NCBI RefSeq assembly: GCF_008079445.1 | Contig: NZ_VRYH01000001.1 | Span: 481,196 to 505,195 of the forward strand | Direction: 5' to 3' | DNA: 24,000 bases | From: Aidingimonas lacisalsi | GTDB lineage: Bacteria; Pseudomonadota; Gammaproteobacteria; Pseudomonadales; Halomonadaceae | Shown: positions 1-24,000 of the stretch, piece by piece | Position numbering within the stretch: the first letter of the stretch is position 1 | Layout of the letters: each line of letters starts with the position of its first letter | The notes under the pieces: model-generated | Seen by the model: the letters and a program-made list of their open reading frames with translations, nothing else | The model's database searches: none | Told to the model about the DNA's origin: nothing | Translations under genes and position numbers: made by a program

Positions 1-725
1 GTGGTGGATGGGCACTGACCATTCCCACGGCGTTGACCGTTCAGAACGGTGACGATGTGCAGCGTGTCCTCCCTTGTCGAGGTGATGACATGCGCGCCAT
101 GGCATCGGTGCTCGATGATTTTTCGGTAGCGGCTATCAAAGTGGGGTTGATTGCTAGCCTCGATGCATTGGATGCGGTTGTGGATATCATCCAACGTTAT
201 CCCGGTGTCCCTCTGGTCCTGGATCCGGTCTTGAAAAGTGGAGGCGGCACAGAGTTATACACAACCGAATTGATCGATGCTTGTCGTGATCGGTTGCTCC
301 CCCTTGTGGATATCCTGACGCCCAACCGTTATGAATTAGCATGTCTGGCCGGCGACAGTTGGGATAACGACACGGATCGTGCTGTAGCGCTACTGTCGTT
401 GGGGTGCCAGGCTGTCTTGGTTACCGCGACCGATGAGCCATTACCCAACACCTCGTCCGAATGCGTGATGCACACCTTGCATACACCGGACAACGGCAGG
501 CAATGGCACTGGCCAAGACTTCCCGATCATTTTCATGGTTCCGGGTGTACCCTGGCCGCGTCTTTGGCCGTACGGTTGGCATCCGGCGAGAGCTTGATTC
601 AAGCCTGTGAGCAGGCCCAGTCCTATACTTGGCAATCCTTGCGCCATGGTTGGCGTCCGGGCGATGGCCAGTGTTTTCCCCGTCGTCTGTGGCGCCACTC
701 CACCCATCCGTTTTCAATGGAGTGA
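1..725 (+). CDS. thiD: hydroxymethylpyrimidine/phosphomethylpyrimidine kinase ThiD; 5' end lies left of the window
   Basis: The frame is open from base 3 (GGWALTIPTALTVQN...), so the TTG at 33 is internal. ThiD/ribokinase-family hallmarks are present: AIKVGLIAS, VLDPVL, and the C-terminal HGSGCTLAASLA anion hole. thiE follows directly. Confidence 0.9.
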   Translation, partial: GGWALTIPTALTVQNGDDVQRVLPCRGDDMRAMASVLDDFSVAAIKVGLIASLDALDAVVDIIQRYPGVPLVLDPVLKSGGGTELYTTELIDACRDRLLPLVDILTPNRYELACLAGDSWDNDTDRAVALLSLGCQAVLVTATDEPLPNTSSECVMHTLHTPDNGRQWHWPRLPDHFHGSGCTLAASLAVRLASGESLIQACEQAQSYTWQSLRHGWRPGDGQCFPRRLWRHSTHPFSME

Positions 726-729
726 ACGC

Positions 730-1398
730 ATGGAGCTCCACTGGAAGCAAGGTATCTACGCCATTACCGATAGTCACCTGTTGCCCGACGACCACACGCT
801 ATTTTCAGCCTGCGAAGCGGCACTGGAGGGCGGACTGGCGTTGCTGCAATACCGTGACAAGTCATCTGATCCGGATAAACGCTGGCGTCAGTCACAGGGT
901 CTGGCCGCTCTATGTCGTGGGCATGGTGTACCGTTGATCATCAATGATGACCTTGAGCTGGCATGGCGATTGCGTTGCGCAGGGTATCGACACGTCGGTT
1001 TGCACCTGGGGCAGGAGGATGGCGCGATAGGTGAGGCACGTGCAAGGCTTGGACCCGATGCCATTATTGGTTCCACCTGCCATGACAGTCTGGATCTGGC
1101 GAAACAAGCCTCCCGGGAAGGTGCCAGTTATCTCGCATTCGGTCGCTTCTTCGCTTCATCCACCAAACCGGAAGCGCCGTCTGCGAGACTCGAGTGTCTT
1201 GAGAAAGCGGCGGTCTTTGGTTTACCGCGAGTCGCGATTGGGGGGATCGGGGCAGAAAATATGATGATGGCCAGGAGAGCCGGGGCCGACCTGCTTGCCA
1301 TGGTCGGTAGTGTGTTCCGCCATGAAGATCCACGAACGCGTGTCGCATGGCTGAATCAACGGCTGGACAACCCGCGATTTGCACCTGACCATGAATAG
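730..1398 (+). CDS. thiE: thiamine-phosphate synthase ThiE
   Basis: MELHWKQGIYAITDS..LLQYRDK..IINDD..HLGQED..GGIG is a typical ThiE pattern. The ATG at 730 lies 4 nt after the thiD stop. The ORF-track start at 607 would overlap thiD by 119 nt and adds non-conserved residues. Confidence 0.9.
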   Translation: MELHWKQGIYAITDSHLLPDDHTLFSACEAALEGGLALLQYRDKSSDPDKRWRQSQGLAALCRGHGVPLIINDDLELAWRLRCAGYRHVGLHLGQEDGAIGEARARLGPDAIIGSTCHDSLDLAKQASREGASYLAFGRFFASSTKPEAPSARLECLEKAAVFGLPRVAIGGIGAENMMMARRAGADLLAMVGSVFRHEDPRTRVAWLNQRLDNPRFAPDHE

Positions 1399-1438
1399 AG
1401 CATGCGCATCGTGACCGATGGCGTTACCGTTTCATTAC

Positions 1439-1481
1439 CTATCCACAAGGTGGCTAGCTGTTATCCAAAGGGTTATCCACA
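1439..1481 (+). promoter_or_regulatory. cluster of three DnaA-box motifs in the thiE-hemL spacer
   Basis: CTATCCACA (1439-1447), TTATCCAAA (1461-1469) and TTATCCACA (1473-1481) are all in the same orientation. One is a perfect match to the 9-mer TTATCCACA and two are one-mismatch matches. Confidence 0.5.
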
Positions 1482-1517
1482 GCTTGTCATCAAGATTCTT
1501 GATGCATGAGGGCCTTC

Positions 1518-2807
1518 ATGACCACATCCGCTGAGCTGTTCGAACAGGCATGTCGTTACATTCCAGGGGGAGTCAATTCTCCGGTACGTGCCTTCAAGGG
1601 CATGGATCGGGCGCCCCGGTTCATCGAGCGTTCTCAAGGAGCCTATCTATTCGATGTGGAAAGCAACCATTATGTCGATTATGTCGGCTCCTGGGGACCG
1701 ATGATCACCGGCCATGCCGACCCGGAGGTACTCGCTGCCGTCCGTGACAGGCTTGACGACGGTCTCTCCTTCGGGACGCCGACGGCCATCGAAACCACCA
1801 TGGCTGAGTCGATCTGTGAATTGATCCCGACCATCGAGATGGTTCGCATGGTCAACTCCGGTACCGAGGCCACCATGTCCGCCGTGCGTTTGGCCCGTGG
1901 CTATACCGGTCGCGATAAAATCGTCAAGTTCGAGGGCAATTACCATGGTCATACCGACTCGCTGCTGGTCAAGGCCGGTTCCGGAGCACTGACCCACGGT
2001 GAACCCAGCTCTCCCGGTATTCCAGCGTCGTTGGCTGAGCATACCGTGACCCTGTCGTATAATGACATCGAAGCCGTGGAAGCCTGTTTCGAGGAGATTG
2101 GCGATCAGGTGGCCTGCATCATCGTCGAGCCGGTAGCCGGCAACATGAATTGCATTCCTCCTTCGCCGGATTTCTTGCAGGGGCTGCGACGTGTCTGCAA
2201 CGAACATGGCAGTTTGCTGGTTTTCGATGAGGTGATGACTGGATTCCGTGTCGCCTTGGGGGGAGCGCAAGCTCATTATGGCGTGATGCCGGATCTGACG
2301 TGTCTGGGCAAGATCGTCGGTGGCGGCATGCCGGTGGGGGCATTCGGCGGCAGTCGCGAAATCATGTCCTGGATATCTCCGTTGGGTCCGGTTTACCAGG
2401 CTGGAACACTGGCTGGTAACCCGCTGGCCATGGCTGCAGGCATAACGCTTTTGAACAAGATTCGTGAGCCCGGTTTTCATGATGCGCTGGCCCAGCGTGT
2501 CGATACCCTGTGTTCCGGACTCGAAGCTCGTGCCCAGGCGGCAGGAGTGGATATGATAACGCAGCATGTTGGCGGCATGTTCGGAGTCTTCTTTACTCAC
2601 CAGACGAGCGTCGACAATTTCGCGCAGGTAGCGGCTTGCGATGCTGAGATGTTTCGTCGCTTCTTTTCGCGAATGCTCGATCAGGGCGTTTATCTGGCAC
2701 CGTCCCCCTTCGAGGCCGGTTTCATGTCAAGTGCGCATACGCCGGAAGACATCCAGAAGACATTGGATGGGGCTGAGAAGGTATTCGATAGTCTGGGTCG
2801 AACTTGA
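1518..2807 (+). CDS. hemL: glutamate-1-semialdehyde 2,1-aminomutase HemL
   Basis: The N-terminus [21 protein letters not shown] matches HemL, and the class-III aminotransferase core is present ([24 protein letters not shown]). The ATG at 1518 gives the canonical N-terminus; 1506 is an in-frame alternative. Confidence 0.95.
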
Positions 2808-2818
2808 CAGAATAGCGG

Positions 2819-4402
2819 GTGATCAACCGGGTGGTCAGGAGGGAAACGGTGAGCGATGCGTTGATTCAGGCGCTGAGTCATCCAGCGTGTTACGAGCCCT
2901 CGGTGCAAGAAGTCGAATGTCTCGAGACGCCGATGGCGTGGGTATTGTTGACAGGGGATTATGCCTACAAGGTCAGCAAACCTCTGACCCTGGGTAACGT
3001 CATTGATCGCTCGACCCTGGAACAGCGTCGATCTCTTTGTGAACGAGAGGTACGACTCAGTCGACGCGTTGCACCCCATCATCGTTTAAGCGTAGTGCCT
3101 ATCTCCGGCACCCCTGAGTCGCCTCGCTTGGGCGATGACTCCGCCCCCATCGAGTATGCGGTAAAAATGTACCAGTTGAGTCCTCGCCGCTTATTCAGTG
3201 CATGGCAGGCCGGCGGGCAATTCTCTCGCGAACTGGTCGATGAGCTGATCGTTCAACTGGTTGATTTCCATGAATGTGCGGAAACGGCATTGCCTGGGTC
3301 CATGGAGACTCGTGTTGAGTCCGTTCGGGATAATATCGAGCTGGAGTTCGAGCGGATCCTGCCCCAGCTTCAAGATGCTTCTGAATTGCACCGCCTGGCC
3401 TTGTTGCGAACCTGGGCTGCGGAGGCGTTTGCTCGTTTACGAGCTGTGTTATCAATACGCTATGAGCAGGGAAGCGTACGTAAGATACCCCAGGATTTTC
3501 GCTGTCGCCATGTCGATCATGATGGCGTTGCCTGGTCCTTTGATCGGGTCGCTGCGTTGGATCGGGAGCCTTGGATCGATGTGGGTGGCGATCTGGCAGG
3601 TCTGCTGGTTGAACTGGAAGCTCGAGGCGAACGCCCGTTGGCACGACATGCTTTGAATCGTTACCTGGAACTCTCGGGAGATTATGATCTAGCCAGAGTA
3701 TTAGACTACTTCAAGGTCTATCGTGCCCTGGAGCGTGCCAGAGGTATCCTCCAGGAGGCTGGGACGCAGGGAATCGGGCCCTTGCAATACGAACGTTGTC
3801 GTGACTATCTGGCACTAGCGGAAAGTGACAGTGAATTCCGTTTCCCCTATCTGTTGATCGGCGCCGGGGTATCGGGAAGTGGGAAGAGCCGCTTCACTGG
3901 TGAGACAATTCGACGTCTAGGCGGTATTCGACTGCGTTCCGATGTCGAGCGAATGCGCTTGTTCGGCTGTGAGTCTGACGAAGCGAAAGAGACGATTGAT
4001 GCCAATCTCTATGGACCCAGAAATACGCAACGTACCTATCGACGTCTCGCTGAATTGACGGGCATTCTTCTGGAATCGGGATTACCCGTTTGTATCGATG
4101 CGACTTGTCTGAAACGCCAGCAACGTGATCTGCTTGCCTGGCAGGCAGAAGGGCGAGGCTTGCCGGTGATCATTGTCAGCTTCGAAGCGGATGAGGCCAC
4201 GCTTCGTTCCCGTATTCAAAAACGCTCGCGAGGTATTGATGATTCCTCGATGAGCGGGCTGGCGATTCTGGAGCATCAGCTTGCCGAACGTGAGCCTTTT
4301 GGTGACGACGAGCGACGTAGACTGATTCATCTTGATACGACAGCCGACAATGCTACCGATAATTTAGTGAGCTTGATTCAGACGCATATGCGACTGGACT
4401 GA
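2819..4402 (+). CDS. bifunctional aminoglycoside-phosphotransferase-like / P-loop ATP-binding (AAA-kinase) protein
   Basis: 527 aa. The N-terminal part resembles an APH/protein-kinase-like fold (WVLLTGDYAYKVSKP...TLEQRRSLCEREVRLSRRVAP). The C-terminal ~170 aa carry a Walker A motif, GAGVSGSGKSRF. GTG start at 2819. Confidence 0.75.
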   Translation: MINRVVRRETVSDALIQALSHPACYEPSVQEVECLETPMAWVLLTGDYAYKVSKPLTLGNVIDRSTLEQRRSLCEREVRLSRRVAPHHRLSVVPISGTPESPRLGDDSAPIEYAVKMYQLSPRRLFSAWQAGGQFSRELVDELIVQLVDFHECAETALPGSMETRVESVRDNIELEFERILPQLQDASELHRLALLRTWAAEAFARLRAVLSIRYEQGSVRKIPQDFRCRHVDHDGVAWSFDRVAALDREPWIDVGGDLAGLLVELEARGERPLARHALNRYLELSGDYDLARVLDYFKVYRALERARGILQEAGTQGIGPLQYERCRDYLALAESDSEFRFPYLLIGAGVSGSGKSRFTGETIRRLGGIRLRSDVERMRLFGCESDEAKETIDANLYGPRNTQRTYRRLAELTGILLESGLPVCIDATCLKRQQRDLLAWQAEGRGLPVIIVSFEADEATLRSRIQKRSRGIDDSSMSGLAILEHQLAEREPFGDDERRRLIHLDTTADNATDNLVSLIQTHMRLD

Positions 4403-4626
4403 GATACGCACCGTTCAACTCATGATGTAACAAATAAATTACGTTGTGTTTTCGGGTAACTGATTGTTCGCTAACGAGAAGACAAAATAGCAATAGTATT
4501 TCGCGAAAATTGTGTATCGTTGCTGAAACATGATTATGGTTTTTGTCCAGACCGTGCTCTTATCCTTCCTTTTTGTTTGTTCCCAATATATTGATTATTA
4601 ATGGTTTTTATCCCTTGAAGCCATTT

Positions 4627-4641
4627 TGGCATATATCATGC
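4627..4641 (+). promoter_or_regulatory. candidate sigma-54 (-24/-12) promoter of the divergent Fap-like module
   Basis: TGGCAT-ATATC-ATGC, with exact GG-N10-GC spacing (GG 4628-4629, GC 4640-4641). It has two mismatches to TGGCAC-N5-TTGC. It lies ~140 nt upstream of the ATG at 4782, in an AT-rich spacer. Confidence 0.55.
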
Positions 4642-4670
4642 CCCATCTTGTTACCATGAAAAGACACTGT

Positions 4671-4697
4671 ATATCAGTGGATGTTTGTCACTGATAT
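4671..4697 (+). other. 9-bp perfect inverted repeat in the predicted 5' leader
   Basis: ATATCAGTG (4671-4679) and CACTGATAT (4689-4697) are separated by the 9-nt loop GATGTTTGT. The repeat lies downstream of the sigma-54 promoter and upstream of the ATG at 4782. Confidence 0.4.
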
Positions 4698-4781
4698 CGG
4701 TGATGACTTCTCTGATGATGCCAGAAAGTACGATTTTCATGGGCGAAATGAATAAATCATGCATGATAAGGGAGATTCACC

Positions 4782-5924
4782 ATGAAGAAGTATGTACTAG
4801 CGGGAACAACGATGTTGGCCTTGGTCATGGCGATTTCCACTGCCAGTGCCAACCCCTTCAACAAGCAGATCGGCACGGATGATAGTGGCGATCAATCAAA
4901 TAATCTGACATCGACAGCGGCAGCAACAGGCGGAGACAGTGGTTTTTCGCTGGGTGGTAGCGGTGGTGATGGCTCCAGTGACGCTTCCGTCAAAGCCAAG
5001 AATTATCTGGATGAGGTCGACGACGACGATAACGCTGGAACACAGACCGCGGCGGGTACAGCCACCAGTGGAACAGGGACTGGCGGTGCGGGTGGTGCCG
5101 GCGGTGCTACTGGACGCGGTGGCGATGCCTGGGCCATGAGTGAATCCTACAACACCATCACCGAAGTCATTGCCTATCAGGACCTGGAATCCCAAGTCAC
5201 CGGCTCCAGGGTATATATCACGGCAGGTGATGGAGCCATGGGGGGGGCCGGCGATGATGGTGGCGATGCGTTTGCTGCCTCTGTCGGAGTCGGTGTTGGT
5301 GGTGAAGGCGGTAAAGGTGAAGGGGGTGATGGCGGTAAGTCCTACGCCAAGGCAGGCGATGGTGACGATGGCGGTGATGGTACTGGTCTCGGTCTCGGAC
5401 TAGGCGCTGGTCAGGGTGGTGACGCTGACGCCGAGAATGATGACACCTATGCCAACAACGCAACCTTGGCTGGTCTAGCGGCTGTCGTCGAGGATGATGA
5501 CAATAATGCGACTGGCGGGGCGGCCACTGGCGGTGATGCCACGGCTTCATCAGCAGCAGCAGGCGGTACCGGTGGTGCCGGTAGTGGTACTGGCAGCGGT
5601 TCCGGTACGGGGACTGCCGGTGATGGCGGTAATGGCGGTAACGCAACAGCAGGAACTGGAGGTAGCGCTAACGGTAATGGCGGCGGCGGCGGTGGTGGCA
5701 CCGGCACCAGTGGCGATGCCATGGCGGCTGCCGGCAATGGTGGCAACGGTGGTAACGGCGGCAATGGCGGCAATGCAACGTTGGCAACCGGAACTGCCAG
5801 TATGTCAGCAGGCTCCGGAACCTTCGGGGGTATCGCCAACATGAACTTGTCCACCGGTATCTATAACTCTCAGTTGGCTGCCAGCAACGTTGCGGCACAT
5901 AGCAACGTCAACATTGGCAATTGA
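4782..5924 (+). CDS. secreted Gly/Asp-rich low-complexity protein with one C-terminal Fap-type N/Q/G repeat (putative cargo)
   Basis: An RBS (GGGAGA) precedes the ATG. The Sec signal peptide is MKKYVLAGTTMLALVMAISTASA|NP. Long G/D/A/T tracts follow (GGAGGAGGATGRGGD, GGEGGKGEGGDGGK, NGGNGGNGGNGGN). The C-terminal 36 aa, SGTFGGIANMNLSTGIYNSQLAASNVAAHSNVNIGN, align in register with the FapB/FapC repeats. Confidence 0.8.
   Translation: MKKYVLAGTTMLALVMAISTASANPFNKQIGTDDSGDQSNNLTSTAAATGGDSGFSLGGSGGDGSSDASVKAKNYLDEVDDDDNAGTQTAAGTATSGTGTGGAGGAGGATGRGGDAWAMSESYNTITEVIAYQDLESQVTGSRVYITAGDGAMGGAGDDGGDAFAASVGVGVGGEGGKGEGGDGGKSYAKAGDGDDGGDGTGLGLGLGAGQGGDADAENDDTYANNATLAGLAAVVEDDDNNATGGAATGGDATASSAAAGGTGGAGSGTGSGSGTGTAGDGGNGGNATAGTGGSANGNGGGGGGGTGTSGDAMAAAGNGGNGGNGGNGGNATLATGTASMSAGSGTFGGIANMNLSTGIYNSQLAASNVAAHSNVNIGN
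5733..5774 (+). repeat. imperfect 9-nt codon repeat encoding (GNG)n
   Basis: GGCAATGGT GGCAACGGT GGTAACGGC GGCAATGGC GGCAAT is in frame with the 4782 CDS and encodes GNGGNGGNGGNGGN. Synonymous differences interrupt perfect DNA repetition. Confidence 0.8.
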
Positions 5925-5958
5925 TGAGTGTTTGATACGGCTATAAAGCGGTAATCAT

Positions 5959-5989
5959 GGGTTGGCGGCATTGTCCGCCAACCCTTATT
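5959..5989 (+). terminator. hairpin attenuator/terminator after the Gly-rich cargo gene
   Basis: GGGTTGGCGG (5959-5968), loop CATTGT, CCGCCAACCC (5975-5984) form a perfect 10-bp GC-rich stem, followed by TTATT. It starts 35 nt after the stop codon. Confidence 0.55.
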
Positions 5990-6028
5990 CGATCGATCTT
6001 TAGTGCGTCGGCACAGGAGCAGTTCATC

Positions 6029-6412
6029 ATGAAAAGATTCGACCGTTTGTCGCTGCAGCTGATTGGGATCGTCACGCTGGTGGGTCTTGCCGTTTCGCCT
6101 ATTCTTGCAGAAGAACTCCCATCTTCAACTGCCCGAGGATTCGATACTGTCGAAAAAATTGATGGCGACATTCTTGAAACCCTGAGAGGGAAAGAAGGGT
6201 TCGTTAATCTGACAAATGTTCAAAGCATTCAAAATCTTGATGCTAGCGTGAGTCATAGCAGCTTTTATGCCGATACTATACGCAGTGGTGCAATCACCAT
6301 CGAGGCTCAGGCACTAGAAAATTTTGGTGGGATCGGGTTATTCAACCTGGTTACCGGCAATAATAATGCTGTCAATAGTGGTGTTGGAGTAAGTATCTAC
6401 ATGGCTGAGTGA
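6029..6412 (+). CDS. small secreted protein ending in one Fap-type repeat (FapB/nucleator-like position)
   Basis: AGGAG lies 10 nt upstream of the ATG at 6029. The signal peptide is MKRFDRLSLQLIGIVTLVGLAVSPILA|EE. The C-terminus is AQALENFGGIGLFNLVTGNNNAVNSGVGVSI. The ORF-track start at 5957 falls inside the upstream hairpin. Confidence 0.65.
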   Translation: MKRFDRLSLQLIGIVTLVGLAVSPILAEELPSSTARGFDTVEKIDGDILETLRGKEGFVNLTNVQSIQNLDASVSHSSFYADTIRSGAITIEAQALENFGGIGLFNLVTGNNNAVNSGVGVSIYMAE

Positions 6413-6424
6413 TGAGTAATTGAT

Positions 6425-7138
6425 ATGAAGAAACTGATTACCGGAATTATGGCGGCGACGGTGCTGACTGCATCATTTCAAATGATGAACGTTTCTTCAG
6501 CCTATGCTGGTTCTGTCAACATTGCCGGTTCCTTCGGCTCGTTTCAGGTTCCCAGCAAAAGTCTGGTTGAATTGCGTTGGGATCGTGTTGTGCCTCAGCA
6601 GTATGACTATAGTTGCGGATCCGCTGCCGTCGCGACGCTACTTACCTATCATTACGATCGCGAAACTTCCGAAGCGGAAGTCTTCGATCTCATGTTCGCT
6701 AGTGGCGATAAGGAGAAAATACAACAGCATGGATTTTCAATGCTTGATATGAAGCGCTACCTGGATGCTCAGAATCTTGATTCGGACGGTTTCCGCATCG
6801 AGCTGGACGATTTTATACGCATCGGGGTCCCTGCCATCACGTTAATCAATACCGGCGGTTACAAACATTTCGTGGTGATCAAAGGCATGGATGAAGATCG
6901 TGTTCTGGTTGGCGATCCGGCAGTAGGTACTGTCGTTGTGCCTAAGGAGCACTTCAGAAAGCTGTGGGACGGTACGGTGCTTGGAGCCAGGCGCGAAATG
7001 GAACTTGCTCAGCTTCACTTCAATCACGAAGATGATTGGCGTATCCGCCCCGATTCGCCGTTAAAGCAGGGTATGAGGCGTTCCGGTGTGGGTAGCGCCT
7101 TACTCGGTCTACCCGGTGATAACGAGATGGGCAAATAA
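6425..7138 (+). CDS. periplasmic C39-family cysteine peptidase (FapD-like paralog)
   Basis: The signal peptide ends ..SSAYA|GS. The catalytic Cys context is YDYSCGSAAVATLLTY, the His context is GGYKHFVVIKG, and the Asp context is VGDPAVG. The protein is colinear with the 13656-14372 product. Confidence 0.85.
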   Translation: MKKLITGIMAATVLTASFQMMNVSSAYAGSVNIAGSFGSFQVPSKSLVELRWDRVVPQQYDYSCGSAAVATLLTYHYDRETSEAEVFDLMFASGDKEKIQQHGFSMLDMKRYLDAQNLDSDGFRIELDDFIRIGVPAITLINTGGYKHFVVIKGMDEDRVLVGDPAVGTVVVPKEHFRKLWDGTVLGARREMELAQLHFNHEDDWRIRPDSPLKQGMRRSGVGSALLGLPGDNEMGK

Positions 7139-7161
7139 TAGCCTCATTGGGGACGATGACC

Positions 7162-7845
7162 ATGAACGTTTCGACTGGTGAATGGCAAGCCGGAGTTAGA
7201 AGGGACTCGCGAATAGTAAAGCGAAGAACGATCTGGCCGCTGGCATGGCTGTGTTTTTTCATATCTTCGACAACACCGGCGGGCTTTGTCGCTGAGATGG
7301 CAATTGACCCATTCGTGCCTGAAGTTGACGCACCCATGGCTGAGCCTCTGGCATTTTCTCAGCAGCCGGTTATCGATGCGTCCGAATTGGAGGGTATGCG
7401 TGGTGGTTTCAATATCGCGGGATTGGATGTCGATTTCGGAGCCAGATTAAGAACACAAATCGATAATATTCGCTATGAAACCGTGCTTAGCATCACTCAA
7501 GCAGGCACTAGTGTGGTATCGGAAACCTTGAATGATATGGGATTTCAAGCGAATCAGCAATTGATCCGGGTTGGTCAAGGTAGCGGGAGCTCATTGGAAA
7601 ATGTATTGCCAGCCAACGTGGCATTACCGGGATTGAATGAATTCAGTGGCGTCACTCTCAATGATCCCAAGGGTTTTTCGGCAGCACTGCATAACGTCAC
7701 TCGTGATGCTATCATGAGCTCAGTCGTGAGCAACGCATCTGACCGGGATATCCGGCAGTACATGAACCTTGATGTGAAGCTCAATAATGTCAATTCGCTG
7801 CGCGATGCCCAGCAGCGTTCAGTCATCATGAACTCATTGTTCTAG
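7162..7845 (+). CDS. FapE-like secreted protein (paralog of 14426-15214)
   Basis: GGGGA lies 8 nt before the ATG at 7162; in-frame alternatives are 7147 (TTG) and 7156. There is a long n-region signal peptide (..IWPLAWLCFFISSTTPAGFVA|E). It shares the block DASELEGMRGGF..FG with the DDELAGMRGRF..FG block of 14426-15214, and sits after a C39 peptidase gene as that gene does. Confidence 0.55.
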   Translation: MNVSTGEWQAGVRRDSRIVKRRTIWPLAWLCFFISSTTPAGFVAEMAIDPFVPEVDAPMAEPLAFSQQPVIDASELEGMRGGFNIAGLDVDFGARLRTQIDNIRYETVLSITQAGTSVVSETLNDMGFQANQQLIRVGQGSGSSLENVLPANVALPGLNEFSGVTLNDPKGFSAALHNVTRDAIMSSVVSNASDRDIRQYMNLDVKLNNVNSLRDAQQRSVIMNSLF

Positions 7846-7872
7846 ATGGCATGCTCTGATCTCACCTCCTTC

Positions 7873-7901
7873 AGGGCAAGCGAGATATCGCTTGCCCTTT
7901 G
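7873..7901 (+). terminator. rho-independent terminator closing the + strand genes of the divergent module
   Basis: AGGGCAAGCGA (7873-7883), loop GATA, TCGCTTGCCCT (7888-7898) form a perfect 11-bp stem, followed by TTG. The opposite strand has no U-tract. Confidence 0.65.
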
Positions 7902-7961
7902 TCTATGAGTTGCTGGCAATACCGGTCTTGGACTGTCTATTCCAGTTCGGCGTGCCTCCCA

Positions 7962-9035
7962 TTAAAAGACGTTCATGCCAAACGGAATCCGTAGTGTCAA
8001 CATGGTGTCGGGTGCATCATCAGTGACTCCAAGCTCCAGTCCCAGATTGACCGATGTATCCTGTGAAAGCTGATAGGACCAGCCCAGAAGCAGTGAACCG
8101 ACATTCAGGGTGCTGGATTGAGTACTAACACTATTGCCATCATCGTCAGTGAAACGGGTCTTGGTTTTATTGATGAAATCGTTCTTGTACCCAAGTGTGA
8201 ACGACGAACGTTCGTTGATGGAATAAGCCATGCCAAAACTCACACGAACGGCGTCTCCCGGGTCAACTTCACCGACGAAGAGATCACCTACCGGTTCATC
8301 GATATCGTCCTTCATATTGTAAAGATAGCCAAAATTGGCAAAGTAGACGGCCGGGTCCGAGGGAAACAGAAGCGTCAGGCTAGGTTCGATCGAGTGAAAA
8401 CCAGAGCCCGTCGCCAATTCGCGTTCGATGCCGTCCGCATCGCGGCGGATATCGAAAGGTCCCTCGCCGGTCGTCGATTTATATCTGAGATTGCCAATGA
8501 AATATGGCCAGCCATCCTGGCCTCGATTCATTTGATAGTGGGCGGCGATCTCGATATCTCCTAGCCCGTTTCCCGTCAGGCTTCTATCTGTACTGAATCC
8601 TTGTGCATCGGGAACCGTGGCATAGAGTGTGTCGTCGCGGTAGACATAAGGTACTTTCAGCTCCAGTTCCAGCCGGTCGGTGACTCCCAAGCGACCAGTT
8701 ACCGAGGCCGTCATGGTATCTCGGTCGGCGTCTTCGGCTTCGAATACGCCGATCAAAAAGGTACTCAATATTTCGATACCGCGAAATGTGAGCCTATTGA
8801 CGCTGGCATGGGAGTATTGTATTTCCGGTTCGATGACAAGACGCCCTTTGGGAGTAAGAACACCACCGATATCGGGAATGGCCTGAATTTCGGGTTGTTC
8901 TTGCTGAATTTCGGGTGCTTGTCCTACGGGTTGCTGCTCTGCAGAATTCCGGTTATTGGCATCCTGAGCCAGCACTTGACTGGCCAGAAGAAGAAGGCTC
9001 AGCCCGGTCATGCTTGTGAGGATTTTTGAGTTCAT
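7962..9035 (-). CDS. outer-membrane beta-barrel protein, FapF-like (MetA-pathway/phenol-degradation transporter-like family) paralog
   Basis: GGGGAGA RBS before the ATG at 9035. The signal peptide is MNSKILTSMTGLSLLLLASQVLA|QD. Blocks shared with the 15501-16613 product: L.IEP.I.Y, G.T[DE]RLE.EL..P..YR, GLGDI, DPA..FAN.GY.YN, NER.S, G[VL]TDDA.D. The C-terminal Phe (..GMNVF) is typical of an OMP beta-signal. Confidence 0.75.
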   Translation of the reverse strand: MNSKILTSMTGLSLLLLASQVLAQDANNRNSAEQQPVGQAPEIQQEQPEIQAIPDIGGVLTPKGRLVIEPEIQYSHASVNRLTFRGIEILSTFLIGVFEAEDADRDTMTASVTGRLGVTDRLELELKVPYVYRDDTLYATVPDAQGFSTDRSLTGNGLGDIEIAAHYQMNRGQDGWPYFIGNLRYKSTTGEGPFDIRRDADGIERELATGSGFHSIEPSLTLLFPSDPAVYFANFGYLYNMKDDIDEPVGDLFVGEVDPGDAVRVSFGMAYSINERSSFTLGYKNDFINKTKTRFTDDDGNSVSTQSSTLNVGSLLLGWSYQLSQDTSVNLGLELGVTDDAPDTMLTLRIPFGMNVF

Positions 9036-9122
9036 GTCGTTGTCTCCCCTGAGACCCCTTGTTGAATGTTGAATGATGCATGACATTATTACGTTGTCGG
9101 CCTGGCGATGGTCCTCCTATGC

Positions 9123-10550
9123 TCAATGCTTTCGGGAGCTCGAGTCCTTCAGCGGGGATAAAGGAAATACCGTCACACCGTTGAGAGTTTTTCGGTGCCA
9201 CTCGATACGATGCTTCTCCAATAATCGGTAAAGAGTGATTCTGGAAATCCCTAGTTCGCGAGCCGTAGGTACGATCTTGTAGTTATGCCGTTGCAATGCT
9301 GCCTCTACAACGGCAATTTCAGCATTATCGCGAGCGGCTTCCAGAGTGGCGGCAATGGGTTTTCCCTCAATCAATCGGCCTTCAAGGCCTAGATCCTCTG
9401 GCTCGATCAGGTGGTGTTCACACATCACCATTGCGCGCCGGATACGATTGATGAGTTCACGGACATTACCCGGCCAATCGTGCTGGGCAATCGCCTCGAG
9501 GGCGTTCTCGCTGAACCCGTGAACGCCAGCAGCTTTCTCTGGGCTAAACTCGCGAAAGAATCCTTGAGCCATGGTTTCCAGGTCTTCCCGCCGTTCGCGC
9601 AGTGGTGGAATATCCAACTGGATGACGTTGAGGCGATGATAGAGATCTTCTCGAAACCGGTGAGCCTTGATCGCGGTGAGCAGGTCAACATGAGTGGCGG
9701 AAATGATGCGTGTATCGACCATGACTTCCTGGACGCTACCAAGGCGCCGTATCCGATGGTCTTCCAGAAAGCGAAGCAGGTTGACTTGCAAGTCGCGTGG
9801 GAGATCACCGATCTCATCCAGAAACAGCGTGCCACCATCGGCACTTTCAAGTCGTCCGATACGGCGACAGTGCGCATCAGTGAATGCGCCTTTCTCATGT
9901 CCAAAAAGCTCAGCTTGAATGAGCTGGGCCGGTAAAGCGCCACAATTGATGGTGATGAAAGGTTTGTCGGCTCTGGCTGACATGGCGTGGATGGTACGAG
10001 CGACCAGTTCTTTGCCCGTACCGGATTCACCGATGATCATCACTGGTGCATGAATGATTGCCACTTTATGGATACTTTGCAGAACTCGTCTCATGCTGGG
10101 AGCAGAGCCGTAAAAGGGGGGGGCGGCATGCTGAAGGTAGTGAAGTACTCGCGTAGATGATGCTGATCTGGCAGTACGTTTCATCGATGCTGCATGGTTA
10201 AGAAGAACACAAAGGGCCTTTCCATTGCCAGGAAGTATATGGTAAGCATAAAAAAGTGTTTTTATTATCAATCTATTATTTTCATTTCTTAGATAATCAT
10301 TGTCTATTAAGGCAATCCATTCTATGCAGCTAGCATCTATCAATTCCTCAATGTCTCTGTATCCTGATTCACACAAAGATCCCATATCGATGATACCAAT
10401 ATCGAAATGATTGGCTATCAATCGGTCCGATGGCATAGTGATACGAGGATAGTGACTGACCTCAAAGAGCTTCAGTGCCGTATCGACAAGGATGAGACGG
10501 TTGGCCTCAATACGATTCCCAACATAAAGTAATCTCTTCAATGCATGCAT
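9123..10550 (-). CDS. sigma-54-dependent enhancer-binding protein (VpsR-like architecture), variant GAFTDA loop
   Basis: Walker [15 protein letters not shown] (9873-9890), Walker [10 protein letters not shown], and a C-terminal Fis-type HTH (ELGISRITLYRLLEKH). The N-terminal ~120 aa are receiver-like and lack the N-terminal acidic pair. Clear paralog of 16673-18037 (shared KRLL[YF]VG, EW[IV]AL[IV]D, LFYAYH.LP). Confidence 0.85.
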   Translation of the reverse strand: MHALKRLLYVGNRIEANRLILVDTALKLFEVSHYPRITMPSDRLIANHFDIGIIDMGSLCESGYRDIEELIDASCIEWIALIDNDYLRNENNRLIIKTLFYAYHILPGNGKALCVLLNHAASMKRTARSASSTRVLHYLQHAAPPFYGSAPSMRRVLQSIHKVAIIHAPVMIIGESGTGKELVARTIHAMSARADKPFITINCGALPAQLIQAELFGHEKGAFTDAHCRRIGRLESADGGTLFLDEIGDLPRDLQVNLLRFLEDHRIRRLGSVQEVMVDTRIISATHVDLLTAIKAHRFREDLYHRLNVIQLDIPPLRERREDLETMAQGFFREFSPEKAAGVHGFSENALEAIAQHDWPGNVRELINRIRRAMVMCEHHLIEPEDLGLEGRLIEGKPIAATLEAARDNAEIAVVEAALQRHNYKIVPTARELGISRITLYRLLEKHRIEWHRKTLNGVTVFPLSPLKDSSSRKH

Positions 10551-11291
10551 GAGCCCCCCTTATGGCATTGAAAAGCTTAACCTTCACAATGAGTGTGATC
10601 AGGTCTAGGCATTGTCTGAAAAGTGCCTTCGCTTACCCATACGGCGTTAAAAATCGGCTCAAGATGCCAATTTACAACGTGTAAACTCCGCGCTTTCGCC
10701 GATTTTTTGCCTTGTCTGTCCTTCGCTCGCCGACTTTTCAGACAGCGCCTAGTTCTGTGTTTTATGTCGTTTTCCAATTTATGGAAAGCGGTTGGTAATA
10801 TCGGATTTCATTGATGCGATAGTAATACTGGTTACCCAGTCATCTTTTGTAAAGTTTTGTTTTATGGGATTTTAGTATGGTTTATGGACCAACAATTTCA
10901 TTGAATTAAAATGGTAGGGTGTTTTCATTGAAAAAATGACCAAAATTGATGATTTATTATTATTCTGAGCCACTAATTTTCATCAGGAATATGTATATCT
11001 TAATAAAGGAATATACGAAAATACAGAAGGGAAATTGGATATACACAAGAGAGAATTTTGATAACCTGTTGAATATCAAATAGTTACATTACTTTTCGTG
11101 CGATCCCGATCGTTTTTGTATCAAAAATGTTTCACTCTCTTTCCATAAGGCTGCAGACCCTGTCATAGAAGGTTTCTTTTCCTATTGTTTAATTTACATT
11201 CGGCAACAATATGAGCGGATGTCTCATCAGCTATACACTCTCCTTCTCGTTGATTCTATTTAAAATGCATTAAAATCAATAAGATAAAAGT
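10551..11291. promoter_or_regulatory. ~740-bp AT-rich divergent control region between the EBP gene and the fap operon
   Basis: No credible ORF. The region is very AT-rich from about 10800. It contains TTTCATTGA three times (10806, 10896, 10923), the dyad TCATT-N5-AATGA (10925-10939) and TTTATGG repeats 20 bp apart (10861, 10881). Confidence 0.5.
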
Positions 11292-11307
11292 TGGCATGGC
11301 AATTGCT
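11292..11307 (+). promoter_or_regulatory. sigma-54 (-24/-12) promoter of the fap operon
   Basis: TGGCAT-GGCAA-TTGCT has one mismatch to TGGCAC-N5-TTGCW, with exact GG-N10-GC spacing (GG 11293-11294, GC 11305-11306). It lies ~35 nt upstream of the RBS-supported ATG at 11341. Confidence 0.7.
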
Positions 11308-11340
11308 CAGTGTTATGTGACGACACTGAGGATAGAGATC

Positions 11341-11844
11341 ATGAACGGCTTTACACACTCCACATCGGTTTTACCGCTCAGGCCAATCGCAACGCGCTGC
11401 CAGTATATCGCGACTGCATTGATCCTGGCGTGGGGACCGGCTGTCAGCTGGGCAGGGGAGTTGCAGGGAGATAACGACACCATAGCCGTTGCCTACACCA
11501 CGGTCTCGCATCAGTCATCGTCATATAGCAATAACAACCACCATGGTTTGGCCGATCATGTCGCTTTCGAAAGTGGCAATGACTTCGGGGGTAACGGCGG
11601 AGAAAGCTTGCCCGGCACATTCAGGTCACTGGAGATGAACACAACCATTGATAGTGACACCTTGAGCCAGGTGCGCGGCCGTTACACCCCGTCTTCCGAG
11701 CTCGAAAAAGGCACGGCTGACGGCGTCATTCTTTGGGATGAAGGCCATGTCGGCAAAGGTGGTGGTTCGAGCAAGGGATCCAATCACTCCATGGGTCAGG
11801 GAAATATCCAGAACAACTCCATTACGACCCAGAGTAAAAGGTGA
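11341..11844 (+). CDS. small secreted, largely low-complexity protein in the FapA position
   Basis: GAGGA lies 8 nt before the ATG at 11341; the ORF-track ATG at 11296 sits inside the sigma-54 promoter. The signal peptide is ..YIATALILAWGPAVSWA|GE. The mature part is S/N/G-rich. The assignment rests on gene order only. Its stop overlaps the next start (GTGA). Confidence 0.45.
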   Translation: MNGFTHSTSVLPLRPIATRCQYIATALILAWGPAVSWAGELQGDNDTIAVAYTTVSHQSSSYSNNNHHGLADHVAFESGNDFGGNGGESLPGTFRSLEMNTTIDSDTLSQVRGRYTPSSELEKGTADGVILWDEGHVGKGGGSSKGSNHSMGQGNIQNNSITTQSKR

Positions 11845-12527
11845 GCGTCATGGCTGGAAACACAATCTTTGGAAACGAAATATCAAACAAAACTGGCCGT
11901 TTGCGGAGAGTGTTACTGGCAATGTCACCGCTGGTTTTCATGACGTTCGTAATGAATAACGCATCAGGAGATGACGGGGTCTTCAGGCATCTACCGCAGG
12001 CGAATAGCAGTGTCATCAGTGGTGAAGCGTTGAGTGGAGTACGGGGTGTAGTTACCACCAATAGTGCAGCGGGAACCAACAATCTTCAGAGTAATTCGGG
12101 AGCGATTTCCATCGGTGATACCGCTTCCGTGAGTAACCATATCATTCAGCAATCCACACTGGACAAAGGCTCCGTTCCTGGCCGAGACAACGTCTCGATC
12201 GAGGGTCGAGCATTCAGCCATGCCAAAGGCTGGATTTCGACCAATCAGGCGGCGGGGCAAGCGAATGTGCAGGGCAATGCAGTCAGCATGGCTCTGGGCA
12301 TCAGGGGCAGTGCACTGAGCGAGAGCAGTATGGGTCAGGTGCTGTCCGATCAGCAGGGACTGACGGCCGATCTGGTTAGTTCCGATTCCTCGAAGCGTAA
12401 GGTCACGATCGACAAGACAGCCTTCTCGGGGGCGGCAGGAATTATCCAGACGAACCAGTCAGCCGGAAACGGCAATACCACCAGTAACAGCTTCAGTCTC
12501 CGTGTGGGGCCTGGGGGCGGTGAGTAG
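11841..12527 (+). CDS. fapB: FapB-like amyloid subunit/nucleator with three Fap-type repeats
   Basis: Signal peptide ..RRVLLAMSPLVFMTFVMNNASG|DD. It has three ~34-aa imperfect repeats (see the repeat feature) and ends GPGGGE, like the FapC-like protein (GTGGGSE). Start is GTG 11841 (coupled) or ATG 11850 (AGGTGA RBS). Confidence 0.7.
   Translation: MSVMAGNTIFGNEISNKTGRLRRVLLAMSPLVFMTFVMNNASGDDGVFRHLPQANSSVISGEALSGVRGVVTTNSAAGTNNLQSNSGAISIGDTASVSNHIIQQSTLDKGSVPGRDNVSIEGRAFSHAKGWISTNQAAGQANVQGNAVSMALGIRGSALSESSMGQVLSDQQGLTADLVSSDSSKRKVTIDKTAFSGAAGIIQTNQSAGNGNTTSNSFSLRVGPGGGE
12015..12509 (+). repeat. three imperfect Fap-type protein repeats in the FapB-like CDS
   Basis: R1 12015-12116 ISGEALSGVRGVVTTNSAAGTNNLQSNSGAISIG. 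R2 12198-12299 IEGRAFSHAKGWISTNQAAGQANVQGNAVSMALG. R3 12408-12509 IDKTAFSGAAGIIQTNQSAGNGNTTSNSFSLRVG. Confidence 0.8.
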
Positions 12528-12576
12528 TCTGCCGGAATAAACAACGTTGAACCAAGGTTCATTCAGGAGAAAGATC

Positions 12577-13578
12577 ATGAAAACATTGACGAAAACTCCG
12601 CTGGCACTGGCTATCGCTACCTTGATGATGGCGCCCTATGCGATGGCGGATGGGTATAACGGTGGTTTCGATACCGATAGTGAAATCGACTCTGAGTTCA
12701 GTAATGAAGTCGAAGTCGAAATCGAGCATGAAGCGGAAACCGATAAGAAGATCAAGGTATGGGGCGGCGCCCTGATACTGGATCCCAACTACGCGGGTGC
12801 CACGGTCGATAGCAAGCAATTGTCGGAAGACAATTTCGTGCTCAACGACCTGGTGGAAAACGATGCGCGAGTAGGCGGTGATGCCGGTCGAAATGCCAGC
12901 GGCAATATCGGCATCAACAGTGCGGCCGGCGACAACAACCAACAGGCCAATGATGCGGCCTTGGCGGCATCCGACGCGAATACGGTATTCGCCCAGTCGG
13001 CCGCATTCTCGGTACAGTCCTCTGACGACAACACGGTGGTCAACAAGGGTACCGATAACGATGCCGGCGCAGGTGGCAATGCGCTGCGCGGCGCCACAGG
13101 CAATATCGGTCTCAACAGTGCCGCCGGGGTCGGTAACGCCCAGCAGAACAGCTTGTCGGCGTCCGTCAACACCAGCAATGGATCAGCCGATGCCACATCG
13201 GCCGGCGTGCAATCGACCAGCGATAACACCAGCTTCAATGGACCCGGGGAAATCGAGACCACGGAAACCTCTCAATATAATGGCGTAGCAGCCATTGCGG
13301 GAGCGTCTGCCGAAGCTGGTGCAGGTGCAAGCGTTGGTTATGGACTGAAAGTCGGTGCCGGTGCAGAAGCCAGCGCTGGGGCGCTTGCGGCGGCTGTCTC
13401 CGGTAGTGAGACCGTCACCACCACGGTCTCTCGGATGCAGACCAACGATGCCAAGCTGAACGGTAACGCGCTCCGCGATGCTTCGGGCAATATCGGGGTC
13501 AACGTGGCTGCCGGCAACAACAACATGCAGCGTAACTCGCTCTCCATTGCCGCCGGAACGGGTGGTGGTTCTGAGTGA
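12577..13578 (+). CDS. fapC: FapC-like major functional-amyloid subunit
   Basis: AGGAGA RBS 6 nt before the ATG at 12577. The signal peptide is MKTLTKTPLALAIATLMMAPYAMA|DG. It has three N/Q/G/A-rich repeats separated by linkers of unequal length, and is the third gene of a fapABCDEF-ordered cluster. Confidence 0.75.
   Translation: MKTLTKTPLALAIATLMMAPYAMADGYNGGFDTDSEIDSEFSNEVEVEIEHEAETDKKIKVWGGALILDPNYAGATVDSKQLSEDNFVLNDLVENDARVGGDAGRNASGNIGINSAAGDNNQQANDAALAASDANTVFAQSAAFSVQSSDDNTVVNKGTDNDAGAGGNALRGATGNIGLNSAAGVGNAQQNSLSASVNTSNGSADATSAGVQSTSDNTSFNGPGEIETTETSQYNGVAAIAGASAEAGAGASVGYGLKVGAGAEASAGALAAAVSGSETVTTTVSRMQTNDAKLNGNALRDASGNIGVNVAAGNNNMQRNSLSIAAGTGGGSE
12874..13554 (+). repeat. three imperfect Fap-type protein repeats in the FapC-like CDS
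   Basis: R1 12874-12972 GGDAGRNASGNIGINSAAGDNNQQANDAALAAS. R2 13072-13167 GGNALRGATGNIGLNSAAGVGNAQQNSLSASV. R3 13456-13554 LNGNALRDASGNIGVNVAAGNNNMQRNSLSIAA. Confidence 0.85.
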
Positions 13579-13599
13579 CCGCGGCTAGTCGGTGATGTG

Positions 13600-13627
13600 A
13601 ACCGGCCCCGGATGGGGCCGGTTTTCC
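13600..13627 (+). terminator. intra-operon hairpin attenuator/terminator after fapC
   Basis: AACCGGCCCC (13600-13609), loop GGAT, GGGGCCGGTT (13614-13623) form a perfect 10-bp stem running into TTTT. It lies between the fapC stop (13578) and the fapD start (13656). Confidence 0.65.
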
Positions 13628-13655
13628 ACTCCAACGAGCCTGTGGGAGAGCACTG

Positions 13656-14372
13656 ATGTTTCCTTCGATAATGACTCGCATGTTGTCTGTTCTGGTTGGC
13701 GCTGGCTGCCTGCTGGCAGCGGGAATATCCGATGTCCAGGCGGCCAACGTGCGTCTGGGCAATGTGGTATCGGGTACCGTGATCAACAAGGATGTGCAGT
13801 CGATGCGCGAGCGGAAGTTCGACACCCTGGTGGAACAGGAAACGGATTTCTCCTGTGGCGCCGCCTCGCTGGCGACTCTGCTTCGTTACGCCTATGGCAA
13901 GCCGGAAGTCACTGAAAATGACGTGCTTGAGGGAATGCTTGAAATCGCCGATCCCGAGGTGGTGATGGAGCGCGGCTTTTCCCTGCTCGACCTCAAGAAT
14001 TATGTCGATAGCCTGGGATATCGTGGCCGCGGTTACGAAGTCGACACCGAGACGCTGGACGAGGTGGCGATTCCCGTTATCGTGCTGCTCGATATCGATG
14101 GCTACAAACATTTCGTGGTGATGAAGAAAGCCAGTGATGACCGGGTCTATGTCGGCGATCCGGCGTTGGGCAATCGGGTCATGGAGCGCGATGCCTTCCT
14201 CGAAGCCTGGAACAACATCATCTTTGCCGTGGTAGGCGAAGGGTTCGATACGCAGACACCTCTACTCGATCCGGATCAACCGCTGACGGCGCGACGGCTG
14301 ACCGATGTGTTTGCCCCGGTTCCCGAACAGGATCTTCTCGATTTCGGATTTCGCCATGCCGACTTCTTCTGA
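13656..14372 (+). CDS. fapD: periplasmic C39-family cysteine peptidase FapD
   Basis: Signal peptide ..LLAAGISDVQA|AN. The Cys context is TDFSCGAASLATLLRY, the His context is DGYKHFVVMKK, and the Asp context is VGDPALG. There are no ABC-transporter domains. Fourth gene of the cluster. Confidence 0.85.
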   Translation: MFPSIMTRMLSVLVGAGCLLAAGISDVQAANVRLGNVVSGTVINKDVQSMRERKFDTLVEQETDFSCGAASLATLLRYAYGKPEVTENDVLEGMLEIADPEVVMERGFSLLDLKNYVDSLGYRGRGYEVDTETLDEVAIPVIVLLDIDGYKHFVVMKKASDDRVYVGDPALGNRVMERDAFLEAWNNIIFAVVGEGFDTQTPLLDPDQPLTARRLTDVFAPVPEQDLLDFGFRHADFF

Positions 14373-14425
14373 GCGAGGTGCCTGCGGATAACGACATCAA
14401 CAAGGGCGCATTCAAGGGGGTAAAT

Positions 14426-15214
14426 ATGATCAGGCACTGGGTGGATAAGCGTTGGTACGGTGCACTGGGCGTTGTCGTTGTATTAGGGGGCGTTGGACAA
14501 CCGACAGACGGACGGGCCGCGACGACCGATGTATCGGCGTTGGCTGATTCCCGTCAACTCAGCGATGACGAATTGGCCGGTATGCGCGGCCGTTTCATCG
14601 ATGGCAAAAGTGTCATGTTCTTCGGCGTCAGTATGGAGAGTGAATTCCGCACCGCGGGAGGTGATAGTCTGAAAGCGGGCGCCAATCTCCATGCCGATCT
14701 GATCAAAGGCAAAGCCAGTTTCAAACCACATATTACAGCCACGTCTATCGATAGCGATAAGGTGACAGCGAAAGGAAATAATAATGCGAATTTGAGCTAT
14801 AACGACCTCGGCAGTGGCAATGCGCGTGGCGTCGTGCAAACCATACAGGCGGCCGGTGATGGCAACGCTGCTGCCAACGAATTCGAACTCGATATCCAGA
14901 CATTTGCGAATGCGGCGCGTGGCGGACGAGTTTCCGGCAATGGTGAAACGTCTCTGAATACCGGTACAGCCAATCTGAGAGTTCGACAGAATGGACGCGG
15001 TATGGAAGTCGGTATCGACGTGCCAGGCCAGGGCCGTATCAAGCAGCAGCTCCGATCGGGGCAGGGGTTGCATCAGTCGGTGCAACTCAACAGCGATTTG
15101 CAGCAGGTGCGAAACGTGACACGGTTACAAGTCGGGGTGAAGCAGGCACTGGGTAACGCGTCAGGCTCCCAGCTCAAGCGTGCACTGGATTCGGCACGCG
15201 GCCTACGACGTTGA
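14426..15214 (+). CDS. fapE: FapE-like secreted minor amyloid-associated protein
   Basis: AAGGGGG lies 5 nt before the ATG at 14426. The signal peptide is ..WYGALGVVVVLGGVGQPTDGRA|A. It contains one Fap-type repeat (14807-14896, LGSGNARGVVQTIQAAGDGNAAANEFELDI). Fifth gene of the cluster. Confidence 0.6.
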   Translation: MIRHWVDKRWYGALGVVVVLGGVGQPTDGRAATTDVSALADSRQLSDDELAGMRGRFIDGKSVMFFGVSMESEFRTAGGDSLKAGANLHADLIKGKASFKPHITATSIDSDKVTAKGNNNANLSYNDLGSGNARGVVQTIQAAGDGNAAANEFELDIQTFANAARGGRVSGNGETSLNTGTANLRVRQNGRGMEVGIDVPGQGRIKQQLRSGQGLHQSVQLNSDLQQVRNVTRLQVGVKQALGNASGSQLKRALDSARGLRR

Positions 15215-15258
15215 CCGGACCGACATCGGTTTCGCAATCAGGTTGCTATTTTTTTATG

Positions 15259-15299
15259 GTGGCTGTCTCCGTAAGTTACGTGAGACGGCCACTTTTTCT
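15259..15299 (+). terminator. rho-independent terminator between fapE and fapF
   Basis: GTGGCTGTCTC (15259-15269) pairs with GAGACGGCCAC (15282-15292), with one G.U pair. The inner CGT/ACG pairs can extend the stem. TTTTTCTG follows. Confidence 0.65.
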
Positions 15300-15500
15300 G
15301 CATTGTTGATGTTCCGTGATATTGACGTCAACGCGCCGACATTTCTGTCGACTACACTGCCTAGTGCATCAGACGTTCATGAACAACAAAACGGTAATGC
15401 AGTGATCGGGAAAGTGTCGGAATTCTGCTCGACAGGATTCAGTCTCAGCCCATCGAATACCATCAACAACCCAGGGAATCGATAGTCAGGGGAGTGGATA

Positions 15501-16613
15501 ATGCGAATGACCAAGGTTGCCGATCCTCAACTGAGTCTCAAGCCGTATCTCACCGCTGTCACATTGTGTGTGGGTAGTGCGTGGGCCACATCAGCCTGGG
15601 CTCAAGGGGATGTATCGCCGGGGGGCGATGGAGACGGGGAGGTTGTCAGGGAGGCCGGCCCCACGCAAAGCGTCCAGAATGTGCTCCGTGAGGAACATGC
15701 GCTGTTCTCGGATCGACTGACGATCGAACCCGGGATCAGTTATGCCTATTCGGATCGTAGCCAGTTGGCTCTGAGTGGTTTCCTGGCGCTGGATGCCATT
15801 TTCCTGGGGGAAATCGATGTCGATACCGTCTCGAGCCATATCACCACGTTCGATCTCAACTTTCGTTACGGGGTAACCGAGCGCCTGGAATTCGAACTCA
15901 ATTTCCCGTTCCTGTATCGCAGCAGTACCTATGAGAGCACCGGAGGGGGTGGTGCGGGTGAAGATGACCCCAATGTCGAGGATTCCGTGAGCGAGGCCGG
16001 ATTGGGGGATATCAGTGCCTCACTTAATTACCGGTTGTTGAATGAAACCGCGCAACGCCCCGATCTGGTCTGGAATTTTGGTGTCCGTGCGCCGACAGGA
16101 AACGATCCCTTCGGTATCCCGACACGTCGAGTGGAAGGCAGTGAAGGTAATATAGAGATTCCGACTGAATTGCCGACGGGTAATGGCGTCTGGGCCGTTT
16201 CCACGGGCTTCTCGGTGCTCAAGACGGTCGATCCTGCCATTCTCTTTGCCAACGCTGGCTACACGTATAATTTCGAAGAGAGTTTTGGCGATATCGATGC
16301 CGCGGAAGGCAATCAACCGGGTGATGTCGAGCTGGGTGATTCCTTCAACCTGGGATTTGGCACAGCGTTTGCCCTGAATGAGCGGTTGAGCTTGTCGATG
16401 TCCTACGCGCACCAACACAGCTTCAAATCCGAGACGACCCAGAACGGGGTTACCGAAGAGATCGTGGGGAGTGATGCCAATGTAGGCACCATGAATTTCG
16501 GCGCCACCTATGCGCTGAGCGACGATACCTCACTGGTCACCAACGTGGCGGTTGGCTTGACCGACGATGCCTCGGACTTGACGGTCTCGTTCCGGATGCC
16601 CTTCCAGTTCTAG
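15501..16613 (+). CDS. fapF: FapF-like outer-membrane amyloid-secretion beta-barrel
   Basis: GGGGAG RBS. The signal peptide is ..LCVGSAWATSAWA|QG. An N-terminal soluble segment is followed by barrel blocks (GVTERLEFELNFPFLYR, GLGDISA, DPAILFANAGYTYN, ALNERLSLS, GLTDDASD). The C-terminus is RMPFQF. Sixth gene of the cluster. Confidence 0.8.
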   Translation: MRMTKVADPQLSLKPYLTAVTLCVGSAWATSAWAQGDVSPGGDGDGEVVREAGPTQSVQNVLREEHALFSDRLTIEPGISYAYSDRSQLALSGFLALDAIFLGEIDVDTVSSHITTFDLNFRYGVTERLEFELNFPFLYRSSTYESTGGGGAGEDDPNVEDSVSEAGLGDISASLNYRLLNETAQRPDLVWNFGVRAPTGNDPFGIPTRRVEGSEGNIEIPTELPTGNGVWAVSTGFSVLKTVDPAILFANAGYTYNFEESFGDIDAAEGNQPGDVELGDSFNLGFGTAFALNERLSLSMSYAHQHSFKSETTQNGVTEEIVGSDANVGTMNFGATYALSDDTSLVTNVAVGLTDDASDLTVSFRMPFQF

Positions 16614-16643
16614 CGGCGTTCACACCTGTATCAGGATGCCGTG

Positions 16644-16676
16644 TTGAGCCGCTCATGCGTAAGCAGAGCGGCTCAA
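16644..16676. terminator. hairpin between convergent fapF and the EBP gene
   Basis: TTGAGCCGCTC (16644-16654), 11-nt loop, GAGCGGCTCAA (16666-16676) form a perfect 11-bp stem. It overlaps the EBP stop codon (16673-16675). The flanking T/A tracts are weak. Confidence 0.45.
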
Positions 16677-18037
16677 TGTTTGATGTCAGGCGTTTCATTC
16701 CGGGTGATCTGGTGTTTATCGATCAAGCGGTACAGTGTGACTCGCGACACACCGAGTTCCTTGGCAGCGTTCTGTACCTTGAACTTGTTTCGTGCCAAGG
16801 CAGCGATCAAAGCCTCGCGTTCTGCGGCATCACGAGCTTGTTCCAGTGTCAGGATTTCCCGGCTGTTCAAGCGCCGTTCGAGTCCCATGTCGGCAGGACG
16901 GATCAGACGCCGTTCACACATCACCATGGCTCGACGCACTCGGTTGATGAGTTCGCGGATATTACCTGGCCAGTCGTACTGCCGCATGAGTGCCAGGGTT
17001 TCCTGGCTGAAGCCACGCAGTTGTACCGGTTTCTCATTGGCGAACTTATCGAAGAAAAAACGTGCGAGGACTTCGATATCTTCCTGGCGCTCGCGTAACG
17101 GTGGCACATTGATCTGAAGAACATTGAGCCGATGGTATAGATCTTCACGAAAACGCCCTTCACGCACCGCAGCTTCCAGGTCGACATGGGTCGCGGCCAA
17201 TATACGAACATCGACATTGATCTCCTTCAGGCCGCCGAGTCGCTGAATCTGGTGATCCTGAAGAAAGCGTAAGAGATTGACTTGCATATCCAAAGGTAGA
17301 TCGCCAATCTCATCGAGGAATAGCGTACCGCCGGAGGCTGACTCGATTCGTCCGATCTTGCGTTGTGTCGCACCGGTGAAGGCACCTTTTTCGTGGCCGA
17401 AGAGTTCCGCTTGGATCAAGTTCGAAGGCAGTGCGCCGCAATTGACGGCCACGAACGGCCCTTGGGCGCGGGCTGATCGCTCGTGAATGGCATGGGCGGC
17501 CAACTCCTTGCCGGTTCCGGACTCGCCGCTGATGAACACTGGGGCATCGACAGCCGCCACTCGGCGAATCATCTCGAAGAGCTTGTGCATCTCTGGCGTC
17601 GTGCCAACCATTTCGTAGTCTTCGGAACCGAGTTGGCTGTCTTTGCCGAGAATGGGGTTCAGCCTGGCCATGGCGAGCGCGTGGTTGAGCAGACAATCGA
17701 CCTGGCCTACGTCCATGGGCAAGGTATGATAGGCATAGAAAAGCTGGCTTAATGCGCGACAGCTATAGTGATCACTCAATGCCATGTCATCGACCAATGC
17801 GACCCACTCCATGGGGTGGGACATCACCAACTTCTCGGCGTCCTTATGATGATGTTGTTGGCAGAAGTCGACGTACATCAATCCGACATCACAAGGATTT
17901 GAGTGGATCAGTTCGTTGGCTTCGAAGGTGTCGTCGGCACATTGAATTGACCATCCACGCTGGACCATATCATTGATGATCGGTGGGGTATGATGGTGTG
18001 GAGCACCTACGAACAACAGTCGTTTTGCAACTTCCAT
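16673..18037 (-). CDS. sigma-54-dependent enhancer-binding protein (VpsR-like architecture), canonical GAFTGA
   Basis: Walker [15 protein letters not shown] (17369-17386), Walker [10 protein letters not shown], and a Fis-type HTH ([16 protein letters not shown]). The N-terminal receiver-like domain lacks the acidic pair ([10 protein letters not shown]). Paralog of 9123-10550. Confidence 0.9.
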
Positions 18038-18111
18038 AAGTCTCTTCTCATGTTCCCGGCATTATTGGCATACTGATTGAACAGTGTTCATGACGTCGGC
18101 ATGCACACCAC

Positions 18112-18807
18112 TCAATGCCTTATGGACGAGTGGTTATCGTCATCGACCTTTGTCGCCAGGTTGATAGGCATGGCGCCCAGGTTTTGCCTTGCCCAGTTCA
18201 TTGCCTGGATACGGTTGTGTACCTTGATTTTGCGAAACACGTTGTAGAGATGTGATTTGACCGTGTGTTCACTGACGAACAGCCGTTCGGCAATTTCTGA
18301 GTTGGACGCTCCGGAGCCGAGCAACCCGATGATCTCCAACTCTCGGTGCGTCAAGCCACAAATCGGTCGATAAGCGTTGCGTTGCTGGCGTCGGTAGAAG
18401 TCGATCAGACGTGTCATCAGCGAACGGGATATCCACAGGTCGCCTTCGAGCAGTTTGCTGATTCCCTTGCAGATCAGCATCAGGCTGTCGCTGCGGTAGA
18501 AGACGCCCTGCAGATGAAATTTGGCCAGCACATCGGCTGCATGATCTTCGTCGCGCAGGTTGAAGGCCGCCAGGTACATATCGGACCCCTCCAGGGTATG
18601 GTAATACCACTGCTGGAGGGTCTCGTCATCGACATGGTCGGCATCCATGAGCACGAGGGTCGTTTCTTCCTCGTGCAGTTCGTGGTTCTCATGCAATCCC
18701 TTGACGGCGACTGGGCATTGTAATTGCTGATGAATGTAATCGATGAACAGCTGAGATTGGGGATTCGCATCGGTGACGAGAAGCACCGACCCCTTAGCTT
18801 GATCCAT
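18112..18807 (-). CDS. CsgD/VpsT-family LuxR-type biofilm regulator
   Basis: The protein is colinear with CsgD: LLVTD.., LQGVFY, and LTHRELEIIGLLGSGASNSEIAERLFVSEHTVKSHLYNVFRKIKVHNRIQAMNWARQNL (CsgD has [50 protein letters not shown]). The WISR motif lies at 18424-18435. Confidence 0.85.
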   Translation of the reverse strand: MDQAKGSVLLVTDANPQSQLFIDYIHQQLQCPVAVKGLHENHELHEEETTLVLMDADHVDDETLQQWYYHTLEGSDMYLAAFNLRDEDHAADVLAKFHLQGVFYRSDSLMLICKGISKLLEGDLWISRSLMTRLIDFYRRQQRNAYRPICGLTHRELEIIGLLGSGASNSEIAERLFVSEHTVKSHLYNVFRKIKVHNRIQAMNWARQNLGAMPINLATKVDDDNHSSIRH

Positions 18808-19216
18808 GACCCTGCTCCTTTCTTATGGGAAACGCGATGCGTCAACGGTATGACAGTGTTAGGAAAGCCCCTCTCTCTAACTTTAATCCAAAGACCAGAT
18901 ATGTAAAGTTAAGTTACAGGTAAAATTAATTCTTTTTGTCTGGCTTTTCATGTTTTACTTTATTAGTATAAAAATACTATATAAATCATGAATATGCATC
19001 ATGTTATTTATTTATTGCAGGAATAAGTAAGCAGGTTAATAAAAACATTAATACTTTAACTTTTGTAAATTTAGATTCTTGATCCCTAAGTATGAGCTAA
19101 ATCATACCGCTCTCATGTTCTGGCGAGGGTGTGGTAGAACCTTATGTTTTACATGAAAATTCTCAGCGTTCTTTTGAAAGCGTAGAATAGGCGGCCCCAT
19201 AGCGAGGATGATGGAA

Positions 19217-19813
19217 ATGCCGGGAAATAATACATTGGTATTGGCCAGTGGGAACACTGGAAAAATAAATGAATTCAATAAGTTATTGTCGCCACTGGGG
19301 GTTGAGGTCGTTTCTCAGCGCGATTTCGACGTACCCAATGTCGAAGAAAGCGGACTCACCTTTGTCGAGAATGCGCTTCTCAAGGCGCGTCAAGCATGCC
19401 GGGTCAGCGGCCTGCCTGCGCTTGCCGACGATTCCGGCCTGGAGGTGGACGCCCTGAACGGTGCTCCGGGAATTTATTCAGCCCGTTACGCAGGTGAACC
19501 CTCCAGCGACGATGCCAACAATGACAAACTGCTGACTGCCATGGCTGACGTACCGGAAGGGCAGCGCAGTGGGCGTTATTGGTGTGTACTGGTCTATCTA
19601 CGTCATGCCGAGGATCCGGTGCCTCTTATCGTCCAACGCCATTGGGAGGGCGAAATCCTGGCACATCCTCGTGGTGATGGTGGCTTCGGCTATGACCCGC
19701 TGTTCTGGGTCGGCGAGTCGGGGATGAGTGCAGCAGAACTGTCGTCGGACGAGAAGAATCGGCTTAGCCATCGTGGTCGTGCGATGCAAGCGTTACTGGA
19801 ACGGTGGTGCTGA
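19217..19813 (+). CDS. rdgB: dITP/XTP pyrophosphatase RdgB (Ham1 family)
   Basis: LASGNTGKINEF, FVENALLKAR, ADDSGLEVDALNGAPGIYSARYAG, GFGYDPLF, KNRLSHRGRA. GAGG lies 9 nt before the ATG at 19217; in-frame alternatives are 19208 and 19211. Confidence 0.9.
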   Translation: MPGNNTLVLASGNTGKINEFNKLLSPLGVEVVSQRDFDVPNVEESGLTFVENALLKARQACRVSGLPALADDSGLEVDALNGAPGIYSARYAGEPSSDDANNDKLLTAMADVPEGQRSGRYWCVLVYLRHAEDPVPLIVQRHWEGEILAHPRGDGGFGYDPLFWVGESGMSAAELSSDEKNRLSHRGRAMQALLERWC

Positions 19814-19819
19814 TACATT

Positions 19820-21001
19820 ATGAGTCTGCCTGATCGATTCTTACCTCCCCTGGCGCTTTACGTCCATGTACCCTGGTGCGTCCGCAAGTGCCCCTATTGC
19901 GATTTCAATTCCCATGGCGTGGGTCATCAGGCGGAGCTTCCTGAAGAGGCTTACCTGCAGGCACTGTTGACCGATCTGGATGACGATCTGGCGTTGGCAT
20001 CGCCGCGCGAGCTGAAAAGTCTGTTTATCGGTGGTGGAACACCCAGCTTGATGTCGCCGGGATTCTATCGGCAGTTTCTGGATGAGCTCAGGGAACGCCT
20101 CCCTTTCGCGGATGATATAGAGATCACCCTGGAAGCCAACCCGGGAGCAATCGAGCAGGGGCGGTTCCAGGGTTTTCGTCAAGCAGGGATCAATCGGCTA
20201 TCTCTCGGTGTGCAGAGCTTTCAGGCCGAGCAACTCACGGTTCTGGGCCGAATCCATGGAGCGGACGACGCTTGTCGGGCCGTGCAGTCTGCCCGGCAAG
20301 CCGGATTCGATAACCTCAACATCGATCTGATGCATGGACTGCCAGGTCAGGATGTGGCGTCAGCGCTGGCCGATCTGGAGACGGCGTTGTCGTTAACGCC
20401 CGAGCATCTCTCCTGGTATCAATTGACGCTTGAACCCAACACCGAATTCTACTCCAGTCCGCCAACGCTGCCTTCGGATGATCTACTTGGGGATATTCAG
20501 GAAGCCGGTCAGGAGCGCCTGGATGCCGCCGGGTTCCGTCAGTATGAGATATCGGCTTACGCACGTAGCGGTCGAATGGCGCAACACAACCTCAACTACT
20601 GGATGTTCGGCGACTATCTAGGCATCGGGGCGGGGGCTCATGGCAAATTGAGCGCGTTGTCCGCTGAGGGAGAGTTCGATATCGAGCGGCGTTGGAAGAC
20701 TCGCCAGCCTGAAGCGTATCTACGTCGTCGCCAGGATCCGCGCGGTTTCGTCGCTGGTCGAGAACCGGTCTTGCCTGTTTCACTGCCCCTGGAATTTGCC
20801 ATGAATGCCTTGAGACTGATAGACGGCGTGCCAATGTCGACATGGGAAGCGCATACCGGGCGTCCAGTCAGCGACCTCGAAACGCATCTGTCATCGTTAC
20901 GCAAAAAAGGACTTCTTGTGCAAGATGCCGAATGGCTTCAAGCCACCCCCCAGGGTCTATTATTCTTGAATGACGTCCTGGCATCGATCAGCGATGACTG
21001 A
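19820..21001 (+). CDS. hemW: radical SAM family heme chaperone HemW (HemN-like, oxygen-independent coproporphyrinogen oxidase-like)
   Basis: The CX3CX2C radical-SAM motif HVPWCVRKCPYCDFNS is present, along with GGGTPS and HNLNYW. It directly follows rdgB, as in the conserved yggV-yggW pair. Confidence 0.9.
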   Translation: MSLPDRFLPPLALYVHVPWCVRKCPYCDFNSHGVGHQAELPEEAYLQALLTDLDDDLALASPRELKSLFIGGGTPSLMSPGFYRQFLDELRERLPFADDIEITLEANPGAIEQGRFQGFRQAGINRLSLGVQSFQAEQLTVLGRIHGADDACRAVQSARQAGFDNLNIDLMHGLPGQDVASALADLETALSLTPEHLSWYQLTLEPNTEFYSSPPTLPSDDLLGDIQEAGQERLDAAGFRQYEISAYARSGRMAQHNLNYWMFGDYLGIGAGAHGKLSALSAEGEFDIERRWKTRQPEAYLRRRQDPRGFVAGREPVLPVSLPLEFAMNALRLIDGVPMSTWEAHTGRPVSDLETHLSSLRKKGLLVQDAEWLQATPQGLLFLNDVLASISDD

Positions 21002-21037
21002 TGCCGGGGTCGTCCCGTTTTTTCAAGGAGTGATTGT

Positions 21038-21727
21038 ATGATGCCCAAGTTCGTGCGCTTCATTAGCCCCCTTGCCGCTGCCGTCATCGTGGCAGGTTGC
21101 GCTACCACGGATCCCAATACCGGGGAAACGCGTCGCAATAATACCGGGACCGGTGCCGGTATCGGTGCTGCTGTCGGTGCAGTTGCCGGCGCCCTCAGTG
21201 GCGATGGCAGCTCCAGTCGACGCGATCGCGCGCTCATTGGCGCTGCCGTTGGGGCGGCAGCCGGGGGCGGTATCGGTGCCTACATGGATCGTCAGGAAGC
21301 TGAATTGCGTGAGCGGATGCAGGGGACTGGTATTGGTGTCGAACGCACCGGGGATGACATTACTCTCAATATGCCCGACAGCGTTACCTTTGCATTCGAT
21401 TCCAGTGAACTGACCAGTGAAGCTCGCCGTGCCCTGGACGATGTCACCGACGTGTTGCGACAGTATCCTGAGACGCGAATCAATATTGCCGGCCATACTG
21501 ACAGCACCGGTTCCGAGGCGTATAACCAGCGTCTGTCGGAACGTCGGGCCGAAGCGGTTGGCGGGTATCTGCAACAAGGCGGCGTCAATGCCAGCCGTTT
21601 GAGCATGGCTGGTTACGGCGAGAGCCAGCCGGTGGCGAGCAATGAGACCGATCAGGGGCGGGCGCAAAACCGTCGGGTCGAGGTCACATTGTCACCGATG
21701 CAGCAGGCGGGGCAATCCGGCCAGTAA
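21038..21727 (+). CDS. OmpA-family lipoprotein with glycine-zipper N-terminal region
   Basis: AAGGAG RBS. The lipobox is AAVIVAG|C. Gly-zipper tracts are present (GTGAGIGAAVGAVAGA, IGAAVGAAAGGGIGA). The C-terminal OmpA domain has GHTDSTGSEAYNQRLSERRAEAV and GRAQNRRVEV. Confidence 0.85.
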   Translation: MMPKFVRFISPLAAAVIVAGCATTDPNTGETRRNNTGTGAGIGAAVGAVAGALSGDGSSSRRDRALIGAAVGAAAGGGIGAYMDRQEAELRERMQGTGIGVERTGDDITLNMPDSVTFAFDSSELTSEARRALDDVTDVLRQYPETRINIAGHTDSTGSEAYNQRLSERRAEAVGGYLQQGGVNASRLSMAGYGESQPVASNETDQGRAQNRRVEVTLSPMQQAGQSGQ

Positions 21728-21745
21728 AGCGACTTCTTATCCCGG

Positions 21746-21770
21746 CCCGCCGCTGGGCGGCGGGTTCCTT
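21746..21770 (+). terminator. hairpin terminator after the OmpA-family gene
   Basis: CCCGCCGC (21746-21753), loop TGG, GCGGCGGG (21757-21764), followed by TTCCTT. Confidence 0.45.
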
Positions 21771-21790
21771 GAGTTCAGTCGAGATATGTC

Positions 21791-22648
21791 ATGCTCGCTT
21801 ACCAGCATGCCTACCATGCAGGCAATATGGCTGATGTGCATAAGCACTTGGCCCTGTATGGCGTGATTCGGCATTTGCACAGGAAGGCGTCGGCGGTTAC
21901 CTATATCGATACCCATGCGGGTCGAGGGATATATCCGCTGTCCGCGCCTGAAACACGTAAACTGGCAGAATATCGCCAGGGAGTGGCTCCTTTATGGGAT
22001 GCGCGCAACGTGATTGACAGTGATACGCTGTTGAAAGCGTGGTTGCTGGCGCTGGACCCCTTGCAAACCAGCCACGAGGGTGGCTTGACCCACTATCCAG
22101 GTTCACCTTGGTGGTTGGCCGAAGGGCTCCGTTCACAGGATCGGCTACAGTTGTTTGAGTTGCATCCAGGCGAGCACACTCAACTTACCCACCAAGCGTT
22201 ACCCGACAACGTTCGCTGTCGTCATGCTGATGGATTGACAGGTATCGTGGAGATGATGCCGCCATCCACACCGCGAGTCTGCGCCTTGATCGACCCCAGT
22301 TATGAGCGCAAGGAAGAGTATCAGGAAGTCGCGGACACGCTGATTACACTCTCGCATAAGGTTCGACATGCCATCGTGTTGGTGTGGTATCCCTTACTGT
22401 CGGCAGGAAGGCACCATTCAATGCTCGAGCGACTGCGAAACGCCGGGGTACATAAACTTTGGCGGAGCGAGCTCCGTTGGCGTGCCCCAGTGACCAATGG
22501 ACATGGAATGTACGGTAGCGGCCTGTTGGTATTCAATCCACCGTGGGGGTTGGATGAACGACTCGCGGCCAGCATGGAGTGCGTTTTACCGGTGTGCTCG
22601 AACGAAGCCCACTATCATGCTGACTGGTGGATGCCGGAGTCGTCATGA
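21791..22648 (+). CDS. rlmJ: 23S rRNA (adenine2030-N6)-methyltransferase RlmJ
   Basis: The N-terminus MLAYQHAYHAGNMADVHKH is characteristic of RlmJ. A DPSYE catalytic-type motif is present (ALIDPSYERKEEY), and the length is ~285 aa. Confidence 0.85.
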   Translation: MLAYQHAYHAGNMADVHKHLALYGVIRHLHRKASAVTYIDTHAGRGIYPLSAPETRKLAEYRQGVAPLWDARNVIDSDTLLKAWLLALDPLQTSHEGGLTHYPGSPWWLAEGLRSQDRLQLFELHPGEHTQLTHQALPDNVRCRHADGLTGIVEMMPPSTPRVCALIDPSYERKEEYQEVADTLITLSHKVRHAIVLVWYPLLSAGRHHSMLERLRNAGVHKLWRSELRWRAPVTNGHGMYGSGLLVFNPPWGLDERLAASMECVLPVCSNEAHYHADWWMPESS

Positions 22649-22659
22649 CTGGGGTCACG

Positions 22660-24000
22660 CTACTTGCCGATGCAGAAACTGCCGAAGATTTCGCCGAGCA
22701 AGTCGTCAGCGCTGAACTCACCGGTAATTTCACCCAATGCCTGTTGTGCATCACGCAGATCTTCGGCGAGCAGCTCGCCGGCTCCATGGCCTGAAAGTTG
22801 ATCCTCACCGTTAGTGAGCGCTCGCTTGGCACGGTCGAGAGCATCCAGGTGCCGCCGGCGAGCCGAGAAACGGCCCTCCGGTGTGACGGAAAATCCCATC
22901 ACCGCCTTGAGATGCGCCTTCAGACTATCGATGCCCTCTCCCGTCTTGGCCGAGAGACGCAGGATCGGCGTGTTACCGGTGTCGTCGTATCCTGGCGGTT
23001 CTTGGGTCCCATCGATCTTGTTGCGGACCAGCGTCAATTGTTCGGGATCGGCGAGCCGTGCGACGAATGCTGGCCAGATCGTCATCGGGTCGGTGGCCTC
23101 GGTGGTGGTAGCATCGACCAGTAGGAGCACTCGGTCGGCCTTTTCAATCTCCGACCACGCTCGGGCGACGCCGATCTGCTCCACGGCGTCGGGCGTATCG
23201 CGTAATCCGGCGGTATCAATGACATGAAGTGGCATCCCATCGACATGAATATGCTCACGCAGTACATCGCGAGTCGTGCCTTCGACCGAGGTCACGATAG
23301 CGGTATCCTGCTCGGTGAGGGCATTGAGTAGACTCGATTTACCGGCGTTGGGACGGCCGGCAATCACCACGTTCATGCCTTCACGCATCAAAGCGCCCTG
23401 ACCCGCGGCCTCGCGTACACTGTCGAGTTCGCTCTGAACCCCGGAAAGCATGTTGGCCACGTTGCCATCGGCGAGAAAATCGATCTCTTCTTCTGGAAAA
23501 TCGATGGCGGCTTCGACATACATGCGTAGTTCGATCAGTCGCGTGACCAATGCCTCGACTCGGTGCGAGAACTCGCCCTGGAGTGAACGGACAGCGTTTT
23601 CAGCCGCGGCTCGGGAACTGGCTTCGATCAGATCGGCAATGGCCTCGGCTTGTGCCAGGTCCAGCTTGTCGTTGAGGAAGGCGCGCTCGGAAAATTCACC
23701 GGGTCGAGCCAGGCGAGCGCCGAGTTGTACACAACGTTCCAATAGCAAGTCCATGATGATTGGCCCACCATGACCCTGCAGTTCCAGGACGTCTTCACCG
23801 GTGAACGAGTTCGGTCCCACGAAATAGAGCGCGATGCCCTCATCGATGATCTCTTCTTTGCCTCGGAATCGCAAATAGTCCGCCTGACGTGGCGGTGGGC
23901 AGTAGCCCAGAATCGCTTTGGCTATTGCGCTGGCATCGGGGCCCGAGACGCGAATGATCCCGACACCGCCTCGTCCCGGTGGCGTAGCGAGTGCAGCGAT
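22660..24000 (-). CDS. mnmE: tRNA modification GTPase MnmE (TrmE); 5' end lies right of the window
   Basis: G-domain motifs [18 protein letters not shown] and NKID are present, and the C-terminus is FCIGK. The frame stays open to base 24000: the reverse complement of 23941-24000 gives [20 protein letters not shown], the conserved MnmE N-terminal region. The ATG at 23874 is therefore internal. Confidence 0.95.

What the first reader, a model, noticed from the sequence alone, without database searches (positions are those of the whole stretch)
4627..10550. Second, highly divergent Fap-like module with non-canonical cargo and an inverted pore gene: candidate undescribed secretion/fibre system
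Seen: a sigma-54-type promoter (4627-4641) is followed by these genes.
- A secreted Gly/Asp-rich protein (4782-5924).
- A small secreted protein (6029-6412).
- A signal-peptide-bearing C39 peptidase with an intact Cys/His/Asp triad (6425-7138).
- A FapE-like protein (7162-7845).
- After a terminator, on the opposite strand, a FapF-like barrel (7962-9035) directly downstream of an EBP paralog (9123-10550).
Each of the D-, E- and F-like proteins and the EBP has a recognisable but diverged paralog in or beside the adjacent fapABCDEF cluster. Established: Fap systems consist of FapA-F. Their cargo FapB/FapC carries three N/Q-rich repeats, a periplasmic C39-like FapD is needed for secretion, and FapF is the outer-membrane pore. 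Inference: this is a duplicated and repurposed Fap-type export machine. It has kept the peptidase, accessory and pore core but exports a different polymer-forming or matrix protein. I do not know of a described Fap system with Gly/Asp low-complexity cargo or with this split gene arrangement.
Basis: partly seen in the sequence, partly recalled or inferred. Interest (0 to 1): 0.85.

Follow-up and report, generated by a model that had tools for sequence, protein, structure and literature searches.

The report
Conserved sister system of Fap amyloid export
This is a real six-gene relative of the Pseudomonas Fap amyloid-export system, conserved in dozens of salt-loving and other bacteria and apparently undescribed. 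Its proteins carry a textbook protease-recognition motif that could show what the Fap-type periplasmic protease actually cuts.

Summary
All six genes, the sigma-54 promoter and the terminator are at the stated coordinates in Aidingimonas lacisalsi.

- **Confirmed homologs.** The pore is a true FapF homolog (E 7e-33 to the FapF crystal sequence). The peptidase is a periplasmic C39 enzyme with invariant Gln/Cys/His/Asp. The activator is 49% identical to the one beside fapF.
- **Not a local duplicate.** The same split arrangement (cargo, small protein, C39, E-like, then pore and regulator on the opposite strand) recurs in all 30 genome loci fetched and in distant relatives such as Brevundimonas. 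A canonical fap cluster is adjacent only in Aidingimonas.
- **Cargo is partly Fap-like.** The small protein and the Gly-rich protein are paralogs that each end in one Fap-type repeat. This is weak but specific, and shuffle-controlled.
- **"FapE-like" is a separate family.** It shares with FapE only an N-terminal motif. That motif is a canonical double-glycine leader (I-x3-E-L-x2-M-R-G-G|F), found in 119 of 154 family representatives and followed by a confidently modelled beta domain with no solved structural match.

Best reading: a sigma-54-controlled, Fap-type secretion and fibre system in which the C39 peptidase removes double-glycine leaders in the periplasm. It is a new variant of a known kind.

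The parts
4627..4641 (+). Sigma-54 type -24/-12 promoter element TGGCATATATCATGC
   Evidence: Present in the window. An equivalent element lies 95-161 nt upstream of the orthologous gene in 26 of 29 loci (27 counting one at -33, where the start is uncertain).
4782..5924 (+). Gly/Ala/Thr/Asp-rich secreted protein (380 aa), the putative major exported subunit. Layout: signal peptide, acidic/Gly-rich pro-region, invariant GG-(D)A(W)A...SxN block (aa 111-145), about 190 aa of GGxGG[DN]AxA-type low complexity, then a conserved C-terminal Fap-like repeat (aa ~333-380).
   Evidence: ORF. 28 orthologs with an invariant C-terminus. Shares motif 1 with the small protein (hhalign E 7.8e-4). The small-protein HMM hits both motifs. 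No Pfam or NCBIfam hit.
6029..6412 (+). Small secreted protein (127 aa), a one-repeat FapB/C-like subunit. Layout: signal peptide, leader-like I44..L49..L52-R-G-K55, motif 1 (aa 58-79), C-terminal Fap-type repeat (aa 87-127).
   Evidence: hhalign against a FapB alignment, E 0.018. HMM search at E <= 1 returns only small proteins, 32 FapB homologs and 10 Gly-rich orthologs among about 2,820 sequences. Shuffle control: 30/37 real versus 17/1850 shuffled reach >= 7 bits.
6425..7138 (+). Periplasmic C39 cysteine peptidase, a FapD/FilB relative, with a signal peptide and Q58/C64/H148/D164.
   Evidence: Pfam PF03412 E 1.6e-22. NCBIfam FapD 134 bits and FilB 129 bits, both below cutoff. 34% identical to resident FapD. 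PDB 6mpz E 4.9e-6. Catalytic residues invariant.
7162..7845 (+). Accessory 'E-like' protein (227 aa). Layout: signal peptide, disordered spacer, double-glycine-type leader, then a beta-rich mature domain with a C-terminal helix.
   Evidence: 100% match to an NCBI hypothetical protein. Family of 358 representatives. AF2 model pLDDT 83, with residues 83-227 above 90. No PDB fold match. Similar to FapE only in the leader motif.
7372..7407 (+). Double-glycine leader-like motif I71-D-A-S-E75-L76-E-G-M79-R80-G81-G82, with predicted cleavage before F83.
   Evidence: R80 invariant; G81 and G82 present in >= 90% of 82 sequences. 119 of 154 representatives carry hydrophobic(-12) x3 [ED](-8) [LM](-7) x2 [LM](-4) R G G hydrophobic(+1) at a median position of 64. 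The motif forms helix 73-79 in the model.
7873..7898 (.). Intrinsic-terminator-like stem-loop between the convergent operons. The scan called it on the + strand only; a bidirectional role is inferred from its position.
   Evidence: 11-bp stem with 7 GC pairs, followed by TTTGTCT.
7962..9035 (-). FapF-type outer-membrane beta-barrel (357 aa) with a short Pro/Glu/Gln-rich periplasmic N-terminus, a conserved PVGQxP motif and an invariant GGVLTP(K/R)G before the first strand.
   Evidence: NCBIfam FapF E 2.8e-46 at 158 bits (cutoff 700) and FilC 88 bits. PDB FapF 5o67 E 7e-33. 33% identical to resident FapF. N-terminal features.
9123..10550 (-). Sigma-54 enhancer-binding protein with a VpsR-type N-domain, probably co-transcribed with the pore gene. 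Its sigma-54 contact motif reads GAFTDA rather than GAFTGA.
   Evidence: Pfam Sigma54_activat E 8e-67, VpsR, HTH_8. 49% identical to the EBP at 16673-18037. No -24/-12 element upstream of the pore gene in any locus. Motif survey.

Best explanation
The region encodes a self-contained, vertically conserved sister system of the Fap functional-amyloid pathway. It is arranged as two convergent transcription units.

Unit 1 (shown by sequence): a sigma-54 promoter drives four Sec-exported proteins.
- A Gly-rich major subunit.
- A small paralog of it. Both end in a single Fap-type repeat.
- A periplasmic C39 cysteine peptidase.
- An accessory protein whose folded beta domain is preceded by a canonical double-glycine leader.

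Unit 2 (shown by sequence): the enhancer-binding activator and a FapF-type outer-membrane barrel.

Proposed mechanism (inferred):
1. The activator switches on unit 1.
2. The four products cross the inner membrane through Sec.
3. In the periplasm the C39 enzyme cuts after R80-G81-G82 of the accessory protein. It may also cut at the homologous RG[GR] sites that precede the shared motif-1 block of the two subunits.
4. This licenses export of the unfolded subunits through the FapF-type barrel.
5. Outside the cell the C-terminal Fap-like repeats stack into a cross-beta spine, with the small protein acting as a FapB-like nucleator. The long Gly-rich segment is displayed as matrix or fibre surface.
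For: Homology of the core:
- Pore versus the FapF crystal sequence, E 7e-33, and versus the NCBIfam FapF model, E 2.8e-46.
- C39 domain with an invariant catalytic set and a signal peptide.

The genes belong together:
- The same six genes in the same order and orientation occur in every one of the 30 genome loci long enough to show them, in L001 and L002, and with variable cargo in L034-L038.
- The sigma-54 element is conserved upstream of the first gene in 26 of 29 loci, 27 counting one at -33. 29 of 34 associated EBPs have GAFTGA.

Cargo relationship to Fap:
- Small-protein profile versus a FapB alignment, E 0.018 over one repeat.
- A FapB-repeat HMM ranks small proteins directly after genuine FapB, FapC, FapE and FapA.
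- The small-protein HMM at E <= 1 returns only 32 FapB homologs and 10 Gly-rich orthologs besides itself, with no background ORFs.
- Composition-matched shuffles almost never reach the same scores.
- The Gly-rich and small proteins share motif 1 (E 7.8e-4).

Leader motif:
- Positions -12, -8, -7, -4, -2 and -1 match the double-glycine leader consensus (from my own knowledge of Havarstein/Dirix-type leaders) in 119 of 154 family representatives.
- The motif is helical and immediately precedes the confident domain in the AF2 model.

Published context (PMC5557850):
- FapD's catalytic Cys is required for FapC secretion.
- FapE is the only Fap protein that is N-terminally processed (about 70 residues).
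- FapD's target is unknown.
Against: - No experiment exists on any member. Secretion, cleavage and polymerisation are all inferred.
- The Fap-repeat similarity is weak per sequence (best individual E-values 0.002-0.02), and there is only one repeat per protein.
- NCBIfam FapB, FapC and FapE models do not hit the cargo or the E-like protein at E <= 1.
- A PDB sequence search with the small-protein profile did not find FapC.
- The Gly-rich protein could not be modelled: pLDDT 38 from a single sequence.
- In the Halomonadaceae small proteins the -1 residue is R or K rather than G. The Gly-rich protein lacks the hydrophobic -4 and -7 positions. Cleavage of the two subunits is therefore speculative.
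- The window's own activator has GAFTDA instead of GAFTGA.
- Synteny was surveyed only in loci found through the E-like protein.
Confidence: 0.6

Rival explanations
1. The machinery is the same (C39 plus FapF-type pore), but the product is not an amyloid. The Gly-rich protein would be a secreted or surface matrix protein or adhesin, for example one built on polyglycine-II-like or disordered Gly-rich segments. The conserved C-terminal Fap-like block would serve mainly as a pore-targeting signal rather than a cross-beta core.
For: - There is only one Fap-type repeat per protein, against three in FapB and FapC.
- The C-terminal ~45 residues are the most conserved part of otherwise highly variable cargo: Gly/Asp-rich, Asn/Ser/Asp-rich or Thr/Asn-rich. 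This is what a targeting signal would look like.
- The central region has GGxGG[DN]A repeats reminiscent of mycobacterial PGRS sequences. That resemblance comes from my own knowledge and was not tested.
Against: - The same motif in the small protein aligns to each of the three amyloid repeats of FapB.
- The small and large paralog pair mirrors FapB and FapC.
- No evidence exists for any alternative fold.
Confidence: 0.25
2. It is a recent, decaying duplicate of the adjacent fapABCDEF cluster with no function of its own.
For: It lies 750 bp from a canonical fap cluster, and D, F and EBP paralogs are present in both.
Against: - All ORFs are intact.
- The six-gene unit is conserved across at least 30 species and several families. 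In most it is without a neighbouring fap cluster.
- Orthologs are much closer to each other than to the co-resident Fap paralogs.
- Catalytic residues are invariant.
Confidence: 0.02
3. It is a peptide or bacteriocin maturation system. The C39 peptidase would cut the GG-rich precursor at many Gly-Gly sites to release Gly-rich microcin-like peptides, which then leave through the barrel.
For: - C39 enzymes classically mature double-glycine bacteriocins.
- The Gly-rich protein contains 33 GG dipeptides.
Against: - The substrates carry Sec signal peptides, and there is no ABC exporter or immunity gene in any locus.
- Only one GG site has the leader context, and it is in the E-like protein.
- The cargo low-complexity region is not conserved in sequence, whereas its termini are.
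Confidence: 0.05
4. The barrel is a Phenol_MetA_deg-type uptake channel for hydrophobic compounds, regulated by the EBP, and is unrelated to the convergent operon.
For: A Pfam PF13557 hit at E 4e-6. The pore sits in a different transcription unit from the cargo.
Against: - It scores far better against FapF (E 2.8e-46; E 7e-33 against the structure).
- It is invariably paired tail-to-tail with the C39/E-like operon across distant taxa, even where the regulator type changes to Crp-family in Brevundimonas.
Confidence: 0.03

Closest known systems
Fap functional-amyloid system of Pseudomonas (FapA-F; FapF structure 5O65/5O67; PMC5557850, PMC6173800)
   Same: - A FapF-homologous outer-membrane barrel.
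- A Sec-exported C39 peptidase with an intact active site.
- Two paralogous secreted subunits, one large and one small, bearing a Fap-type GxxGxNxxxGxxN repeat.
- An accessory protein encoded just after the peptidase gene, with an ELxxMRG motif near residue 70. This is about where FapE is processed.
   Different: - One repeat per subunit instead of three.
- The major subunit is dominated by Gly-rich low complexity.
- The accessory protein has a different, globular beta domain and a fully canonical double-glycine leader.
- There is no FapA.
- The pore gene is in a separate, convergent unit with a dedicated regulator.
- The pore has only about 40 periplasmic residues, which looks too short for a long coiled coil (not tested).
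- All NCBIfam Fap equivalog cutoffs are missed by a wide margin.
Acinetobacter 'Fil' putative pilus system (NCBIfam pilus_FilB NF050078, pilus_FilC NF050079)
   Same: It pairs a C39 peptidase with a FapF-like barrel. The window's C39 scores almost equally on FilB (129 bits) and FapD (134 bits).
   Different: - The barrel is closer to FapF (158 bits) than to FilC (88 bits).
- No Fil model matches the cargo or the E-like protein.
- I found no mechanistic literature on Fil in the library.
Co-localised fapD/fapF homolog pairs outside Fap operons (Rouse et al. 2018, PMC6173800)
   Same: This module is an instance of that general observation.
   Different: In the passages I read, the paper reports only the D-F co-localisation in five further phyla. 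Those passages describe no cargo, E-like partner, leader motif or gene architecture.
Double-glycine leader peptides processed by C39 domains of ABC exporters (e.g. ComA, LahT; PDB 3k8u, 6mpz)
   Same: The leader pattern, with a hydrophobic residue at -12, E at -8, L at -7, a hydrophobic residue at -4 and GG at -2/-1, is predicted helical. The peptidase fold and catalytic residues match.
   Different: Here the leader follows a Sec signal peptide and a spacer. The peptidase is a free periplasmic protein, and export is through an outer-membrane barrel rather than an ABC transporter.

Membership tests
Fap system (canonical FapA-F) | Outer-membrane transporter homologous to the FapF beta-barrel | tested here: met
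   PDB FapF 5o67 E 7e-33 over residues 62-352. NCBIfam NF058560 E 2.8e-46. 33% identical to resident FapF.
Fap system (canonical FapA-F) | FapF and FapD reach the NCBIfam equivalog cutoffs (700 and 330 bits) | tested here: not met
   158 and 134 bits. For comparison, the resident canonical FapF and FapD score 364 and 284 bits.
Fap system (canonical FapA-F) | Periplasmic (Sec-signal) C39 peptidase with catalytic Cys and His | tested here: met
   PF03412 E 1.6e-22. Signal peptide read from the sequence. Q58, C64, H148 and D164 invariant in 31 sequences.
Fap system (canonical FapA-F) | FapB and FapC subunits with three imperfect N/Q-rich repeats | tested here: not met
   No NCBIfam FapB or FapC hit at E <= 1. 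Only one repeat-like block per protein. That block has weak but specific similarity to Fap repeats.
Fap system (canonical FapA-F) | FapE homolog | tested here: not met
   No NF058559 hit for the window protein. 3 of 82 family members hit weakly, best E 1e-4. hhalign matches only the signal peptide and the ELxxMRG motif, probability 52%.
Fap system (canonical FapA-F) | Single co-directional fapABCDEF operon, including FapA | tested here: not met
   The pore is on the opposite strand behind the regulator in all loci. No FapA-like gene is present.
Fap system (canonical FapA-F) | Products form extracellular, formic-acid-resistant amyloid fibrils | not testable with these tools
   Needs expression, electron microscopy, ThT or Congo red binding, and mass spectrometry.
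Acinetobacter Fil putative pilus system | FilB and FilC reach the NCBIfam cutoffs (475 and 630 bits); other Fil components present | tested here: not met
   129 and 88 bits. No Fil hit for the other four proteins.
Double-glycine (C39-processed) leader substrates | Leader with hydrophobic -12, E -8, L -7, hydrophobic -4, G -2, G -1 | tested here: met
   The window E-like protein has I71, E75, L76, M79, G81 and G82. 119 of 154 family representatives fit the pattern. Unconstrained positions -12, -8 and -3 are I/L/V, E/D and R in 88-95%.
Double-glycine (C39-processed) leader substrates | Actual cleavage after GG by the cognate peptidase | not testable with these tools
   Needs an in vitro or in vivo cleavage assay.
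Sigma-54 / bEBP-controlled operon | Conserved -24 GG / -12 GC element upstream of the operon | tested here: met
   26 of 29 loci at -95 to -161, 27 counting one at -33. The window site has 2 mismatches to TGGCAC-N5-TTGC.
Sigma-54 / bEBP-controlled operon | Activator with an intact GAFTGA sigma-54 contact loop | tested here: inconclusive
   The window EBP has GAFTDA. 29 of 34 related EBPs have GAFTGA. The neighbouring EBP at 16673-18037 has GAFTGA.

The most novel reading that the evidence does not exclude
This family would be the first case where the substrate and recognition motif of Fap-type periplasmic C39 peptidases can be read directly from sequence. Sec-exported proteins would carry a second, canonical double-glycine leader that is removed in the periplasm as the licensing step for export through a FapF-type barrel. 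That would define a widespread two-step pathway (Sec, then C39, then a 12-strand barrel) that builds a previously unseen fibre. The fibre would have a spine made of single Fap-type repeats and a surface made of long Gly-rich (possibly polyglycine-II-like) segments. The same logic would then explain the essential but unexplained role of FapD in Pseudomonas.
Probability: 0.3. Interest if true: 0.8.

Novelty: new variant of a known kind. Interest (0 to 1): 0.64.

Why it matters
The Fap system is one of only two well-studied Gram-negative amyloid export pathways, and what its essential C39 protease FapD cuts remains unknown (PMC5557850; I found no later paper on this in the library).

This sister system is simpler, with one repeat per subunit. 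It has a compact, well-modelled accessory domain and a textbook double-glycine leader at the position where FapE is processed. That gives a concrete, cheap biochemical test of the protease-substrate pair.

It also widens the range of cargo that FapF-type pores are associated with: Gly/Asp-rich, Asn/Ser-rich and Thr/Asn-rich proteins that share conserved termini. It also links the pathway to sigma-54/VpsR-type biofilm regulators in halophiles.

Tried and rejected
- Exact-sequence look-ups of the window's E-like and C39 proteins found nothing. P0002 was also not on record.
- Pfam and NCBIfam gave no hit for the Gly-rich, small or E-like proteins.
- The homolog search with the Gly-rich protein was swamped by low-complexity words and returned one irrelevant hit.
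The narrower A6 worked, but it biases the survey towards Halomonadaceae.
The single-sequence model is uninformative at pLDDT 38.
- The small-protein profile against PDB sequences did not retrieve FapC.
- Six distant E-like family members with an LSDDELSGLRGGF-type motif are not FapE by NCBIfam.
- No sigma-54 element lies upstream of the pore gene.
- Literature searches for Halomonas Fap, FapF-like or FapD-like systems, and the Fil pilus gave no description of this module.


Full report
**Source and gene content**

The window comes from Aidingimonas lacisalsi (Halomonadaceae). The product of 7162-7845 is 100% identical over 227 residues to an NCBI 'hypothetical protein' of that species.

- Gly-rich protein, 4782-5924 (+).
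- Small protein, 6029-6412 (+).
- C39 peptidase, 6425-7138 (+).
- 'E-like' protein, 7162-7845 (+).
- Barrel, 7962-9035 (-).
- Sigma-54 activator (EBP), 9123-10550 (-).

A canonical fapABCDEF cluster follows at about 11296-16613, confirmed by NCBIfam FapB, FapC, FapD, FapE and FapF hits. A second EBP lies at 16673-18037 (-).

**Checking the observation**

- **Peptidase.** It matches Pfam Peptidase_C39 (E 1.6e-22). It scores on NCBIfam FapD (134 bits) and the Acinetobacter FilB model (129 bits), both far below their equivalog cutoffs. It is 34% identical to the resident FapD. Q58, C64, H148 and D164 are invariant in 30 orthologs plus FapD.
- **Barrel.** It matches NCBIfam FapF (E 2.8e-46, 158 bits, cutoff 700) and FilC (88 bits). 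It matches the crystallised Pseudomonas FapF sequence (5o67, E 7e-33, residues 62-352). It is 33% identical to the resident FapF.
- **EBPs.** The two are 49% identical, and both have a VpsR-type N-domain.
- **Terminator.** The stem-loop at 7873-7898 is the best in the region.
- **Sigma-54 element.** On its own the site at 4627-4641 is not significant. An equivalent TGGCA(C/T)-N7-(T/A)GC element lies 95-161 nt upstream of the orthologous gene in 26 of 29 loci, or 27 counting one at -33 where the start is uncertain. I treat it as real.
- **Pore promoter.** No such element precedes the pore gene in any locus. In several loci the EBP and pore ORFs abut or overlap. The pore is therefore probably co-transcribed with its regulator.

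The one weak element is the 'FapE-like' label. BLASTP against the resident FapE gives only a 30-residue match (E 0.085), and NCBIfam FapE does not hit.

**The module is a conserved unit, not a local duplicate**

The E-like protein has few close relatives in a word-indexed search (5 proteins). A full HMM search finds 358 cluster representatives at E <= 1e-3 and 125 at E <= 1e-10.

Contexts of two close relatives show the same six genes in the same order and orientation. These are Halomonas rhizosphaerae (L001) and a metagenome contig (L002). Neither has a fap cluster beside the module.

A scan of one genome per species returned 30 loci. They include Halomonas, Vreelandella, Litchfieldella, Modicisalibacter, Billgrantia, Franzmannia and Aidingimonas. 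They also include Rhodocyclaceae, Lysobacteraceae and other gammaproteobacterial MAGs. Every locus long enough has the full arrangement: Gly-rich, small, C39 and E-like genes, then the pore and EBP on the opposite strand.

- Canonical fap genes are adjacent only in the two Aidingimonas species. A remnant is present in Litchfieldella (L016).
- Orthologs across genera are 56-82% identical for the C39 and 55-88% for the pore. The co-resident Fap paralogs are only 33-34% identical.
- Halomonas ventosae carries both the module (L007) and a FapB homolog (P0182), apparently on different contigs judging by the contig lengths reported.

More distant members keep the same architecture:
- Brevundimonas diminuta (L034, L035).
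- Metagenome contigs L033, L036, L037 and L038.

In these, the first gene varies widely: Asn/Ser/Asp-rich, Thr/Asn-rich, or short Gly/Ala-rich. In Brevundimonas the regulator is Crp-family rather than an EBP.

**The cargo**

The Gly-rich protein is 27% Gly, 16% Ala, 10% Thr and 8% Asp. It has three conserved parts:
- A signal peptide.
- An invariant block around G-R-G-G-D-A-W-A-M-S-E-S-Y-N-T...V-I..Q..S.V.G (aa 111-145).
- A near-invariant C-terminal ~45 residues: L.TG.A..S...G.FGGI.NMN.STG.YNSQ....VAAHSN..IGN.

The small protein is well conserved. It contains, in order, an EL..LRGR(E)G motif, a block resembling the Gly-rich protein's aa 123-145, and a C-terminal G.ITI...AL..FsGIGlFN..TGnnNaV..aVGISI block.

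- Profile-profile comparison links the two proteins through the first block (E 7.8e-4).
- The small-protein HMM also hits the Gly-rich C-terminus.

They are therefore a large and small paralog pair, as FapC and FapB are.

**Relationship of the cargo to Fap repeats**

The C-terminal block resembles a Fap repeat.
- hhalign of the small-protein alignment against 19 Halomonadaceae FapB homologs aligns 34 columns onto a FapB repeat (E 0.018). Single-sequence comparisons align it to repeat 3 of FapB and FapC.
- An HMM built from 57 FapB repeats was searched against 2,772 ORFs from the loci. It returns FapB, FapC, FapE and FapA, and then small proteins as the next hits (best E 0.011).
- In the reverse direction, the small-protein HMM was searched against about 2,820 sequences. 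At E <= 1 it returns only the 30 small proteins, 32 FapB homologs (each hit at all three repeats) and 10 Gly-rich orthologs. No background ORF appears.
- A composition-matched control rules out a purely compositional effect. 30 of 37 real FapB homologs score >= 7 bits, against 17 of 1,850 shuffled versions.

The similarity is weak per sequence. NCBIfam FapB and FapC models do not detect it, and neither does a PDB sequence search. I call it a remote, single-copy Fap-type repeat rather than FapB or FapC membership.

**The 'E-like' protein**

Only 3 of 82 family members touch NCBIfam FapE (best E 1e-4). hhalign against the resident FapE aligns only the signal peptide and the ELxxMRG motif (probability 52%).

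An AF2 model built with an 82-sequence alignment gives pLDDT 83. Its features are:
- A disordered region, residues 1-70.
- A short helix, residues 73-79.
- A very confident beta-rich domain, residues 83-227, ending in a long helix.

Foldseek finds no solved structure like it (best E 0.02, TM <= 0.17).

The helix and the two residues after it read I71-D-A-S-E75-L76-E-G-M79-R80-G81-G82, followed by F83. This matches, position for position, the double-glycine leader consensus: hydrophobic at -12, E at -8, L at -7, hydrophobic at -4, G at -2 and G at -1. That consensus is from my own knowledge of C39 substrates.

- In the 82-sequence alignment R80 is invariant, and G81 and G82 are present in >= 90%.
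- In 154 representatives, 119 carry the pattern at a median position of 64. The positions I left unconstrained are I/L/V at -12 (105 of 119), E/D at -8 (88 of 119) and R at -3 (113 of 119).
- The same spacing occurs in the small protein (I44...L49..L52-R-G-K55 in the window, DLARLSGG in L038).
- It also occurs in the resident FapE (LSDDELAGMRGRF) and FapA (IDSDTLSQVRGRY).
- The Gly-rich protein's conserved block is likewise preceded by G-R-G-G.

**Link to published work**

Rouse et al. 2017 (PMC5557850) report the following:
- FapD's catalytic cysteine is required for FapC secretion.
- Fap proteins lack a canonical C39 recognition sequence.
- FapD's target 'remains unclear'.

I found no later paper on this in the library. 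Rouse et al. 2018 (PMC6173800) noted co-localised fapD/fapF homologs in five additional phyla. In the passages I read, no cargo is described.

The present family has a canonical leader at just the position where FapE is processed. It therefore offers a direct test of the protease-substrate relationship.

**Mechanism proposed, with its status**

Shown by sequence and comparison:
- Six co-conserved genes.
- A sigma-54 promoter and an EBP.
- Sec signal peptides on all five non-regulatory proteins.
- An active-site-intact periplasmic C39 peptidase.
- A FapF-homologous barrel.
- A paralogous large and small cargo pair with a Fap-type terminal repeat.
- A double-glycine leader on the accessory protein.

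Inferred:
- The C39 enzyme cleaves after G82, and possibly at the RG[GR] sites of the cargo.
- Cleavage licenses export through the barrel.
- The terminal repeats polymerise outside the cell, with the small protein acting as nucleator.
- The Gly-rich segment forms the exposed surface.

The main rival keeps the machinery but denies amyloid, treating the conserved C-terminus as a targeting signal. I cannot exclude it. The decayed-duplicate, bacteriocin-factory and unrelated-uptake-channel readings are contradicted by the comparative data.

**Other features of the barrel and the regulator**

- The barrel has only about 40 periplasmic residues after its signal peptide. They include a conserved PVGQxP motif, a Pro/Glu/Gln-rich linker and an invariant GGVLTP(K/R)G before the first strand. 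That looks too short for the long N-terminal coiled coil described for Pseudomonas FapF (PMC6173795); I did not run a coiled-coil prediction.
- The window's module EBP has GAFTDA instead of GAFTGA. So do the module EBPs of the other two loci that also carry a second EBP next to fap genes or remnants (L003, L016). Most of the others have GAFTGA, 29 of 34 in all.

**Verdict**

- It is a Fap-related export and fibre system with unusual cargo.
- It is an ancient, independently conserved sister system rather than a repurposed local duplicate.
- Its cargo retains one Fap-type repeat.
- Its 'FapE-like' gene is a distinct family.

The most interesting feature is the canonical double-glycine leader on that family. 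I rate the module a new variant of a known kind, with interest about 0.64.

Noticed in passing
window 11292-11306: A near-consensus sigma-54 element, TGGCATGGCAATTGC (1 mismatch), lies directly in front of the canonical fap cluster and overlaps the first ATG of the 11296-11844 ORF. The real fapA start is therefore probably downstream (e.g. ATG at 11341, MNGFTH...), and the canonical fap operon here also looks sigma-54-dependent.
   Followed up: partly
window 16673-18037 (-) and 18112-18807 (-): A VpsR-domain EBP with intact GAFTGA sits next to a VpsT-like REC/GerE (LuxR-type) regulator beside fapF. The pairing is reminiscent of the Vibrio VpsR/VpsT biofilm regulators.
   Followed up: no
window 9123-10550; L003 9920-11308; L016 9827-11278: The module's EBP has GAFTDA instead of GAFTGA in the three loci where a second, GAFTGA-bearing EBP lies next to fap genes or remnants. 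Most other module EBPs keep GAFTGA; one has GAFTSA and two were not scored. This could reflect relaxed or divided function after the two systems became neighbours.
   Followed up: partly
window 4665-4679 and 4688-4703: Two similar palindromes, CACTGTATATCAGTG and TCACTGATATCGGTGA, lie just downstream of the sigma-54 element in the ~140-nt leader of the Gly-rich gene. They could be an operator or RNA hairpins.
   Followed up: no
L016 12002-12609 (Litchfieldella qijiaojingensis): Short ORFs matching only FapA (56% over a fragment) and the C-terminus of FapF (71%) lie between the module and an ortholog of the second EBP. This looks like a canonical fap cluster with fapB-E deleted.
   Followed up: partly
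L003 14965-15801 and 11892-12422 (orthologs of window FapE 14378-15214 and FapA 11296-11844): An HMM of FapB repeats hits canonical FapE (E 1.3e-5, one repeat at aa 148-171) and, weakly, FapA (E 0.003). This fits the published remark that FapE's C-terminal part has N/Q-rich repeat-like sequence.
   Followed up: partly
L034/L035 10121-10876 (Brevundimonas diminuta): In the alphaproteobacterial version of the module the regulator next to the pore is a Crp-family protein rather than a sigma-54 EBP. The first cargo gene there is an Asn/Ser/Asp-rich protein with LELGVSDSFNDNSDNSTNTN-type tandem repeats.
   Followed up: partly
L037 1-3956: In one metagenome contig the module lies immediately downstream of a Tad/T2SS-like pilus gene set (T2SSE ATPase, two T2SSF, a prepilin peptidase A24). 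This may be coincidence or a surface-structure island.
   Followed up: no
window 10551-11290: The 740-bp spacer between the two systems is unusually AT-rich (GC about 41% against about 55% elsewhere). It contains short direct repeats (TTTCATTGAA x2, TCGCCGAyTTTT x2) and a 28-nt imperfect inverted repeat at 10649-10707.
   Followed up: no
FapB homologs P0176-P0212: All carry a precomputed Pfam domain, PF27129, that is absent from the local Pfam-A copy. The local scan of the window's FapB and FapC returned nothing. Pfam negatives for the cargo proteins should be read with that gap in mind.
   Followed up: no

What the first reader, a model, noticed from the sequence alone, without database searches (positions are those of the whole stretch)
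4782..5924. 380-aa secreted Gly/Asp/Ala/Thr low-complexity protein as predicted main cargo
Seen: after a standard Sec signal peptide, almost the whole mature protein is glycine-dominated low complexity with interspersed acidic runs (DEVDDDDNAG, GDGDDGGDGTG, VVEDDDNNATGG) and GGX/GNG tracts. There is one ordered-looking island (about aa 115-148, DAWAMSESYNTITEVIAYQDLESQVTGSRVYITAGD, nt ~5124-5225) and one C-terminal N/Q/G repeat. The gene is the first and longest after the promoter and is followed by an attenuator hairpin, the arrangement expected of a major structural subunit. Inference: it may be a flexible, strongly acidic, possibly cation-binding matrix or fibre protein that uses its single Fap-type repeat for targeting or templating. 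The tracts do not follow the RTX nonapeptide periodicity.
Basis: partly seen in the sequence, partly recalled or inferred. Interest (0 to 1): 0.7.

Follow-up and report, generated by a model that had tools for sequence, protein, structure and literature searches.

The report
Glycine-rich cargo of a Fap-related secretion cassette
This gene encodes a real, conserved, secreted glycine-rich protein that is most likely the main exported fibre or matrix subunit of a so far undescribed relative of the Pseudomonas Fap amyloid-secretion system, found in salt-loving and marine bacteria.

Summary
ORF 4782-5924 encodes a 380-aa protein (X1) with a Sec signal peptide. The mature part is 28.9% Gly with net charge -32 and has no RTX nonapeptides. 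The window is from Aidingimonas lacisalsi.

X1 belongs to a conserved family: 43 species-level genome loci in Halomonadaceae, other Gammaproteobacteria and Kiloniellaceae. Three modules are conserved: signal peptide plus 'ANPxNKFG', a 39-aa island, and a roughly 48-aa C-terminus. Hypervariable Gly-rich linkers lie between them.

The neighbours are nearly constant: a small paralog X2 (42/43 loci), a periplasmic C39 peptidase (43/43), an accessory protein X4 with a FapE-like N-terminus (42/43), a FapF-like barrel (41/43) and a sigma-54 activator (31/43). A sigma-54-type promoter and a strong hairpin after the last X1-type gene are also conserved.

The X1 core is homologous to X2 (hhalign 96%, E 3e-9). 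The 'Fap-type repeat' claim is not supported: Fap-repeat profiles score X1 no better than shuffled sequence. AlphaFold gave no confident fold.

Best reading: X1 is the major substrate of an autonomous FapD/FapF-type system. It works like FapC (core modules plus disordered linkers) but is not a FapB/C family member. Fibre formation and cation binding are untested. This is a new variant of a known kind.

The parts
4627..4642 (+). Sigma-54-type promoter candidate (-24/-12 element TGGCATATATCATGCC), about 140 nt upstream of the X1 start codon
   Evidence: Pattern match. The element GGCAY-N5-NTGC is the conserved block in an alignment of upstream regions from 8 Halomonadaceae genera/species. It is present within 350 nt upstream of the first X1-type gene in 28 of 37 loci, against 7.9% of random windows. 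A sigma-54 activator gene is adjacent.
4757..4766 (+). Conserved palindromic box TCATGCATGA in the 5' untranslated region, just upstream of the ribosome-binding site; function unknown
   Evidence: Invariant TCATGCAT in the 8-sequence upstream alignment. CATGCATG lies about 25 nt before the true start in about 20 Halomonadaceae loci and in none outside the family. It is not conserved upstream of the other cassette genes; background is 2.6% of 150-nt windows.
4782..5924 (+). X1: 380-aa secreted glycine-rich acidic protein, the predicted major substrate. Signal peptide aa 1-23; linker 1 aa 24-112; island aa 113-151; linker 2 aa 152-333; C-terminal module about aa 333-380
   Evidence: ORF, composition. 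(family). (module and linker boundaries and their conservation).
5118..5234 (+). Conserved island (aa 113-151, GGDAWAMSESYNTITEVIAYQDLESQVTGSRVYITAGDG), single copy per protein
   Evidence: An island HMM finds one significant copy (E 1e-14 to 1e-27) in the full-length family members with an intact N-terminal part. It aligns to the EGFVNLTNVQSIQNLDASV segment of X2.
5778..5921 (+). Conserved C-terminal module (ATLATGTASMSAGSGTFGGIANMNLSTGIYNSQLAASNVAAHSNVNIGN), the most conserved part of the family
   Evidence: 55-94% identity across the family, while linker identity falls to 18-45% in distant members. Near-invariant G/F/G/G/I/N columns. It aligns to the C-terminal half of X2. Not significant against Fap repeats.
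5959..5984 (+). GC-rich hairpin (10-bp stem, 6-nt loop) followed by TTATT: probable partial terminator, attenuator or mRNA-stabilising stem after the major-subunit gene
   Evidence: Sequence; fold. An equivalent strong hairpin follows the last X1-type gene in 41 loci, and 88% fall below the 5th percentile of random windows.
6029..6412 (+). X2: 127-aa secreted small paralog of the X1 core, without Gly-rich linkers. After its signal peptide it carries a double-glycine-leader-like motif (IDGDILETLRGK)
   Evidence: Start fixed by the ribosome-binding site and by 100% identity to an A. lacisalsi protein. X1 core against the X2 family: hhalign probability 96.1%, E 3.2e-9, 64 collinear columns. BLASTP P0009 vs X2 E 0.003. 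Present in 42 of 43 loci.
6425..7138 (+). Periplasmic C39 cysteine peptidase, FapD-like
   Evidence: Pfam Peptidase_C39 E 1.6e-22. NCBIfam FapD 134 bits and FilB 129 bits, both below the equivalog cut-offs. Q58, C64, H148 and D164 are invariant in 53 of 53 sequences. N-terminal signal peptide read directly from the sequence. Present in 43 of 43 loci.
7147..7845 (+). X4: secreted accessory protein with a FapE-like N-terminal region and a double-glycine-type motif (VIDASELEGMRGG|F)
   Evidence: No Pfam or NCBIfam hit. Motif region against FapE: hhalign probability 82%, E 1e-5 over 33 columns, extending past the motif. Motif present in 39 of 45 X4 sequences. Present in 42 of 43 loci.
7873..7898 (+). 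Terminator-like hairpin (11-bp stem) at the end of the X1-X2-C39-X4 operon
7962..9086 (-). FapF-like outer-membrane beta-barrel; the true start is probably the internal Met at aa 18
   Evidence: NCBIfam FapF E 3.2e-46 (158 bits; cut-off 700) and FilC E 8.5e-25. Pfam Phenol_MetA_deg E 5e-6. Present in 41 of 43 loci; the two without it are cut by contig ends.
9123..10550 (-). Sigma-54-dependent transcriptional activator with a VpsR-type N-terminal domain
   Evidence: Pfam Sigma54_activat E 7.9e-67, VpsR E 4.9e-5, HTH_8. An activator of this type lies next to the cassette in 31 of 43 loci. It is absent from the Kiloniellaceae loci.

Best explanation
X1 is the major exported substrate of an autonomous six-gene cassette related to the Fap (functional amyloid of Pseudomonas) biogenesis machinery.

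**Proposed pathway.**
1. The adjacent VpsR-type activator drives the sigma-54 promoter at 4627-4642.
2. The hairpin at 5959-5984 ends or stabilises most transcripts after X1. The subunit is therefore made in excess over X2, the C39 peptidase and X4.
3. All the proteins enter the periplasm through Sec.
4. The periplasmic C39 peptidase has an intact catalytic Q/C/H/D set. It acts on the accessory proteins X2 and X4, which carry a double-glycine-leader-like motif that X1 lacks.
5. X1 is threaded unfolded through the FapF-like barrel.
6. Outside the cell, the two conserved beta-prone modules (island and C-terminus) assemble into a fibre or matrix. Assembly is probably templated by X2, which is essentially those two modules without linkers.
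7. The roughly 90-aa and 180-aa glycine-rich, acidic, almost K/R-free linkers stay disordered as a hydrated coat.

**Shown here:** the gene, the family, the module architecture, X1-X2 homology, the conserved neighbourhood, and the conserved promoter and hairpin.

**Inferred:** export through the barrel, C39 processing of X2 and X4, polymerisation, and the role of the linkers.
For: - **Family and architecture:**
- **Neighbourhood in 43 genome loci:** C39 43, X2 42, X4 42, barrel 41, activator 31. Canonical fap genes are present in only 7, so the cassette stands on its own. In Halomonadaceae it sits between hemL and LuxR-rdgB-hemN.
- **Machinery homology:** C39 and barrel hit NCBIfam FapD (4.4e-39) and FapF (3.2e-46). 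The catalytic residues are invariant.
- **X1 core is homologous to X2:** hhalign 96%, E 3e-9. This mirrors FapC (long linkers) and FapB (short).
- **Leader-like motif:** X4 39/45, X2 28/45, FapE 7/7 and FapA 7/8, but X1 0/57, FapB 0/8 and FapC 0/8. This puts X1 in the substrate class.
- **Conserved promoter and hairpin**.
- **No confident fold:** AlphaFold gives no confident monomer fold (pLDDT 42), which is compatible with an unfolded secretion substrate.
- **Fap model from the literature:** FapB, FapC and FapE cross FapF unfolded. FapD catalysis is required. The FapE N-terminus is processed (PMC5557850, PMC6173800).
Against: - There is no experimental evidence of expression, secretion or fibres.
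- The X1 modules are not detectably Fap repeats.
- X1 has only two conserved modules rather than the three repeats of FapB/FapC.
- AlphaFold did not predict a beta-solenoid for X1 or X2, although the alignments were shallow (13 and 15 sequences).
- The C39 and barrel score well below the FapD/FapF equivalog cut-offs, so mechanistic transfer from Fap is by analogy.
- One short subclade (P0006, 166 aa) has no C39 or barrel within 10 kb.
- The hairpin has only a weak U-tract, so its effect on transcription is unproven.
Confidence: 0.55

Rival explanations
1. X1 is exported by the same cassette but does not polymerise. It would be a disordered, polyanionic surface or matrix protein (a hydrogel, spacer or adhesin). 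The conserved C-terminal module would be a secretion or anchoring signal for the barrel, not a fibre core, and X2 would be a competing or priming substrate.
For: - The C-terminus is the most conserved part and lies at or near the extreme end.
- AlphaFold predicts no structure.
- Linker 2 makes up half of the protein and keeps a minimum length of about 180 aa.
- Only two conserved modules exist.
Against: - The island is as well conserved as a structural element and is shared with X2 in collinear order.
- Some paralogs carry 5-10 extra residues after the C-terminal module, so it need not be terminal.
- The major-subunit gene arrangement with a hairpin, and the tandem X1 paralogs, are typical of polymer subunits.
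Confidence: 0.27
2. X1 is a periplasmic or outer-membrane-associated component that never leaves the cell, for example a chaperone-like spacer or a plug for the barrel. The true cargo would be X2 and/or X4.
For: - X2 and X4, not X1, carry the C39-type leader motif.
- After the proposed cleavage X2 would be a compact peptide of about 75 aa.
Against: - In Fap the motif-bearing proteins are the accessory ones (FapA, FapE), and the motif-free ones (FapB, FapC) are the fibre (PMC5557850).
- X1 is first in the operon and is set off by a hairpin.
- X1 is duplicated two- or three-fold in several genomes.
- A 36-49% glycine linker is an unlikely chaperone.
Confidence: 0.1
3. X1 is a glycine-rich bacteriocin- or microcin-like toxin matured by the C39 peptidase.
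For: - Glycine-rich sequence next to a C39 peptidase.
- Glycine-rich microcins can self-assemble in biofilms (PMC13188072, listed; only its title and abstract were seen).
Against: - X1 has a Sec signal peptide and no double-glycine leader.
- The mature protein is 357 aa.
- The C39 protein is a stand-alone periplasmic enzyme, not an ABC-transporter domain.
- No ABC exporter is among the annotated cassette genes, and no candidate immunity gene was seen.
Confidence: 0.04
4. The ORF is a chance open frame in GC-rich repetitive DNA, not a gene.
For: Several long overlapping ORFs exist on both strands of 4900-5900. The exact protein is not in the protein collection under an NCBI accession.
Against: The frame, signal peptide, island and C-terminus are conserved in 43 genomes across two proteobacterial classes, with constant neighbours, a promoter and a hairpin.
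Confidence: 0.01

Closest known systems
FapC/FapB, subunits of the Fap functional amyloid system (fapABCDEF) of Pseudomonas and other Proteobacteria
   Same: - Sec signal peptide.
- Short conserved beta-prone modules rich in G/N/S/A, separated by long variable disordered linkers.
- A shorter paralog encoded next door (X2, compare FapB).
- Encoded with a periplasmic C39 peptidase (FapD-like), a FapE-like accessory protein and a FapF-like barrel.
- Lacks the leader-like motif that the accessory proteins carry.
- A genuine fap operon lies 5 kb away in the same window.
   Different: - The X1/X2 modules are not Fap repeats by any profile test.
- Two different modules instead of three similar repeats.
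- Linkers are 36-49% glycine.
- Gene order differs: subunit first, barrel and activator divergent. No separate FapA-like gene lies within the cassette.
- The C39 and barrel are distant paralogs of FapD and FapF: 33-42% and 29-34% identity by tblastn.
Fil fimbriae of Acinetobacter (FilA-F; NCBIfam pilus_FilB and pilus_FilC)
   Same: A second known fibre system whose C39 peptidase and barrel belong to the same superfamily. The cassette's C39 scores almost as well on FilB (129 bits) as on FapD (134 bits), and the barrel also hits FilC. FilA is a surface fibre subunit (PMC3498257 and PMC11784438).
   Different: No Fil-family model matched X1, X2 or X4 at E <= 10. The barrel is clearly closer to FapF than to FilC (158 vs 88 bits). 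I could not compare directly with a FilA sequence.
Colocalised fapD/fapF homolog pairs outside Fap operons (Rouse et al. 2018, PMC6173800)
   Same: That paper notes fapD and fapF homologs within 5 kb of each other in five additional phyla, and infers a conserved FapD-FapF partnership. The cassette here is one such pair.
   Different: In the passages I read, the substrates of those pairs were not described. Here a specific substrate family (X1/X2), an accessory protein (X4), a regulator and cis elements are defined.
Curli CsgA/CsgB
   Same: Logic of a major subunit plus a small nucleator paralog; secretion of unfolded subunits through a dedicated outer-membrane channel; G/N/S/Q-rich modules.
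   Different: No Pfam curlin-repeat hit. There are no CsgG/E/F homologs, and the transporter is a different kind.

Membership tests
FapB/FapC amyloid subunit family | Match to the family profile (NCBIfam NF058557 FapB, NF058558 FapC) | tested here: not met
   No hit for X1, X2 or P0001 even at E <= 10. The window's own FapB and FapC score 9.9e-27 and 4.3e-44.
FapB/FapC amyloid subunit family | Three imperfect Fap repeats (GN-x-G-N-x2-AG-x2-NQQ-x-N type) | tested here: not met
   - hhalign of the X1 C-terminus or core against FapB/FapC alignments gives probability 0.3-0.6%.
- An HMM of 39 Fap repeats scores X1 C-termini at median 0.6 bits, against -2.5 for shuffles (shuffle maximum 16.2, X1 maximum 13.0). 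X2 scores no better than shuffles.
- Only the spacing G-x4-N-x3-G-x2-N is shared.
FapB/FapC amyloid subunit family | Forms SDS- and formic-acid-resistant, ThT-binding fibrils | not testable with these tools
   Needs purified protein or cells.
FapD/FapF-type secretion cassette (Fap-related machinery) | Stand-alone periplasmic C39 peptidase with an intact catalytic site | tested here: met
   Pfam PF03412 E 1.6e-22. N-terminal signal peptide. Q58/C64/H148/D164 invariant in 53 of 53 sequences. NCBIfam FapD 134 bits is below the equivalog cut-off of 330, so it is a paralog, not FapD itself.
FapD/FapF-type secretion cassette (Fap-related machinery) | FapF-type outer-membrane barrel encoded next to the peptidase | tested here: met
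   NCBIfam FapF E 3.2e-46 over profile positions 96-418 of 420 (158 bits; cut-off 700). Adjacent in 41 of 43 loci.
FapD/FapF-type secretion cassette (Fap-related machinery) | FapE-like accessory subunit | tested here: inconclusive
   X4 gives no NCBIfam FapE hit at E <= 10. Its N-terminal region does align to FapE: hhalign 82%, E 1e-5, 33 columns. However, the segments were selected by the shared motif, so this test is partly circular.
RTX calcium-binding proteins | Tandem GGxGxDxUx nonapeptides and a type I secretion neighbourhood | tested here: not met
   No nonapeptide in X1. No ABC or MFP genes in the cassette.
Double-glycine-leader bacteriocins/microcins | N-terminal LSxxELxxIxGG leader on the cargo and a C39-ABC exporter | tested here: not met
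   X1 family 0 of 57 with the motif. X1 has a Sec signal peptide instead. The C39 protein has no transporter domains.
Fil fimbriae (Acinetobacter) | Match to the Fil subunit and accessory family models | tested here: not met
   Only the C39 and the barrel hit FilB and FilC, both below cut-off. No Fil-family model appeared among hits for X1, X2 or X4 at E <= 10. I did not confirm which other Fil models the library holds.
Curli (CsgA/CsgB) | Curlin repeat (Pfam) | tested here: not met
   No Pfam family for X1 or X2 at E <= 0.01.

The most novel reading that the evidence does not exclude
X1 and X2 would define a new class of bacterial extracellular fibre subunit. A two-module beta core is split by a polyglycine-rich acidic linker of about 200 residues. 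A third lineage of FapD/FapF-type secretion machines, alongside Fap and Fil, assembles it. The double-glycine-leader-like motif (phi-D/E-x2-E-L-x2-phi-R-G-G/R) is shared by X2, X4, FapE and FapA. It would be the recognition or cleavage site of the periplasmic C39 peptidases, so it would also identify the FapD substrate site that the Fap papers read here (2017-2018) describe as undetermined.
Probability: 0.35. Interest if true: 0.75.

Novelty: new variant of a known kind. Interest (0 to 1): 0.6.

Why it matters
- **Unknown cargo identified.** FapD/FapF-type pairs are known to occur outside Fap operons, but their cargo has not been described. This locus supplies a defined, conserved cargo family (X1/X2), an accessory protein, a regulator and cis elements. 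A whole unannotated system becomes directly testable.
- **Built-in comparison.** The organism carries a canonical fap operon 5 kb away, which allows a direct comparison of two related secretion systems with unrelated substrates.
- **A candidate FapD site.** The leader-like motif shared by X2, X4, FapE and FapA gives a concrete hypothesis for what the periplasmic C39 peptidase recognises. The Fap literature read here describes that as unresolved (PMC6173800, PMC5557850).
- **Material interest.** A fibre or matrix protein that is about 40% glycine over 180-570 residues, from halophiles, may also interest people working on biofilm matrices and protein materials.

Tried and rejected
- **Whole-protein word-index search with X1.** It gave one partial hit, because glycine-rich words saturated the candidate list. 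Re-querying with conserved blocks only recovered the family.
- **Exhaustive HMMER search with alignment A2.** It found only 39 representatives and missed the long Halomonadaceae forms. Family size is better judged from the genome scan.
- **Structure prediction.** X2 gave pLDDT 47.7 and X1 gave 42.4. Neither model is usable, so I ran no fold searches.
- **PDB sequence searches.** The X1 and X2 profiles found nothing.
- **Rfam.** Nothing at gathering threshold on the whole window. Only one chance-level hit in 4400-6100.
- **Plasmid collection.** tblastn with P0009 and with X2 found nothing.
- **Fap-repeat hypothesis.** Tested three ways and rejected.
- **RTX and microcin readings.** Rejected on motif and neighbourhood.
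- **The TCATGCATGA box as a cassette-wide operator.** Rejected, because it is conserved only upstream of X1.
- **Literature.** Eight full-text searches found no paper describing this family or cassette. The library does not cover most subscription journals, so absence there is not proof of novelty.
Full report
**Observation.** The ORF at 4782-5924 (+) is present exactly as described.
- It starts with a typical Sec signal peptide (MKKYVLAGTTMLALVMAISTASA|NP).
- The 357-aa mature part is 28.9% Gly, 16% Ala, 9.5% Thr and 9% Asp, with only 2.3% Lys+Arg. Calculated pI is 4.05 and net charge about -32.
No RTX nonapeptide (GGxGxDxUx) occurs.
- Short period-9 DNA repeats underlie the GGN tracts.
- A 10-bp GC-rich hairpin sits at 5959-5984, 35 nt after the stop codon.
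- The next gene starts at 6029, not 5957. The longer ORF in the mechanical list begins just before the hairpin and runs through it. The 127-aa product from 6029 is 100% identical to a protein of Aidingimonas lacisalsi, which identifies the source organism.

**Map of the window.** Two related gene sets lie side by side.
- **Locus A** is X1 (4782-5924), X2 (6029-6412), a C39 peptidase (6425-7138), X4 (7147-7845) and a terminator (7873-7898). On the other strand are a FapF-like barrel (7962-9086) and a sigma-54 activator with a VpsR-type N-domain (9123-10550).
- **Locus B** is a canonical fap operon: fapA-like 11296-11844, fapB 11841-12527, fapC 12547-13578, fapD 13656-14372, fapE 14378-15214 and fapF 15501-16613. 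It has its own sigma-54 activator (16673-18037) and a LuxR-type regulator (18112-18807).
- The locus B proteins hit the NCBIfam Fap models strongly: FapC 4e-44, FapD 8e-85, FapE 6e-29, FapF 1e-108.
- In locus A only the peptidase (FapD 4e-39, FilB 2.5e-37) and the barrel (FapF 3e-46, FilC 8.5e-25) hit anything, both far below the equivalog cut-offs.
- X1, X2 and X4 match no Pfam or NCBIfam model, even at E <= 10.

**X1 belongs to a real family.**
- A search with the whole protein failed because glycine-rich words saturated the candidate list. A query made of the conserved blocks alone found 20 relatives.
- A scan of one genome per species found 43 loci. They come from:
  - Halomonadaceae: Aidingimonas, Billgrantia, Litchfieldella, Franzmannia, Halomonas.
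  - Other Gammaproteobacteria: Motiliproteus, Nitrococcus, Thiohalobacter.
  - Alphaproteobacteria: Kiloniellaceae (Pelagibius, Denitrobaculum).
  - Several metagenome-assembled genomes.
- Full-length members are 325-901 aa, 27-38% Gly, 5-12% Asp+Glu and mostly 1-3% Lys+Arg (up to 6%).
- Three parts are conserved:
  - the signal peptide with an 'ANPxNKFG' start of the mature protein;
  - a single 39-aa island, found by HMM at E 1e-14 to 1e-27, one copy per protein;
  - a roughly 48-aa C-terminal module, TGxxxxxxGAGTFGGIANxNxSxGxYNxxLxxxxVAAHSxVxIGN.
- Against distant members the island keeps 38-62% identity and the C-terminus 55-79%, while the linkers fall to 18-45%.
- Linker 2 is 182-570 aa (median 209), 36-49% Gly and almost free of Lys/Arg.
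- Several genomes carry two or three X1-type genes in tandem.

**The neighbourhood is conserved.** tblastn with the window's proteins gave the following counts among the 43 loci.

| Neighbour | Loci with it (of 43) |
|---|---|
| C39 peptidase | 43 |
| X2 | 42 |
| X4 | 42 |
| FapF-like barrel | 41 (the two exceptions are cut by contig ends) |
| Sigma-54 activator | 31 (absent in Kiloniellaceae) |
| Canonical fap genes | 7 |

- The cassette is therefore autonomous, not an appendage of Fap.
- In Halomonadaceae it occupies a fixed chromosomal site between hemL and LuxR-rdgB-hemN.
- The same order is seen on metagenomic contigs L005 and L007.
- The one exception is a short (about 166 aa) metagenomic subclade, P0006, which sits alone among transporter genes with no C39 or barrel within 10 kb. 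Its N-terminus resembles the Kiloniellaceae proteins. Whether those genomes carry the cassette elsewhere could not be checked.

**Cis elements.**
- The -24/-12 element TGGCAT-N5-ATGC at 4627-4642 is the conserved block in an alignment of upstream regions that otherwise diverge.
- A GGCAY-N5-NTGC element lies within 350 nt upstream of the first X1-type gene in 28 of 37 loci, against 7.9% of random windows.
- A perfect match (TGGCATGGCAATTGCT, 11292-11307) precedes the fap operon.
- After the last X1-type gene, the best 44-nt hairpin has a median of -28.8 kcal/mol, against -16.4 for random windows. 88% of loci fall below the random 5th percentile.
- The stem sequences differ between loci while the position is kept. 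This argues for function as a partial terminator or a stabilising 3' stem that raises the subunit's share of expression.
- The U-tract is weak, so read-through to X2-X4 is plausible but unproven.

**What X1 is related to.**
- The linker-free core of X1 (island plus C-terminus) aligns collinearly with the X2 family: hhalign probability 96.1%, E 3.2e-9, 64 columns. Each module also aligns separately (island 89.5%, C-terminus 71%). BLASTP of the short homolog P0009 against X2 gives the same alignment (E 0.003).
- X2 is thus a small paralog made of the same two modules without glycine-rich linkers. That is the same relationship as FapB to FapC.
  - hhalign against FapB/FapC gives probability below 1%, although it finds the expected register (GIANMNLSTGIYNSQ over GVVTTNSAAGTNNLQ);
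  - a Fap-repeat HMM does not separate X1 or X2 from shuffled sequence;
  - the NCBIfam FapB/FapC models are silent.
- The resemblance is one of composition and spacing only.

**Accessory proteins and the peptidase.**
- The C39 peptidase keeps Q58, C64, H148 and D164 in all 53 sequences compared.
- Behind their signal peptides, X4, X2, FapE and the FapA-like protein share a motif:
  - X4: VIDASELEGMRGG|F
  - X2: IDGDILETLRGK
  - FapE: LSDDELAGMRGR
  - FapA-like: IDSDTLSQVRGRY
- Counting back from the residue after the Gly, hydrophobic residues fall at -4, -7 and -12, an acidic residue usually at -8, and Gly at -2.
- From general knowledge of C39 substrates, this matches the spacing of the classical double-glycine leader LSxxELxxIxGG.
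- The motif occurs in 39/45 X4, 28/45 X2 (close variants in most others), 7/7 FapE and 7/8 FapA sequences. It occurs in 0/57 X1, 0/8 FapB and 0/8 FapC.
- X4 and FapE also align beyond the motif (82%, E 1e-5, 33 columns). This test is partly circular because the segments were picked by the motif.
- Published work shows three things. FapD catalysis is needed for secretion. The first 70 or so residues of FapE are missing in cells. The FapD substrate was undetermined, and the authors saw no canonical C39 sequence in Fap proteins (PMC5557850, PMC6173800).
- The motif is therefore a lead for that question. I did not find it described in the library searched.

**Mechanism proposed.** By analogy with Fap (PMC5557850):
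1. The activator and sigma-54 switch on the operon.
2. The hairpin biases expression toward X1.
3. All the proteins cross the inner membrane via Sec.
4. The C39 peptidase processes X2 and/or X4 at the leader-like motif. Cleavage would expose the island-like module of X2 almost exactly at its start.
5. X1 passes unfolded through the barrel.
6. Outside the cell the island and C-terminal modules assemble, with X2 as template or nucleator. The glycine-rich acidic linkers form a disordered hydrated coat.

Only the parts list, the homologies and the conservation are shown. Export, cleavage, polymerisation and the linker role are inferred. AlphaFold gave no confident model for X1 (pLDDT 42.4) or X2 (47.7) with shallow alignments. 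That fits an unfolded secretion substrate but proves nothing, and it made fold searches pointless.

**Rivals.**
- **Non-polymerising disordered surface protein.** The C-terminus would be a secretion or anchoring signal. This remains a serious alternative (about 0.27).
- **Non-exported periplasmic role** (about 0.1). It fits poorly with the gene position, the tandem duplication and the Fap analogy.
- **Microcin-like toxin** (0.04). The Sec signal, the protein's size and the absence of an ABC exporter make this unlikely.
- **Artefact** (0.01). Excluded by conservation.
- **Cation binding.** The idea is untested, and the acidity is not distinctive because FapC in the same window has the same pI.

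**Novelty.**
- The machinery is of a known kind. Rouse et al. 2018 already noted colocalised fapD/fapF homologs outside Fap. Acinetobacter Fil fimbriae are a second named system of this superfamily according to the NCBIfam model names.
- What appears undescribed is this cassette's substrate family, its accessory protein and its cis elements.
  - The one named X2 homologs are annotated 'hypothetical protein' or 'Uncharacterized protein', and most X1 homologs carry no name.
  - No curated model matches, and no PDB relative exists.
  - Eight literature searches found nothing. The library lacks most subscription journals.
- I rate it a new variant of a known kind, with interest 0.6.

Noticed in passing
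window 7147-7845 (X4, aa about 72-85), 6029-6412 (X2, aa about 41-53), 14378-15214 (FapE, aa about 60-72), 11296-11844 (FapA-like, aa about 117-130): A motif with the spacing of the classical double-glycine C39 leader (hydrophobic at -4/-7/-12, acidic at -8, Gly at -2) follows the Sec signal peptide. It reads VIDASELEGMRGG in X4, IDGDILETLRGK in X2, LSDDELAGMRGR in FapE and IDSDTLSQVRGRY in the FapA-like protein. It is conserved in these four families across loci and absent from X1, FapB and FapC. It is a candidate recognition or cleavage site for the periplasmic C39 peptidases, whose substrate the 2017-2018 Fap papers call undetermined.
   Followed up: partly
window 11292-18807: A complete canonical fap operon (fapA-like, B, C, D, E, F) lies 5 kb downstream of the finding. 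It has a perfect sigma-54 -24/-12 match (TGGCATGGCAATTGCT, 11292-11307), its own sigma-54 activator (16673-18037, minus strand) and a LuxR-type regulator (18112-18807, minus strand). The promoter overlaps the start of the mechanical ORF 11296, so the real fapA-like start is probably further downstream.
   Followed up: partly
window 4757-4766: A perfect 10-bp palindrome, TCATGCATGA, lies in the X1 5' untranslated region just before the ribosome-binding site. CATGCATG is conserved about 25 nt before the start codon in about 20 Halomonadaceae loci while the surroundings diverge. It is absent outside that family and is not conserved upstream of the other cassette genes. Its function is unknown. 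Its ATG triplets cause mechanical ORF callers to extend X1 homologs by 6-16 spurious residues.
   Followed up: partly
window 5118-5650 (X1 aa 113, 160, 212, 250, 285): A mini-motif GG(D/N)AxA recurs through the protein: GGDAWAMS at the island, then GGDAFAAS, GGDADAEN, GGDATASS and GGNATAGT. The family mean is 2.2 per protein, against 0.16 in shuffled sequences. The linkers may be degenerate copies of the start of the island.
   Followed up: partly
L034, L035, L037, L038, L040, L042, L044-L046, L048, L050; L021/L022: Many genomes carry two or three tandem X1-type genes. The upstream copies often end with a short extra tail after the IGN terminus, for example ...IGNVAAAGGQ or ...IGSGTASP. Motiliproteus has a single 877-901-aa version with a linker of about 570 aa.
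   Followed up: no
L002-L004 (gene at L002 10001-10501): A short (166 aa) X1-type subclade from metagenomes stands alone between a GntR regulator gene and ABC-transporter genes, with no C39 or barrel within 10 kb. I saw no obvious sigma-54 element upstream by eye. It is not known whether the cassette lies elsewhere in those genomes.
   Followed up: partly
L036 (CAVYIJ010000007.1): A contig binned as 'uncultured Halobacteria archaeon' carries the full cassette, including an outer-membrane barrel and a sigma-54 activator. These are bacterial features, so the contig is probably mis-binned.
   Followed up: no
window 4782-5924: The exact X1 sequence was not found in the exact-sequence look-up of the protein collection. 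Its neighbours C39 and X2 are there under NCBI accessions for A. lacisalsi. X1 itself was found only on a Logan contig. The gene may be called with a different start, or not called at all, in the public annotation.
   Followed up: no
window 7962-9086 (minus strand): The barrel ORF as listed starts 17 codons upstream of a better start (MNSKILTSMTGLSLLLLASQVLA...). Both this barrel and the window's FapF (370 aa) match only profile positions from about 84-96 onward of the 420-position FapF model. They therefore seem to lack most of the N-terminal periplasmic region described for Pseudomonas FapF.
   Followed up: no

What the first reader, a model, noticed from the sequence alone, without database searches (positions are those of the whole stretch)
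14558..14593. Double-glycine-leader-like motifs inside Sec-exported FapE/FapA-like proteins: candidate substrates of the periplasmic C39 peptidases
Seen: FapE (14558-14593) reads LSDDELAGMRGR. The cluster-1 FapE-like protein (7375-7407) reads IDASELEGMRGG followed by F. The FapA-position protein (11662-11682) has LSQVRGR, and the small cluster-1 protein (6173-6193) has LETLRGK. All four lie downstream of a Sec signal peptide. Established: C39 peptidases cleave after the double-glycine leader consensus LSxxELxxIxGG (positions -12, -11, -8, -7, -4, -2, -1). Mapped onto that consensus, FapE matches L-12, S-11, E-8, L-7, M-4 and G-2. The cluster-1 protein matches E-8, L-7, M-4, G-2 and G-1. The two smaller proteins keep L-7, a hydrophobic residue at -4, and G-2. 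Inference: the standalone periplasmic FapD-type peptidases may process these accessory proteins at L-x-x-[MVL]-R-G-[GRK], an internal periplasmic version of the GG-leader mechanism. As far as I know, the natural substrate of FapD is not firmly established.
Basis: partly seen in the sequence, partly recalled or inferred. Interest (0 to 1): 0.7.

Follow-up and report, generated by a model that had tools for sequence, protein, structure and literature searches.

The report
Leader-like motif in amyloid accessory proteins
Four exported accessory proteins in two amyloid-secretion gene clusters carry, just after their export signal, a conserved short motif that resembles the tag cut by the type of protease encoded next to them, which gives a testable cleavage site for a protease whose target is still unknown.

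Summary
All four peptide strings are in the window, which comes from Aidingimonas lacisalsi, and each sits in the N-terminal part of a Sec-exported protein.

The motif is strongly conserved:
- FapE, 202 distinct sequences: G(-2) 202, R/K(-1) 202, L/M(-7) 202, V/L/I(-12) 196, M/L/I/V(-4) 184.
- The FapA-position protein keeps the same skeleton in 52 loci.
- Both cluster-1 proteins keep it in Halomonadaceae, Sphingomonadales and metagenomes.

The skeleton matches the positions that matter for cleavage by double-glycine (GG) C39 peptidases: -2, -4, -7 and -12, carried on a short helix. AlphaFold2 predicts a helix over positions -10 to -3 of FapE. The adjacent peptidases are standalone, carry signal peptides, keep the catalytic Q/C/H/D residues, and fold like the PCAT1, ComA and LahT peptidase domains.

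The main deviation is an invariant R/K at -1 in FapE, where a small residue is expected. Cleavage itself could not be tested. FapB repeats show a similar pattern, which supports a rival structural reading.

The literature already suspects that FapD processes the FapE N-terminus, but it defines no site. Neisseria NapP/NapF is a published, untested parallel.

Verdict: a conserved leader-like element, probably the FapD recognition and cleavage site. It is a new variant of a known mechanism. Interest is moderate to high.

The parts
14558..14593 (+). FapE leader-like motif LSDDELAGMRGR (positions -12 to -1), followed by F
   Evidence: AF2 predicts a helix over D47-R54, which is -10 to -3.
14426..15214 (+). 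FapE homologue, 262 aa from ATG 14426 (the ORF opens at GTG 14378). It has a Sec signal-like N-terminus, a pro-segment of about 25 aa, and a beta-rich core starting at residue 63.
   Evidence: NCBIfam FapE hit E=6e-29. 100% identical to an A. lacisalsi protein. AF2 mean pLDDT 79.5.
13656..14372 (+). FapD: standalone, signal-peptide-bearing C39 cysteine peptidase with Q61, C67, H152 and D168
   Evidence: Catalytic residues are kept in 96 of 97 C39 ORFs. Best sequence match in the PDB is 6MPZ. The predicted fold matches PCAT1, ComA and LahT at TMt 0.72-0.78.
11647..11682 (+). Motif IDSDTLSQVRGR in the FapA-position protein, followed by Y
   Evidence: Conserved in 52 loci at a fixed 10-14 aa before a VILWDE block.
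11341..11844 (+). FapA-position protein. The ORF opens at 11296, but the likely start is ATG 11341.
   Evidence: The orthologue in L001 starts at MNG. A sigma-54-like element overlaps 11296.
11841..12527 (+). FapB homologue. Its first repeat begins ISGEALSGVRGV, with the same phi(-12)/L(-7)/V(-4)/G(-2) spacing.
12547..13578 (+). FapC homologue, the major amyloid subunit. No leader-like motif was found.
15501..16613 (+). FapF outer-membrane channel homologue
6158..6193 (+). Motif IDGDILETLRGK in the small cluster-1 protein, followed by EGF
   Evidence: The wider family is shown.
6029..6412 (+). Small cluster-1 protein: signal peptide MKRFDRLSLQLIGIVTLVGLAVSPILA, then a pro-segment of about 28 aa that ends with the motif
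6425..7138 (+). Cluster-1 standalone C39 peptidase (FapD/FilB-like) with a signal peptide
7372..7407 (+). Motif IDASELEGMRGG in the cluster-1 FapE-like protein, followed by F
   Evidence: R-G-G is invariant in alignment A4.
7147..7845 (+). Cluster-1 FapE-like protein
7962..9086 (-). Cluster-1 FapF/FilC-like outer-membrane protein
4782..5924 (+). Cluster-1 Gly/Asp/Asn-rich secreted protein, presumed major subunit. It has a signal peptide but no leader-like motif.

Best explanation
The four sequences are copies of one conserved N-terminal pro-segment element. Its skeleton is phi(-12)-[S/D/P]-D(-10)-x-[E/x]-[L/M](-7)-x-x-phi(-4)-x-G(-2)-[G/R/K](-1). It lies about 20-30 residues after the Sec signal peptide.

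Proposed mechanism:
1. The precursor is exported by Sec and the signal peptide is removed. This step is inferred from the sequence.
2. The exposed element forms a short amphipathic helix covering -10 to -3. This is predicted by AF2 for FapE.
3. The helix places its -4, -7 and -12 side chains in the hydrophobic groove of the cognate standalone periplasmic C39 peptidase (FapD, or the cluster-1 peptidase). G(-2) sits in the narrow active-site cleft. This step is inferred by analogy with the LahT150-leader structure.
4. The peptidase cuts at or next to the G-x dipeptide. In FapE this releases a mature protein that starts at the conserved aromatic residue. This step is inferred and not shown.

Processing of these accessory proteins would be the catalytic step that Fap secretion through FapF is known to require. 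The major fibre subunits, FapC and the Gly-rich cluster-1 protein, lack the motif and would not be processed.

The scheme is a periplasmic, Sec-dependent variant of the GG-leader/C39 mechanism, with a relaxed P1 position that accepts G, R or K.
For: 1. Conservation of the determinant positions.
- FapE: G(-2) 202/202, L/M(-7) 202/202, V/L/I(-12) 196/202, M/L/I/V(-4) 184/202 with Q/T making up 16 of the other 18.
- FapA-position protein (alignments): L(-7) 51/52, I/V/M/L(-4) 49/52, G(-2) 50/52, L/I/V/M(-12) 49/52.
- Cluster-1 proteins.

2. These are the positions shown by mutagenesis and by the crystal structure to determine LahT150 cleavage. Positions -3, -5 and -8 are tolerant, and T at -4 is accepted (PMC6363468).

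3. AF2 predicts helix 47-54, which is -10 to -3, then a coil at G55-R56, then the beta core from residue 63. pLDDT dips in the connecting segment.

4. The peptidases are catalytically intact (96/97), have signal peptides, and fold like GG peptidase domains.

5. The shared pattern ends at -1. The prime side differs by family: F/Y-V in FapE, [EA]-D in the small proteins, F-x-L-P-N in FapE-like proteins.

6. The element co-occurs with standalone C39 genes in distant loci carrying unrelated cargo.
- Metagenome loci anchored on the peptidase: 35/64 downstream ORFs and 29/66 upstream ORFs carry it. Shuffled sequences give means of 5.7 and 4.6; reversed sequences give 1 and 5.
- Polymorphobacter, Croceicoccus and Cupriavidus loci.
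- Acinetobacter plasmid peptides with a Sec signal peptide, LSRQEMKDTQGA and a weak class IIb bacteriocin-leader hit.

7. G and K alternate at -1 among orthologous FapE-like proteins, so -1 is tolerant.

8. Published data.
- The FapD catalytic Cys is required for FapC secretion.
- No MS peptides were seen from the FapE N-terminus in Pseudomonas UK4; the first peptide starts at residue 72 (PMC5557850).
- In Pseudomonas-type FapE the segment from the signal peptide to RGR is only about 20 aa.

9. The FapF linker in this clade has no conserved GG/GA/GS (38 of 42 lack it). This weakens the alternative substrate.
Against: - No cleavage has been demonstrated here or in the literature.
- Position -1 is R/K in every FapE. 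GG peptidases are described as having a cleft that narrows at the scissile site, which explains their need for small residues. No C39 peptidase with R/K at P1 is known to me.
- The residues just after the motif are highly conserved and lead straight into the fold (F/Y-V-D..FFGV).
- FapB repeats carry the same phi..[LF]..phi.G spacing. The element could therefore be derived from a repeat and have a structural role.
- The window's leader segments do not hit any curated GG-leader profile in NCBIfam or Pfam.
- The UK4 MS gap from residues 41 to 96 is probably also due to sparse tryptic sites, so the data do not locate the cut.
- Pseudomonas FapA lacks the motif and is seen intact. Processing of FapA is therefore not a general Fap feature.
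Confidence: 0.55

Rival explanations
1. Docking without cleavage at this site. The motif binds the leader groove of FapD, as substrates bind the non-catalytic C39-like domains of HlyB-type transporters. This would hold the accessory proteins unfolded or deliver them to FapF, while the catalytic activity of FapD is used on another bond or another protein.
For: - R/K at -1 fits poorly with a GG-type S1 site.
- C39-like domains are known to bind unfolded substrate without cutting it (PMC6363468).
- The FapD model also superposes on the HlyB CLD 3ZUA.
- The residues following the motif are conserved.
Against: - The catalytic Q/C/H/D residues are universally kept, and the Cys is needed for secretion, so some substrate must exist.
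- The motif-bearing proteins are the only consistently co-encoded candidates, and the FapF linker has no conserved GG-type site.
- Cluster-1 FapE-like proteins carry a canonical RGG.
- The FapE N-terminus is missing in the MS data.
Confidence: 0.15
2. Repeat-derived amyloid-interaction element. The motif is the first half of a Fap-type repeat (compare FapB ISGEALSGVRGV). It would let FapA-like chaperones and FapE dock onto or cap FapB/FapC beta-strands, independently of the peptidase.
For: - All three FapB repeats in the window, and the first repeat across 79 loci, show phi(-12)..[LF](-7)..[VA](-4).G(-2).
- The FapE profile weakly hits FapB (E 1e-4 to 1e-6).
- FapA is described as a chaperone of FapC, and FapE as fibril-associated.
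Against: - The element also occurs at the same N-terminal position in systems whose cargo has no Fap repeats. Examples are the Acinetobacter plasmid peptides with a canonical GA leader, FilA, and Sphingomonadales and metagenome clusters whose major protein is an Asn/Ser-rich repeat protein.
- It occurs once per protein and always near the mature N-terminus.
- It is predicted helical, not beta.
- FapC lacks it.
Confidence: 0.15
3. Outer-membrane targeting signal. The motif is read by the FapF-family channel rather than by the peptidase.
For: A FapF-like gene co-occurs with the peptidase in all complete loci examined. Gene co-occurrence alone therefore cannot separate the two partners.
Against: - The main secreted subunits (FapC and the Gly/Asn/Ser-rich proteins) lack the motif.
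- The FapA-type protein, which is reported to be periplasmic, has it.
- The conserved positions match the determinants for the peptidase.
Confidence: 0.07

Closest known systems
Double-glycine (GG) leader peptides cleaved by the C39 peptidase domains of PCAT/AMS ABC transporters (LahT, ComA, PCAT1, CvaB)
   Same: - Papain-like C39 fold with a Q/C/H/D active site.
- Leader skeleton with G at -2 and hydrophobic residues at -4, -7 and -12 on a short helix, often with S(-11) and E(-8).
- Pro-segment length of about 20-30 aa.
   Different: - The peptidase is a standalone, Sec-exported periplasmic protein, not a cytoplasmic domain of an ABC exporter.
- The leader is internal, preceded by a Sec signal peptide.
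- Position -1 is R/K in FapE and in most FapA-type and small proteins, where G/A/S is expected.
- The cargo is 100-230 aa accessory proteins rather than small peptides.
- Export across the outer membrane uses a FapF-type barrel.
Pseudomonas Fap system (fapABCDEF), with FapD proposed to process FapE (Rouse et al. 2017, PMC5557850)
   Same: - Same gene order and homologous FapB/C/D/E/F.
- Pseudomonas-type FapE carries the same motif, for example ELSDHELAQLRGR|YV.
- The FapD Cys is essential for secretion, and the FapE N-terminus is absent in MS.
   Different: - The published work states that Fap proteins have no canonical C39 sequence and points only to GG/GA dipeptides. No site or leader motif is defined.
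- All window proteins score below the NCBIfam equivalog cut-offs.
- The FapA-position protein here is a different family from Pseudomonas FapA: it has the motif and a VILWDE block.
- A second, non-Fap cluster shares the element.
Neisseria nap island: NapP (standalone C39), NapF (FapF homologue) and the GG-motif peptides NapA-C (PMC11798529)
   Same: - Pairing of a standalone C39 peptidase with a FapF-type channel and GG-motif cargo.
[quoted passage not shown]
   Different: - The cargo is small cationic microcin-like peptides with a true GG.
- Cleavage is predicted there too, not shown.
- No amyloid components are present.
Acinetobacter Fil pilus locus (FilA-F; FilB C39, FilC FapF-like; FilA N-terminus is Pfam DUF6160)
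   Same: - The cluster-1 peptidase and outer-membrane protein score against FilB and FilC.
- After its signal peptide, FilA has MDDAALSAATGQ|DG, with M(-12), D(-10), L(-7) and G(-2).
   Different: - In FilA, -4 is Ala and -1 is Gln.
- The other Fil genes are unrelated to cluster 1.
- The function of the motif in FilA is undescribed.
Non-catalytic C39-like domains (CLD) of HlyB-type T1SS transporters
   Same: Same fold (3ZUA among the structural matches). They bind unfolded substrate.
   Different: CLDs lack the catalytic Cys. The peptidases here keep it.

Membership tests
Peptidase family C39 (double-glycine peptidases), applied to the two peptidases | Sequence match to the C39 domain profile | tested here: met
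   PF03412 E=9e-20 for 13656-14372 and 1.6e-22 for 6425-7138, both above the gathering score.
Peptidase family C39 (double-glycine peptidases), applied to the two peptidases | Catalytic Cys, His and Asp plus the oxyanion Gln | tested here: met
   Q61, C67, H152 and D168 are invariant in A2 and A6. They are kept in 96 of 97 C39 ORFs across all loci.
Peptidase family C39 (double-glycine peptidases), applied to the two peptidases | Papain-like C39 fold | tested here: met
   The AF2 model (pLDDT around 90 for residues 70-190) matches the PCAT1, ComA and LahT peptidase domains at TMt 0.72-0.78 and E of about 1e-7 or better.
Peptidase family C39 (double-glycine peptidases), applied to the two peptidases | Fusion to an ABC transporter, as in classical PCAT/AMS | tested here: not met
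   Both are proteins of about 237 aa with N-terminal signal peptides and no transmembrane or ATPase domains.
Double-glycine leader peptide, applied to the four motifs | Small residues (GG, GA or GS) at -2/-1 | tested here: not met
   Met only by the cluster-1 FapE-like protein (RGG). FapE has G-[R/K] in 202/202. The FapA-type protein and the small protein mostly have G-[R/K].
Double-glycine leader peptide, applied to the four motifs | Hydrophobic residues at -4, -7 and -12 | tested here: met
   compared with the determinants in PMC6363468.
Double-glycine leader peptide, applied to the four motifs | Helical conformation of about -4 to -11 | tested here: inconclusive
   AF2 predicts a helix at -10 to -3 in FapE, with pLDDT 84 for residues 41-50 and 64 for 51-60. 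This is a prediction for the free protein, and it was made for FapE only.
Double-glycine leader peptide, applied to the four motifs | Leader at the extreme N-terminus of a precursor that lacks a Sec signal | tested here: not met
   All four lie downstream of a Sec-type signal sequence.
Double-glycine leader peptide, applied to the four motifs | Match to a curated GG-leader profile | tested here: not met
   The window segments gave no hit at E<=10 in NCBIfam or Pfam. Only the Acinetobacter plasmid peptide hit TIGR03949 weakly.
Double-glycine leader peptide, applied to the four motifs | Cleavage by the cognate C39 peptidase after -1 | not testable with these tools
   This needs biochemistry or MS.
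Fap functional-amyloid system (fapABCDEF), applied to cluster 2 | Homologues of FapB, FapC, FapD, FapE and FapF in operon order | tested here: met
   NCBIfam hits with E from 1e-27 to 8e-85, in the order B-C-D-E-F. The same order is seen in the related loci.
Fap functional-amyloid system (fapABCDEF), applied to cluster 2 | Scores above the NCBIfam equivalog cut-offs (orthology with the Pseudomonas proteins) | tested here: not met
   All scores are below cut-off, for example FapD 283.6 against 330 and FapE 101 against 250.
Fap functional-amyloid system (fapABCDEF), applied to cluster 2 | FapA homologous to Pseudomonas FapA | tested here: inconclusive
   No NCBIfam or Pfam hit. UK4 FapA peptides show no such motif. 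The protein is named only by its position in the operon.

The most novel reading that the evidence does not exclude
A widespread two-step export route. Proteins first cross the inner membrane by Sec. They then expose an internal GG-like leader with the skeleton phi-x-D-x-x-L-x-x-phi-x-G-[G/R/K]. A standalone periplasmic C39 peptidase, working with a FapF-family outer-membrane barrel, reads and removes this leader. The route would be a periplasmic counterpart of PCAT transporters with a relaxed P1 that accepts Arg or Lys. It would serve:
- Fap amyloids.
- A second, undescribed five-gene fibre-like system (cluster 1), found in Halomonadaceae, Sphingomonadales and many metagenomes.
- Fil pili.
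- Nap-type and bacteriocin-like peptides.

Leader removal from the accessory proteins (FapE, the FapA-type protein and the small cluster-1 protein) would be the licensing step that opens the channel for the leaderless major subunit.
Probability: 0.4. Interest if true: 0.75.

Novelty: new variant of a known kind. Interest (0 to 1): 0.62.

Why it matters
The substrate and cleavage site of FapD have been open since 2013-2017. The catalytic Cys is essential for secretion of Pseudomonas biofilm amyloid, yet reviews up to December 2025 say only that FapD is "thought to" process FapE or FapF.

A conserved, precisely located candidate site turns this into a direct experiment. The tests are peptide cleavage assays, point mutants at -2, -4 and -7, and a pre-processed FapE used to bypass FapD. 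The site also offers a target for anti-biofilm inhibitors.

The comparative data further suggest that the same leader logic applies to a broad, largely uncharacterised class of systems that pair a periplasmic C39 peptidase with a FapF-type barrel. They also suggest that C39 enzymes can tolerate Arg/Lys at P1, which would widen the known specificity of the family.

Tried and rejected
The peptidase-leader complex could therefore not be modelled.
- Scanning the leader segments against NCBIfam and Pfam at E<=10 found no GG-leader family for the window peptides.
- A Foldseek search of the FapE model against the PDB gave no significant match.
- A metagenome scan seeded with the FapE-like alignment failed because no stretch was conserved enough. 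I re-anchored the scan on the peptidase.
- My first strict heuristic (signal peptide plus motif) undercounted badly. Manual inspection showed true motifs were missed, so I used a relaxed regex with reversed and shuffled controls. ORF choice in high-GC contigs still undercounts.
- The Neisseria hit fetched from PLSDB (L083) was not the nap island. For Nap I rely on the paper only.
- I considered FapF as the substrate via GG/GA in its linker, as Rouse et al. suggested. No such dipeptide is conserved in this clade.
- I considered chance and rejected it on the basis of conservation.
- I checked the Pseudomonas UK4 MS tables. They are consistent with loss of the FapE leader, but they cannot place the cut, because trypsin also cleaves after RGR and tryptic sites are sparse up to about residue 96.
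Full report
**Context.** The window is from Aidingimonas lacisalsi (Halomonadaceae): its FapE and its cluster-1 peptidase are 100% identical to proteins of that species. It holds two clusters.

- Cluster 2 (+ strand) has the order of the Pseudomonas fapABCDEF operon:
  - a FapA-position protein (ORF 11296-11844, likely start 11341),
  - FapB (11841-12527),
  - FapC (12547-13578),
  - FapD (13656-14372),
  - FapE (14426-15214),
  - FapF (15501-16613).
  - The NCBIfam hits range from E=1e-27 to 8e-85 and are all below the equivalog cut-offs.
- Cluster 1 has:
  - a Gly-rich secreted protein (4782-5924),
  - a small protein (6029-6412),
  - a second standalone C39 peptidase (6425-7138),
  - a FapE-like protein (7147-7845),
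  - a FapF/FilC-like outer-membrane protein on the minus strand (7962-9086).
- Each cluster is flanked by a sigma-54-type activator gene.

The four strings are present as described. The only correction is that the leading Ile of the cluster-1 12-mer is at 7372-7374. All four lie after an N-terminal segment with a basic n-region and a hydrophobic h-region.

**The motif is a conserved family feature.**

- *Loci used.* A scan anchored on FapD, not on the motif, returned 79 genome loci. They come from Halomonadaceae, Marinobacterium, Methylophaga, Methylotenera, Polaromonas, Amphritea, Bryobacterales and others.
- *FapE position.* A FapE homologue lies directly downstream of FapD in essentially all loci with room for one, and the motif is at the aligned position in every one.
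- *Wider search.* A profile search of 1.84 billion representatives found 488 FapE relatives. The best 150, at no more than 50% mutual identity, show the same motif.
- *FapE counts over 202 distinct sequences:*

| Position | Residues | Count |
|---|---|---|
| -12 | V/L/I | 196 |
| -10 | D | 187 |
| -8 | E | 121 |
| -7 | L / M | 194 / 8 |
| -4 | M/L/I/V (Q or T in 16) | 184 |
| -3 | R | 195 |
| -2 | G | 202 |
| -1 | R/K | 202 |
| +1 | F/Y | 190 |

- *Position in the precursor.* The -1 residue sits at median precursor position 56, about 31 residues after the end of the signal-peptide h-region. The segment between signal peptide and motif end is therefore about 20-30 aa. In Pseudomonas-type FapE it is about 20 aa...FTLHA|APAFNPVELSDHELAQLRGR|YVLPGH.
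- *FapA-position protein.* It carries the same skeleton in 52 loci, at a fixed 10-14 residues before a VILWDE block: L(-7) 51/52, I/V/M/L(-4) 49/52, G(-2) 50/52, L/I/V/M(-12) 49/52, R/K(-1) 38/52.
- *Cluster 1 in genomes.* Cluster 1 lies next to cluster 2 in six other Halomonadaceae genomes. There the FapE-like protein keeps E[LM]xx[LM]RGG|F and the small protein keeps ELxx[LI]xG[RK]|EGF.

**Match to GG-leader determinants.** For the GG peptidase LahT150, mutagenesis and a 2.0 Å co-crystal structure give the following picture (PMC6363468):

- Positions -3, -5 and -8 are tolerant, and Thr is accepted at -4.
- The cleft narrows at the GG site.

The positions that are invariant or nearly so in the Fap motif are exactly -2, -4, -7 and -12. 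Position -3 varies across families and -8 is only a preference. AlphaFold2 on FapE (130-sequence alignment, mean pLDDT 79.5) predicts a helix for residues 47-54, which is -10 to -3. It then predicts coil at G55-R56, a lower-confidence connector, and the beta-rich core from residue 63.

**The peptidases.**

- Both have signal peptides and the C39 domain (PF03412).
- Q/C/H/D are kept in 96 of 97 C39 ORFs across all loci.
- The only PDB sequence match for FapD is LahT150, 6MPZ.
- The FapD model superposes on the PCAT1, ComA and LahT peptidase domains with TMt 0.72-0.78.
- They are not fused to an ABC transporter.

**Generality beyond Fap.**

- *Distant standalone C39 genes in PLSDB* show the same arrangement.
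  - Polymorphobacter and Croceicoccus have the five-gene cluster-1 architecture. Their small proteins read VSDAELGEVAGK|TD and VSEDALQATAGR|EG. Their FapE-like proteins read ITDYELATMRGG|IRLP and LSEEVLARQRGG|IRLP, only 5-10 residues after the signal peptide.
  - Cupriavidus has VATEKLDDVRGG.
  - A. baumannii FilA has MDDAALSAATGQ|DG.
  - An Acinetobacter plasmid encodes two small proteins with a Sec signal peptide, then LSRQEMKDTQGA, then a Gly-rich hydrophobic tail. They lie next to a signal-peptide-bearing C39 and give a weak class IIb bacteriocin-leader hit.
- *Metagenome loci.* I examined 80 loci anchored on the cluster-1-type peptidase with a relaxed skeleton regex.
  - The ORF directly downstream matched in 35 of 64 loci. 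Reversed sequences gave 1; shuffles gave a mean of 5.7 and a maximum of 13.
  - The ORF directly upstream matched in 29 of 66 loci. Reversed sequences gave 5; shuffles gave a mean of 4.6.
  - Wrong-frame ORF picks make these figures undercounts.
- *Tolerance at -1.* Among these orthologues -1 alternates between G and K (...RGG|F.LPN against ...TGK|F.LPN), so this position is tolerant.
- *Where the shared pattern ends.* It stops at -1, and the prime side is specific to each family.
- *Major subunits.* FapC and the Gly/Asn/Ser-rich proteins lack the element.

**Literature.**

- Rouse et al. 2017 showed that FapD is periplasmic and that its Cys is required for FapC secretion. They stated that Fap proteins lack canonical C39 sequences. 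They noted GG/GA dipeptides in FapE and FapF and found no MS peptides in the first ~70 residues of FapE.
- Their tables list the first FapE peptide at residue 72 and robust coverage from residue 97. Pseudomonas-type FapE has few tryptic sites between about residues 47 and 96. The only informative missing peptide is therefore the leader itself, which is consistent with the model but does not locate the cut.
- UK4 FapA is seen intact and has no such motif. It is a different protein from the FapA-position family here.
- Reviews in 2018 and December 2025 still describe the substrate as undetermined or merely "thought to" be FapE or FapF.
- The 2025 Neisseria nap-island paper proposes that a standalone C39 (NapP) and a FapF homologue (NapF) process and export GG-motif peptides. 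This is also a model only.
- I found no paper that defines the motif described here.

**Weak points and rivals.**

- *R/K at -1.* The invariant R/K in FapE conflicts with the small-residue rule. Two facts soften this: G and K interchange at -1 in FapE-like orthologues, and, from my own knowledge, clan CA proteases such as papain and the cathepsins readily accept Arg at P1. The scissile bond is still unknown. It could be after -1 or after G(-2).
- *Similarity to FapB repeats.* FapB repeats begin with the same spacing: ISGEALSGVRGV in repeat 1, and I..F..A.G in repeats 2 and 3. The FapE profile also weakly hits FapB. The element may derive from a repeat and could serve amyloid docking or capping.
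  - Against this, the element occurs once, N-terminally and in predicted helical form.
  - It also occurs in systems without Fap repeats.
- *FapF targeting.* This role is unlikely because the major secreted subunits lack the motif.
- *FapF as the substrate.* This is not supported in this clade: 38 of 42 FapF linkers have no GG/GA/GS in the 30 residues before the barrel.
- *Binding without cleavage.* This remains possible.

**Verdict.** The element is very probably the recognition motif for the co-encoded periplasmic C39 peptidase and probably its cleavage site, but cleavage is unproven and the P1 residue is atypical. It is best classed as a new variant of the GG-leader/C39 mechanism: Sec-dependent, periplasmic, with a relaxed P1. 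It refines an existing hypothesis about FapD and FapE and extends it to FapA-type proteins and to an undescribed sister system.

Noticed in passing
window 11292-11306 and 4627-4641; activator genes 9123-10550 (-) and 16673-18037 (-): There are two sigma-54-type -24/-12 promoter-like elements. TGGCATGGCAATTGC overlaps the first ATG (11296) of the FapA-position ORF, so the real start is probably ATG 11341. TGGCATATATCATGC lies about 140 nt upstream of the first cluster-1 gene. Each cluster has an adjacent sigma-54 enhancer-binding-protein-like gene. Window-wide, the pattern is not enriched over shuffles (35 matches against 27 expected).
   Followed up: partly
window 4782-9086; also L001, L017, L021, L022, L024, L026, L081, L084 and many of L088-L167: Cluster 1 is a distinct, recurrent five-gene system: a Gly/Asn/Ser-rich secreted protein, a small leader-bearing protein, a standalone C39, a FapE-like protein, and a FapF/FilC-like barrel. 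It occurs in Halomonadaceae, Sphingomonadales and many metagenome contigs. I found no description of it in the literature searched.
   Followed up: partly
window 6029-6412 (C-terminal part) compared with FapB 11841-12527: By eye, the C-terminus of the small cluster-1 protein (ALENFGGIGLFNLVTGNNNAVNSG) resembles one Fap repeat (ALSGVRGVVTTNSAAGTNNLQSNSG). The protein may be a single-repeat relative of FapB. This was not tested with a profile comparison.
   Followed up: no
L087 5331-5795, 6221-6625, 6911-7531 (Acinetobacter sp. SAAs470 plasmid): Two paralogous small proteins have a Sec signal peptide, a pro-region of about 45 aa ending in a canonical GG-type leader (LSRQEMKDTQGA), and a Gly-rich hydrophobic tail. 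They lie next to a signal-peptide-bearing standalone C39. They look like bacteriocin-like peptides matured in the periplasm.
   Followed up: partly
loci L001-L079, FapA-position and FapE ORFs: A profile built from FapA-position proteins retrieves FapE proteins at E of about 1e-25. The two families appear homologous beyond the 12-residue motif. This may mean the FapA-type protein arose from FapE or the reverse.
   Followed up: no
window 14238-14372 (FapD residues ~195-238): FapD-type peptidases have a conserved tail of about 45 residues after the C39 domain (...PLLDPDQPLTARRLTDVFAPVPEQDLLDFGFRHADFF). AF2 gives it low confidence. The cluster-1 peptidase has a different tail. It may be a partner-binding segment.
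   Followed up: no
window 15501-16613 and FapF orthologues in L001-L079: The FapF N-terminal region in this clade is short. Before the barrel it carries a highly conserved segment, EVVREAxPSQSVxNVLREEHALFSDRLTIEP. It has no GG/GA/GS dipeptide, and I saw no obvious long coiled coil, unlike what is described for Pseudomonas FapF.
   Followed up: partly
window 14426-15214 (FapE model m0a74b691d246): The FapE core is predicted with high confidence as an all-beta structure: 12 strands, with pLDDT above 90 over most of the core. It has no significant match in the PDB by Foldseek (best E=0.05).
   Followed up: partly
window 4782-5924: The Gly/Asp/Ala-rich low-complexity gene produces several long spurious ORFs in other frames and on the opposite strand (for example 5218-5646, 5447-5854, 5494-5844). 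These should not be taken as genes.
   Followed up: no
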